Source: Selaginella moellendorffii
Taxonomy: Eukaryota; Plantae; Lycopodiophyta
DNA: 64,000 bases
NCBI RefSeq assembly: GCF_000143415.4
Contig: NW_003314348.1
Span: forward strand, 288,085-352,084
Direction: 5' to 3'
The notes beneath the pieces are model-generated. The model was not told where the DNA came from. It ran no database searches and saw only the letters and a list, made by a program, of their open reading frames with translations. A program made the position numbers and the translations under genes. Each line of letters begins with the position of its first letter. Positions within the stretch are counted from its first letter, which is position 1. Positions 1 through 64,000 of this stretch are shown piece by piece.

Positions 1-2262
1 TGGCGAGTCGGGGGACAAATCCCTTAATTGAAGGTGCTAACTTCAAAAGGGGTGGCCTATGGGGCCGGGCATGGAGGAGTCCATGCATGATCACAGACTT
101 GTCAAGTGAGAGGACTTGGCAGTGCGGAGCAACTAGGTTCCTAAGCTGTGATCTATAGCGCACTTTAAGTACATGTTGGTGCACTGGCGTGGGAAGTCAC
201 GCCAGGCATCCAGGATGATGCCGTCCGTAGATGCATATACGGAGGTTGGGTTCGAGTCCCAACCTTCTAATGCTTGGGTTCGAGTCCCAAATCACTAGGG
301 CGTGGTGATGGTTTGGAATATGAGGACACTCATATTTCGATGGTCATGGACTCTCAATGAGGAGACTAACTTGGGCACACTGCCAAGTGGGGGATGCTCC
401 AGAGTCCTGATACATGGTTAGATTGCTTAGAGTGAAAGCTCGGCATATCTAACTTGAACACTTTGGTGCAAAGGGCACCAAAGACGTGGTGAATGAGATG
501 GGGACACCTAGTCTCAGTTGCTATAGACCCTTAGTTGGAGGGGCTGGCTTGGGTGCACCGCCAAGTGTGGGGGATGCCCCTGGGGTCATGGTGAACAACT
601 TAAAAATTTGGAAGACTTAATACCTATTGGCAAACTTGTTAAAGTGCCAAGGTGTGATCACTAGGTGATCTTATAGCTAAAACAAGGACAAGGTCCTTTC
701 GAGGTTAAGGGATAAAGTTCTTAGTTCAAAGTGTTGGTTTGAACTATTGATGATGGTATGGCTTGGTCAAGGTGACCAAGTGGGAAAAATACCTAAGGAA
801 AATCATTTGTGACTATGCGATGGCATAGTGAGTCCGAAGAAGGTAGTCTTTATAAGAGACCCGGGGAGGGTCACAATGTTAGGCCAAGGATAGAGCCCAC
901 AGTAGAAAATCCTCAAGAGACATACTAGGGGTGAACACCCTCTGGACTTGGCAAAGCAAAGTCTTTGCTATGGAATTGAAAGGATACCTCGAGAATGGAG
1001 GTAGTGATCTGATGTTGCTAGGTGCAACAATCAAGGATAGGAGCAAAAGACTAATGGCTAAGAAAAGAGCCATGGGAATAATGGGAAAGAATCCGAAAGG
1101 CAAAGTTAAGCCAACAACACTAATGTGTTGGGTGCTAATGAATTGTAGGAAATGCAATGTGTTTCTAAGGATGGATTCCTAATTGCTTTGATTTGGCGAA
1201 AGTGGAAGCTCTAAGGGAGGGAGCGATAAGGTAGCCAAATGATAGGGCTATGGACAGCCCTAACACAAATTATGATAACTAGAACTTCGTGCCTAAGGTA
1301 GCACAAAATAAAAAAGAGGATGATGGTGCCCTCAAGTAAAGAATTTCTTAGAATGGGGAAGTGGAGTTGCACAATATGTGCAAAGCAAGGTGTCGGAGAC
1401 ACCTAGGATATTGACTTTGAGAAGTCAAAAGTCAAAGTTCCAAAGTGCAAATGTCATATTGATGGAAACTAAAACTACTTAAGATGGAGTAGTGGGACTG
1501 AGATAGAGACGGTGTCTCTAACAAGTTTAGCGAGAACTAATCTAATAAAAGGAGAGAACCACCACAAGTGGTCCAATCAGTCTCTAAGTTGGAGAGATTA
1601 TCCTCCTTAGAGGATGGGCAAGGCATGGTGAGCCTTCGGTATCAAACCATTGACGAATATTGGCAAGGTGCCAAAAATGGAAAGAGTAATACATGTTGGT
1701 GTTACTTTATAAAATAGTTTATCGTTCGATGAGGACATTGAACTTCGTCTATGGGTGGTAGAGTTGTGAGACACAAAATCCCTAGGCCCCAAAGTGGAGC
1801 CGAAAGGATGCCACGTGGTAGTGGCCGAAGCGAAAGCAAAATGACTAAACACATTTGGACTAAAAGCTCCGACTTGAAAAGGTTGAGAGTGGGAGTGGAA
1901 CTCCCAACGAAGTGCTCGAGGAACAAGCACAAGGCGAGCCATGAGTGAGTCTCTAGAAAAGGGGACACAAGAGGACCAAAACATGACACATGGAAGTGTC
2001 CAAGATGGAGTCCGAGGTGGAGTCTGAGATGGAGTTCGAGATGGAGTCCGAGGTGGAGTCCGAGATGGAGTTCGAGATGGAGTCCGAGGTGGAGTCCGAG
2101 GTGGAGTCCGAGATGGACCCAAAATGAACCCAAAATTGAGTCCGAGATGGACCTGAGATGGAGTCCGAGATGGACCCGAGGTGGACCCAAGATGGAGTCC
2201 GAGATGGACCTAAGATGGAGTCCGAGATGGAGTCCAAGATGGAGTCTGAGATGGAGTCAGAG

Positions 2263-3391
2263 TGTAAGCGACTAATTTTTCCATTCTACTTTAGTCACTT
2301 AACCACACCTCCGACCATTTGGAGGAGTCTCATTCACAACCTCCATTAGTCCAATTCAGGACTTGGGACTTGCTAGCCCTAAGAATGGCATCCATGCCAC
2401 TCAACACTTGCACCTGGTCCAAGTGCTCCACGTGTCCGGTCCGAAGACCAACACCCAAAGGTACCACTGACATCTCGGCCCGTTACGCTAAGGCCATGCC
2501 CATTCACCTTTGCTGCACTAGTGGTCCAATACCACTTGCATCACCATCCCGTCTCTCCAAGACTGAGCCATCTGTTCACGAGTGGTCATCCTAGATCCAC
2601 TCCTTAGCATCCTTAGGATGCCCACAGACCTGGGGAATCGCCTTCCCCAAAGTCCCTTTGTCAGTTCCTACCAAGTCCCTTTCTGCCCCTGGCCGTGTTT
2701 ACCAACACTGCCATTGGATCGAGGCCCACAGGCCCGACCACTAAGTCCCATGGTCCTCTGGGACTTCCTCACCACACGACTGTGTCCTTGGTCACTACCC
2801 CAGAGGACTGCTCCTCTTCCTTTCCACAGTCTAGGCTTTTGGGACAACATTTCGGAACACCGTGGCCTTACGCGAGCCACCTGGGTACTCTCCCCGCCTT
2901 TCGCCTTTAGGTGCTCTAGCCATGGGCTTAGAGCGAGGTTCTGTTGAGCCACGCCTGGTATCCAAGTAGGTAGTGCCACCCACACTTGGACTGGGAGCAT
3001 CGGCCAGTCGATCTCCCGGGGGAACTAGAGCCGGCTCTTGAACACTTCACCAAGCTACCCCGCTTGTCGATCCGTGTTCACTCTAGTCTTGGACTTCCCA
3101 GTGGGCAGCTCATCACCCAACACTGGGTCCGGCCTTCCTGGGCCAAACTGGCCTTTCCTGGCCAAACTGGCTCCACTGCAGTCCTCCCCCCTTACTATAC
3201 TTTTGGAGCTCACCAAACCCCCCAGGGTTTGGGAGACGAACGCTTTGGGCTTTCACCCTCTCAGGCTCCGGACTCGGACTCGGACTCGGACTCGGACTCG
3301 GACTCGGACTCGGACTCGGACTCGGATTCGGACTCGGACTCGGGCTCGGGCTCGGTCTCGGCCTCGGCCTCGGTCTCGGTCTCGGTCCCGA

Positions 3392-3423
<32 letters not shown>

Positions 3424-4144
3424 CCGGTCTCAGTCTCGACTTCGGACTCCATCTCGGACTCCATCTCGGACTCCATCTTGGACTCCATCTCAGGTCCATC
3501 TCGGGTCCATCTCGGACTCCATCTCGGGTCCACCTCAGACTCCATCTCGGACTCCATCTCGGACTCCATTTCGGGTCCATCTCGGACTCCACTTCGGACT
3601 CCAACTCGGGTCCATCTCGGGTCCACCTCAGACTCCACTTCGGACTCCATCTCGGGTCCATCTCGGGTCCACCTCGGACTCCACTTCGGACTCCATCTCG
3701 GACTCCATCTCGGGTCCATCTCGGACTCCACTTCGGACTTCAACTCGGGTCCATCTCGGGTCCATCTCGGACTCCACTTCGGACTCCAACTCGAGTCCAT
3801 CTCGGACTCCACTTCGGACTCCAACTCGGGTCCATCTCGGACTCCACTTCGGACTCCAACTCGGGTCCATCTCGGACTCCACTTCGGACTCCAACTCGAG
3901 TCCATCTCGGACACTCCCACGTGTCATGTGTTGGTCCTTTTGGGTCCCTTTTTGGAGCCTCGCTTTTTGCTCGCTTCGTGCTCGTTCCTCGAGCACTTCT
4001 TTGGGAGTTCCACTCCCGCTCTTGAATTTTCAAGTCGGAGCTTTTGGTCCAAACGTGTTACACTCGTTTGGCTCTCGCTTCAGCCACTACCACGTGGTAC
4101 CCTTTCCGGCTCCACTTTGGGCCCTAGGGATTTTGTGTCTCACA
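2263..4144 (-). repeat. 3' LTR of B1
   Basis: Begins TGTAAGCG, ends TCTCACA; direct repeat of 15578-17441. Confidence 0.93.
3267..3911. repeat. Compound minisatellite inside the B LTR: (GGACTC)n, (GGTCTC)n, then 12-mer GGACTCCATCTC variants
   Basis: Directly visible 6- and 12-nt periodicity. Related arrays at ~2000-2262, 16582-17208, 17447-17693, 30541-30785, 36010-36463 and 38985-39365. Confidence 0.95.
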
Positions 4145-6650
4145 ACTCCACCACCCATAGACGAAGTTCGATGTCCTTATCGAACAGTAAACCCTTTCAT
4201 AAAGTAACACCCACACATGTTACCATTTCCCTCCTTGGCACCTAGCCAATCTTTGTTTATGGTTTGACACCAAAGGCTCACCATGCCTTGTCCATCCTTT
4301 AAGGAGCATAGTCTCTCTAACTTAGAGACTGATTGGACCACATGTAATGGTTCTCTCCTTTTATTGGTTTAGTTCTCGCTAAACCTCTTAGAGACCCTTC
4401 TCTAAGTCAATCCCACTACTCCTTCTCGAGTAGTCTCAATTTCCATCGATATAACCTTTGCACTTTGGAACTTTGAATTTTGACTTCTTGGAGTCAATTT
4501 CCTAGGTGTCTCCGACACCTTGCCTTGCACCTTTTGTGCAACTCCACTTCCCATCCTAGGAAGTTCTCTACTCGAGGGCACCATCATCCTCTCTTCTATT
4601 TCGTGCCAAAGTTCCAGTTATCATACTTTGTGCTAGGGCTGTTCATGGCCCTATCATTTGGCTACCTTACCGCTCCCTCCCTTGGAGCTTCCACTTTCGC
4701 CAAATCGGAGCATTTCGGAATCCCTCCTTGGAAACACACTTCATTTTCCCGCAACTTGTTAGCGTCCAACACATTAGTGTTCCTCGCCTAACTTTGTCAC
4801 TTGGATTTCTTCCAAGGGATTCCACGGCCCTGTCTTGGCCACTCATCTTTTGCTCCTATCTGTTGATTGTTGCACCAAGCAACATCGAATCTCTACCTCC
4901 CTCCTTGAGGTATTGTTTCGGTTCCATAGCAAAGACTCTTCTTTGCCAAGTCCGGAGGATGTTCACCCCTAGTACGTCTCTTTAGCATCTTCTGCTATGG
5001 GCTCTATCCACGGCCCAACTTCGTGACCCTCCCTTGGGTCTTTTATAGAGACTACTTTCCTCGGACTCACTATGCCATCGCACAGACATAGTTTATTTCC
5101 CTTAGGTGCTCTTCCCACTTGGTCATCATGACCAAGCCACACCACCTTAAACAGTTCAATTTCAACATTTTGAACCAGGAACTTCATTCCTTAGCCAACC
5201 AAGGACCTTGTCCTTATCTGGCCATAAGATCACCTAGTGATCTCACCTTGGCACCTTAACAGAGTTGCCAAGAGGTACTCGGTTTTCTAGACCTCCAAGT
5301 TGTTGACTATAACCCCGGGGGCATCCCCCACACTTGGCGGTGCACCCAAGCTAGCCCTTACGGCCAAGGGTTCATAGCAACTGAGATTAGGTGTCCCCAT
5401 CTCACTCACCACGACCTTAGTGCCACTTGCACCAAAGTGTTCAAGTTAGATATGCTGAGCTTTCACACTAAGCAATCTAACCGTGCATCACGACTCCGAG
5501 GCATCCCTCGCTTGGCGGTGTGCCCAAACCAGTCTCCCCACTGAGAGTCCATGACCACCGAAATATGAGTGTCCTCATATTCCAAACCATCACCACGCCC
5601 TAGTGATTTGGGACTCGAACCCAAGCACTAGAGGGTCGGGACTCGAACCCAACCTCCGTATATGCATCTACGGACGGCATCACACAAGATGCCTGGCGTG
5701 ACTCCCCACGCCGGTGCACCAACTTATTTTTAAAGCGCGCTATAGATCACAGCTTAGGAACCTAGTTCCTCCACACTGCCAAGTCCTTTCACTTGACATG
5801 TCTGTGATCATGCATGGACTCCTCCATGCTCGGCCCCATGGCCCACCGTTTTTGAAGTTATCACTTTCAACTAGGGTATTTGTTCCCCCGACGTGCCAAT
5901 CTCGCTTGGCAAGTCCTCCGACCACTGTAACATGGTTCCTGCATAAGCGTGAAAGCCCTTGACCATCGACTCTCGTTCAAAGCCCTCTCTTTGAACACTC
6001 GGGAACTACTTCCCTAACCTTGATAGCCTTGCCTCATGGCAAGCTTCAAGACCACGCTTCTGCTGCGCCACTCTGATTTCGCGCGTTTCATGAACCATTT
6101 ACACTTGGCCTTTCTAGGTACTAAGCTACCTAGAATCGTCTTTGGGAACCTTGAAGGAACTCTGTCCCTCAGCTTGCTAAGGCCTCCCTTTTTGCCAGCT
6201 TTCCAAATGCCACATAGTCTAACATGGACAATTCCATATTTTAGACTCTCCATGGCATCACGGTTGCTAGCGGCAACACCCTCGAGCCCCCACTTGATTT
6301 TCCACTCCCAGCTGGCATAACCAACCTTGGTTATGCCCTTTGATTCCTACGGTTCGGTTCTATCCCCTTACTTCTTGCTTTTTTGGCTTCACACCTTTCC
6401 TTTGGTCATTCTCCTCCAGACCAGGAGGATAGCTTTGCACTTTCGATCATGCCTTAGCAAGTATTCTTAGGGATGAACGTACTCAATAGCCCAGGGAGTG
6501 GTTCCTCAATCTGGGTATGCTCAGCTTATAATCCCACACACTGGGATTACATTGTTGCTTATGGGCCTTTACATGCCCATCACTAGCCTTGCCAAAATTC
6601 CATTTTTGGCTTTGTCCAACTTGGGTAGACAGTCCTCTCCTGTCTCCGCA

Positions 6651-7570
6651 TGTCGCGAATGTGACTTCGGGTATCGAAAGATACTTGTCGACCGGTCCTT
6701 ACGGATACTCTTTCCTTACTGCCATGACGGCAGGAGATCGGTACAGTTGGATCCCTTTAGTAGCCCCTCTTGTGCTAGTGGAGTTAACTGGGCATTCCGA
6801 GTGTACTTAGACCGGACGAGCATAAGGACGGAATTCCTACGTGCTATTAGCCAAGCATACTTAGCCCGGTAAGGAGTTCCCGTCTCGTTATGTCTTGCAC
6901 TGGCTAGTGACAAGAACCCTCGCGTATTGAGACTAGTCCCTCAATATCGCTGGATGATAGCTTACCGTGTCTGCCAAACACCCTCGCTATCACACCCTTT
7001 GTGTTGGTCTCATTTCGGTCCCAAATGCTATTTATGGAAAGTGTCTAGATTAGCTTATTTGGCATATCTACGGAATGTAGAGATCGGCCTGAATACAATG
7101 GTGTTTGTCCCGTGTCCAAATTCGCAATCTAAGGACATTCCATATTTAGTAAGTTTCGAGCTTGTCCCAGAGACTAACTCCTGGTACTAAGGGAGGCTTG
7201 GGGTGAAAGCCCAAAGCGTGTGTTCCTCAAGGGGGGGGGGGGCTATGGGGGGTTCCAAATGTATAGTAGGGATAGTGGTTGGATGCATGTCCGACCACCT
7301 GAGACATTAGTTTGGCTCCCGCTGGGCTGTGTCGCTCCTTGTTCTGCGTCCGGCTTGGGTCTAAGCCCAAGCTCCACGCTGCTCTAGTCGGTGGAGTACC
7401 CTCCTTCTCGCATTAGGCCACCGGTATGCCAAAATTGTGCCAGACTCCGTCTGACACCATTTTGCGTGCAGGTGCTGGATACGGGGAGCTGGTGCTCGTG
7501 GGATTGTACCGGACCCTCGTTTCATAGCGCAACGGGCTTGGAGTTCGGCTCCAAATTCAGGTGCGCTACA
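6651..7570 (+). repeat. 5' LTR of element A (920 bp)
   Basis: TGTCGCG...GCGCTACA; near-identical to 13099-14021. Confidence 0.96.
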
Positions 7571-7572
7571 TT

Positions 7573-7583
7573 TGGTATCAGAG
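7573..7583 (+). promoter_or_regulatory. Primer binding site of A (tRNA-iMet)
   Basis: TGGTATCAGAG, 2 nt after the LTR end. Confidence 0.92.
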
Positions 7584-7743
7584 AAATTGTCTTAGCGATT
7601 TCTATCCAACTTTTGTCGGATTTTCTGACTCAAGTTGCATACGCAGAGACTTTTCTAGTAGATCCGAAGCGACCTGTGTAGGATTAGTTGGATTGCACCA
7701 TTCGGTAAGAACGTTGTATGCATGTTCAGTTACTGATAGAGGC

Positions 7744-10700
7744 ATGCATGCAGCTAGCAGGATGGTGAAGAGGAACCGTGCTGATGACACCGAAACCTCT
7801 AGACGGGCGAATCGAGAGGAGGAAACTCCTGCTAGAGATGCTGCGGAAGGGGCTGAGGCCGAGTCAGAAGAGGAAGAGCCAGATGCTGCAGCATTGCAGC
7901 GTACGGCTCAGGAAGTTGAGATCGAGAATTTGCGAAGGGAGATTCGCAAATTGAAGAAGGAGAACAAGAAAAGGAAGAAAGAAGCTGAGGCAGCTAAACC
8001 AGCTAAGCCTAAGCAACCGGACTCCTCTTCAAGTTCTGAGGACGATGAAGTTCTGCAGCCGCCCCCGGTTGCACGAGTTTCAAAGTTCAAGCCTCCGAAA
8101 CCACCCAATTTCAGAGGCATGCGGGACTATCAGGTTTTGGAAGACTGGGTCTACGATATGGAGAACTACTTCATAGCGGCAGACGTAGATGATCGTACGA
8201 AAGTTGCGTGCGCGCAATCCTTTCTCACCGATCATGCCAAAACTTGGTGGCGCCAGGTGTGTGCTGAAAAAGGGCAGACTAGAAGTTGGACCAAGATGCG
8301 GTCTCGTATCCGTAAGGAATACTTGCCGGATGATCTTGGTCTGAGACTTCGCGCAGAGCTGCGACGGTTAAAGCAGCGAGGGGACCTTATGCATTATGTT
8401 AATGCGTTTGCTCAGAAGCGCATTATGATTGCAAATATGAGTGACGAAGATGCTCGGAGTTATTTCCTGGAGGGTTTAAGTTCACTTTCTCGAAATGAGA
8501 TTTTGAAGTTTAAGCCGAAGACGTACCTGGAGTGTAAAGAGGCAGCACAGCAAGTTGCCTTTAGTCACTCGCTCATAGAACAATATCAGCAATCGTATGC
8601 TGGTAATTCGGACAAGAATAAAAATTCTGGGAATAGGCAAGGTGATCGGAAACAAAGGGTGGAAAGTAGGTACTGCCCTGGGGGCTCACAAGCTACGGTG
8701 AATAAAGGTGGTGGTGGTTGGAGACCACCAGCAGCTTCTTCTGGTCCTAGGCCCTCTGTTCCTCCTCCTAGTGGGTACAAGCAGCAGCAACCTACAAAAC
8801 CTGCTCCTAGCGGAACGGGTAGTGTGGGTCATTGCTTCCATTGTGGAGAGTCGGGACATAGGTCCTCGGAATGTCCCAACAAGCATAAGACAAGGTCTCG
8901 GGTTAATGTCATGAGGGAAGACGGTGGTGGTGAAGCCGAAGGGGTTGACGAGTTGGTCAATGCAGACTATGAGGAAGAAGAGGTGAGTAACTTTCGTTGC
9001 TTTCCTCAAGCTTTTCTTGCAGTCAATGCAAACACTGATCCGTTAATGTATCTGGTAGGCTTTGTCCGTGGACACCGAATCCGAGTGATGATTGACACGG
9101 GAGCTACGCACAGTGTGATATCCGAAGACTTAGTTAAGTTGTTAGGATTGAATGCTGAGCAAATGTCGCCTATGCACTTCCGGTTTGCGGAAGGTGGGCA
9201 AGTAGCCAGAAAGTTTGTGAGTGATGTTCCAATAAAGATATCCAAGTGGAAAGAAAGAGTGGACTTGGTAGTGTTGAAGATACCAGATTTTCAGATGGTG
9301 TTTGGTATGGATTTCTTCAACAAGTATATAAAAGGGATTTATGGTGCTGGACAAAGTCGTATCACGTTGAAGTCAGAAGGACATCCTGATGTATCCTTTC
9401 AGTTGCAAAAGCGTTCCTCAAAGGATTGGGATGCAAAGTTCCTGACTGTGAGGGCCGCTCAAAAAGCAGCTAAAAGGGGATGTCAGACCTTTTGGGTTCA
9501 AGTGATGGAAGCTGAGGGTGTGGGTGACTCAGTACAAATCGGCGACGGGGTTGATCCTGTACCGAAAAGGATATTGGAGTTGTTGGCGAGGAATCAGGAT
9601 ATCTTTCCGAAGGATTTGCCGCCAGGGCTACCTCCTAGCCGTGAGGTTGATCATCGGATTGAGATTATTCCGGGTTCTAAACCACCTACGAAAGCTCCAT
9701 ATCGGTTGAACATCAAGGAGATGGCTGAACTCAAGAAGCAACTCACGGAGCTTCTTGACAAAGGTCATATCCGACCAAGCAAGTCACCTTATGGAGCGCC
9801 GGTCCTCTTCGTTATGAAAAAGGATGGAACTATGAGGATGTGTATTGACTATCGGGCACTCAATAAGATCACGGTTAAAAACAGTTATCCTTTGCCTCGC
9901 ATTGATGACTTGTTTGACCAACTCTTAAAGGCTAAGTATTTTACGCGACTTGATTTGCGGTCCGGATATCATCAGATACGGGTGGCGGATCAGGATGTGG
10001 AGAAGACAGCCTTTAAGACTCGGTACGGATCTTATGAGTTCCTTGTCATGCCATTCGGGTTATGCAATGCTCCGGCAACGTTCAGCACTATGATGGATAG
10101 AATATTCGGAGATTATTTGGATGCATTTGTTGTCCTGTATATCGATGATGTTCTAGTCTTTAGTGAAATGTTGGAGGATCATTTGAAACACTTGGAGCTG
10201 GTGTTTCAGAAACTGCGCGAACACAAACTGTATGCTAAGGAAAGTAAATGCGCTTTTGGTCAATTGCGCGTAAACTTTCTTGGACATATAGTTGGTGGTG
10301 GCGTGATTGAGGTCGATCCAAAGAAGGTGGAAGCGGTGAAGTCCTGGGAAGTTCCGACCACTGTATCAGATGTTCGTTCCTTTCTCGGTTTGGCGGGATA
10401 CTATCGCAAGTTTGTCCGCAATTTTGCAAGAATTGCTCTTCCGTTGACTGAGTTGACGAAGAGTAGTATTCCGTTTCATTGGACACCAGCTTGCCAGCGT
10501 GCTTTTGCACGGTTGAAGGAGATCTTGACTACGGTTCCTGTTCTCAGGATCCCAGATCTTGATAAACCCTTCGAAGTGCATTGTGATGCATCTGGCTATG
10601 CTATTGGTGCCGTGTTGCAGCAAGATTGTGACAAAGCGGTTGGTGTTATGCTAAGGCGACATGGTTGTCCCGTTGCGTTCTATTCCAAGAAATTGGATGA

Positions 10701-12486
10701 GACCCAACGAAGATGGCCAACGCATGAGAAAGAGATGTTTGCTATAGTGTCGGCCCTGGAACACTGGAGACACTACTTGGGTGGACATACCAAGGTTTAT
10801 ACAGATAGTAACACACTAAGCTACTTCGCTACGCAGCCTAAGCTTACGCCGAAGCAGGCTCGTTGGCAAGAGAAGCTTGCTAGATATGATATTGAAATCA
10901 TATATAAACCTGGTAAAGACAATATTGTTCCGGATGCGTTGAGTCGTCAAGCTCAGTTCCGGGCAATATCGGCAATCAGTTCAGACTGGTTGAAGGACGT
11001 TCGGGCTTCGTATGGAAGTGATCCATTGGCGAAGGCAATCTTATGCCGTGCGGGGTTGTTGAAACAGAGCCCTGGTAGCGAAGCAGCAAAAGTTGCTAGT
11101 CGCACTAATGCGAAGCTTCACTTCTCAGTTCGGGATGGGCTTATATTCTATAAGCAAGAAAGATTGTATCTTCCCTCTAAGGATCTTCAGCAGTTATTTC
11201 TGCGGGAACATCACAATGTTCCAGCAGCGGGACATGGTGGACAGCGAAAGACTCTGGCTTCATTGAAAAAGGGATTTTTCTGGTCTGGTATGGAAGATGA
11301 TGTAGCGGACTATGTCCGTTCCTGTCCTGTATGCCAGCAATGTAAGCGCAGAACTGAGAAACAGGCTGGAAAGTTGCAGTGCATTCCAGCACCGGCATGG
11401 CCATTTCAAAGTGTGACACTTGATTTCGTCACTTGCTTGCCGAAGTCTAAGGGTTATGATACTTTGATGGTGGTTGTGGATCGGTTGTCAAAGATTGCAC
11501 ACTTCATTCCAACTGTGGGAACAGTAAATGCGAAACAAGCAGCAAAGCTCTTTTTCCATGAAGTAGTGCGAGTTCGTGGTCTCCCTAAAGAAATGATCTC
11601 AGATAGAGATTCGAGGTTTACGGGGAAGTTTTGGGGGACCCTATTCCAGTTGTTTGGTACCAAGTTGAAGTTTAGTACAGCTTACCATCCTCAAACCGAT
11701 GGGCAGACCGAACGCGTGAATGCTCAAGTTGAGGATTATCTGCGGTACTATGTCGCGGCGGACCAACGCGACTGGGTTGAGCATTTGGATACGGCAGAAA
11801 TTTGTTATAACAACACATTTCACAGCGCTATAGGCTGTTCTCCATGGGAGATGTTGCAAGGGAATGCTCGTGGGGTTCCTCAACAGATCGTTGTCCCAAA
11901 ACCAATGACCGAGGTGTTGGTCCCAGCCGTGGAAACTTATGCGGAGCAGCTATGCCAAGGTTGGTCTAAAGCTACTGAGGCGATGGGCAAAGCTCAGGAT
12001 AGGTATCGACGTGATAAGGATCAGCATCGTCGGGATGTATCCTATCAAGTGGGAGATCAGGTGTGGCTATCTTCCCGAAACTTGAACATTAAGGGTTCTT
12101 TGTCTCGGAAGCTCTTGCCGAGATATGTTGGACCCTATCGGGTGCTAAAACGCATTGGTGATGTATCCTATCGGTTGGATCTTCCTGCGGAGATGTCCAA
12201 TGTTCATAATGTATTTCATGCCAATCTATTGGCTCCTTACACTATGGATGTTGCGCGTCAAGGGGAGATTCGTCCACCCCCAGACGTTGTGGACGGTGAA
12301 CCTGAATACGAAGTAGAAACTATCTTGGATTCCCGGTTCCGGAGACGGGCTCGTGTGAAGGAATATTTAGTTAAGTGGAAAGGTTACCCATCTTGTGAAT
12401 CAACTTGGGAGCCTCTTAGTCATCTTACACATGCTCGTGAGCTTGTCACGGAGTATGAGACTCGTAATAAAGATTCACTTTTGTAA
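7744..12486 (+). CDS. Gag-Pol polyprotein (Gag, CCHC knuckle, aspartic protease, RT, RNase H, integrase, chromodomain)
   Basis: ORF 7561-12486; first in-frame ATG at 7744 (alternative 7762). Motifs in Ty3/gypsy order: [34 protein letters not shown]...H...[32 protein letters not shown]...YLVKWKGY...STWEP. Confidence 0.97.
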
Positions 12487-13085
12487 ATCTTGTAATCAAT
12501 CTTGCAAATTAATAAAGTAATATATTTCTATCAATCAAAAGTGTCGTTTCTCTCGATCAATTGTACTTGGGTCAGTTTTGGCAGGCTGACTTCGGCACTT
12601 CGGTGCATGGGTCCAATCCATAACCATGGGGATACCTATTATAGACTGATCACAAGTCCCCGCCTCTCTCTCGATGACTCCTTTTCAAAAAAAAAAAAAA
12701 AAAGGGGCGTGGTCGTGTAAACAACTTAATCTGCCAGTTTATAATAGTTGTCTAAATCTTCCCGACGGGGTTGATTTCTTGCTCAGGGGCAGTTGGGCCT
12801 CTGGCCTTCTCCCTATATCCCTACGGGCAGGGATGTATCATTCCTTTGTAAGCTGAGTGGTACTCAGAGCAGCAAGGGTGGCTAACTCCGTTGGTCATTT
12901 CCTTGTCGGCGACGGCCGGAGGGTGTCTGAGTCTTAACGTCTTTGGACATAGAGGAGAGGTCGTTCCATAACTCATTTAAGTCGGTGTGTTTCCCACATA
13001 GTGTGCTTTCCGTTAACTTTCGGAGTTGTTTCCTTGACGGTTTGCTAGACTCGGGTATGCATCGACGAGGACGTCGATCTTCCCC

Positions 13086-13098
13086 AAGGGGGGGAGAG
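13086..13098 (+). promoter_or_regulatory. Polypurine tract of A
   Basis: AAGGGGGGGAGAG immediately before the 3' LTR. Confidence 0.92.
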
Positions 13099-14021
13099 TG
13101 TCGCGAATGTGACTTCGAGTATCGAAAGATACTTGTCGACCGGTCCTTACGGATACTCTTTCCTTACTGCCATGACGGCAGGAGATCGGTACAGTTGGAT
13201 CCCTTTAGTAGCCCCTCTTGTGCTAGTGGAGTTAACTGGGCATTCCGAGTGTACTTAGACCGGACGAGCATAAGGACGGAATTCCTACGTGCTATTAGCT
13301 AAGCATACTTAGCCCGGTAAGGAGTTCCCGTCTCGTTATGTCTTGCACTGGCTAGTGACAAGAACCCTCGCGTATTGAGACTAGTCCCTCAATATCGCTG
13401 GATGATAGCTTACCGTGTCTGCCAAACACCCTCGCTATCACGCCCTTTGTGTTGGTCTCATTTCGGTCCCAAATGCTATTTATGGAAAGTGTCTAGATTA
13501 GCTTATTTGGCATATCTACGGAATGTAGAGATCGGCCTGAACACAATGGTGTTTGTCCCGTGTCCAAATTCGCAATCTAAGGACATTCCATATTTAGTAA
13601 GTTTCGAGCTTGTCCCAGAGACTAACTCCTGGTACTAAGGGAGGCTTGGGGTGAAAGCCCAAAGCGTGTGTTCCTCAAGGGGGGGGGGGGGGGCTATGGG
13701 GGGTTCCAAATGTATAGTAGGGATAGTGGTTGGATGCATGTCCGACCACCTGAGACATTAGTTTGGCTCCCGCTGGGCTGTGTCGCTCCTTGTTCTGCGT
13801 CCGGCTTGGGTCTAAGCCCAAGCTCCACGCTGCTCTAGTCGGTGGAGTACCCTCCTTCTCGCATTAGGCCACCGGTATGCCAAAATTGTGCCAGACTCCG
13901 TCTGACACCATTTTGCGTGCAGGTGCTGGATACGGGGAGCTGGTGCTCGTGGGATTGTACCGGACCCTCGTTTCGTAGCGCAACGGGCTTGGAGTTCGGC
14001 TCCAAATTCAGGTGCGCTACA
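13099..14021 (+). repeat. 3' LTR of element A (923 bp)
   Basis: Differs from the 5' LTR by about 5 transitions and a G-run 3 nt longer. Confidence 0.96.
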
Positions 14022-15577
14022 CCGCAACCTTGAACATTTGGATAGCACCTTCTATCCATCATTCGCTAGGGACTTAGTCCCTTGGGCTTTATCCATTGCC
14101 CTCGCGACATCAAACACCACCTCTTGGTGTTCTAGAGTGTTCGGGTGTCCCAATGATGGCTTCCTTGACAATGAGTATTTCCTTTCATGACATTGACTTA
14201 CTACATTGCAACATAAGCAATTTATCCCCCGTAAGGGTATATCTAACTTCTTTATACCATTAAGAAGTCTTGGGTAGTTACCTTCTACCCGCTTAACCAA
14301 TTATCTTGCACCTCTTGCTTAGTTGCCCCATAGCTGTCAAGTCTTACAACTCATTGCTTGGTGCTTCCACACCTCCATCATTATCTGGGTCACCACACTC
14401 CAACCGCATGCCTTCCAGCTTAGGCCTTGCCATTCCCATTTCCATTGGGACTCCTTTGGCAAGGGGTCCTCATGAACCCAACAACATAGCCTCAAGGTAT
14501 CACACCTTGGCACATTTGGTGTCTCCACACCATCGGCTCCACGAGCCTACCTCTATGACACTTTTTCTTTGTGTCTAAGTCTTTGCCAAGACCAATACCG
14601 CTCTTTCTCATGCCAACCATTTGTTAGCACGGCACCATAGAGGTCACACACAACTTTGTGTCAAAGTTGTTTTCTATTTGGGAACACCTTTCCTACGACT
14701 TTTAGCACTGCACATTTTGCCATCGATGAGATACCCTCTGTTCTCATCCTTGGATCCTATGATCCCCCCCCATCCTTCGTGGGGTAAAACACACCTCAGT
14801 CCAAATGCTTCCATCAGTCCTTTTAGGACCATCCCTTGACTCTACTTGAGTCGTCTAGCAACTTTGGACTTGGTTAATCCACCAACCCGTAAGGTCCTAC
14901 TTGTGAGGCACTAGCTCACTGGAATACACTTCTTGCATTCCTGTCCTACTCAAAAGGATTATTTTCACAAATGTTACTCCGACACTTGATTTTGTTCTCT
15001 GGGGGCAACCTTTGCCCCTTAGGACTACTTGTCCATGTGATGAGAACACCAACTCATCCACTTAATACACCCCCAACTCCTGGGGTTGTTCCAGCATTTA
15101 TTAGAGGTAGCCCCGGCTACCTTTTCAAGGACTTGAGTCCTCTTCCGTATTTGACCTCCCACGGTCATTACTTCTGGTCTCACATTCATGAGCACCAACC
15201 TCAACTATATGAGGAAAATCTTGTGACTCCTTTATTGTTTTGGAGTCTCTATCTTTCCCGTGATCCCAACTATAGTTGTTTACCACAACTACATTAGCCA
15301 GTTTGCTAAGTCAAACGCTCATCTGGATCACATCCTCAACTCTTTGAGAAAAGCCATCTACTGTTCCCAAGATCCCAAAGTCGTTCCATTATTGGCCCTT
15401 TTCTATCCACCACCTCGTCTACAAGTTCGCACATGAACTGTAATGGAGAGCCATGTCTTCCCGACTTGCTACTCCTCAAGGATAGGCCCACTCCTCGGAC
15501 CTTCCGATGCCAACACTAGTGGTGATATACTTGAGCACCAATAAAAGTCGGACTAAGGAACAACTCCGATACCAAGT

Positions 15578-16700
15578 TGTAAGTGACTAATTTTTCCATT
15601 CTACTTTAGTCACTTAACCACACCTCCGACCATTTGGAGGAGTCTCATTCACAACCTCCATTAGTCCAATTCAGGACTTGGGACTTGCTAGCCCCAAGAA
15701 TGGCATCCATGCCACTCAACACTTGCACCTGGTCCAAGTGCTCCACGTGTCCGGTCCGAAGACCGACACCCAAAGGTACCACTGACATCTCGGCCCGTTA
15801 CGCTAAGGCCATGCCCATTCACCTTTGCTGCACTAGTGGTCCAATACCACTTGCATCACCATCCCGTCTCTCCAAGACTGGGCCATTTGTTCACGAGTGG
15901 TCATCCTAGATCCACTCCTTAGCATCCTTAGGATGCCCACAGACCTGGGGAACCGCCTTCCCCAAAGTCCCTTTGTCAGTTCCTACCAAGTCCCTTTCTG
16001 CCCCTGGCCGTGTTTACCAACACTGCCACTGGATCGAGGCCCACAGGCCCGACCACTAAGTCCCATGGTCCTCTGGGACTTCCTCACCACACAACTGTGT
16101 CCTTGGTCACTACCCCAGAGGACTGCTCCTCTTCCTTTCCACAGTCTAGGCTTTTGGGACAACATTTCGGAACACCGTGGCCTTACGCGAGCCACCTGGG
16201 TACTCTCCCCGCCTTTCGCCTTTAGGTGCTCTAGCCATGGGCTTAGAGCGAGGTTCCGTTGAGCCACGCCTGGTATCCAAGTAGGTAGTGCCACCCACAC
16301 TTGGACTGGGAGCATCGGCCAGTCGATCTCCCGGGGGAACTAGAGCCGGCTCTTGAACACTTCACCAAGCTACCCCGCTTGTCGGTCCGTGTTCACTCTA
16401 GTCTTGGACTTCCCAGTAGGCAGCTCATCACCCAACACTGGGTCCGGCCTTCCTGGGCCAAACTGGCCTTTCCTGGCCAAACTGGCTCCACTGCAGTCCT
16501 CCCCCCTTACTATACTTTTGGAGCTCACCAAACCCCCCAAGGTCTGGGAGACGAACGCTTTGGGCTTTCACCCTCTCAGGCTCCGGACTCGGACTCGGAC
16601 TCGGACTCGGACTCGGACTCGGACTCGGACTCGGATTCGGACTCGGCCTCGGGCTCGGGCTCGGTCCCGGCCTCGGCCTCGGTCTCGGTCTCGGTCCCGA

Positions 16701-16732
<32 letters not shown>

Positions 16733-17441
16733 CCGGTCTCGGTCTCGACTTCGGACTCCATCTCGGACTCCATCTCGGACTCCATCTCGGACTCCATCTC
16801 GGGTCCATCTCGGGTCCATCTCGGACTCCATCTCGGACTCCATCTCGGGTCCATCTCGGACTCCATCTCGGACTCCATTTCGGGTCCATCTCGGGTCCAC
16901 CTCGGACTCCATCTCGGACTCCATCTCGGACTCCATCTCGGGTCCATCTCGGACTCCACTTCGGACTCCAACTCGGGTCCATCTCGGGTCCACCTCAGAC
17001 TCCACTTCAGACTCCATCTCGGGTCCATCTCGGGTCCACCTCGGACTCCACTTCGGACTCCATCTCGGACTCCATCTCGGGTCCATCTCGGACTCCACTT
17101 CGGACTTCAACTCGGGTCCATCTCGGGTCCATCTCGAACTCCACTTCGGACTCCAACTCGGGTCCATCTTGGACTCCACTTCGGACTCCAACTCGAGTCC
17201 ATCTCGGACACTCCCACGTGTCATGTGTTGGTCCTTTTGGGTCCCTTTTTGGAGCCTCGCTTTTTGCTCGCTTCGTGCTCGTTCCTCGAGCACTTCTTTG
17301 GGAGTTCCACTCCCGCTCTTGACTTTTCAAGTCGGAGCTTTTGGTCCAAACGTGTTACACTCGTTTGGCTCTCGCTTCAGCCACTACCACGTGGCACCCT
17401 TTCCGGCTCCACTTTGGGGCCTAGGGATTTTGTGTCTCACA
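15578..17441 (-). repeat. 5' LTR of B1
   Basis: TGTAAGTG...TCTCACA, preceded by CTCCGATACCAAGT (PBS on the minus strand). Confidence 0.93.
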
Positions 17442-18065
17442 CAGAGATGGAGTCCGAGATGGATTGAGATGGAGTCCGAGATGGACCCGAGATGGAGTCC
17501 GAAGTCGAGACCAAGACCAAGACCGAGACCGGGACCAAGACCCAGACCGGGACTAAGACCGAGACCGAGACCAAGACCAAGACCGGGACTGAGGCCGGTA
17601 CCAAGACCGAGACCGGGACCGAGGCCGGGACCGAGTCCGAGCCCAGTCCCAGTCCGAGTCTGAGTCTGAGTCCGAGTCCAAGTTCGAGTCTGAGAGGGTA
17701 AAAGCCCAAAGCGTTCGTCTCCCAGACCCTGGGGGGTTTGGTGAGCTCCAAAAGAAAAGTATAATAGGGAGAGGATTGCAGTGGAGCCAATTTGGCCAGG
17801 AAAGGCTAGTTTGGCCTAGAAAGGCTGTACCCAGTGTTGGGTGATGAGCTCCCTGTAAGCTTCTGAGTTTGGAGTTCCCAAGAAGTCACCCATCCCAATA
17901 CTATTCAAACCCAAGGATGCTTAACCCCAAATATCCCAAAACCCTTAACCAGGGGGTGCACTTTTATTCATGGGCCCTTTCCCTCTATATTTGAACCCTA
18001 TGGACCGTCTCTCAAGTCATTCTCTTTGGTTGCTTACAATCCACCACGCTTCCCTACAAGTTCAT

Positions 18066-18739
18066 TATAGCACACCTTATCTCTCTCCCCTTAATCTAAC
18101 TGGAAAAGGGGCAATTGCTTGATGAGAGAGCCCTTAGTGGCTATTTTATCCCCATTTATCCCCCAAGGTTCCAAGGATCCACGGTGACAGTATATCCAAA
18201 TCTCATCCCATGATCACATGCGTTACACTCACCCCCCCTTCAGAGATGTCAATGTCCTCATTGACTATTGACTAACAACCCCTACTGAGCCAAGGGGAAC
18301 CAGCACCTCCATTTTCGCACTCAATCTACCAATCCTTCCATTGTGTAGACCAACTATTCCATGTGAGGCAACTAGTCATCCACCCGTACCGCAGTCCCAC
18401 GGTGGATACCTTCGTCCGTGGATACTCCACACAAGAGGAAGGACGTACGCATGGATGCCCAATACGTACGATTTCAAATTTAGGGGTAGGAATATACCTT
18501 GCTCAAGGGTATATTATACTTTTAAGTAGCCACTAATCAATGGGAATCGAACCTGTGCCATTTGCTCTAATACCAACTATAGCGCACCTTATCTCTCTCC
18601 CCTTAAGCCAACTGGAAAAGGGGCAATTGCTTGATGAGAGAGCCCTTAGTGGCTATTTTATCCCCATTTATCCCCCAAGGTTCCAAGGATCCACGGTGAT
18701 AGTATATCCAAATCTCATCCCATGATCACATGTGCTACA
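18066..18739 (-). mobile_element. TRIM D (674 bp), nested in Cassandra
   Basis: 162-bp LTRs at 18066-18227 and 18578-18739. TSD TTCAT at 18061-18065 and 18740-18744. PBS rev-comp TGGTATTAGAGC; PPT rev-comp GAAGGGGGGGTGAG. Confidence 0.92.
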
Positions 18740-18939
18740 TTCATGCCCTCGTGAACAGAAGCTGAGAGCCACAACTCTCCCGAGAGCCCCGCTCTCTTGA
18801 CATCCTACCCCTCAGGTTGAGCCCAGTGGGAGCAAACTTGACCAGCCAGATGTCAGTCAACATGTGGTGTGATTCCCTTAGCCAACCAACAGAGTCGGAC
18901 CTAAGACCCCTCTAATACCAAATGTAAGCTCTTGAGTTT

Positions 18940-18994
18940 GGACTTCCCAGGAGGTCACTCATCCTAGTACTATTCAAACCCAAGAATGCTTAAC
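18940..18994 (-). promoter_or_regulatory. 5S rRNA-derived Pol III internal promoter region (A box/IE/C box) in the Cassandra LTR
   Basis: Minus strand GTTAAGCATTCTTGGGTTTGAATAGTACTAGGATGAGTGACCTCCTGGGAAGTCC matches the plant 5S rRNA as I recall it at 48/55 positions. A more diverged copy lies at ~17871-17925 and a partial copy at ~21150-21187. Confidence 0.9.
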
Positions 18995-19602
18995 CCCAAG
19001 TATCCCAAGACCGTTAACCGATTGGAAAAGGGGGTGCACTCTTATTCACTGGCCCTTCCCTCTATATTTGAACCCCATGGACCGTCTCTCAAGTCGTTCT
19101 CTTTGGTTGCTTACACTGCCCACTAGGAAATCCAAGACTAGAGTGAACATGGACCGACAAGTAGGGTAGTTTGGTGAAGTGTTCAAGAGCCGGCTCTAGT
19201 TCCCTCGGGAGATCGACTGGCCGATGCTCCTAGTCCAAGTGTGGGTGGCACTACCTACTTGGATACCTGGCATGGCTCAACGGAACCTCGCTTTAAGCCC
19301 ATGGCTAGAGCACCCGAAGGCGGAAGGCAGAGAGAGTACCCATGAGGCTCACGTAAGGCTGCGGTGTTCCGAAATATTGCCCCAAAGTCCTAGACTGTGA
19401 AAAGGAGGAGGAGCCGTCCTCTAGTGTAGAGACTAAGGATACAGTCATGTGAGGAGATAGTCCCAGAGGACCGAGGCACTTAGTGGTCGGGCTTGTGGGC
19501 CTTGATCTAGTGGTAGTGTTGGTGAACACGGCCATGAACAGAAAGGGACTTGGTGGGGACTGGAAAAGGGATATTGGGGAAGGCTAACCCCCATGTCTGT
19601 GG

Positions 19603-20092
19603 TTGCAGATGCTGGCAGTGCAGAAGGTGTGGACCCTTCGGCAGGGACTGAGGCAAAACCAGACAAAGTCAAACAGACCGAAGTGGAATCAGTCCCTCAG
19701 GCAATTCCCAAGTACAAACCAAAGCCCCCACTGGTCTTCAAGGGAGTGAACGACTATAAGGTGGTGGAGGATTGGTTTTACGATATGGAGGACTACTTCC
19801 GAGCGTTGCGGTTACCGAGCTCAGAGAAGGTCCCATGTGCAAAACCATACTTGGCAGATAATGCCAAGTGTTGGTGGAGAATGACAGAGGCCAACGAAGG
19901 ACTGGTGGCCACTTGGGAAATGATGAAGGCGAGGATCCGCACGACTTACGTTCCTCCGAATGCTACCCTGCATCTAAGGGACGAGCTGAGTAGCCTGAAG
20001 CAGACCGAAACCATTCAGGAGTATGTGAATGGGTTTATGGCAAAGAGGATACTTGTTATGGACATGGGGGATATGGATGCGTTCCATGCCTT
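19603..20092 (+). pseudogene. Gag fragment of chromovirus family E
   Basis: PKPPLVFKG...EDWFYDMEDYF...AKCWW is homologous to the Gag of A. The 3' part is nearly identical to 21524-21711. Both ends are deletion junctions. Confidence 0.88.
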
Positions 20093-20094
20093 AA

Positions 20095-20831
20095 GGCTGT
20101 AGGGGGTTCCAAAAGTATAGTAGGGATAGTGAGGTCCAAGAACCAGTCTTGAAGGAACTCTCCAGTGGTGCTTCCAAACTGACTTGAAGTTGAGACTGGG
20201 GCCAAGAGGCCTTGTGTGGGAGTGAGCATGGGCTTGGGTGGTGACGGAGTGGCCACCCAGGGAAGTGCTCAAGAGCAGCTCCCACTCCCGAAAGGGAAAC
20301 CGACTGCGGTGCTCCCGGCTCATGTGGAGTGGTGCCCCACTTGAGTACCTTGTGGCTCATTGGTCCTCGCCCTTCCTAGGGGCTTGGGCCTTCCTTTCGG
20401 GATGGAAGTGGGGGGGTAGAGGTACCCATACCGGGCTGTTAGGCCATAGTGTTTCGCTTTGACATCCCGAAGCAAGTGTTGCACCCAAGGCTTGGGATTT
20501 AGAGGGTCCCATGAACAAGTCTTGTTGTACCAAGGGGTGTTAGGAACCTGGAGGCTTGGTGTGCTTGGCTGCTTGTGCCTGTGGGGAGTGTAGCCGAACC
20601 TTAAATCCAGTCTAACCCGGGGAGGGGGATTGAGAGAGATTTGGGAATCTGTAGATGGATAGCTAACACTCCGTTGCTCATGCAGTGAGTAGCTAAAACC
20701 AAGTAGGACCAAGTAGGAGCTGGTACAATAGGCGGGAACCTTGGCGAGGGAACTTAGCACAAGCCAAGGTAGTGTTGGTCGGATAGGCGAGGTAAGTTTG
20801 CAAATTGAAAAGGAAAAATTTGTGGCTTACA
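20095..20831 (+). repeat. 5'-truncated LTR of family E
   Basis: Colinear with 26522-27258. Ends GGCTTACA, followed by a PBS. Confidence 0.92.
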
Positions 20832-21205
20832 TTTGGTATCGGAATGGTCTTGGGTCCGACTCTATTGGTTGGTTAGGGGAATCACACCACATGTTGATTG
20901 ACATCTGGCTGGTCCAGTTTGCTCCCACTGGGCTCCACCCGAGGGGTAGGGTGTCAAGAGAGCGAGGCTCTCGGGAGAGTTGCGGCTCTCAACTTCCGTT
21001 CACTAGGGCGTGAACTTGCAGGGAAGCGTGGTGGATTGTAAGCAATCAAAGGGAACGACTCGAGAGACGATCCATGGGGTTCAAATTTAGAGGGAAAGGG
21101 CCCATGAACAAGAGTGCACCCCCTTTTCCAATCGGTTAAGGGTCTTGGCTTTGAATAGTACTGGGTTGGGTGACCTCCCGGGAAGTCTAAACTCAGGAGC
21201 TTACA
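20832..21205 (+). mobile_element. Single Cassandra unit (PBS, internal region, PPT, one LTR at 21037-21205) fused between the E LTR and the E internal region
   Basis: Reverse complement of the internal region and LTR of the Cassandra at 17854-19115. No second Cassandra LTR and no TSD. Followed directly by a second PBS and E gag. Confidence 0.92.
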
Positions 21206-24200
21206 TTTGGTATCGGAGCCTTTTCCTCAGTTCTAGCGAAGGATAGGGGCAGATTGCTGGGAGATGGCAAAGGCAGGGCGTAAGTGAACCCAGGTAGAGA
21301 CGGAACCTCCGCCAGAGCTGGAGCCTTCGGTCGAACAAGAGGCTATGGATGAGGAATCCTTGCATGAGGAGGACTCCAGTGAGGAAACTTCCAAACAGGA
21401 GTCTAATGGCGAGGTTCCGTCGTCCAAGGCTCAATTGGACGTTCTAGAAGGCCAATTAGCGCAGACCAATGCCCTGCTGGAGACTCTCGTACGCAAGCTA
21501 AAGCGTGACGAGAAGTGGAAGAAGTGGCCACTTGGGAAATGATGAAGGCGAGGATCCGCATGACTTACGTTCCTCCGAATGCTACCCTACATCTAAGGGA
21601 CGAGCTGAGTAGCCTGAAGCAGACCGGAACCATTCAGGAGTATGTGAATGGGTTTATGGCAAAGAGGATACTTGTCATGGACATGGGGGATATGGATGCG
21701 TTCCATGCCTTCATATCAGGTTTGCAAACCTGGGCTCGTGGTGAGGTGATGCGGTGGAACCCGACCAACTACAAGGAAGCGTTGGATGTGGCCATCAAGG
21801 TGCATTTCAACAATAACCTGCGAAAGGGGAACACGACGGGGTCGGGATCCATGTTTAGCAAAGGGGCCAAACCAAGGGGAACGTATAGCAGGGAGAAATT
21901 TAAGAAGAGTTTCTCTAAGAATGAGTCCTCAGGGTTCCGGAAAGGCAAATCCGGTAGCCAGCGAGTGAGTACGTGGGGGAGTCAAGCGAAAAGAGAAAAA
22001 CCCACGGATAAGAAGGTCAAGTCGTATAGCAGCGTGGGAAACAATGTATGCTACAATTGCGGTGAAGCGGGACACTTTTCGAGAGAATGTCCCTACCCGA
22101 AGAAGGCCAGAGCCAATATGGCCATCAAGTCGGGTGAAGTCCAAACTGAGGTATGTGATCCAGTCCCTAACTCAAAGTTACTCATTACACGAGCAACTTT
22201 GGTAGAGAGTCGTTCGCAACATCTACTAGCCCTCCGAGGGAAACTCAGAGGTAGCTTTTTTAAGATCCATATTGACACAGGTGCTTTGGATAATTTTGTG
22301 GCTGCAGACATAGTTCGGCAAGCCGGACTAATGGTGTAGCAGCTAGGTGAACCAAAGACTATAGAGTTTGTTCAAGGTAGCCAAAGCACCAATGAGGTAC
22401 TTCGACAAGCGAGAGTCGAAGTAGGGACATGGAAAGTAGACATGGATTTCACCGTGTTGGACATGGCGGGATTTGACATGATCTTCGGAATGGATTGGTT
22501 CAATCGGTTCGTGGTAGCCCTGCATGGACAAGGTAGGAACCTTGTGGTATTGGCAAATGCCCAAGGAAGAAGATCTAGGGTGGAGGCCTAGGATCTAAAG
22601 GTAGGGCAAAGCAAGGCCAAAGATTCCTACTTAAACCTGGTGTCCATAAGAGGACAACTCACTAAAGGAACTAAGGCAGCCTTTTTGTGCTTACTCTCGG
22701 TGAAAAGCGACAAAAAAACAGGAACGGAAGAAGTACCTTTAGTGATTCAGCGGGTGTTGGACCAATTCCAGAATACCATGCCAGAGGAGCTACCGGCGGG
22801 GTTGCCCCCCGCACGACCGATAGAACATAAGATTGATCTGGTCGAGGGTGCTGAGGTGGTGGTTCGTCCCCCCTATTGTTTGAACGAAAAAGAACTCAAG
22901 GAGCTCAAGTGCCAACTAGAGGAGTTGGTGGACAAAGGGTATATTAGGTTAAGCAAGTCGCCATATGGGGCACCGGTGTTATTTGTGAAAAAGAAAGATG
23001 GATCTATGCGCATGTGCATAGACTACCGGTTGCTCAACAAGTATACAAAGAAGAATAAATACCCTTTGCCAAGAATTGAGGACCTGTTTGATAGGTTGGG
23101 AAAGGCAAAATACTTCTCGAGGATTGACCTCAGGTCAGGATACTACCAGATCAGGGTAGCAGAGGAAGATGTCGAGAAGACAACCTGTCGAACCAGGTAT
23201 GGGAGCTTTGAGTTTCTGGTGATGCCCTTCGGGCTATGCAATGCGCCGGCAACGTTTTTGGCACTGGTGAACCACGTCTTCGTACCCTATCTGGATCACT
23301 TTGTGGTCATCTATATCGACGACATCCTGATCTATAGCAAGATGCTAGAGAAGCATGCCGAACACTTGGCAAAAGTGTTTGAGAAAATAAGGGAACACAA
23401 ACTGTATGCTAAAGAGAGCAAATGTGACTTTGCTCAACAAGAGGTAAAGTTTCTCAGGCATGTGGTGGGCCAAGACGGGCTCAAGGTGGACTCGGAGAAG
23501 GTCCAAGCGATCTAGGAATGGGAGCGACCATCGAATGTACATGAGTTGAGGGCGTTCTTGGGGCTATGCAACTACTACCGAAAGTTTATCAGACACTATT
23601 CGAGAGTAACCCTACCCTTAACGGACCAAACAGAAAAAGGGAAGATGGTATGGACAGCGGAATGCGAGGTGGCATTCGTCCACCTCAAAGGGAAGTTGAG
23701 GAAGGCTCCCGTATTGGCATTACCAGACTTTGGTAAGGACTTTGAGGTAGAAACGGATGCTTTGGACTTTGCATTGGGCGCAGTTTTGAAGCAAGACAAC
23801 CATCTAGTAGCGTTCTTCTCGAAGAAGTTGGACAAAGCTTAAAGGAAGTGGCCTGCCCACGAGAAGGAATTGTTTGCGGTGGTCAAGGCACTCAAGGAGT
23901 GGCAACACTACCTTGGGAGACACTTCAAGGTTTACATGGACAATGTGGCAACGAAACACTTTTTGTCACAACCCGACCTGAGAGGGAAACAGGGTCGGTG
24001 GGCCAATGCCTTGGTCGAGTTTGATTGTGAGATTCTGTACAAGCCTGGGAAGAGCAACATCATGGTAGATGCACTGAGTCGAAAAGCGAGCTTGAAGTTG
24101 GCGATATCTAGTGCGACAGCAACCTTTTGGGACGATGTGCGGAAAGCATATGAGAACGATGGTCTAGCACAAGAAGTGTTGCTGAGGAATCTAGAGGCAT

Positions 24201-24824
24201 GGGAAGCTCACCAGAGAGGTGGGCTGCCAACGGAAGAGAAAACGGGCTATGCAGAATGCAACAGACTCATCTATTACAAGGAAACAAGGGTGTATGTGCT
24301 AGAAAGGGAACTAAGGAAGGTAACCTTAGAAGAGTGTCATGACGGACCTCTTGCAGGACACAGCGGAGTGCCCAAGACGATGGGCTTACTCAAGAGGAAG
24401 TACCATTGGCCAGATATGGCTAAGGACGTCCAAAACTATGTAAAGACATGTCCAACATGTCAGCAGGTCAAAGCTGTGACTAAGGCTAGTGGGGCCTTGT
24501 TGCAAAGCATCCCAATTCCAGATCGTCAGTGGAAATGTCTTATGATGGACTTCATCACGGGACTCCCCCCAAGCGAGGGGTTTGATGCGATATTCGTGGT
24601 GGTGGACCGATTTTCGAAAATGGCACATTTCATACTCACCACAACGGAAGTGGATGCGGAAGGTGTGGTGAAGCTGTTCTTCGAACAAGTGGTTCGAGTG
24701 CGGGGAAGGCCGGAAGAGATTATCTCAGATCGAGATAAGATCTTCACTAGTAGGTTCTAGAGGACTCTCTTGGAACAGTATCGCACCAAGTTGAAATTCA
24801 GCACAACCTATCACCCACAGACAG

Positions 24825-24871
24825 GTATTGGGTATTAAGTCAAGTTTGATGGCACTAACACTTCTTGACAG
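24825..24871 (+). other. Putative spliceosomal intron 1 (47 nt) in E integrase
   Basis: GTATTG...CACTAAC...TTGACAG; removal restores [12 protein letters not shown] exactly. Confidence 0.78.
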
Positions 24872-25289
24872 ACGGACAAACGGAAAGGGTGAATAGGCAG
24901 CTGGAGGATTATTTGTGATGCTATGTCTCGGGAGACTAGACCAATTGGGTAAGTCATTTGGGACTTGCGAAAATGTGTTATAACAACTCACCACATTCGA
25001 GTATCGGGGTGAGTCCATGGGAAGTCATCAATGGGCGAGCTAATGAAGGTCCTGTGGAACTCGGTGTGGCCGAGTATCATGGAGAGCTACCCGCGGTGGA
25101 GGCATTCACGACAGAAAGATTCAACATTTGGAATCTAGTGAGGGATTCCGTGGAATGGGCTCAACAAAGGTAGACCAAGTACGCGAACTAGAAGTGCCGG
25201 GACGTAGAGTTCCAAGCTGGGGAGAAGGTGTGGCTAAACACCAAGAACCTCAGGCTACCAAGTGGGATCAGTCGAAAGTTGACCCAAAG

Positions 25290-25341
25290 GTAAAAATGCA
25301 TGTATTCCTGTAAATGAATTGATCTTGAGTTCCTTAAGCAG
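25290..25341 (+). other. Putative spliceosomal intron 2 (52 nt) in E integrase
   Basis: AG|GTAAAA...AAGCAG|GT; removal restores KLTQR-FAGPY exactly. Confidence 0.78.
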
Positions 25342-26115
25342 GTTCGCGGGGCCTTATGAGATTGAGGCACGAATCGGTAAAGTGGCTTACTAACTCCAAC
25401 TTCCTTGAGAGATGGGGAAGATGCACCCAGTGTTCCACGTGAACTTACTCAAGCCGTACTTTGAGGATCCGCTTTGCAAGGACCAAGTAAGACCTTTACC
25501 TGAGGTCATCCAAGGGGAAGAGGAATACGAAGTCGAGGCCATCCTCAATGCGCGTAAGAGCAAGCGACAAGGATGCGAGGTGAGAGAGTTCCATGTGAAG
25601 TGGAAAGGATTTCCACACTGCGAAGCAACATGGGAATCAGAGGAGAACCTAGCGATCTAGTGGAGGAATTTCTGCAAGGTAGAACTCTATGTACTTATGC
25701 AAAGTTCAATTAAAGTATCAATTTGTAAAGTTGAGCAATGGCATATGTTGGGACCCGAAGGCGCACCGAAGGTAAGCTAATTAGTATGGGTTAGCTAGGT
25801 CAACCAGGCATTAGGGCACTACGCTCGACTCCCCGTGGGGATGTCGAATCCGTAGACGTATTCTATGGAGGTTGGGTTCGAGTCCCAACCCCCTAGTAAA
25901 GCAAGGCTAGGTTCAAGTCCCGACCCCATACTAGGGCGTGGTGAGGTGAGGGGTATAGGGACACCTATACTCCGTTGGCATGGGCTCTTGGCCGGGGAGG
26001 CTAACTTAGGCACACCGCTAAGTGGGGGGATGCCCCCGGAGACATGGTCAACAAGTTGTAGGATAAAAAGAGACGTTCGATGTGGGCATCGAACTTCTTC
26101 GATTGGTGGTGGAAT

Positions 26116-27258
26116 TGTAAGGAACCGACTCACTGAAGTGTCGTAGGCTAAAGGATCCCCAAAAGCATGACCGAAATGACAAAGAGTTCATTGGATGGGA
26201 CCGAGTCGAAGATCGAGTCCAAGACCAACTCTGAGACCGAGTTCGAGATAGAGTCCGGGATCGAGTCTGAGGTCGAATCGGAGACCGACTTCGAGACCGA
26301 CTTCGAGACAGAGTCTGAGATCCAAATCGGGTCTGAGACCAAGTCTGAGGTCGAGTCTGAGGTTGAGTCCGAGATTGGGTCCAAGATCGAGTCCGAGATC
26401 GAGTCCGAGACCGAGTTCGAAGTCGGGTCCGAGATCAAGTCCGAGATCGAATCTGAGACTAAGTCCAAATACTAATATGGGTCAAGGGGTGAAAGCCCAA
26501 AGTGTGCGTCTCCTAGGGGGGGGCTGTAGGGGGTTCCAAAAGTATAGTAGGGATAGTGAGGTCCAGGAATCAGTCTTGAAGGAACTCTCCAGTGGTGCTT
26601 CCAAACTGACTTGAGGTTGAGACTGGGGCCAAGGGGCCTTGGGTGGGAGTGAGCATGGGCTTGGGTGGTGCCGGAGTGGCCACCCAGGGAAGTGCTCAAG
26701 AGCAGCTCCCACTCCCGAAAGGGAAACCGACTGCGGTGCTCCTGGTTCATGTGGAGTGGTGCCCCACTTGAGTACCTTGTGGCTCATTGGTCCTCGCCCT
26801 TCTTAGGGGCTTGGGCCTTCCCTTCGGGATGGAAGTGGGGGGGTAGAGGTACCCATACTGGGCTGTTAGGCCACGGTGTTTCGCCCCGACGTCCCGAAGT
26901 AAGTGCTGCACCCAAGGCTTGGGATTTAGAGGGTCCCATGAACAAGTCTTGTTGTACCAAGGGGTGTTAGGAACATGGAGGCTTGGTGTGCTTGGCTACT
27001 TGTGCCTGCGGGGAGTGTAGCCGAACCTTAAGTCTAGTCTAACCCGGGGAGGGGGATTGGGAGAGATTTGGGAATCCGTAGATGAATGGCTAACACTCCG
27101 TTGCTCGTGCAATGAATAGTTGAAACCAAGTAGGACCAAGTAGGAGCTGGTACAATAGGTGGGAACCTTGGCGAGGGAACTTAGCACAAGCCAAGGTAGT
27201 GTTGGTCGGATAGACGAGGTAAGCTTGCAAATTGGAAAGGAAAAATTTGTGGCTTACA
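26116..27258 (+). repeat. 3' LTR of element E (1143 bp), with a 6-mer-periodic GAGTCC/GAGATC array at ~26200-26468
   Basis: TGTAAGG...GGCTTACA, preceded by TTGGTGGTGGAAT. The right flank is family B internal sequence. Confidence 0.92.
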
Positions 27259-30200
27259 GGTAATAGATAAGGCCCAAGGGACTAAGTCCTTAGCGAATGA
27301 TGGATAGAAGGTGCTATCCAAATGTCCAAGGTTGCAAAAACGGGAGAAGTCCGTCTACCCGAATTGAACAAAGCCAAAAATGGAATTTTGGCAGAGCTAG
27401 TGATGGGCATATAATGGCCCATATATAGCAATATTAATCTTGGTGTATGCGATTATAAAGTGAGCATACCCGGATTGAGGAACTACTCCCTAGGCTATCG
27501 GGTAGGTTCATCCCCAAGAATATTTGCTAAGGCATGGTAGAAAGTGCAAAGCTATCCTCCTGGTCTAGGGCCGAAAGAAACATGTGAGGGCAAAAGGCAA
27601 GTAGTAAAGGGATAGAACTAAACTATAAGAAGCGAAGGGCATAACCTAGGGTGGTTATGCAAGGTGGGAGTGGAGAATCAAATGGGTGCTTGAGTGTGTT
27701 ACTACTAGCAACCGTGATGCTATGGAGAGTCTAAAGTATAGAATTGTCCATGCTAGACCATATGGCAATTGAAAAGCTTGCGAAAGGAGAGGCCCTAACA
27801 AACTAAGGGATAGAGTTCCTTCAAGGTTCCCAAAGATAATTCTAGCTAATGTAGTACTTAGAAAGCCAAGTGTAAATGGTTCATAAAATGTGCAAAATCA
27901 AAGTGGCACAGCAAAAGTGTGTTCTTAAAGTTTGCTATAAGGAAATGCTATCAAGGTTAGGGAAGTAATTCCCGAGTGTTCAAAGGGATGACTTTGAATG
28001 AATGTCGATGGTCAAGGACTTTCACGCTTATGCATGAAACCATGTTACATTGGTTGGATGACTTGTTAAGCGAGAGTGGCAAGTCAGGGGAACAAATCCC
28101 CTAGTTGAAGGTGCTAACTTCAAAAGGGGTGGCCTATAGGGCCGAGCATAGAGGAGTTCATGCATGATCACAGACTTGTCAAGTGAGAGGACTTGGCAGT
28201 GCAGAGCAACTAGGTTCCTAAGCTGTGATCTATAGCCCGCTTTAAGTACATGTTGGTGCACTAGCGTGGGGAGTCACGCTAGGCATCCAGGGTGATGCCG
28301 TCTGTAGATGCATATACGGAGGTTAGGTTCGAGTCCCAACCTTCTAATGCTTGGGTTCGAGTCCCAAATCACTAGGGCGTGGTGATGGTTTGGAATATGA
28401 GGACACTTATATTTCGGTGGACATATACTCTCAATGAGTAGATTGGCTTGGGCACACCGCCAAGCGGGGGATGCCCCGGAGTCGTGATGCACGATTAAAT
28501 TGCTTAGTGTGGCTCGGCATATCTAACTTGAACATTTGGTGCGAGTGGCACCAAGGACGTGGTGAATGAGATGGGGACACCCAGTCTTAATTGCTATAGA
28601 CCCTTAGCTGGAAGGGCTAGCTTGGGTGCACCGCCAAGTGTGGAGGATGTTCCTGGGGTAATGGTGAACAACTTAAAAGTCTGGAAGACCTAATGCCTAT
28701 TGACAAACCTGTTAAGGTGCCAAGGTGTGATCACTAGGTGATCTTATGGCTAAAACAAGGATAAAGTCCTTGTGAGGTTAAGGGATAAAGTTCCTAATTC
28801 ATAATGTTAGTTTGAACTATTGATGATGGTGTGGCTTGGTCAAGGTGACCAAGTGGGAAGAACACCTAAAGGAAATCATTTGTGACTATGCGATGTCATA
28901 GTGAGTCCGAAGAAAGTAGTCTCGATGCGAGTAGTCCTGAGTGAGTAGATGCGTGGAATGGTTTGATGGTGAACAGGGAATTTGAGAGAGAAGAAATCCC
29001 ACGACTGTGGCAAAAGTGGATCGCGCTAGGAGTGGAGGCGGACCAGGTGATTGACAACACTGTGGCGTTCTGGAAACTACCGATCCAAGAAAAATCAAAG
29101 GTAACCTCTTGGCTCGTGGTGACGAATGGGCTGCCAGTAGGCCAGCGGTTTCAAGCGGAGAATGCTTGCAGGTGTTCGGACTGTGGGGAACTGGAGACGG
29201 TCACACACATCCTCTGGGATTGTGACGTGGCCAAGGAGACGTGGCGGCAGGTAGCAAAAGCGACGAGGGAACTAGGGGACAAGCAGGACTTCAAAATTCG
29301 AGAAGGGGATGTCACCCAATGGTTTCCAGAGACAAGGGGACCATGCACAGGAGCAGCTTGGCGGAGGATCTGGTGTTGGGGACGCTCAGGATGGGGCACT
29401 CAAGTTAGGTGGGATGCGGTAGGTGCCGAAGTTGGGACCACAGTGTGGGAGGCCCTTGGACGGGAGAGATGGGAGGTATGGCGGGCTTCCAGGGTACAGG
29501 CACTTTGGGAGGCTCGGAACCGCAACCACTTCGAAGGGCAGTGCAGTCGGATTTCAGCAATCATGGCAAATTGGTGGAGGCTCACACTGGCTGCTATCCG
29601 CTTGAGGGATACGCTGCTTCAGGAGCATGGAAAAAATAGGGAGGCGCTCACAGCTTGGCGACGACTATGGACTCCGTGCTACGGAACTGAACACAAGGGA
29701 GAGGTCAAGTGGAAATGGAGACCTTCGGACACGGTAACAAAGGAGGCTCGACGTGGCAATCTGGCACTGGATGCACTGCGGAGGCAACGACCACAGCAGC
29801 CACGATTGGAGGGCAGCGGTCACTATTAGGTGGAGAATTGCAGGACAGCGTAGTTGAGTGAACAGCACTAAGGGATCCTTTGTTTTTTGTATCAGTCCCT
29901 AAGGGACTTGGAGAAATGTACATACATGTTGCACCGAAGAAAGTAGTCTCTATATAAGAGACCATGGGAGGGTCACAAAGTTGGGCCAGGGATAGAGCCC
30001 ACAATAGAAAATCCTAAAGAGATGTATTAGGGGTGAACACCTTCTGGACTTCTGGATACCTCGAGAATAAAGGTAGTGATACAATATTGCTAGGTGCAAC
30101 AATCAAGGATAGGAGCAAAAGACTAGTGGCTAAAAAAAGAGCCATGGGAATCATGGGAAAGAATCCAAAACGCAAAGTTATGCCAAGAACACTATTGTTT

Positions 30201-31772
30201 TGGGTGCTAACGAATTATGGGAAAGGCAATGTGTTTCCAAGGATGGATTCCCAATTGTTTCGATTTGGCGAAAGTGGAAGTTCCAAGGTAGGGAGCGGTA
30301 AAGTAGCCAAATGATAGGGACGTGAACAGCCCTAACACGAATTAGGATAATTGGAACTTGGTGCTAGAGGTTGCACAAAATGGAAAGAGGATGATGGGGC
30401 TGTCAAATAGAGAACTTCCAAAGATGGGGAAGTCGAATTGCACAATATGTGCAATGCAAAGTGTCAGAAACACTTAAGAAATTGACTCTGACAAGTCAAA
30501 TTTAAAAGTTCCAAAATACAAGTTTATATCAATGGGAACTGAGATGGAGTCCGAGATGGAGTCCGAGATGGACCGAGACGGAGTCTGAGATGGACCCGAG
30601 ATGGAGTCCGAAGTCAAGACCAAGACCGGGACCGAGACCGAGACCAGGACCAAGATCGAGACTGGGACCAAGACCGAGACCGAGGCCAAGGCCGAGACCG
30701 AGCCCAAGCCCAAGTCCGAATCTGAGTCCGAGTCCGAGTCTGAGTTTGAGTTTGAGTCCGAGTCCGAATCCGAGTTTGAGTCTGAGAGGGTGAAAGCTCA
30801 AAGCGTTCATCTCCCAGACCTTGGGGGGTTTGGTAAGCTCCAAAAGTATAGTGAGGGGGAGGACTGTAGTGGAGCCAGTTTGGCCAGGAAAGGCCAGTTT
30901 GGCCCAGAAAGGCTGTACCCAGTTTTGGGTGATGAGTTGCCCACTAGGAAGTCCAAGATTAGAGTGAACTCGAACCGACAAGTTTGGTGAAGTGTTCAAG
31001 AGCCGGCTCTAGTTCCCCTGGGAGATCGATTGGCCGATGCTCCCAGTCCAAGTGTGTGGCACTACCTACTTGGATACCTGGTGTGGCTCAATGGAACCTC
31101 GCTCTAAGCCCATAGCTAGAGCACCTAAAGGCAGAAGGCGAGGAGAGTACCCATGAGGCCTGCGTAGGGCCACGGTGTTCCAAAAATGTTGCCCCAAGGT
31201 TCCAGACTATGAAAAGGAAGAGAAGCTGTCCTATAGTGTAGAGATCAAGGATACGGTCATGTGAGGAGGAAGTCCCAGGGGATCGTGGGACTTAGTGGTC
31301 GAGCCTATGGGCCTTGATCCAGTGGCAGTGTTGGCAAACACGGCCATGGGCAAAAAGGGACTTGGTGGGGACTAGAAAAAGGATATTGGGGAAGGCGAAC
31401 CCCCATGTCTGTGGGCATCCTAAGGATGCTAAGGAGTGGATCGGGGATGATCACTCATGGATGGATGGCTTAGTCTTTGAGAGATGGGATTGTGATGTAG
31501 GTGGTGTTAGACCACCGGTGTGACCAAGGTGAAGGGGCATGGCCTTAGCGTAACGGGCTGATATGTCGGTGGTACCTTGGGGTGTCAGTCTTGGGATCGG
31601 ACAAGTGGAGCACTTGGACCAAGTGCAAAGGTTGAGTGGCGGGGATGCCATTCTCGGGGCTAGCAAGCCCAAGTCCAAAATAATACTTATGGAGGTTGTG
31701 AGTGAGACTCCTTCAAGTGGTCGGAGGTGTGGTTAAATGACTAAAGTAGAATGGAAAAATTAGTCGCTTATA
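27259..31772 (+). mobile_element. Family B copy B2 (partial), with a LINE insertion and a deletion joining the internal region to the LTR array at ~30540
   Basis: Colinear with 33220-35480. The LTR remnant at 30541-31772 ends GTCGCTTATA. Confidence 0.85.
28924..29933 (+). mobile_element. 5'-truncated L1-type LINE (ORF2 C-terminus with zf-RVT zinc-binding domain)
   Basis: ORF 28963-29829 contains FWKLPIQEKSKVTSW...NGLP...CSDCGELETVTHILWDC...W and ALWEARNRNHFEG. 17-bp target duplication CCGAAGAAAGTAGTCTC at 28907-28923 and 29934-29950. Confidence 0.9.
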
Positions 31773-34700
31773 ACTTGGTATCAGAGCTGTTCCTTAGTTT
31801 GACTTTTATTGGTGCTCAAGTATATCACCATTGATATTGGCATCGGAAGGTCCTAGGAGTGGGCCTATCCTTGAGGAGTAGCATGTCGAGAAGACATGGC
31901 TCTCCACTCAAGTTCATGTGTGAACTTGGGTGCGATGTGGTGGATAGAAAAGAGGCCAGTAAGGGAACGACTTTAGGATCTTGGGAATAGTATAAGGGTT
32001 TCCTTAGAGAGTTAAGGATGTGATCCAGATGAGTGTTTGACGTAGCCAATTGGTTAATATAGTTGTGGTAAACAACTATAGTTGGGATCACGAGAAAGAT
32101 AGAGACTCCAAAGCAATAAAGGAGTCACAAGATTATCCTCATATAATTGAGGTTGGTGCTCATGAATGTGAGACCAGAAGTAATGACCGCGGGAGGTCAA
32201 ATACGGAAAAAGACATGAGTCCTTGAAATGGTAGCTGGGGCTACCTCTAATAAATGCTGGAACAACCCAAAGTGTTAGGGGTGTACTTAAAGGATGAGTT
32301 GGTATTCTCATCACATGGACAAGTGGTCCTAAAGGGCAAAAAGTTGCCCCAAGAGAACAAATCAAGTGTCGAAGTAACACTTGCGAAGATGGTCCTTGTG
32401 AGTAGGACTTGAATACAAGAAGTTGTATTTCAGTGAGTTGGCACCTCAAAGATAAGAACTCATGGGTCGTTGGATGACAAAGTCCAAAAAGCTAGATGAC
32501 TCAAATAGAGTCAAGGAATAATCCTAAAGGATTGATGGAAGCATTTAGACTAAGGTGTGTTGTACCCCACGAAGGATAGGGGGGATCATAGGATCCAAAG
32601 ATGAGAACAAAGGGTATCTCATCGATGGCAGAATGGGTCGTGGGAAAGGTGTTCCCCAAAAAAAAAAGCAACTTTGGCATAGAGTTGTGTGTGAACACTT
32701 TGGTGTAGTGCTAACTGATAGTGGGCATGAAAAATGACTGCTTTGGTCTTGGCAAAGACCTAGACACAAGTAAGAAGTGTCATAGAGGTAGGTTTGTGGA
32801 GCCGTTGGTGTAGAGACACCAAATGTGCCAAAGTGAAATACCTTGAGGTTATGTTAATGGGTTCATGGGAACCCCTTGCCAAGGGAATGGCATAGCCTAA
32901 GTTAAAAGGCATGTGGTTGAAGTGTAGTGACCCAGATAATGATGAAGGTGTGGAAGCACCAAGCAATGAGTTGTAGGACTTGACAACTATGGGGCAACTA
33001 AACAAGAGGTACAAGATAATTGGTTAAACGGGTAGAAAGTAGCTACCCAAGACTTCTTAATGGCATAAGGAAGTTAGATATACCCTTACGGGGGATAAAT
33101 TGCTTATGTTGCGATATAGTGAGTCAATGTCAAAAAAGGAAATGCTCATTATCAAGGAGACCATCATTGGGACACCCAAACACTCTGGAACACCAAGAGG
33201 TGGTGTTTAGTGTCGCGAGGGCAATAAATAAGGCCCAAGGGACTAAGTCCCTAGCGAATGATGGATAGGAGATGCCATCCAAACGTCCAAGGTTATAGAG
33301 ACAGGAGGAATCCGTCTACCTGATTTGGACAAAGCCAAAAGTGGGATTTTGGCAAGGTTAATGATGGGCATATGGAGGCCCATAAGTAGCAACGGTAATC
33401 CCAATATGTAGGATTATAAGGTGAGCATGCCCAAATTGAGGAACCACTCCCTAAGTTATTAGGTAAGTTCATCCCTATGAATACTTGCTAAGGCATGGTA
33501 AAATGTGCAAAGCTATCCTCCTAGTCTGGAGAAGAATAACTAAAGGAAACATATGGGGCCAAAAGGCAAATAGTATTGGGATAACGATGGTTATGCAAGT
33601 TGGGAGTGGAGAATCAAGAGGGTGCTCGAGGATGTTGTTACTAGCAACTACAGTGCTATGAAGAGTCTAAAATGTGAAATTATCCGTGTTAGACCATATG
33701 GTGAGTAAGGAGTTTGCCAAGGAGAAGTCTTGCAAGCTAAGGAACAGAGTTCCTTAAAGGTTCTCGAAGACAATTCTAAGTAGATAAGTACCTAGAAAGC
33801 CAAGTGTAAATGGTTCTTAGAGCGCGCGAAATCAGAGTGGCATAGAAGAAGCGTGGTCTTGAAGCTGGCTATGAGGCGAGGCTATCAAGGTTGGGGAAGT
33901 AGTTCCCAAGTGTTCAAAGAAAGGGCTTTGAACAAAAGTCGATGGTTAAGGACTTTCACGCTTATGCATGAACCATGTTACGATGGCCGAATGAGTTGTT
34001 AAGCGAGGTTGGCGAGTCAGGGGAACAAATCCCCTAATTGAAGGTGCTAACTTCAAAAGGGGTGGCCCATGGGGCCGAGCATGGAAGAGTCCATGCATGA
34101 TCATAGACTTGTCAAGCAAAAGGACTTGGCAGTGTAGAGGAACTAGGTTCCTAAGCTGTGATCTATAGCGCACTTTAAGTATAAGTTGGTGCACCAGTGT
34201 GGGGAGTCACGCCAAACATCCTGTGCAATGCCATTTGTAGATGCATATACAGATGTTGGGTTTGAGTCCCGACCCTCTAGTGCTTGGGTTCGAGTCCCAA
34301 ATCACTAGGGCATGGTGATGGTTTGGAATATTAGGATACTCATATTTCGGTAGTCATGGACTCTCAGTGAGGAGATTGGTTTAGGCACACCGCCAAGCGA
34401 GGGATGCCTCGGAGTTGTGATGCATGGTTAGATTACTTAGTGTGGCTCGGCATATCTAACTTGAACACTTTAGTGCGAGTGGCACCAAGGATGTAGTGAG
34501 TGAGATGGGGACACCTAATCTTAGTTGCTATAAACCCTTTGCCGTAAGGGCTGGCTTGGGTGCACCACCAAGTGTGGGGGATGCCCCTAAAGTCATGGTG
34601 AACAACTTAAAAGTCTAGAAGACTTAGTACCTATTGGCAAATTTGTTAAGGTGCCAAGGTTAGATCACTAGGTGATCTTATGGCCAAAACAAAGACAAAG

Positions 34701-37458
34701 TCCTTGTGAGGTTAGGGGATAAAGTTCCAAGTTCAAAGTGTTAATTGGAACTATTGATGATGGTGTGGCTTGGTCAAAGTGACCAAGTGGGAAGGACACC
34801 TAAGGGAAATGAAATATGTCAATGCGATGGCATAGTGAGTCCGAGGAAAGTAGTCTCTATAAGAGACTCATGGGAGGGTCACAAAGTTAGGCCGTGGATA
34901 AAGCCCATAGTAGAAGATGCTAAAGAGACGTATTAGGGGTGAACACCCTCCGGACTTGGCAAAGGAGAGTCTTTGCTATGGAACCAAAATGATACCTCAA
35001 AAATGGAGGTAGCGATCCTATGTTGCTGGGCACAACAATCAAGGATAGGAGAAAAAGACTAGTGGCTAAGAAAAGAACTATGGGAATCATGGGAAAGAAT
35101 CCAAAATGCAAAGTTATGCCAAGAACACTATTGTTTTGGGTGCTAACGAATTGTGGGAAAGGCAATGTGTTTCCAAGGATGGATTCCCAATTGCTCCGAT
35201 TTGACGAAAGTGGAAGCTCCAAAGGCAGGGAGCAGTAAAGTAGCCAAATGATAGGGACATGAACAGCCCTATCATGAATTAATATAATTGGAACTTAGTG
35301 CCAAAGGTCACACAAAATGGGAAAGATGATGACGGTGCCCTCAAATAGAGAACTTCCAAAGATGGGAAGTGGAGTTGCGTAATATGTGCAATACAAGGTG
35401 TCAAAGACACTTAGGAAATTGACTTTGACAAGTCAAATTTAAAAGTTCCAGAGTGCAAGTTTATATCAATAGGAACTAAGGCTACTCAGGAGTGAGTAGT
35501 GGGATTGAGATAGAGGAGTTGCCTCTAACAGGTTTAGCAAGCACTAAACCAATTAAATGGAAAGAACCACCATAGGTGGTCGATCAAATCTCTACATCAT
35601 AGAGGCTATGCACCTTAGAGGATGGGGAAGGCATGGTGAGTCTTTGGTGTTATACCATTGACGAATATTGGCTAGGTGCTAAGGATGGAAAGGGTAATAC
35701 ATGTTGGTGTTACTTTATAAAAATGGTTTACCGTTCGATGAGGACATCGAAATTCGTCTATGGGTGGTGGAGTTGTGAGACACAAAATCCCTAGGCCCCA
35801 AAGTGGAGCCGAAAGGGTGCCACGTGGTAGTGGCCGAAGGGAAAGCAAAACGAGCGTAACACATTTGGACTAAAAGCTCTGACTTGAAAAGGTCGAGAGT
35901 GGGAGTGGAACTCCCAACGAAGTGCTCGAGGAACAAGCACGAGGCAAGCCATGAGTGAGTCTCTAGAAAAGGGGACACAAGAGGACCAAAACATGACATG
36001 TGGAAGTGTCCAAGATGGAGTCTGAGGTGGAGTTTGAGATGGAGTCTGAGGTGGAGTCCAAGGTGGACCCGAGATGGACCCAAGATGGACCCGAGATTGA
36101 GTCCGAGATGGACCTGAGATGGACCCAAGATGGAGTCTGAGATAGACCCCAGATGGAGTCCGAGATGGACCCGAGATGGAGTCCGAGATGGAGTCCGAGA
36201 TGGACCCGAGATGGAGTCCGAGATGGAGTTCGAGATGGACTGAGATGGAGTCTGAGGTGGAGTCCGAGATGGACCCGAAATGGAATCCGAGATGGAGTCT
36301 GAGAAGGACCCGAGATGAAGTCTGAAGTCGAGATCGAGACCAAGATTGAGACCGGGACCAAGACCGAGACCGGGACCGAGACTAAGACCGAGTTCAAGTC
36401 TGAGTCCGAGTCCGAGTCCAAGTCTGAGTTCGAGTCCGAGTCCGAGTCCGAGTTCGAGTCTGAGAGGGTGAAAGCCCAAAGTGTTCATCTCCCAGACCCT
36501 AGGGGGTTTGGTAAGCTCCAAATGTATAGTGAGGGGGAGGACTGCAGTGGAGCCAGTTTGGCCAGGAAAGGCCAGTTTGGCCCAGAAAGGCTATACCCAG
36601 TGTTGGGTGATGAGCTGCCCACTGGGAAGTCCAAGACTAGAGTGAACTCAAACCGACAAGTGGGGTAGCTTGGTGAAGTGTTCAAGAGCCAGCTCTAATT
36701 CCCCCGGGAGATCAACTAGCCGATGCTCCCAGTCCAAGTGTGGGTGGCACTACCTACTTGGATACTTGGCGTGGCTCAATGGAACCTCGCTCTAAGCCCA
36801 TGGCTAGAGCACCTAAAGGCGGAAGGTGGAGAGAGTACCCATGAGGCCCGCATAGGGCCACAGTGTTCCAAAATGTTGTCCCAAGGTCCCAGACTAGAAA
36901 AGGAAGAGAAGCCGTTCTATAGTGTAGAGACCAAGGATATGGTCATGTGAGGAGGAAGTCCCAAAGGATCGTGGGACTTAGTGGTCGGGCCTATGGGCCT
37001 TGATCTAGTGGCAGTGTTGGCGAACACGACCATGGGCAAAAAGGGACTTGGTGGGGACCGGAAAGGGGATATTGGGGAAGGCTATTCCCCATGTTTATGG
37101 GCATCCTAAGGATGCTAAGAAGTGGATTTAGGATGATCACTCATGGACGGATGGCCTAGTCCTTGAGAGACGGGACTGTGATATAGATGGTGTCAGACCA
37201 CCGATGTAACCAAGGTGAAGGGGCATGGCCTTAGCATAACGGGCTGATATGTCGGTGGTACCTTGGGGTGTCGGTCATGGGATCGGACATGTGGAGCATT
37301 TGGACCAAGTGCAAAGGTTGAGTGGCGGGGATGCCATTCTCGGGGCTAGCAAGCCCAAGTCCAAAATAGGACTTACGGAGGTTGTGAGTGAGACTCCTCC
37401 AAATGGTCGGAGGTGTGGTTATGTGATTAAAGTAGAATGGAAAAATTAGTCGCTTACA
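30541..37458 (+). mobile_element. Family B copy B3: shares its 5' LTR with B2; uninterrupted 4.0 kb non-coding internal region (31773-35773); 3' LTR 35774-37458
   Basis: PBS TGGTATCAGAGC at 31776-31787; PPT TGGGTGGTGGAGT at 35761-35773; LTR TGTGAGA...CGCTTACA. Confidence 0.9.
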
Positions 37459-40360
37459 ATTGCTTAGTGTAGCTCGACATATCTAACTTGAACACTTGGT
37501 GCAAGTGGCACCAAGGACGTGGTGAATGAGATGGGGACACTCAGTCTCAGTTGCTATAGATCCTTAGCCAGAAGGGCTAGCTTGGGTGCACTGCGAAGTG
37601 TGGGGGATGCCCCTGGGGTCATGGTGAACAACTTAAAAGTCTGGAAGACCTAATGCCTATTGACAAACCTGTTAAGGTGCCAAGGTGTGATCACTAGGTG
37701 ATCTTATGGCTAAAACAAGGACAAAGTCCTTGTGAGGTTAAAGGATAAAGTTCCTAGTTCAAAATGTTAATTTGAACTATTGATGATGGTGTGGCTTGGT
37801 CAAGGTGACCAAGTGGGAAGAACACCTAAAGGAAATCATTTGTGACTATGGGGATTTCATAGTGAGTCCGAAGAAAAAGTATTTTCTATATAAGAGACCC
37901 ATGGGAGGGTCATAAAGTTGGGCCAAGGATAAAGCCCACAATAGAAAATCCTAAAGAGACGTATTAGGGGTGAACACCTTCTGGACTTCTAGATACCTCG
38001 AGAATGAAGGTAGTGATACAATGTTGCTAGGTGCAACAATCAAGGATAGGAGCAAAAGACTAGTGGCTAAAAAAAGAGCCATGGGAATCATGGGAAAGAA
38101 TCCAAAATGCAAAGTTATGCCAAGAACACTATTGTTTTGGGTGCTAACGAATTATGGGAAAAGCAATGTGTTTCCAAGGATGGATTCCCAATTGTTCCGA
38201 TTTGGCGAAAGTGGAAGTTCCAAGGTAGGGAGCAATAAAGTAGCCAAATGATAGGGACGTGGATAGCCCTAACACGAATTAGGATAATTGGAACTTGGTG
38301 CTAGAGGTTGCACAAAATGGAAAGAGGATGATGGGGCTGTCAAATAGAGAACTTCCAAAGATGGGGAAGTCAAATTGCACAATATGTGCAATGCAAGGTG
38401 TCAGAAACACTTAGGAAATTGACTTTGACAAGTCAAATTTAAAAGTTCCAAAGTGCAAGTTTATATCAATGGGAATTGAGGCTACTTAGGAGTGAGTAAT
38501 GGGATTAAGATAGAGGAGGTGCCTCTAACGAGTTTAGCAAAAACTAAACCAATGAAAGGGAAAGAACCACCATAGGTGGTCGATCAAATCTCTATGTCAT
38601 AGAGGCTATGTGCCTTAGAGGATGGGGAAGGCATGGTGAGCCTTCAGTGTTATACCATTGACGAATATTGGTTAGGTGCTAAGGATGGAAAGGGTAATAC
38701 ATGCTGGTGTTACTTTATAAAAATGGTTTACCGTTCGATGAGGACATCGAACTTCGTCTATGGGTGGTGGAGTTGTGAGATATAAATCCCTAAGCCCCAA
38801 AGTGGAGCCAAAAGGGTGCCACGTGGTAGTGGCCGAAGCAAACACGTTTGGACTAAAAGCTCCGACTTGAAAAGTCGAGAGCGGGAGTGGAACTCCCAAT
38901 GAAATGCTCAAGGAACAAGCATAAAACGAGCAATAAGTGAGTCTCTAGAAAAGGGACACAAGAGGACCAACACATGACAAGTGGAGGAGTCTGAGATGGA
39001 CCCAAGATGGACCCGAGATAGAGTCTGAGATGGAATCCGAGATGGACTGAGATGGAGTCCGAGATGGACCTGAGATGGACCCGAGATGGAGTCCGAGATG
39101 GACCCAAGATGGAGTCCGAGATGGACCCGAGATGGAGTCCGAGATGGAGTCCGAGATGGAGTCCAAGATGGACCAAGATGGAGTCTGAGATGGAGTCCGA
39201 GATGGACCCGAAATGGAATCCGAGATGGAGTCCGAGAAGAACCTGAGATGGAGTCCGAAGTCGAGACCAAGACCAAGACCGAGACTGGGAGTGAGACCGA
39301 GACCGAGGATGAGGCCGAGCCCAAGCCCGAGTCCGAGTCCGAGTCTGAGTCCAAGTTCGAGTCTGAGAGGGTGAAAGCCCAAAGCGTTCACCCAGACCCT
39401 AGGGGGTTTGGTGAGCTCCAAAACTATAGTAGAGGGAGGACTGTAGTGGAGCCAGTTTGGCCAGGAAAGGCCAGTTTGGCCCAGGAAGGCTGTGCCCAGG
39501 TGTTGGGTGATGGGATAACCACTGGGAGGTCCAAGGCTAAAGTGAATACGGACTGTCAAGCGAGGTAGCTTGGTGAAGTGTTCAAGAGCCGGCTCTAGTT
39601 CCCCAAGAGATCGAATGGTCGATGCTCCCAGTCCAAGTGTGGGTGGCACTACTTACTTGGATACCTGGCGTGGCTCAACGGAACCTCGCTTTAAGCCTAT
39701 GGCTAGAGCACCAAAAGGCAGAAGGTGGGGAGAGTACCCATGAGGCTTGCGTAAGGCCATGGTGTTCCGAAATGTTGTCCCAAAGTCTTAGACTATGGAA
39801 AGGAAGAGGAGTGGTCCTCTGGTGTAGTGACCAATAATACGGTCATGTGGTGAGGAAGTCCTAGAGGACAGTGGGACTTAGTGGTCGGGCCTATGGGCCA
39901 TGTCCCAGTGGCAATGTTGGCAAACACGACCATGAGTAGAAAAGAGACTTGGTAGGGACTGTAAAAGGGATATTGGGGAAGGCTGTTGCCCATGTCTGTG
40001 GGCATCTTAAAGATGCTAAGGAGTGGATCTTGGATGGTCACTTCTGGATGGATGGCCCAGTCCTTGAGAGATAGGACTGCGATGTAGGTAGTGTTGGACC
40101 ACCGGTGTGACCAAGGTGAAGGGGCATGGCCTTAGCGTAACAGGCTAGTATGTTGGTGGTACTTTGGGGTGTCGGTCTTAGGATCGAGCACATGGAGCAC
40201 TTGGACTAAGTGCAAGGGATGAGTGGCATGGATGCCATTTTTGGGGCTAGCAAGTCCCAAGTCCTGAATTGGACTTAAGGAGATTGTGAATGAGACTCCT
40301 TCAAATGGTCGAAGGTGTGGTTAAATGACTAAAGTAGAATGAAAAATTTAGTCACTTACA
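37459..40360 (+). mobile_element. Family B copy B4 (3' part; outermost host of the nest), 3' LTR 38774-40360
   Basis: Internal sequence resumes at ATTGCTTAG. PPT at 38761-38773. LTR ends CACTTACA, followed by unique sequence. Confidence 0.88.
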
Positions 40361-41179
40361 GTCAGCTGCTCGACATTCGGAATGGTCAGGACCAACTTTG
40401 GCCTAGACTAACTGGAATTATAGATTAGCAAAGAATCCAAACTCATTCAATGAGAGCCCAAAAGATCAAGGTGCCTTTTCTCTTTTTTCTTCTCTAGAGT
40501 TAGAGAGACTAACTAGTTTCATTAGATTGCAAGTCAAAAAACATTAATAGGTAGTGTGGTCCACTTTTCTTGATGCCTTCCTCTCTTTAACTAACTTACT
40601 CAGCTTGCCCCCTCTACTTTTCTTCTTTGGAGATATTAAGACTAACCAGATTGCAGGCCACAACCTTGCCAGTAGATGCTACTGTAGATATCCATTCCCT
40701 ACAACAAGAGAAATGTGTTACAAAGCAAGTAGTCTCCACTAAAATTCCTAGAAATCAAGGCAAGCTTTCTCTATTCTTCTAAAAGGATTTCTTGTAATGT
40801 GATTCCTTTGCATGTCTACCTGTGAGAACTCCAATGCGTGCATTCAAAGAGACCTCAATGCTGGACAGCTCTTTCTTCCAGAGTGAAGCCAAGATATGAT
40901 ACTCTACTTTGTTGGTGCTTGTTGTTTGCCTCTTCCTAGTCTTAATACCAAGGGATGTACCAAGGTTAGAAGCGCAAGAGAACCAAGTGTGTGCTGCTAG
41001 AAGCTGTTGTATCTCTTTAATCGATCTCTAAAGAGGACAATTACCTGCAGAGAAGAAATGGCAGTAGCAGCACATCTTCTGGATCCACTAGGGAGGAAAT
41101 CCAGGCAACCAGGTGCAAATATTCTAGTAGTGTTTCTTCAAATGACTTCCATTCTGGTCCAGCAAACATCGGCTCTCCT

Positions 41180-44100
41180 GTGGCTGGACTCGGAAGTTTT
41201 GGCTCTAAGCAACATCTAGAGCAGCCTCCACGATCTCCCCAGCTTGAACTTTCTGGCGAGCTGGGATTTCTCGCACGACCCCTACAGCAGCTTAAACGGG
41301 GTGGGTCATGTAACCATGCTCAGCCTAGTAGAAACTCTTAGCCCATTGGGAAGCTCACATATGAGGAGCTTGGCTCTCGTCTCAGGCCAATTTTGCATCC
41401 CAAACAGCATCGCCAGCCTCAAGGACCTCCAATTCATCAGCCTGACCAGCAATTGCCTCTCTGATTCCCTGCCATCGTCCTTCTTCAAGTTGTGCAGCCT
41501 CCAAAGCATGGACTTGAGCTTTGACAGGGAGTCCACCGGAGGAGGTGGCGAAGCTCCCGAATCTCAACACGCTGATGCTCTTGCACAACTCCATGTCAGG
41601 TGTGCTGCCTGAAACGAACAAGAGAGTGAACCCTAGGTCAACTTTCCAACCCTTAAGGCATTACAGCCTTAAATCCCACAGGGCATAGAATATTCTTAAA
41701 ATATTCCTGTGGTTTGTGTCATTCTCCCCTCCCTCATGACCCAGCCACATATGGCAGCCTCAAGAAACTAAACAAGCCTCACATGAAGGGAGTCTAAAGC
41801 AATACAGCCATGGAGAAAAGATGTGCAAATGGATCACAACAAACGGCCATGAAAGAAAGAAAGCAATACAACTTTCTCAAATAACAATACGGTAAAAGAA
41901 TGAGAATAGAACAAATGTCTCAAATCATATAGTAATATAGCTATAGAACTCAATTCTCCCGTTCTTCAAAAATGTCATCCAAGTCATAACCAAAACTTGG
42001 AAGCACTCTCTTCATGTCATCCTCAATTTCCCATGTAGCTTCGTTCATGGAATAACCATTCCCCTGAACTAACAACTTCCTAATTGTCTTCTAACTTATT
42101 TTCACGAATCTTTGAGCAAGAATATTGGCCGGACCAGCCTTCTCTACATCAATCTCTGGGACTTGGATGATAGACTGATCCACAACATCACTAGAGTGCA
42201 AACACACTTTAAGCTTGCTCATATGAAATATTGGATGAATCTTCGAACTAGTTAGTAAGTCCAAAGTGTATGCAAGATCCCCACACATTATAAAATTGTC
42301 CAAGGCCCACAATACCATGGAGACAACTTAGCACTTGCCACCTCCTTTCAGAGACCGTTGTGCATCCGACAGCTTAAGGAAAACTTTGTCACCAACTTTT
42401 TACTCTTGATAATGACAATGCTCATCAGCCAATCCTTTGTCTCGCTCTTAAGCTTGCCTCATATTTAACTTTGCTAACTCAAGCTTGTCTTGTATATCCT
42501 TCAGGAAATCATAAGCACGAGCTATCCGAACCAAAGCCAATTCAAACTCATAGGAGACCTAGGCTCATAGCCATACATCACCATAAAGGGAGACATGCCA
42601 ATAACCGATTGATAAGTGCTATAGTGAGAAAACTAAAGCAAAGGCTAGTACTTTTCCCATACTCCTTGTCGAGTCAAATTTCCCACAAAAGAACAATATA
42701 TCTTCTAATAGTTGATTCATGTGCTCTATTTGCCCATCTGATTATGGATGCTCACCACTACTCATACTCATCTTAGTCTCTAGCTTCTCAAAAACCGTTT
42801 GCCAAAACTTGGACATAAACTTGAGATCCCAATCACTCACAATGTCTCATGGAAAACCATAAAGACTGAATAATCGGTCTAAAAACAAATGAGCAAGTTT
42901 AGAAGTTTTTATCATCATCTTCACTAGGAAGAAGTGAGCCATCTTCATTAAATGATCCACAACAACCCAAATAGCATCATTTCCTCGACAGTTTTGGGCA
43001 AACCAGTGATAAAGTCTATTGAGATGTTATCCCACTTATTCTTGGGTACACATAAAGGACGATAGAGGCTAGCAAGCTTCTGATGATCAACTTTGACCAT
43101 CTAACAGGTCAAATAACCACATAAATACTTCTTAACATTTGATTTCATTCCAAGCTAAAATAAATGCCTTTTCACCAACATACAATACCCCCACACTTGG
43201 CACATCATGATACTCGACTAAAAATTGTTTGATGAGTTTGTCAACATGAGAAACCACTATACATCCCTTCTTCAATAAGATTTTATCTTATATCTCGAAT
43301 GATGCAAACTTGTTACCCTTCAAATCTATAGAGGCATCCCTCAACAAAACCTTTGTGTGAATATTAATGATAAAGGAGTTAAAGTTAGCAAATTCCTTAA
43401 GATTATCCAAGAGATCGCTAGATAGCTTCATGAACGAAATAAAATTTACCATCTTGGATAATGCATCAGCCACTTTATTATCACCTCCATGCTTGTATCG
43501 GATCTTAATAGACATTTCCCGCAGGAACTTTTGCCAACAAGCAAGTCGGCCTTGAACATCCACATCCGGAGAGATTGATGATTTGAATCTATATAGAAGT
43601 TCAATCCATATAAATAATGTCACCATCCTTTCACAGTAGCAATTATAATATACAACTTCTTATTGCAATTAGGTTAATTTGCTATGTGGCATCAAACTTG
43701 TGGCTCATGAATGCAAGAGAATGCCTAACTTGAAGCAATACAACCCTAAAAACACTATCACTCACATCATTGCCTTTAACTTCCATCACAATCACCTTAT
43801 CATTCATTGACCCTTTCAAAACAATCTTTGCTCTGATGTCCAACCTTGTGGCAATGAAAACAATTGCCCTTCGCCTTGTCTTTCTCTTGTTGGTCCAAAC
43901 GAAGTTTCTTAACCTCGTTACCATTTTCATGTTTCAAGCCATAATAGAATAATGGCTATTTCTTCCCCGAATATAAAGCATTGGTGAGCTGGTCATCACG
44001 TTGACTACCCCATAGACCATCTCATTGACAAGAGTTGACTGAGTTGACTGATGGTTTGGGGTGAAAAGATCTAAGCCTTAGTGATAGCATCAGTCAATGT

Positions 44101-45230
44101 TACTAAAAAATCTTTCCTAACTTTCTATTACACATCTACTAAGCTTAATCCTTTGATGAAACATTACACCTTTATCAGCTCATTATAAGTGCCCATGAAA
44201 CTAAAGCAAAAATTATGGAACTTGCGGGCATACGCATCCAAAGACAGTCCCCTACCGAATCTCTAATAATTGGTTCACGAAATCAACCTCTTCAAACTTC
44301 TTGACAAACAAAGCATGGAAAACCTTTATCAAATCAATCTAAGAAGTTAGCTTCAAATTAACTTTGATATAGTTCTTCCACCATGAATAAACATGGTCTG
44401 TAAGCTTCATCACAAAAAAATCAATCTTCATTTTATCCTCACAAAGATTGTAAGACTAACAACTTTCCCACAATTCCAACCAAAAATCAACCTCTTAACT
44501 ATCACAAACATCTAGTGATAATTTCCATTTCACGATACCATAATCTTTGGCATGCTTGATGTATCAATAGTAATTTAATTCAACCTTTAAGGGTTTATAT
44601 GAAGCAAGAGATCCTTAATGAGATTGATACTTCCTTTATGTCACTCTGAACCTCAAAAATCTGGCATCCTTGCCACACAACGATATCATCAAGAGTCTCT
44701 TCTTCATCGTCATAGCCATCATCACTAACACAATACTCCTCATCAAGATTAATATCTTACTCACTAAGAGAGTGAACCCTAGGCCAACCAGGCATTATGA
44801 ATATTCCTATGGTTACCACTCTTCTCAGCCCTACTTATCCACCTCGAACATCTAACACTGGCCATAGGGATGATACAAGCATTTCTCGACCTGAGCATCA
44901 ACCAGTTCATCCGAGGCATCCTGCCAGAGATCTTTGGCTTCCAGATCAGCAACCTCCTCTTCCAGGGGCCAGTCACCACGTCCTTCACAGGCATCCCATC
45001 CATGGTGGATCTCAGCTAAAACTGTCTCAGGCTAGCATTCGCGCAGAAGCTCTTCCTCAACAACAATTGCTTCTCTGGGGCGGTGCTGCAGGAGTTTGTG
45101 GACACCATGGTGGACCTCCAGGTCTTGTACCTCCAGCACAACTACATCGCCAACATCAACCTGTTGTCCACCATCCTGTTGCCTATGATATACATCCATT
45201 ACAATTGCCACAGCAGTCGTCATCGTCGGA
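41180..45230 (+). pseudogene. Extracellular-type LRR protein pseudogene split by a gypsy element
   Basis: 5' part LASWDFSHDP...LQFISLTSNCLSDSLP...LQSMDLSF...LNTLMLLHNSMSGVLP (to ~41609). Resumes at ~44815 with ...VDLS*N...KLFLNNNCFSG...LQVLYLQHNYI. Contains stops, frameshifts and deletions. Confidence 0.72.
41610..44815 (-). mobile_element. Old, heavily deleted Ty3/gypsy chromovirus relic
   Basis: Minus-strand fragments IHPIFHMSKLK, ATWE (chromodomain), IRYKHGGDNKVADALS and an integrase-core-like stretch. AAGAGAGTGAACCCTAGG is repeated at ~41620 and ~44766 (LTR remnants). PPT-like tract at ~41954-41967. Boundaries approximate. Confidence 0.75.
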
Positions 45231-48225
45231 TCCAAGTTAGAAACTGGCTATTTTTACAAAGGTGGTGGCAATAAATACCTGCAATTCAGAAGCCTTATTC
45301 TTGTTCATGGTTTTTTTTGAGAATGCCTGCTTGTATTTGTTCGCCCACAACGCACAAGGGATCCTTCCGGTGCAAGCTACATCGCCAGTATGACACTACA
45401 TGGATTAGGCAGAGTGCCAGTGACAATGCAAGGGACACCACGGTGGACAACAAGAATGGAGCTGCCATATTCTATTTAATAAATATTAGATAATTTTAAT
45501 TATAGTGTCATCCAGTTTGTATTGACTAACAAATTGGACTTGTCAGTCATCGTTGACGAACTCAATCAATTTTGCACCGTGACACGGTCAGTCAAGGAAT
45601 CCAACTCTTTCTGTGTAGTCTCCTCGAGCTCCAGATCTTCAAGTGGAGCGCATGATCAGTGAAGAGAATTTCAATCCAGACAGTTGACTTCTCGCGTTTC
45701 GGGAATGTCACGACCCTAACAAGCCAGAGAATCCGTATCCCCGCATTGCCTTGTGGGCTCTTGGAGAGGAAAAACTCGTCCCTTGTCAGTGCTCTCGAAA
45801 GATTTCGCTCGTATCTTGTGATTTTTCATCCAGACTCGAGGACGATGACGAGGTCATGCTCTTAGGAGCGATGAGACCGCATGGATCCAACACGGTCGTG
45901 GACTGGATCAAAGCAAACAAGATTAAACGGGTAAGAACAAAGAAAATCTCTTTGAAAACAAGAAAAAAAAAAAAAAAACAACCGGTTTTCTTCCGTGTGG
46001 GATGTGCACAGACATTTGCCTGCTAGATTTCGTGGCGAGTCAGAAACCACGCGATCTCGCCGCCGCTGGAATCGTAGTCCACGCTCAAGGATGCTCCACA
46101 TGTGATTTGCCTCTGGCGGTTGTGAAGGAAATTGGAGCTGTGGCGCATCCACATGTATTTGGGTGAAGATTATCGACAGCGTCCAGTTTGCAGCGGCAGA
46201 GATCCACCCAAATAACGCAAAGGAGGAAAGCTTTTGCCTGGTTACTTAAAGAAAATATGAATGACTTTTTAATGGAGAACTGAAAATAAGAATAATGGGG
46301 AATAACTAGTGGCAAGATTAGGAAGTTTGTCCAGCGCCAGGAAATCCAAAGTTTTCAAGCTTGGGCATAACTGTTAATGTGACAAACCACTACTTTCTCT
46401 TCTTTTCCTTCTGTTTAGCCACTTCTAGTTCTTGCTCAAGAGCAAAAGAATAACTAAGAAGAAGTTAGAAGTAAAACAAATGCAAGTGTCTAAACAGTTT
46501 ATAACACTTACCAAATTAACAGAAGGTGACAGACCTTTGTCTCGAGCTGCACTCGGGATTACCTCCCGATCTTGCCTAAAGACGGACAGGAAATTTGCAA
46601 GAAATAAACTCCACAGGAAATGAGCAAAAATAAATTTAGCTCCATCAATGCAAGCAACCATGTAAGCGTAACTATTGATGCACCAGCGTCACTTGACATG
46701 AGTAAATTGAGAAGAAATGAAAGAAGTTGGGTGGAGTTGCTTGGATGAGCGCGGCTCCTATGAGTTTTGGAGGGAACACGCACCATGGCTTGTGGAGAGG
46801 ACGTGCCATGCGAGCCATGAGACCACGTGATTTAGATATCAAAACAATGTGTGCTTTCAGATATAACTAACTATCAAGATGCAAAGATTAGTAAATCTGT
46901 AGATTATTAGGAAATTGCATCAAACAGGAACATAATTGCTGGAGCTCAAATTCCAGCACAATGATGGCTAGAATATCTACATCTCTCTCCTAATTGATTT
47001 AATAAATAATAAAAATAATAAAGAATAAATGTTAATTGATTGAAGAATATCTTAATATACTTGAATATTTTAGGTATATTTCGTGCTATATTGAAATACA
47101 GCTTTTGTGTTATGGACTAAGTCCTTCATGAGGGGAGGGTTTTCCTTCCTTGTCCGGGACAACCCGATCGATCGCTGATTCCCCAGTCAGAATCGTCGAT
47201 CGGGGGTAATTATTAAAGTTTGCGTTACTGATAGAAAATAAGAATACTAATCAATGGGGAAAGAGATAGGGTTTCACGGTTATCTACGCTCTGGGCGCAC
47301 ACGAATGGCAACACGGGAAGAAATCTTTAGAAATAATAGTGGAAGAAATAATAGTCATTCCATGCTCAAGCTTTAAGTGCTGGCTATGGATCCAACATCT
47401 ATCATCAACATGGGTGCTGGAATGAGTTTGGGCTGTTCAACAGTCCAAAGCAGAAGTTCGTAACTTGAGGCTGGTAACATTCATCGCAGCCACAACGTTC
47501 TTCAAGTTGTTTTTGCATAACACATACATCCTGTCTAGCTGCTATTTTGATCTGCGTATTGATCCATCCTTGCAGTTTTGTTATTTTGAGGTGGAAAGAA
47601 AGGATGATGCACTTCTAGGCGTGTATTTAAATTTGAAGCTCCTCTCCAATCGTGCAAATTTTTGCCATGATTTCGTCCTCGGCCATGAGTAGCTCTAGGT
47701 GTGTTTTGTCAATGGAAGGAGTGCAAAAGCTTTAGGTTTTGAGCATCTCAGCAATCTTGGATGCCATCTACTGCCTCTTTAGAAAAATTTGTCCAGCGCT
47801 GGAAAATTCTATTTGACAAGAAAGAGCATCCACTTTCTAGAGGTGATTAGAGTTGAAACAATGATGCACTACTTTCTCTTCTGTTTAGTCACTTCTTAGT
47901 TCTTGCTCAAGAGGAGCGCGTAAACTGGACACATGAAAAACCACAAAGTTTTAGGATTCTCAAATATCCCACTAAAAAAGTGAGATTTTTCTGACAAAGT
48001 GATATTAGATACTTAAATTATTTGATTCTCCTCAAATGCCATTGTTTAACTTCATTATTTCTGGTTAGAAAAATTTAACTTTGTGGTGTTTAAAACCATT
48101 TTACCAGGAAAATGCTCCGGACAAAACTAACTGGGAGAGTCTTACCGTGCCAAGATGTAGCATCGCCTATAAAAGATATAATAGATATATTATCTAAAAA
48201 AGCAGAAACATATCCAGCGGTCTTA

Positions 48226-48607
48226 CCGGGCTTTTGGCCAGGCCTCGTGTTTCTGAGCTAGTTGACGACGAGGGCGTCTCGCCAGTCCCGGTCTTGGCCT
48301 TTGCTCCTCGCAAAGTCCTCACGGTAGGAATTAACTCCCGATGGGTCCTTCCAGATGCCTCTGAGTTTCTCGTTTGCAGCGTTGAAAGATCTCTTCTCGT
48401 CGAGAGGGAGATCAAAGAACTCGCGCGCCAGGTCGATGCTTTGGACGCTGGACGCTGGAACTCCATGGTTTGTAGCCTGAAAATGTGTAAAAATCCTGTC
48501 GATAGAATGTAAGTACTATCGGCCACCGCCTTGATTATCTCACAGCGTTCGCCACTAAAATCAATCACTGGAATTGCCGGGTCAAGTTTGGCTTGCGACG
48601 CTGCCAT
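48226..48607 (-). pseudogene. 2OG-Fe(II) dioxygenase N-terminal fragment (DIOX_N)
   Basis: IPVIDFSG, then in another frame NHGVP...LAREFFDLPLDEK...DWRD. Frameshifted, contains a stop, and no catalytic half was found. Confidence 0.75.
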
Positions 48608-48813
48608 AACTCGTAGTAATTCACGCGTTCGACGTTGTAGATGTTTGAGAGGAGAAAAAATGTCTTATATAGAAGTCTGTCCACCACTCAAGACGCCCAG
48701 AAAACTGTAGCCTCAAACACTGCCGTGCAGAGCAAACAAAGTCTTTAGTCTTCCTACGCAAACTTCCAACTTCTTAGAAGACAGATTATTATATGTTCAT
48801 GCCATTGTTCTTC

Positions 48814-50033
48814 TCAAACTTTAGCACCATGGTCGAGCTTAACATAGTCCAAGCTCCTTTTGCCATCAAGCCCCTTGGCGTAGAACTGGGTCAAATAGTC
48901 TTTGATGACGCATTCCCTGTAGAGAGGAGGATTTTTTTCGCTTACCATCTCTGGCAGGGGGCCGACCACTGTGTCCAGTCCAGGCCCAAAAAACGCAACC
49001 ACGGACAATCGCGACTTCTCAGGATGTGCTCGAACTCGGTGCTCGGCGCTCTTGTATTTTGCATTCGTGATTATCTGGAAACTTCGATCCTTAACAATGG
49101 TATTGGGAAAAAAAGAAGGAAATTTACCTGTAACTGATCAGCAATGTTGACGACGAAGGCATCTTTCACTGGCTTTACCGCAAACCATTGACCATGTTTG
49201 CAAACTTCCAGTCCCCCAACGTCGTCTTGGATGAGGATGCTGATAGCACGGGGGTCCGAGTGAGCCGACAGGCCCTTGACAAGCTCCGGTGTGTGGTATG
49301 GAAGGTAGTAGTTCATGATGCATATGATCTTCTCGCCCATTACCTTAAGATCGTAACTATTCTCCAAGCCAAGGCCCTTGGAAATATTATCGAGCAAGCA
49401 GTGTCCAAAGGCTGAGACCTGGTCATGGTACTTTTTCATCACTTCCCTGTTGCATCAATTTTGATTCAAGGACTCTTAGGCAAGAAAAAACTTTACCTGA
49501 AGCAACTCGGTGACTCTGGCCAAATGTCCTCCTGTCGAGCAAGACTATAGTCCAGCCTGAGGAAATACTTTAAGTCGATTGCTTTCTCGTCTTTCCTGTT
49601 GTTAAATCCAGAGCCATATCTATTGAAATGCCATAAGATTCTTGTTAGTTTTTATCTTTTATCTTTCTCTACCTGTATGCTTCAGATGGATCATCACTGA
49701 GTTTATTCCCCAATGAATTATAGGCTTCATTCTCCTCTGATGTCTGATTGAAAATTTCTTTGGCTAGTTTGAGGACATTTTTCATACTAGCAATTGGAAC
49801 GCCATGATTTATTGCCTAGACAGGAGGGACAATTGAAAGAGATAAAATGAAGAACCTTTCCCTACCTGGAAAAAACCCCATTCTTGGCAAGCCCAAGCTA
49901 TAGCATCTACTATATACTTGGGATCACCAGAGAAATCAATTATTGGAACTTGAGAATCATCAAGAACTTCTGCCTCTTGAAACCTATTGTTCAGATCTTG
50001 GAGATAATTCTCTTCTGGTGCAACTCTACCCAT
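48814..50033 (-). pseudogene. 2-oxoglutarate/Fe(II)-dependent dioxygenase (DOXC class), 5 exons, apparent frameshift in exon 2
   Basis: VPIIDFS...ACQEWGFFQ|AINHGVP, NYY, AHSD (HxD), VVNIADQLQ|IITN.KYKSAEHRV and RLS motifs. GT-AG introns of ~50-55 nt. The frame breaks near 49731. Confidence 0.8.
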
Positions 50034-50271
50034 ATCCAAAGTGAAATAATCTGTATGTGCGAGTGTTATGGGAAGGAAGACAACCAATCAATTGTTAGTT
50101 GCTGAACTTTTTGGGCCGCCGGATCCAGCCAATCACAGCCGTTCGATGGGGGGTAACTGTTAAAGGGTTTATATCCAAATTTCATTCTATGATCATATAT
50201 GTTATAAAGACCTTAAGTTTAAAACTCTTTAACAAACCAAATTAGGGTTGAGACTAAGGGTTAGTAGCTTT

Positions 50272-50850
50272 GGGTGGGAGTAGGCATAGACTTGAGGAGT
50301 GCTAAAGAGGCTTCTCAAGAAAATGTTTAAAAATAATTCTCACTCCTAAAAGGGAAATTGACTATATTGTTCATAGCTCAAATGGAATGGAATACTGAAA
50401 CTATTGAACTAGAAATTGACTATATTGTTCATAGCTCAAATGGAATACTTAAACTATTTAAATACCATAACGCTCATTAGTCCTCATCCTTTCCTAGGGG
50501 TTTGGGCCTTTCTTTTGGGATGGAAGTGGGGAGTTGAGGTAATATTAAGCTACTTAGCCACAATGTTTACCCTTAAGGTCTTGAATTAATAAATGCACCT
50601 AAGGCTTGGGATTTAGAGGGTATAAATCTTGCTATATTATAGGATATTAAGAACTTAAAGGCTTGGTGTGCTTAATTGCTTATACTTGTAGAAAGAGTAG
50701 TCAAACCTTAACTCCAATCTAACCCAAGGAGGGGGATTACAAGAAAGTTTAAGAATTCATAAAGAGTTGGCACATTTCTCATGCAATAAATAGTTAAACT
50801 TAGGTGGGACTAAGCCAGAGCTAATATAATAGGCATGAACTTTGGTAAAG
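50272..50850 (+). mobile_element. Highly decayed LTR fragment related to family E
   Basis: Blocks such as GGGATGGAAGTGGG, AAGGCTTGGGATTTAGAGGGT, GGCTTGGTGTGCTT and TCTAACCC...GGAGGGGGATT are colinear with 26640-27175. Confidence 0.75.
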
Positions 50851-51771
50851 AACAATATAGACCATATATTTAAAATACTAATATATTCCCAAAGCGAGAA
50901 AAGAAGAATTAGTAAATAAATATTATTGATAAAGATAATATATGCAAAGTACTACTTGGGAATATAAATATATTTAGAGTACTAAAATTTATTAAAACTT
51001 AATACCCAACCTAAAGAAAAGTTAAACAAAACTTGCCAAGAATAAATTTCTTATAGTTATGAGAATATAAATAAATTTAGTACACTCCCAAACAAAAAAA
51101 GGAAATGAAGAATTACTAACAAAGAATTTTCTTAATTAGATGTTATATGTAAATTATGTTTTTACTTGGGATACAAACAAATTTAAAATCCAAAAATGGT
51201 AAGAAAACTAATATATTACTACCCAGATTCAAACAAAAGTAAAGAAGAATTACTAAGATTAATTATTATTATTTTAGGGAAGATAACTAAGATTTTAAGA
51301 AAATTAGACCCCACAAAGGATTGCTCATTGAAAAAAAATAGCACTATTGAAAATCTAATGTCTAACCTAGAATGTCATTAAAGAGATAGAAGAATCCCCA
51401 TTGAGAATTGAGGGAGTGGCCTTACTCAATAGAGTGGAATTAGAATCACTAGCTACTGCTGCCATTAGAGCTTGCATGAAGCAATTGACTAACTTTGGGT
51501 TAATTACAGATGTTGGCCCAAAGAACTGCTTAATTTTTGCCATGTCATTGAGCACATGCAAAACTTACAATAGTTTTTTTTTTTTTTTCTCGACAGACAA
51601 TAGGGACAGTCACCTTGCATGCAACACATGTCACAGCACCTTCCTCTCCTACCCCACGCAGTTTGGCTGCCTCCCATTAACCAGGAGCAAACATAAATAA
51701 ATAAATAAATATATCAAACTTAATTTTATACTTGATCTTAAACTTAGTCTCATCCAATGAACTATTTATTT

Positions 51772-51847
51772 TTGCTCAGTAAGGGTTATTAGTTAATAGT
51801 CAATGAGGATATTAACATCTCTAAAAGGAGTGTAACACATGATCATC
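51772..51847 (+). mobile_element. Decayed fragment of the TRIM D family (pre-PPT region and LTR start)
   Basis: GCTCAGTAAGGGTTATTAGTTAATAGTCAATGAGGATATTAACATCTCT...TGTAACACAT matches the reverse complement of ~18210-18292. Confidence 0.7.
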
Positions 51848-52639
51848 TTTATAAATATACTAAACCATTAGGAGTACTACTAATGTTGTCAACATCATCT
51901 TTTGTTTAGTTTGAGGATTGTGAGTGCACATTTATGGATCTTAAAGAGGTTTGATGACTCCTCCAATTTTAATATCTCTTGACTACACTCAAGCTTTCAT
52001 TTTTCACATGGATGTTTTTTATATTAATCTTGGGGATGTATTGATACAATAAAGCACAAGTGTATTTGGTTAGCATCACCTTATTACGTATATCAGCCGT
52101 ATGTTGTAACTAGTAGAGGTGAACTATTTCATAATTTAGGAGGGTTCAACAACAATTTAGAGTTTTGAGAAGCTTCATACATATTTGCATAGTTCTTGGA
52201 CATTATTAAAAGGTGATCATGTTGTGGTTACTTTATTATTAAAGCAATAGAATCATACTATTTGGTAAGCTTTGAATTTCTAAATATATAATTTCAAAGT
52301 TATTATTGCTTAAGGAGTTATATAGCTAATACTAACACCCTTTTTTGTGCTTCTCTCCTTTCTTCACTCTCTTCTTTTATTCCTAATGAGCCTATTGTTC
52401 TAGCATTAATAGATTTTTTGAAAAAGAATTCTATACTATCAGTAATTATTGTACTTAATGTTTAATTTTCATAAAATATGGAGTAAATTTTACCTTCTCT
52501 TGACAAGGTTTGTAAGGTTTGTAAAGTTGAGTTATATATTTGAAGTCTTTGTGATGAGTTTATAAAACCTACATCACTTGCTCATGATTTATTGTTATAG
52601 CATTTATATTCTCAATATCACTTTGAGGACAACTTTCTT

Positions 52640-53000
52640 TATTTTGTGAAGATTGATCCTAATAATTTATTATGGTTTGTGGTGCTTGTTTAGCATGGAT
52701 TCTTTCAGATAATAGTCTTGCATTTATAGTTGAGACATTTCATAATTTGATATCTCGGTTAGGGATATACTATACTTTCATGAGTGTTTATCATCTAGAA
52801 ATAGATGGTTTGGTTAAATAGTTAATTGAAACCTTCAAAAAAATAATTGAAAGGATAATTATGAAGTATGTGAAATTTTAACATTTGGATTGAGATGGTT
52901 ATTTATTATCTCTTCAATATGTATAAGTTATAGGGGTATAAAGTTTCATTAGTGCTTCAACATATAAACTTTTATATGGTCATAATACTATATTGTCAAC
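52640..53000 (+). pseudogene. Ancient LTR-retrotransposon integrase relic
   Basis: Translates to ETFHNLISRLGIYYTFMSVYHLEIDGLVK*LIETFK, resembling the integrase core LGI...TS.YHPQTDG.VER. Lies in a very AT-rich context. Confidence 0.6.
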
Positions 53001-54139
53001 TAAGTTGAGTCTATTTTTAAGATTGCCATGATCTACTGATGTTAGGTTTTATAATGATGTGAGGGCACTCATAATTAGTATTTGATAAGTGTTAGTTTAT
53101 TAGTTTGAATAGAATCTATTAAACACTTAAGCCATGTACAAGTGGGACAATAGTAGAGATACAACTCTTATCATTATCCACCTACAAATTAATTTATTTT
53201 CTTAATCATATGATATATAATTTATCTAAAAGGCTCCTTGCTCAATAGAATGGGATTATATCAAGTATGATGGCAAATTGAATTGTAAGTTTATGAAGTT
53301 TGGCATGATATACCAATCCTCCAGAAATTGTTTATATGCAATTGAATCACTTAGATCATAACTAATTAGCATTGCTTATAGATCCTTTGATGCTTCCTCA
53401 TGATATTCCTTCAAATACCAGTCGATTAACTAGATAACTTTAATTGCCTTCTATTCTTTTGAGAGAAGTATGGCTATATACATTTAATTGTGTAGTGAGA
53501 TTTTAGTAGTCATTAGATTGGTTTCAATCTAAACTACTCTCATAAAGGTAGTTAAAAATATTTTTATTATTAAATGATTAAGTTTTAAATAAATATTTAT
53601 AAAAAATGAAAATATACCCTATATTATATTTATTTTATAGATGATATATTTAGACCTTGTAGCACATAAAAATACTCCAAAAGTACTTCTTCTTCATTTC
53701 ATTTGGCTCACTTCATTGCTCTTGTTTTTGACCCCAGGGCAATTGAGCCATGCTACTGCAGCCATGGCACAAGCCCTTTGCAGCCTTCTTGCCATGGATG
53801 GCACAGCTACTGGATCACGCATGTTGGAGCCTTTTCTACCCCACGGCCCCATAACCTTCATAAACAGTTATCTATCTATTTATCTGGCACTTTGGCTTCT
53901 GTTTTGTGAGCCACCCACAAATGGTTGGCCTTGGCTTGTGATATTTGAGATTGCTCAATGTTAAAAACAATTTAAAAAAGATGACTGTGCACAAAGCTCT
54001 AGACGTTGGGCCTCTTATATAGTTAGCTAAATCCCTTAATTTAACGTATTATATTTTTGAAAAAAGTTCTATTTAATGCAACTTTTAGACATTGCTTTTA
54101 TGGTTTATAAATCCTTTACTGTTAGCTTTAAACCTCTTC

Positions 54140-55774
54140 CTATATGCTTCGATTCTGTAGCTGCAAAAGCCTGTAGGCCCTGCTCGCAGCGTAATTTCCC
54201 AGCTTGAGCTCCTGTTGTAGCTTGCAAGCACCAGCCAAAGTGCTCCATGCAACATCGTTGGGAAAGAATGGCATGTTGTTGATCAGTTCATCGGCCTGAC
54301 TGAGCTCCCCCGACCTCGCAAGTATGTCCACCATGCAAGCATAATGCTCCGCCGCGGGAGTCAATCCAAACTGCGATACCATGCTTGTGAAGCACCACCA
54401 GCTGATCTTTACAAGCCCCGCATGGCTGCACGCGATGATTACGCCCAGAAATGATACCTGGTTCGCCTTGAATCCTTGCACGACCATATCCAGCAGCAAC
54501 TCCACACACTCGTGGACGCATCCAATGCGCGCAAACGCTGCGATGAGCGAGTTCCACGACAGCAAATCTCTGCCAGGCATCCTCTCGAACACCCGCTTGG
54601 AGGAGCTCGGCTGGCCGTTCAAAGCATACATGGCCAGCACGGAGTTCCACGACGCCACCTGAGAGTGCGGCATTTGCGTGAGGATCCTCACGGCGTCCTC
54701 GACGTAGCCGCTCTGGCCAAAGACCACAATTATCGAGTTCCACGACACGGAGCTTCGCGCGGGCATCGTGTCGAAAGTCAACTTCGCCTCCTCGACCCGG
54801 CACTGCTGACCATATATTCGAATGAGCACCGTCCATGAGACGACGTCCTTCTCGGGCATGGCATCAAAGATTCTCTTGGCCTGGCGGAGATGCCCGTTTT
54901 GGGCGTAAGCAGCAATCAAGGTGTTCCATGACACGGCATTCCACTCGGGCATCCTGTCGAAAGTCCGCTGTGCTTGCTGCAAGTAGCCGGACTGCCCGTA
55001 TGCGTCCACCATGGCTGTCCAGGAAATGATGTTCCTCTCGGGCATCCCCGCAAAGAGCCTCTTGGCCGCCTCCAGCTCGCCATTCAAGACGTAAGCCTGA
55101 AAGAGAGCGTTCCACGACGCGGTGTTGTGCTCCGGCATCCTGTGGAACAAGCGCTCGGCCTGGCGGAGCTCCGAGTTCTCGCCATATCCCGAGATCATGG
55201 AATTCCACGAGACCAAGCTCAAGAAAGGCATCTTGACAAACAGCCCCACAGCTTCATTTAAATGCCCGTTTTGGGCAAATGCTGCAACCATAGCGGACCA
55301 TGCTACAAGATTTCTCTCCGGCATTTCGTCGAAAACCATCTTTGCTTCTATCAAATAGTTGCTTTGTGCAAAAGCTACAAGCATGCTCGTCCACGACACG
55401 ACGTTTCTCTCGGGCATGGCTTGGAAGAGTTTTCTCGCTTCCTCGACATGCCCGTTCCGGGCATATGCTTGGATCATGATGCTCCAGCTGAAAACGTTGG
55501 GGTCCCGGATGCTGGCAAAGATCCTCTGGGCCTCCTCGACGCTTCCGCAGTCGCCATACATCTGGACAAGGATATTTGCCACGAATCTATCGTCCCGGAA
55601 CTCGCTGTCCAGAATGCGCGAGTGGAGAAGCCTTGCCTGCGTTAGATCACCCACCTCGCGCACCAGACGCTCGATCAAATCGCGACGCTCCTGCCGCCGC
55701 TGCTGGATTTGGGTTCCCAGTCGCTCTCGCGGCTCCGATCCGTGTCGACACAGCGGATCGGCGCAAAGATTCAT
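54140..55774 (-). CDS. PLS-class pentatricopeptide repeat protein with partial E domain
   Basis: Intronless ORF with ~31-aa repeats (F..MPERNVVSW..M...YAQNG), then FLGVIIACSHAG, EHYACMVDILARSG and MPFFPNDVAWSTLAGAC. No DYW domain. First ATG at 55774. Confidence 0.93.
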   Translation of the reverse strand: MNLCADPLCRHGSEPRERLGTQIQQRRQERRDLIERLVREVGDLTQARLLHSRILDSEFRDDRFVANILVQMYGDCGSVEEAQRIFASIRDPNVFSWSIMIQAYARNGHVEEARKLFQAMPERNVVSWTSMLVAFAQSNYLIEAKMVFDEMPERNLVAWSAMVAAFAQNGHLNEAVGLFVKMPFLSLVSWNSMISGYGENSELRQAERLFHRMPEHNTASWNALFQAYVLNGELEAAKRLFAGMPERNIISWTAMVDAYGQSGYLQQAQRTFDRMPEWNAVSWNTLIAAYAQNGHLRQAKRIFDAMPEKDVVSWTVLIRIYGQQCRVEEAKLTFDTMPARSSVSWNSIIVVFGQSGYVEDAVRILTQMPHSQVASWNSVLAMYALNGQPSSSKRVFERMPGRDLLSWNSLIAAFARIGCVHECVELLLDMVVQGFKANQVSFLGVIIACSHAGLVKISWWCFTSMVSQFGLTPAAEHYACMVDILARSGELSQADELINNMPFFPNDVAWSTLAGACKLQQELKLGNYAASRAYRLLQLQNRSI

Positions 55775-56863
55775 TCCATACAAGTTTTTCTTCTTTTGTG
55801 ATTTGGCAAAACTACCAGTGTCTGCAAGTTTTCAAGAGGACCACTTCATTCTCTTTCGAATATTACAACAAACAATGATCTTAGGTGATTCTCTACTTGA
55901 TTATTGGAAAACCAAAGCATCATCCTTCTCTCTTTTTCTCTCTCTTTTTTCTTTCATAGAAGAAACCATTTTCACGAAGGAAAATGGGGATCATGCATTG
56001 CCGCTAGATAAACCCAAAGGATCGAATCATTGTCAACGGGAGCGAGCTAAAGAAAGAACTCATCCACTTTGCGTGGCAAACTTATTTGCTTTCTTTTTTT
56101 TCGTGCTCCCGTTTCTCGAAACAGTACGGAGATTCGAATGGAAGAATCAAAAGTTGACTCTTGCGAGTGAGGGCGCTTAACAATAATTTGATTGCGGTTT
56201 GCTTAATTCCGGGACTTGCATTTTAAATCCTCGCAAAAGACACACATCCCATCTCATTTGTACACGGTACAACAAAAACACACACCCAAACACACTCTCT
56301 CTCTCGTAGTTCCCCTTACATTCTTTTAGCGCTTTAGTTCTCTTCTCTGGGGTGATCTTTGTCTTGCGGCTTGCCCTTCCAAAAATCGCAAGCTTGCGCG
56401 CCCACTTCGATGATCCAGCAGTACGCAAGCGCTGGCTCTAGAAGCTCGTCAGCAGCAGCAGCGCGCTTTGCCGGGGATGATCCTCTTCTTCCTAGTGATC
56501 ATGCGGCTTCCTTTGGATGAGATCCATGTCACAGCTTTCTCGATCACGATCCCACCACTACTTGCTCCCCACAGATCCCAAGATATGAGCAGGAAGAACA
56601 CCACCACCGCCACCACTGCCGTGCTACAATCGAGTTCGAGGGGCGACAAAGTTTCCTCTTCTATCCGAAAGTCTCGGTTTTGATCCACTCGTCGATCCAT
56701 CCATGGCTTTGTGTATCAGTCACCTCCAGTCCAGAGCAGTACTGAGTGATACTTCGATTTGATATCACTTACACATCTTGGGAGTGATCTTGATCCATAG
56801 GAGAGGAAAGGAAGTAAACAAGCGAGAAGGGGGAACGGTCGACTATCAAATTACTCCCCCGGA

Positions 56864-58281
56864 ATGATGCAGCAGCTCGATCAAAAGGACAAAGCCGTGG
56901 CTCGCGAGGAACACTGTGCCAAGAGCCACTCGCAAGCAAACAACAGCTCCAGCAATACGGAGGAGGAACAGGCACACAAGAGCATGAGCGTCAGCTCGCC
57001 CGAGAGCTCCTCGGCGGGGACGAATTCAGGCAAGAGCTGCGACAGCAGCAGCCGCAAGAACAGCAGCAGCAGCGCCGCCACCGCGGGCGGCGTCCGGCAG
57101 TACGTGCGATCCAAAATGCCGCGCCTCCGATGGACGCCGGACCTCCACCACTGCTTCGTCAATGCCGTGGAGCGGCTGGGCGGCCAGGACAGTGAGTATC
57201 TTGTTCGCGCTTGTTTGATCTTCTCATGGATCATCAAACGGGTTTTTATATCATAGTACCATCTTCTTTCCTTTCAAGATCTTGATCACTTTTGCTTCGT
57301 TTGTGTTGCTCAGGAGCCACTCCCAAGCTGGTTCTACAGCTCATGGATGTCAAAGGATTGACAATTGCGCATGTCAAGAGCCATTTGCAGGTTCCACTTC
57401 TTTTCCTGCATTCGTTTATTTTGGGAAAAACTGCAATTTGGTTTCAACTTCGCAGATGTATCGGAGCATGAAGAATGATGAGAATCACGGCCAAGGTCAG
57501 TGCAAAACTTATTTTGTCAGTCAGACGCATTCCCCGATCCAAAGTAAAAAAGCTTTGTGGTTTTCGCTCGTTTTTTCGTATTCTTTTTTCTGTAGCGAGT
57601 TCCGAGGCAGGCCAGGATCATCTGGCGTTGATTGACGATCGGAGCTCCCTCGTCGGCACCGCCTTTGCATCTTCTCTACAGCAACACCTTGATCTTGGAC
57701 ACCATCACCCACACGAAAGCTTTGCAGCCTTCCAGCAACAGGAACAGCAGCAGCAGCACTTCTTCTGCCGTCCTGTGCTTCAGCCACTCGCCAGGTATTT
57801 CAATCTCACTGGGATATCACCCAAGTCTGACGAGTGATTTCCTGCTTTGCTCATCCGTGGAACCGTGCCTCTCGATCCAATCCTGAAGGCACCACCACCA
57901 CCAACACCAGCAGGAGCATGGGTTTATGGTGGAGAGCTCGAGCTCGTCGGGCCTGCGAAGCCACAGGAGCCTGCCAAACGATCTCGTCCACCTCAACGAC
58001 TACTGGCTGAATTTGCAGACGCACAAGCAGATCAGCCCCGGGAGCAGCAGCAGCAATTACAGCAGCCGATCCGAGTGGACTCAGAATCATCTCATGCAGA
58101 TCGATCACCACCACCACCACCACCGAGCTGCGCAGCAGGCAGCGATTAACAACAACAGCAACGTAATTGACAACAACATCAACAACAGGCATCGAGTTTT
58201 CGAGGAGCTGAGGAAGCAGAGACTTGTTCTCGACTCCTCCTCGCACAGCACCCACGCAACGATGCAACTCCTGGTCAGTAC

Positions 58282-58340
<59 letters not shown>

Positions 58341-58627
58341 TCCGTGTGATTGGTTTTCATCGTTTCTCTTTTTGGAAACAGGACCGGATGAACAATCGAA
58401 GATCAAGCCCCGACTCTACTGACGATGACGACGATGATGATGGCAGTAACTTATCACTGTCACTAACAAGTTCCCCCGCTGGCATGAAGAACAAGGCAAA
58501 GCGGCGAAACGGGAAATACATTCGCAGGGGCAGCAGCAGCACTAGTAGCGGGCAGCCGGATCAAAATCGCGGGGAGCCGGTCATAAGATTGGATCTCACG
58601 CTCTCCATCGCCCACAAATCACCGTGA
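56864..58627 (+). CDS. GARP/G2-like (SHAQKYF-class) MYB transcription factor with EAR-like motifs
   Basis: Exons 56864-57191, 57314-57390, 57456-57495, 57596-57794, 57889-58273 and 58382-58627 splice in frame to VRQYVRSKMPRLRWTPDLH...[30 protein letters not shown]. C-terminal LSLSL and LDLTL motifs. Confidence 0.92.
58288..58339. repeat. (CT)n(CA)n compound microsatellite in the last intron of the GARP gene
   Basis: Directly visible. Confidence 0.95.
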
Positions 58628-61600
58628 TCAATCAATCAATCAACAGCAAACTCAACTAAAGTTGGAAGCTAACTCGAACTGAATATTTTGCTAATCTACT
58701 ATGCATGAACCTAGTCACCTATTCCTTTTTCTTTCGAGCGTGAGAGATGCCAGACACAATTCTCCTGCGCGTGTTCGTCGCTGATCCATTCAAAACTTCC
58801 TGAGTGAAACTTACGAACTCTGCGCCACGGCTGAGCAATAGCTTTCTTTGATTTGACAAAGCAAAGCTCTGGATCCACAGCAAGGAACTGCTTGAAAAGT
58901 CTGTTTTGTTTAAATGGAAGCGAACCATTGAAATGGAGATCGTAGCTCCCCCCATGGCTGTCGTCACCACCTTCGTACTGCAACACTCCACAGTTGTTGT
59001 ACAGTTGGCTCCTCTTCTCCGTTAGAGCTTACGTTACGAACACTCGAGCAGTCGGTCAAACTACACAAAGAAAAATAGAAAGAAAATGAGAAACCACGGA
59101 ATGTAAAGCAACTAGAAATGGAAGGATTAAGAAACTCTAGCGTGATTTTAATCGGCTCTGGCTGGACTGCACATATAACTTCACAATTGTTTATATGCGG
59201 CTGCAGGAGCGAGCAGACGCGAAGCGTTACCTAAGCCTCCTCCGGTGATTATCTCTAAAAAGTTCTCATATCACAGGAGATTAATCGAAGAAAAAGAGGG
59301 AGACGATTGTCTATCATGCCATCATTTGCATGCTGCAGCTCCGGACATGGTCCTCAAGAGCAAACAAACAAAGTATTTCTGCTGGCTAGCTGTACTTGGC
59401 TTGTGGACTTTTCATCCATGCGAGAAAAGAAAGAGAAAAAGAAGAAGAATCCTGCCGTGAACTCTCTTCATTCCCCAGAATGTCACGGAGATGATTGATC
59501 GATCCATGCAACACTGCAGGGATTGATCGATCCATCTATCCGACTCCAACACAAGAGTGTGGGTGGTCAGGGAGAGTCAAGCAAGGCACTCGAGAGATCA
59601 CCATCCATCAATCTAATCTCTCTAAATCCAAAGTTAAGAAGCTCAAGCTTTCCAGCCGACCCAGAGGGGGCTTTAATGCTCTCTCGGACGCTTCTTTCCT
59701 GCCAAAAGATTTGTTTACGAACCCGGAGAGAAAAAAAAAGAGCGAACTTACGTTTTGGATGATAGCTAGTCAATATCCTTCACACTGTTGCAGAGCCTCA
59801 CGTTTGTTTCCTGGTCAATGTCCACAGAGAACTCTAAAGAAAAAATAAAAGAGAAAAACAGAAAACGGAATAAAAAATTCCTTAGCAGACCAGAAAATAG
59901 CATAGCCGACTGTGCACCTCTAGCTTCTACCAAGAACCAACCACGAATAAACTCTAAAATCAGAGCAAATGCGAGCTAGCTACAATCTATAGAGAGAACA
60001 CTATACTACACCAGGCAGTCAGCAGATTTCACCTTCCTGCAAGGAAGGAGGATGGAATCATTCATGAAGAACTTGAATGCCAACATTTATTCTGTGCTGT
60101 GCGCTTTGTCGTCACACAAGGTAGAGGACTTCCTTACACACAAGACTCACATACACACACACCCACACAGGAGAACTCATCAAAAAGAGTTTGACAAGAA
60201 ACCAGGAAGAAAAGATAAAGCAAAATCATGTCACATACCTTGGAACAACATAGATGTTCGGTTCGAGGCATTAATGTCGCTCCAAAGCAGCCTCGATCGA
60301 GTGTCACCCTCGACTGCAAAACGACATTCTCCATCTTAGCACATTTGTGGACGATGTAATAAAAACCATGAGCAAAAACAAACGGGCACACTCCAAACAG
60401 AGCAGTGCGCAACAACGAACGCAAAACATACCTCCTTCACCAAACTTTTCCCCTCTTTGCTCCCCAATGCACGTCTCTGTCCCAGAAGCAGGCGATGCTT
60501 CCACTTCACATCCATTCGAATCCGATCGCTTCAGCCTTTTATCTTTAAAAACCAAAAGGAGGAATTAATATAAAGCGAAAGAGAAAAGAGAAAAATAAAA
60601 AAAGTGGTAAAAGAAACTTCCTGGACGTGCGTCTAGGTTGGTGTCATTAAAATCTCTCCTCGTTGATTGCCTAGACGTGCTGCAGTAGCAGCTGCAAAAT
60701 TCTGGCCCTGCTTCTATACTTCTCCCCTGCACAGAAGCGATACAGAACGACACTAGTTTTTTCCTCCCGGCTCGACTCGACTCGAGAGTCATGTCTTAGA
60801 AAACAAACAGGGGTGCGTTACGAACCAGATATCCATAGCCTGCCCCGGCTGCCCGTTAGAACCTTAAATATGCCATGCTTGACATTCTATGTCTGCTGCA
60901 TTTGCTGCTGCGCATCAGGAAAACGATGGTCATACTCCACAGAGTCCACCCGAAACAAACAAAGCAAGAAACATATTAAATGACTGGAGGGGTGTGTGTA
61001 CTCGGCAATACTTACTTGTTCTTCGTCTTCTATTTCCAGGGTCTAGATTCTCCATTCACAATAGCATGTCAACGTTTGAGTGTTTGGCCACCACCACCAC
61101 GGACGTGCTTGATTGTTCTTTCTTTGTCTCGTAATTTCACTGCGAGGCATCGAAGGAATTAGGTAGGTAGATGGACTGATAAAAAAGAAGTCACCAGTCA
61201 AGCGTAAGCAAAGCTCCTAAATCAGAAAAGTAGCAAAGCGTACCCGCGCATATAACATTCCCTCTCGGTTATTCCTTGTTCCTTGCAGCAGCTACAAGTC
61301 CGGAAAAGAAAGGAAGAAAAAAAAAAGAGAACATCACCATCAGATCAAGCAAAGCGAGAAATATAAAGAGAAATTCCACTCACGAAACTTTATAAGCGCT
61401 TGCATGAGAGAATCAGTCGTTCTCCTCCACCATCTCTGAGATGGATGCTCAAAGGGTCATCCGATAGTTGCCTCTACCAAATCCAGAATATATTGCACCA
61501 AACCAAGGACACTCCCCGTGGATCGACAGATTGCAACCTTCAACAAGATCCAAAAGCCAAGCATTAGTAGGTGCCAAAACCAACAAAGAAATGTAAGAAG

Positions 61601-61920
61601 TATCAAAAGCTTCAGGCTCTCAACAAACAGCCCATACCCCGTAACTGCACCAGTCGATGTCAATCGCCTTGTTGCTTGCTTGCTTCCTTCCTTCCACCTT
61701 GAAAAAACCAAGTCCCCCGCAAGGACGAAAGAAGGAAACGGAGAAAACAAAGCAGAATTGAATGAAGCGAAGCTGCCAAAAACTTTGGAACCAAACCCGG
61801 TCGTTTTAAGTCGGATCATTGAAAACTCTGTTTGCTGATGATATACAGAAGAAAAAACGACTTTAGTCTGTTGTTCTCCCCCCCAATCACCCCGCTATCC
61901 CCTGTGTAAAGTGTCCCTTT

Positions 61921-63223
61921 TCAAAACGGGACCAAAGAGACGCCTTTGCCATGATGCCAAGCCAAGCTCGTCTGCGTGAGAAAGGCTGCCAGCGACCACA
62001 AGGAGAAAATGCCCAGAAGTTGCAACGATGACAGGAGCATCTGTAGCGAGCTCGTAATCGCCGTGGTCTGCACTGATGCCTCCAGTGTTTTCATGGAAAA
62101 TATAAGCCCCGCGACAAGCTGTGCTGCTCTGTTTAGCTGGTGAAGACGATAAACCTGGAATATCAAGCTTTACAAGCTGGCCTCTACGAAAAACTCATTG
62201 CCAAGCAAACCTGGAAAATCATCGGTACTAGAGGTCGAATCGATGGCTTGTCTTCGGCAAACTTCTCTCCGCAAAATTGCACCACCAGCCCCGACACATA
62301 TGGAACTAGAGCAGCGATGGCCGCGGGGCCCGTATACTTCCAGGCCACGAAGAAACTCGAAACAGCCAAGACCGTGGAGAGAGCGGTGCATACCGTGGCC
62401 GACACATTGTATCCCCAAGTGTAGGAAGCAGCAGCTAAAGCATCGCCTTTGGAACCGCGAACACGAACAGGTCCTCGAAACTTATGAGCAACGAAAAGGA
62501 ATGCTGATACTCCGATGTAAAAGTAGGCTTCCGTGAAGAACAAAATGATAAAATCTGCATTCACGAGAGAGATTAAGTCGATCTCAATGGAGATGGAAAA
62601 AAGAAAAGCGAGACAGAAGAAAGATGGTGAGAAGTACCTGTTACTACTGTATCGTCGAGAAGATATTCAAAGACGGTCCGAAAAACGTATGGCGGTAGCA
62701 CGACCGAAGCAACCAGCACAAAAGGTCCAAGCAGCCAGAGAAGCGATCGTCGCTTCACTCCTGTGAGCAAACGATCTTCTCCAGCAGCTCCGCTATAGAA
62801 CGAAACGAATCCAGTTTTGCCGCTGATATCTGCGTCCTCCAAAAACTCCAAGTCGATGTGATCGGGTTCTTGAGAAGCTGCTGCTACTTCTTCTCCAGCA
62901 GGGTTCTCTTGCGAGTCGAATTCTTGCGGGCTGTTGCTGCTCGTCACCTCGTCTTTCAGAGAGACTCCACGAGACAACCGGCATTTTGATCCACCTCGGA
63001 GTCGTTCCAGTCGCGAAGCTGGGGTGATCAATCGGGAAGAAACGTTTGGAGCAACGGCAGTGAGTCGACTCGAGAGGTTTGGAGTAGCGGCAATCCTTCC
63101 TTTTAGCTTGAGCGAGCTCCTGGACCCGGTCTTTAATCGCGCTAGCTCGCTACTCCCGATAGCGTACCTGTTATACGCTGGTTGCGCCGGGAGCAAGAGC
63201 GCCGGGGCAGCCAATCCTGCCAT
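61921..63223 (-). CDS. Multi-pass membrane protein of unknown function, probably plastid-targeted (resembles the Arabidopsis At5g63040 family, from memory)
   Basis: Exons 63223-62638, 62554-62211 and 62154-61921 join in frame via GT-AG introns. Ser/Arg/Ala-rich N-terminus, several hydrophobic segments, and the motif IFQVYRLHQLNRAAQLV. Confidence 0.85.
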
Positions 63224-63368
63224 TACCACGACCGCGACCACGATCGACGCCTACGCCACGTCCATTCCCTGCAAAATCTCGTGATTTCTAACGCCCTAGC
63301 ATGGAACACCTTCTTACAGGGAATGCGCGCAACTCTCTCGCCAAGCCCTAACAACAATGTTCATGCCA

Positions 63369-63406
63369 GCCACGTGTCATAAGGTTCCAGCTTGGACGAC
63401 ACGTGT
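63369..63406. promoter_or_regulatory. Paired G-box/ABRE elements upstream of the membrane protein gene
   Basis: GCCACGTGTC and ACACGTGT, about 150-180 bp upstream of the ATG at 63223. Confidence 0.55.
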
Positions 63407-63493
63407 ATCCAACGTGTCATGGCATTTTTGTAAACGCTGTCCTGAGATTCGGGCTTTTAGATCAAAGATTTTTTCTTGACAGCAACGGCGGCT

Positions 63494-63829
63494 GAATATT
63501 CGATGGGGACAGTGACGCGCGAATATTCGCGCTGGGGACCACGCACGATGGATGAATATTCACCACCCATTACCAATGAGAATATACTCACTGAGAGCAA
63601 ATAAATCGTGGCGCCATAGAAAACGATTATAGCCCAAATCTGTGAACGAGAGTCGCACACAAAAACTATAGTCCCCAAACTAGAAAGGCGACAAAGCCTG
63701 GAGAAATACCGGCATGCCGTACAAAGATTCCACGGTCCGTACTGGGCCCGCATCATCACGAATATGCTTCTGCGCCGCGGCATATTCGGCGGGATAAGTA
63801 TATGCTGCTCTTTTACGAAACGAATATTC
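63494..63829. promoter_or_regulatory. Cluster of eight P1BS (GNATATNC) motifs
   Basis: Matches start at 63494, 63521, 63554, 63580, 63760, 63780, 63798 and 63822; four are the perfect palindrome GAATATTC. Confidence 0.75.
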
Positions 63830-64000
63830 GCTCGGCGACACACAAAAAGAGGGCGGGGGAGCGCGGTTTGGTGATTTTTTGTTGATGCTTTGCGCAGCGG
63901 CTGTAGGATTTTTGATCAATTGCGCGGATGGGCGTCACGGAGCTCCAGGCGAGGTGAGGCTCTAGGGGAGATCTTCCCGAAAATTCGATGCTATCATGTC

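What the first reader, a model, noticed from the sequence alone, without database searches (positions are those of the whole stretch)
20095..21230. Cassandra unit fused into chromovirus E at the LTR/PBS junction: candidate autonomous partner of Cassandra
Seen: the order is E LTR, PBS, Cassandra internal (205 bp), PPT, one Cassandra LTR, PBS, E gag-pol, E LTR. There is no second Cassandra LTR and no 5-bp TSD. The unit is bounded by the 19-bp repeat GCTTACATTTGGTATCGGA (20825-20843 and 21199-21217). This is not an integrase-type insertion. Established: Cassandra TRIMs are non-coding and, to my knowledge, their mobilising element is unidentified. Inference: template switching at the PBS between co-packaged E and Cassandra RNAs, or recombination of a 1-LTR circle. 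The former would be physical evidence that a Ty3/gypsy chromovirus mobilises this Cassandra. The chimera also puts a Cassandra LTR directly upstream of gag-pol.
Basis: partly seen in the sequence, partly recalled or inferred. Interest (0 to 1): 0.85.

Follow-up and report, generated by a model that had tools for sequence, protein, structure and literature searches.

The report
Cassandra unit inside a chromovirus retrotransposon
One decayed copy of a plant jumping gene carries a protein-less "Cassandra" mini-element right at its replication primer site, likely joined while both were being copied, and the two families share their replication signals, which makes this family a testable but unproven candidate for Cassandra's unknown helper.

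Summary
The structure is real: E LTR end, PBS, Cassandra internal (205 bp), one Cassandra LTR (169 bp), PBS, E leader, broken gag-pol. Contigs of public runs show that normal E copies go straight from LTR to leader, so the unit is an extra 373 bp. No contig bridging the Cassandra-LTR/E-leader junction was listed, so it looks like a one-off. Corrections: E's LTR is 1143 bp (26116-27258). The 5' LTR is cut short by a separate local rearrangement, so the missing TSD says nothing. The chimeric Cassandra LTR has lost box A. New evidence: E and Cassandra share PPT, LTR start, LTR end and PBS, while intact chromovirus C matches another TRIM instead. The unit is about as decayed as E's LTRs. Best reading (0.45): PBS-anchored strand transfers between Cassandra and E cDNA in one particle. 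The main rival (0.3) gives the same shape without co-packaging: integrase-independent, PBS-directed insertion of Cassandra cDNA into a resident E, as shown for Tf1. One locus cannot prove partnership, but the candidate is testable.

The parts
17444..19602 (+). Left part of the host element (family A, non-coding, LARD-like), itself interrupted by an older Cassandra; ends at a deletion of about 1.8 kb
   Evidence: Self-BLAST to A copies 30541-33294 and 14026-16822; gap 1805-1836 bp; contigs continue differently behind 19602
17854..19115 (-). Neighbouring ordinary Cassandra (two LTRs, 5-bp TSD with one mismatch, nested TRIM); reference for the family, not the donor
   Evidence: Rfam 5S matches in both LTRs, E 0.016 and 0.028, below the gathering score; 10-14% divergent from the chimeric unit
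19608..19904 (+). Displaced piece of E gag ('b'), missing from its normal place between 21523 and 21524; preceded by 5 filler bases (19603-19607)
   Evidence: Joint 21523->19608 in 3 contigs of X1 and 2 of X3; Pfam Retrotrans_gag; tblastn
19905..20092 (+). Local duplicate of E gag 21524-21711 (188 bp, 4 differences)
   Evidence: both copies share letters that nearly all family contig depth lacks (19967/21586, 19994/21613)
20095..20831 (+). E 5' LTR, truncated: only the 3' 737 of 1143 bp remain
   Evidence: 95% identical to 26522-27258; true LTR start at 26116
20825..20843 (+). Junction 1: E LTR end, 2-nt spacer, tRNA-Met-type PBS (first copy of the 19-bp repeat)
   Evidence: not tested for bridging contigs
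20832..21036 (+). Cassandra internal domain with PBS and PPT (PPT about 21020-21036)
   Evidence: 89-90% to the neighbouring Cassandra internal
21037..21205 (+). Single Cassandra LTR, 7-bp terminal inverted repeat, box C kept, 25-bp deletion at 21148 removing box A
   Evidence: 90.5% to the neighbour's 5' LTR; box scan; 84 and 55 contigs carry the missing bases
21199..21217 (+). Junction 2: Cassandra LTR end, 2-nt spacer, PBS, then E leader (second copy of the 19-bp repeat)
   Evidence: No bridging piece listed among 3673 contigs and 39 RNA reads laid
21218..25660 (+). E leader and broken gag-pol (gag with deletion, zinc knuckle, RT, RNase H, integrase, chromodomain); in-frame stops; two short GT-AG-bounded inserts in integrase
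   Evidence: Pfam; tblastn against intact element C, 43-45% identity; chromodomain translation
26105..26115 (+). E polypurine tract, near-identical to Cassandra's PPT end
   Evidence: Homologous to family A's PPT/LTR start, 83%, E 7e-11; motif count
26116..27258 (+). E 3' LTR, full length 1143 bp, with 12-bp repeats, 6-bp terminal inverted repeat
   Evidence: 26455-26558 matches the inside of C's TSD-bounded LTR
27259..28926 (+). Right part of host element A, resuming at E's insertion site
   Evidence: Self-BLAST to 33220-34860

Best explanation
A 373-bp Cassandra unit sits between the LTR and the leader of one dead E chromovirus copy, and it was most likely joined there during reverse transcription, by two strand transfers anchored on the primer-binding site that both families share. 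Shown: the structure, the normal E and Cassandra junctions, the shared PPT, LTR ends and PBS, and a separate rearrangement of the locus. Inferred steps: (1) Cassandra RNA is packaged with E RNA. (2) E plus-strand strong-stop DNA anneals to the PBS end of Cassandra minus-strand DNA and is extended through the Cassandra internal domain, LTR and PBS copy. (3) That end anneals to the PBS of E minus-strand DNA and runs on through gag-pol to the E LTR. (4) The chain, with E ends, is integrated into a family-A element. (5) Later repair of a break in gag moved and duplicated gag pieces and deleted E's 5' end, its left TSD and 1.8 kb of the host. The chimera appears not to have amplified.
For: Both junctions fall exactly in LTR-end/PBS homology, the natural site of plus-strand transfer (mechanism from established knowledge). 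Junction 2 keeps the spacer of the LTR donor, as that mechanism predicts. Decay-type changes are 10 of 372 in the unit against 20 and 14 of 734 in E's LTRs (Fisher p 0.70), so the unit looks about as old as the E insertion; the gag duplicates carry 2 and 2 of 188 (4 seen against 9.8 expected, p 0.03). The PPT/LTR-start motif has 6 hits in the window: 2 Cassandra, 1 E, 3 family A; none in 100 shuffles. Cassandra against E scores p 2e-4 and 2e-3, against intact chromovirus C p 0.11 and 0.04; Cassandra shares 7 terminal bases with E and 4 with C. The adjacent Cassandra is not the donor. Template switching is a proposed source of three-LTR elements (PMC1950507, first half read).
Against: Junction 1 has Cassandra's 2-nt spacer, whereas the default transfer would bring E's 3-nt spacer; this needs heteroduplex correction or an E variant with a shorter spacer. 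The TSD that integration of a ready-made chain predicts cannot be checked, because the left end is deleted. No contig bridging junction 2 was listed, so there is no sign of recurrence or amplification. The decay count is an upper bound, since it includes changes from before insertion; only 5 of the 10 were confirmed against the family majority among the 40 of 252 rows shown. The unit against the gag duplicates is not significant (p 0.11). The motif was written after seeing the sites. Non-coding family A shares the signature, and GTGGAT-like PPT ends are common in Cassandras of other plants (supplement of PMC10853983), so the match may point to a lineage, not to this family. The locus has undergone DNA-level rejoining.
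Confidence: 0.45

Rival explanations
1. Integrase-independent insertion: free Cassandra cDNA with a single-stranded PBS tail annealed to the PBS of an E copy already in the chromosome, and its own internal LTR-end/PBS homology resolved the other side. No co-packaging is needed, so the chimera would not name the mobiliser.
For: Shown for Tf1: insertions go to PBS homology, mostly at resident Tf2, giving tandems with a single LTR between (PMC11042837; abstract, passages and one Results section read). It predicts no TSD, loss of the donor's 5' LTR and donor-type spacers, as seen at both junctions. E is a very abundant target (tens of thousands of contigs laid).
Against: Tf1/Tf2 tandems use long homology; here there are only 14-19 bases. 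The unit is as decayed as E's LTRs, so it would have had to enter soon after E. The pathway was shown in yeast; I saw no demonstration in plants.
Confidence: 0.3
2. Ectopic capture during DNA repair: a break at E's LTR/PBS boundary was patched by copying from a genomic (tandem) Cassandra elsewhere, possibly in the same event that scrambled gag.
For: The locus has three other repair-type junctions within 1.9 kb, two with filler bases. Tandem Cassandra arrays exist in plants including ferns (PMC7215508, abstract and passages). An old genomic donor would bring its decay with it, so the age match would not date the event.
Against: The other junctions are not at replication signals, while these two both are. 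The nearest Cassandra is 10-14% divergent and lacks a tandem PBS. Tandem Cassandra was not shown for this genome.
Confidence: 0.12
3. Single reciprocal crossover between a Cassandra 1-LTR circle and E.
For: The insert is one circle length to within a base and is bounded by a direct repeat.
Against: It should give +374 bp and leave E's 3-nt spacer at one junction; the net is +373 and both junctions have 2 nt. Gene conversion or an E variant with a 2-nt spacer would rescue it.
Confidence: 0.07
4. Assembly chimera joined through the 19-bp shared sequence.
For: No listed contig bridges junction 2 and no run holds half of the sampled words (best 0.44).
Against: It would take two false joins 374 bp apart on 19 bp of overlap. 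Both E LTRs share 5 minority letters against the family (of 14 sites checked), and the unit has its own decay and a private deletion. The runs do not appear to hold this allele at all: the longest pieces listed differ by about 15%.
Confidence: 0.06

Closest known systems
Cassandra TRIM lineage (Kalendar 2020 PMC7215508; Yin 2014 PMC4079214; Maiwald 2024 PMC10853983)
   Same: Non-coding, 5S-derived LTR with box A and box C 18 nt apart (neighbour copy), Met-type PBS, PPT, 5-bp TSD; sizes (LTR about 193, internal 205) closest to the three fern entries of the supplement table (187-208 and 190-193). Multi-LTR forms are known.
   Different: Published multi-LTR forms are Cassandra-only; here one unit lies inside a gag-pol-bearing element. 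This LTR copy has lost box A.
Complex three-LTR elements from template switching (Sabot and Schulman 2007, PMC1950507; Zeng and Sun, bioRxiv 10.1101/452573)
   Same: LTR-internal-LTR-internal-LTR chain, with PPT before and PBS after the middle LTR and related outer LTRs.
   Different: Those cases are within one family and are diagnosed by TSDs. Here the middle LTR belongs to an unrelated family, the shared sequence is 14-19 bases, and the TSD is lost.
Integrase-independent Tf1 insertion at Tf2 (Li 2022, PMC11042837)
   Same: Donor placed just upstream of a resident element's PBS, one LTR between, no integrase signature.
   Different: Fission yeast, long donor-target homology, shown experimentally; here inferred from one plant locus.
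Cross-family TRIM chimeras of sugar beet (Mob DNA 2026, PMC13570524; preprint 10.64898/2026.03.01.708851)
   Same: Tandem elements whose extra LTR comes from another family.
   Different: TRIM with TRIM; not Cassandra with an autonomous-type chromovirus.
Putative TRIM/autonomous pairs (Gao 2016 PMC4717578; Helenus, Kojima 2024 PMC10886601)
   Same: Partner inferred from shared cis sequence.
   Different: Those rest on long LTR or internal similarity or on PBS type. Here only the termini, PPT and PBS are shared, plus one physical chimera. Kojima states that there is no indication of the family that mobilises Cassandra.

Membership tests
Cassandra TRIM | 5S rRNA-derived segment with box A and box C in the LTR | tested here: met
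   Neighbour LTRs match Rfam 5S (E 0.016, 0.028; below gathering score), box A 1 mismatch, box C 0-1, spacing 18. The chimeric LTR is 90.5% identical to them but gave no Rfam match and lacks box A; a 2-mismatch look-alike remains 17 nt before box C.
Cassandra TRIM | Non-coding internal domain with Met-type PBS and PPT | tested here: met
   205 bp, PBS at 20834, PPT before 21037; PBS and PPT types as in the supplement table of PMC10853983
Cassandra TRIM | Two LTRs and a 5-bp TSD (complete insertion) | tested here: not met
   The unit has one LTR and no TSD; it is a Cassandra-derived unit, not a complete element. The neighbour meets this.
Ty3/gypsy chromovirus (element E) | gag-PR-RT-RH-INT order with C-terminal chromodomain | tested here: met
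   Pfam gag, zf-CCHC, RVT_1, RNase H, integrase, Chromo in that order; colinear with intact element C over the protease region too
Ty3/gypsy chromovirus (element E) | Clade by RT/RH/INT phylogeny (Galadriel, Tcn1, Tekay, Reina, CRM) | not tested
   No labelled references at hand. Aromatic residues in the chromodomain plus a tRNA-Met PBS would fit non-seed-plant Galadriel-like elements as described in PMC6317226 and PMC3350952 (passages); a lead only.
Template-switch complex element (Sabot and Schulman) | Flanking TSD | tested here: inconclusive
   Left end deleted with 1.8 kb of host
Template-switch complex element (Sabot and Schulman) | Outer LTRs from one reverse transcription | tested here: inconclusive
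   95% identical, 34 of 37 differences are transitions; 5 of 14 sites checked share a minority letter: compatible, not proof
Template-switch complex element (Sabot and Schulman) | Both parents of one family | tested here: not met
   Cassandra and E share only termini, PPT and PBS
Integrase-independent PBS-directed insertion (Tf1 type) | Donor upstream of a resident PBS, single intervening LTR, no TSD | tested here: met
Integrase-independent PBS-directed insertion (Tf1 type) | Target was already in the chromosome; annealing-protein dependence | not testable with these tools
   Needs an empty allele or genetics
Autonomous partner of Cassandra | Shared cis signals (PBS, PPT, LTR termini) | tested here: met
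   three other families of one window as the only comparison; tRNA-Met PBS alone is unspecific (39% of elements, PMC6317226)
Autonomous partner of Cassandra | Coding-competent copies, matching activity periods, mobilisation in trans | not testable with these tools
   No genome held; this E copy is broken

The most novel reading that the evidence does not exclude
The E-type chromovirus lineage is the so far unnamed mobiliser of Cassandra in this (probably non-seed) plant. It packages Cassandra and the non-coding family A through a shared PPT, LTR-end and PBS code, a second chromovirus (C) serves a different TRIM through a different code, and this locus is a fossil of Cassandra and E cDNAs meeting inside one particle.
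Probability: 0.38. Interest if true: 0.75.

Novelty: new variant of a known kind. Interest (0 to 1): 0.5.

Why it matters
Cassandra is ancient and spread across ferns and flowering plants, and papers of 2020 and 2024 state that its autonomous partner is unknown (PMC7215508, PMC10886601). A named candidate family with matching PPT and LTR termini, and a countable class of PBS-junction chimeras with built-in control families (A, C), make the question testable in one assembly. If the rival holds instead, the locus would be a plant example of integrase-independent, PBS-directed cDNA insertion across families. Either way three-LTR and cross-family chimeras are a known kind, and this copy is dead and apparently single.

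Tried and rejected
No whole genome is held, so no genome-wide junction count, TSD survey or age distribution could be made. A Cassandra PBS-internal pattern gave 0 matches in metagenome and viral contigs. An E LTR-end 20-mer gave 7 metagenome loci, all chance matches of 20-24 bases with no further similarity. No RNA holder was listed for the stretch; RNA reads laid were 100 (X21, none 99% alike or better) and 39 (X22); no conclusion on expression. Earlier scan notes: 3 look-ups empty, one gave 8 of 32 findings, none on this locus. Rejected: the neighbouring Cassandra as donor; 20098/26525 as LTR start. Also dropped: an autointegration reading of the junction at 20093-20097, which looked like a 5-bp inverted target beside an LTR end until the LTR start moved. 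The eighth PBS base is G at both chimeric junctions and A in the neighbour and in most published Cassandras; that could mark junction 1 as E-type and weaken the spacer argument, but the family state could not be read, whose difference table also omitted a site that one search listed. Junction 1 was never laid on its own. The Cassandra paper on sugar beet (PMC7750724) was not available and may bear on prior reports of chimeras. That no Cassandra-chromovirus chimera is in print rests on searches of an open-access library only; that the integrase inserts are unreported rests on searches (listings only).
Full report
Observation. The window shows E LTR end (20831), a 2-nt spacer and PBS, a 205-bp Cassandra internal domain, one 169-bp Cassandra LTR (21037-21205), spacer and PBS again, then leader and gag-pol. 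The 19-bp repeat is exact, occurs twice and cannot be extended. The unit is Cassandra: it is 89-90% identical to an ordinary two-LTR copy at 17854-19115 (minus strand). That copy's LTRs match Rfam 5S below the gathering score and carry box A and box C 18 nt apart. E is a Ty3/gypsy chromovirus by domain order and chromodomain. It is dead: gag has a deletion and pol has in-frame stops.

What normal copies look like. No genome is held, so I laid contigs of three DNA runs of one sample and reads of two RNA runs. E goes from LTR straight to leader: joint 20831->21205, skipping 373, in 11, 3 and 7 contigs, with four minor variants among the 15 joints shown of 178. On a 103-bp stretch over junction 2, 1694, 1264 and 715 contigs and 39 RNA reads were laid. 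The 24 pieces shown (the longest and some at joints) reach 60 bases at most and lie either on the Cassandra side or on the E side; none bridges. So this junction is not an amplified family in that sample; contigs drop rare variants, so this is not proof of absence, and junction 1 was not tested. The same call shows E's LTR end followed by a 3-nt spacer (40, 16 and 18 contigs), while both chimeric junctions and the neighbour have 2 nt. The net insert is 373 bp, which a plain reciprocal crossover with a 1-LTR circle would not give.

E's LTR is longer than read. Region 26074-26121 is homologous to the PPT and LTR start of non-coding family A (83%, E 7e-11), whose LTR start is fixed by a 5-bp TSD on the copy 17441-2263. 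The G-run at 26516-26524, which looks like a PPT, lies in a stretch that matches the inside of the TSD-bounded LTR of intact chromovirus C. E's LTR is therefore 26116-27258, with a 6-bp terminal repeat, and the 5' LTR is truncated at 20095.

A second event scrambled the locus. Gag piece 19608-19904 is missing at 21523/21524 and sits upstream, starting exactly at the deletion point (joint 21523->19608). The next 188 bp are duplicated, and both copies share letters that nearly all family contig depth lacks. About 1.8 kb of the host A element is gone, with short filler at two joins. The duplicates differ at 4 of 188 sites against 9.8 expected at LTR rates (p 0.03; Fisher 0.11), so this probably came after E inserted. 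It removed the left TSD, so the TSD test is void.

Age of the unit. Decay-type differences (T for C, A for G) are 10 of 372 in the unit, 20 and 14 of 734 in E's LTRs, 2 and 2 of 188 in the gag duplicates and 17 of 372 in the neighbour. The unit looks about as old as the E insertion (p 0.70); the count is an upper bound. The neighbour is too divergent to be the donor.

Shared replication signals. With the LTR start corrected, E and Cassandra share the PPT end and LTR start, seven terminal bases at the LTR end and the PBS. A motif for the PPT/LTR boundary, written after seeing the sites, hits 6 places in the window, all PPTs of Cassandra (2), E (1) and A (3), and none in 100 shuffles. Alignment against shuffles gives p 2e-4 and 2e-3 for Cassandra/E, 6e-3 and 2e-2 for Cassandra/A, 0.11 and 0.04 for Cassandra/C, and 2e-4 for the nested TRIM/C against 0.25 for TRIM/E. 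This is independent of the chimera and is the better argument for E-type proteins serving Cassandra. Limits: one window, few families; similar PPT ends occur in Cassandras of many plants (part 3 of 4 of the supplement of PMC10853983); a beet survey found no consistent family specificity of PPTs (PMC13570524, passage); a Met PBS is the commonest type (PMC6317226, passage).

Mechanism. Both joins are annealing events at LTR-end/PBS homology; that much follows from the sequence. I put 0.45 on two strand transfers between co-packaged cDNAs, because the PBS is the natural transfer site, the ages agree and the cis signals match. Against it, junction 1 has the Cassandra spacer rather than E's. I put 0.3 on integrase-independent insertion of Cassandra cDNA by its single-stranded PBS tail into a resident E, the route shown for Tf1 at Tf2 (PMC11042837: abstract, passages, one Results section); it explains both spacers and needs no co-packaging. 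Repair capture from a genomic tandem (0.12), circle crossover (0.07) and misassembly (0.06) follow. The idea that the Cassandra LTR drives gag-pol is weak: a 25-bp deletion removed box A.

Comparison with the literature. Three-LTR elements from template switching or recombination are known within families (PMC1950507 and bioRxiv 10.1101/452573, first part of two read for each; PMC4079214, passages), and cross-family TRIM chimeras are reported in beet (passages). Cassandra's partner is called unknown in PMC7215508 and PMC10886601, passages read; PMC4717578, PMC10853983 and PMC12486564 (passages) named none in what I saw. I found no Cassandra-chromovirus chimera in searches; PMC7750724 could not be read. 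The strand-transfer details and repair-filler reasoning are from my own knowledge, not from a call.

Verdict. A real, apparently single, cross-family three-LTR chimera: a new variant of a known kind. It does not by itself identify Cassandra's mobiliser, but together with the shared termini and PPT it names a candidate and a cheap genome-wide test with control families. Interest 0.5.

Noticed in passing
window 24825-24871 and 25290-25341: Two short inserts in E's integrase, 47 and 52 nt, each bounded by GT and AG, AT-rich (62% and 67% against 52%), the first with a CTAAC-like branch motif and inside the HPQTDGQTE motif that is uninterrupted in element C; the tblastn frame changes at each. They look like spliceosomal introns in a retrotransposon pol gene; the first could also be a tiny insertion with a 5-bp duplication. 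Further GT-AG-like AT-rich stretches follow the chromodomain (about 25679-25807). Whether they are family-wide or spliced is untested.
   Followed up: partly
window 18066-18740 (minus strand): A second TRIM (LTR about 162 bp, 5-bp TSD) nested in the neighbouring Cassandra shares its PPT/LTR start (p 2e-4) and LTR end with intact chromovirus C: a candidate TRIM/autonomous pair.
   Followed up: partly
window 6651-14021: Element C: young chromovirus, LTRs 99.1% identical, perfect 5-bp TSD, one open 1652-codon frame with all domains.
   Followed up: partly
window 2263-17441 (minus), 17444-28926, 30541-40360: Family A: abundant non-coding LTR element with LTRs of about 1.7 kb full of 11-12-bp repeats; shares 3' internal sequence, PPT, repeats and LTR end with E, so likely a LARD-type dependant of E. 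No gag-pol match by tblastn with C. 34432-40360 has a tandem, shared-LTR layout.
   Followed up: partly
window 19603-20094 and 21523/21524: Displaced gag piece begins exactly where E's gag deletion begins, with a 188-bp duplication: a complex local rearrangement. The join at 20088-20097 is a perfect 10-bp palindrome, and its last 6 bases also occur 10 bp behind the 3' LTR; unexplained, may be chance.
   Followed up: yes
window 54140-55831 (minus): PPR-repeat open frame of 562 codons, only 28-40% identical to the best database proteins (seed plants and Selaginella alike), pointing to a poorly represented plant lineage.
   Followed up: partly
window 50233-50845, 42028-43542, 28945-29829: Old E-like LTR remnant (68-70% identity), a distant integrase remnant on the minus strand, and a zf-RVT (LINE-type) fragment inside an A copy.
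   Followed up: no

Follow-up and report, generated by a model that had tools for sequence, protein, structure and literature searches.

The window (the whole stretch of DNA analysed here, 64,000 nucleotides from Selaginella moellendorffii) contains a chromovirus, element E, in which the integrase gene is interrupted by two short intron-like insertions. Loss of introns is classically taken as the signature of retrotransposition, and reporter assays rely on it (PMC12786077, in the sections available). This locus raises the question of whether these insertions are spliced, and of how a retrotransposon could keep them.

Structure of element E

The features of element E are summarized in Table 1. 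Element E has the LTR pair, PBS, PPT and order gag-PR-RT-RH-IN of a Ty3/gypsy chromovirus. It has a chromodomain at the C-terminus of integrase, which is joined to integrase only once both introns are removed. Exon 1 gives Pfam matches to zf-CCHC, Retrotrans_gag, RVT_1, RT_RNaseH, Integrase_H2C2 and rve, and PR is placed by motif, with no Pfam match behind this placement. The region from 21509 to 24824 is one frame with five point stops, and the Pfam matches of gag, RNase H and integrase, as well as RT, are in this frame. Exon 3 gives matches to SH3_Tf2-1 (E 7e-15, profile positions 24-63 of 64) and Chromo PF00385 (E 4e-13).

Table 1. Coordinates of element E, its introns and the sister element A in the window
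Feature	Position	Strand	Description
5' LTR	20098..20831	+	734 nt, TG..CA
First PBS-like site	20834..20843	+	
Second PBS-like site	21208..21220	+	13 nt
Exon 1	21264..24824	+	gag, PR, RT, RNase H, integrase zinc finger and core to HPQT
Intron 1	24825..24871	+	47 nt, GT..CAG, GC 0.383
Exon 2	24872..25289	+	catalytic Glu of D(35)E at 24883-24885, remaining core, linker, start of SH3
Intron 2	25290..25341	+	52 nt, GT..CAG, GC 0.327
Exon 3	25342..25713	+	remainder of SH3/GPY-F (25343-25459), chromodomain (25526-25651)
Polypurine tract (G run)	26515..26523	+	
3' LTR	26525..27258	+	
Element A	6651..14021	+	intact single-ORF sister chromovirus, neither intron

The two LTRs differ at 37 of 733 positions, 34 of which are transitions. 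Gag in exon 1 has a deletion of ~300 nt near 21505-21523, and exon 3 has 10 nt fewer than other copies near 25653. To judge from the point stops in pol, the gag deletion and the LTRs 5% apart, this copy is evidently dead. The first PBS-like site is a motif that we take to be of the tRNA-Met type. The two PBS-like sites in 20832-21220 are ~370 nt apart, and an LTR-end-like TTACA also precedes the second one; portions of this leader are repeated on the minus strand at 17854-19115. The presence of two such sites could bear on two RNA pools. A gag fragment (19506-20092) is located directly upstream of the 5' LTR, and its part at 19905-20092 is 98% identical to 21524-21711, which suggests a local rearrangement. 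A 12-nt tandem array, akin to arrays elsewhere in the window, occupies 26190-26470 in the 3' untranslated region.

Sequence features of the two introns

A recount confirms the two insertions described in the earlier note, with their lengths and positions, their GT..CAG ends, their AT-richness and the CTAAC motif of the first one (24855-24859); no such motif is noted in intron 2. The coding DNA flanking the introns has a GC content of 0.48-0.51. The exon frames (codon start mod 3) change from 2 to 1 to 2, as the removal of 47 and then 52 nt demands, and the motifs HPQT/(D)GQTERVN at intron 1 and KLTQ(R)/FAGPY at intron 2 continue when the introns are removed, so that excision restores the frame as claimed. 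Intron 1 splits an Asp codon after base 1, and intron 2 splits an Arg codon after base 2. The 35-residue spacing of D(35)E between the second catalytic Asp and Glu is obtained only across intron 1. Each intron contains an early in-frame TAA upon read-through, at 24836-24838 in intron 1 and immediately, at 25291-25293, in intron 2. Retention of intron 1 truncates integrase before the catalytic Glu, as the earlier note had it, Glu being encoded downstream of this intron.

The U2-type features of the introns are the GT..AG ends, the AT-richness and, in intron 1 only, the branch-like motif CTAAC. Their donors depart from the U2-type consensus at +4/+5. The GACAG duplication previously noticed around intron 1 is present as a 5-nt repeat at its ends, and intron 2 has a 4-nt repeat (AG/GT at both ends). 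The 3' end of intron 2 (25336-25341) contains tandem acceptors (AAG CAG), and the observed joints described below take the distal one. When all 52,144 windows of 44-59 nt in 22340-25660 are inspected, only three start with GTA, end with CAG and have a GC content of 0.39 or less, and two of them are introns 1 and 2; this is a rough chance check, because the filter was chosen after the introns had been seen. Folding of the introns is no better than that of shuffles (z 0.13 each), and no stable hairpin is spanned. Of the terminal inverted repeats that mark introners (introns made by transposons), just a 6-bp stem is seen, in intron 1, and it does not exceed what shuffles give.

The earlier note had also likened the size of the introns to that of host introns in the window (50-56 nt). 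This comparison holds only in part. One minus-strand candidate of ~55 nt agrees with it, but the introns of a G2-like MYB host gene at 56860-58630 (+), which is named by eye from motifs, are 122, 65 and 100 nt long, and the other candidate is ~100 nt, the edges of the candidates being unsettled. The window also contains an intron-less PPR-like host gene at 54140-55831 (−), named in the same way, and a 294-codon frame at 28945-29829 that resembles, by eye, the zinc-finger region at the C-terminus of a non-LTR reverse transcriptase.

Identity of elements E and A

SM1-Galahad of S. moellendorffii has been rebuilt by Novikov et al. (2012) from several of hundreds of copies, which are 95% alike on average. 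It is ~7.5 kb long and contains a 3885-bp ORF without a chromodomain, followed by two short ORFs (316 and 309 bp), with the chromodomain encoded by the second of these; no intact copy was found (PMC3350952, available sections). Element E shares with it the tRNA-Met PBS, which is 13 bp long in SM1-Galahad, the G tracts, and the long ORF followed by two short ORFs. In element E, stops excluded, the long ORF comes to ~3864 bp, as estimated by bridging the gag deletion, and the short ones to 318 and 309 bp. The LTRs of SM1-Galahad are 1076/1146 bp long, whereas that of element E is 734 nt long, or 1107 if counted to the second PBS-like site. Thus, element E matches the SM1-Galahad family by its three-ORF layout and sizes, which is a match of dimensions and not of compared sequences. 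The words 'intron' and 'splic' do not occur in the available text of PMC3350952, in which the ORF breaks are left unexplained. SM1/Galahad gives no match in the supplement of this paper or in five supplementary files of PMC6317226.

Element A is 7371 bp long, with LTRs of 920-923 bp that are 99.1% identical, a 1652-codon stop-to-stop frame and an ORF of 1574-1580 aa, and it sits amid other repeats. By these sizes element A is likely to be a young SM2-Galahad, for which 7353 bp, an LTR of 919 bp and 1577 aa are given (PMC3350952, same sections). It is continuous at both intron sites, in agreement with the earlier note. The RNase H-integrase regions of elements E and A share 47% identity. They pair (94/89, just under the star threshold) in a 50-protein tree composed of the named matches and the first 28 of the 132 unnamed matches at 41.5% identity or more. 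This pair is located inside a 97/89 clade with proteins from Riccia, Cinchona, Escallonia and Citrus, in a tree that includes no labelled Galadriel reference. The clade assigned to SM1-Galahad in the literature is Galadriel (PMC3350952), and some Selaginella chromoviruses have been left unclassified (PMC6317226), as stated in the sections available.

Presence of the introns in genomic copies

The DNA run X1 gives 66,573 contigs on 21300-26700. Records 4 and 6 of this run extend across introns 1 and 2 and differ from the window at 29 of 206 and 33 of 231 letters (~86% identity). Neither skip is found among the 15 best-supported of the 206 joints of X1 (lowest depth 226), and the eight listed records have a depth of 108-146; with the other 191 joints unlisted and some joints uncounted, rare intron-less genomic copies are possible. 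The depth of X1 across the introns is rejected as evidence, because bins of 181 nt, with values from 428,000 to 1,186,000, are too coarse. The presence of the introns in diverged X1 copies, together with the published reconstruction of SM1-Galahad, shows that they are apparently the normal state of the element E family. A repair event unique to the copy in the window is rejected by the diverged DNA contigs, by the layout of SM1-Galahad and by the skips found elsewhere.

Origin of the introns

Because neither sister element A nor the other relatives are interrupted at either site, the introns have likely been gained in the lineage of element E. The site-1 motif is found in 248 of the 282 proteins retrieved, of which 232 are strictly continuous, 15 are continuous but for substitutions and one (P0059) departs from homology; site 2 is continuous in 172 of the 282. 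Although these protein sets favour long open frames, they point to a gain in the lineage of element E. In a metagenome scan of 17 loci, the site-1 motif is uninterrupted in 12, and the other five lack cover or a match; the contig of P0059 is not among the 17. P0059 is an unrelated chromovirus-like protein (42% identical) that departs right after HPQTDG, and its departure residues fit a GT donor one codon after the position of intron 1, so that it could be either another case of an intron in integrase or a chimera. Close family members are not found in the protein searches: the best match of exon 2 is 37% identical among longer proteins, with none among proteins of near length, and the best match of the RNase H-integrase region is 46% identical among longer proteins; among representatives the best match is 45% identical, and none of the searches gives a match above 46%. 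Introns can be gained at short repeats by repair or duplication, and the 5-nt and 4-nt repeats are compatible with such a gain.

Removal of the introns in transcript-like contigs

Four contig sets from four studies (X15, X17, X18 and X20), which are RNA by guess, were aligned to 24449-25858. These four runs have 1-9 contigs each, with a depth of 2-59, against 66,573 contigs in X1; X15, X17, X18 and X20 are therefore not shotgun DNA. Only two joints are detected in these four sets, a 47-nt GT..AG skip (24824/24872) and a 52-nt GT..AG skip (25289/25342), which are exactly the junctions that the earlier note had proposed to search for. The skip of intron 1 is detected in two of the four runs (X15, whose shorter flank is 255 nt, and X17, whose shorter flank is 25 nt), and that of intron 2 is also detected in two (X15 and X20), so that the exact skips come from three studies. 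Both introns are absent from a 1083-nt contig (record 2 of X15), which differs from the window at all six stop codons of exons 2 and 3. Retained forms are found for intron 1 in X17, X18 and X20, and for intron 2 in one X17 contig. In X17, the depth for intron 1 is 10.1 for the skip and 6.3 for the retained form. The doubly spliced X15 and the intron 1-retaining X18 agree at 34 of 34 exon positions among the shared rows listed (49 further rows are unlisted), as expected of isoforms from one subfamily. The contig of X20 is chimeric upstream of 24791, and may therefore stem from read-through of a broken copy. The recorded RNA runs X21-X23, of which ~12% each was covered, give 13, 3 and 1 reads across 5.4 kb, too few either way, and no joint is listed.

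Precise removal in RNA in three studies, the runs being RNA by guess, supports spliceosomal-type behaviour. If a contig with a skip came from an intron-less genomic copy, such a precise loss would most simply arise from spliced RNA. That the skips are produced by template switching between short direct repeats during library preparation, without splicing, is barely credible: both skips do lie on repeats of 4-5 nt, but they are bounded by GT..AG, come from three studies, bring the conserved motifs back together and span no stable hairpin. We conclude that introns 1 and 2 are very probably spliced introns of the whole family. Insertions unique to this copy and never spliced, or a lack of junction reads, had been named beforehand as outcomes speaking against introns; the introns are instead family-wide, and the skips are present in likely-RNA contigs.

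Role of intron 2

The stop in intron 2 is located upstream of the chromodomain, and a single X17 contig still contains this intron. These facts would fit a two-step switch, in which retention of intron 2 yields an active integrase without the chromodomain and with altered target choice, as the earlier note had proposed. Such a switch is highly improbable, because intron 2 splits SH3: SH3_Tf2-1 is cut, leaving only part of its profile to exon 3. The SH3 domain is part of the conserved integrase core and, in the Ty3 intasome, makes contact with the target DNA (PMC8632968, available sections), so that an isoform without the chromodomain is unlikely to be active. In addition, no likely-RNA contig has intron 1 spliced and intron 2 retained, and the sole mixed contig (X20) has the reverse pattern. 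Retention of intron 2 therefore likely gives a crippled integrase, and not an active untargeted one. Of the earlier proposal that unspliced RNA is packaged and splicing acts as a switch, the spliceosomal-type, family-wide introns stand, and the template role of unspliced RNA stands as a deduction, whereas the targeting role of intron 2 does not.

Proposed mechanism

The sequence predicts three kinds of product. Unspliced RNA specifies Gag, PR, RT and RNase H together with a truncated integrase that stops short of the catalytic Glu; if intron 2 alone is retained, integrase is cut off within SH3; and the core, SH3 and the chromodomain are all encoded only when both introns are absent. The explanation that we favour, with somewhat better than even confidence, is that unspliced RNA is reverse-transcribed, while working integrase is made only from doubly spliced mRNA. 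Unspliced RNA would then be the template for reverse transcription, and reverse transcription would have to favour it strongly, because the introns persist in the copies even though spliced forms are not uncommon in the likely-RNA contig sets. Spliced RNA may be barred from reverse transcription by a separate translated pool as in BARE1, by being subgenomic, or by an intronic cis-signal. The introns are located 3.5-4 kb from the 5' end, and thus simple loss of a 5' packaging signal is unlikely unless spliced RNA is subgenomic. Incomplete splicing would keep integrase below Gag in a single-frame element without a frameshift. A requirement for more Gag than Pol has been described (PMC12786077, sections available). 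Intron retention is the commonest type of alternative splicing in the host (42% of events) and affects introns shorter than average (PMC5310277, sections available). In the stronger version of this proposal, two gained introns split the catalytic core and SH3, the family rose to hundreds of copies with both still in place, integrase exists solely as a spliced product, and the element therefore sorts unspliced RNA actively into reverse transcription and rations integrase through host splicing; this version has in our estimate an even chance of being correct. Dosing of integrase by splicing is not obligatory in the clade, because element A has an intact single ORF, 99%-identical LTRs and no intron.

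It is unlikely that the introns are neutral, that is, gained at short repeats by repair or duplication and retained simply because splicing never touches the packaged RNA, and that they do not help to set the level of integrase. The repeats beside the introns, the lack of a special fold and a sister family that manages without introns would fit this, but spliced and retained forms occur side by side and both introns have early in-frame stops, which fits dosing and is no proof of it. A slightly smaller probability is given to the alternative that intron-bearing copies are passengers, with integrase supplied in trans by rare intron-less copies or by a sister family, and that splicing is incidental. 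The unlisted joints of X1 leave room for intron-less DNA copies, Novikov et al. found no intact SM1-Galahad copy, and an intact sister element is present. However, two independent insertions both splice to the exact frame, and the SH3 and chromodomain scores of exons 2-3 exceed the Pfam cut-offs. Transcribed variants differ in intron 1 by three substitutions and a 1-nt gap in 47 nt, while three of the five exon changes found only in X20 are synonymous, in a small sample. The identity between elements E and A, the possible supplier, is also low.

Comparison with known systems

The breaks in SM1-Galahad are already published, but they have not been read as introns in that publication. The literature searched, which includes the available part of PMC2864245 and few subscription papers, and does not include Repbase, contains no intron inside the integrase of an LTR element or in SM1-Galahad. 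The introns account for the 'detached' chromodomain ORF that makes the published SM1-Galahad anomalous, and probably represent two lineage-specific gains inside one retroelement. Families filed as broken may likewise be intact after splicing.

Plant LTR elements are generally without introns, with Ogre and EVD as exceptions, according to a 2025 review (PMC12786077, sections available). Splicing in LTR elements is also known for env and CRR, and for Gag in copia. Ogre (Ty3/gypsy, Tat) has an intron between gag-pro and rt-rh-int, and resembles element E in that the intron is kept in genomic copies, is spliced from a subset of transcripts, and must be spliced for downstream pol. It has, however, a single intron, ~274 bp on average, between domains, which gates all of RT-RH-IN, whereas element E has two introns of ~50 nt inside integrase, which gate integrase alone (PMC6317226, sections available). 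An Ogre-type intron between protease and RT is absent from element E, in which gag to the integrase core is one frame. Introns also survive retrotransposition in Penelope-like elements, but these have neither LTRs nor integrase and use another transposition chemistry (PMC8557442, sections available).

BARE1 (PMC3735527, sections available) and EVD, an Arabidopsis Ty1-copia element (PMC5580714), are single-ORF elements in which splicing balances Gag against Pol, like the proposal for element E. The polarity is reversed in them: spliced RNA gives Gag only and unspliced RNA gives full Pol, and the introns are located in gag/protease of the copia superfamily. In BARE1, translation uses RNA that is capped, polyadenylated and in part spliced, and packaging draws on a distinct uncapped pool. 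The spliced BARE1 RNA is not copied into DNA: amplification of such copies did not succeed (PMC3735527, same sections). The choice between translated and packaged RNA in LTR elements has been worked out mainly for BARE1, and a high-copy family that needs splicing for integrase and yet keeps its introns would provide a natural marker of this choice.
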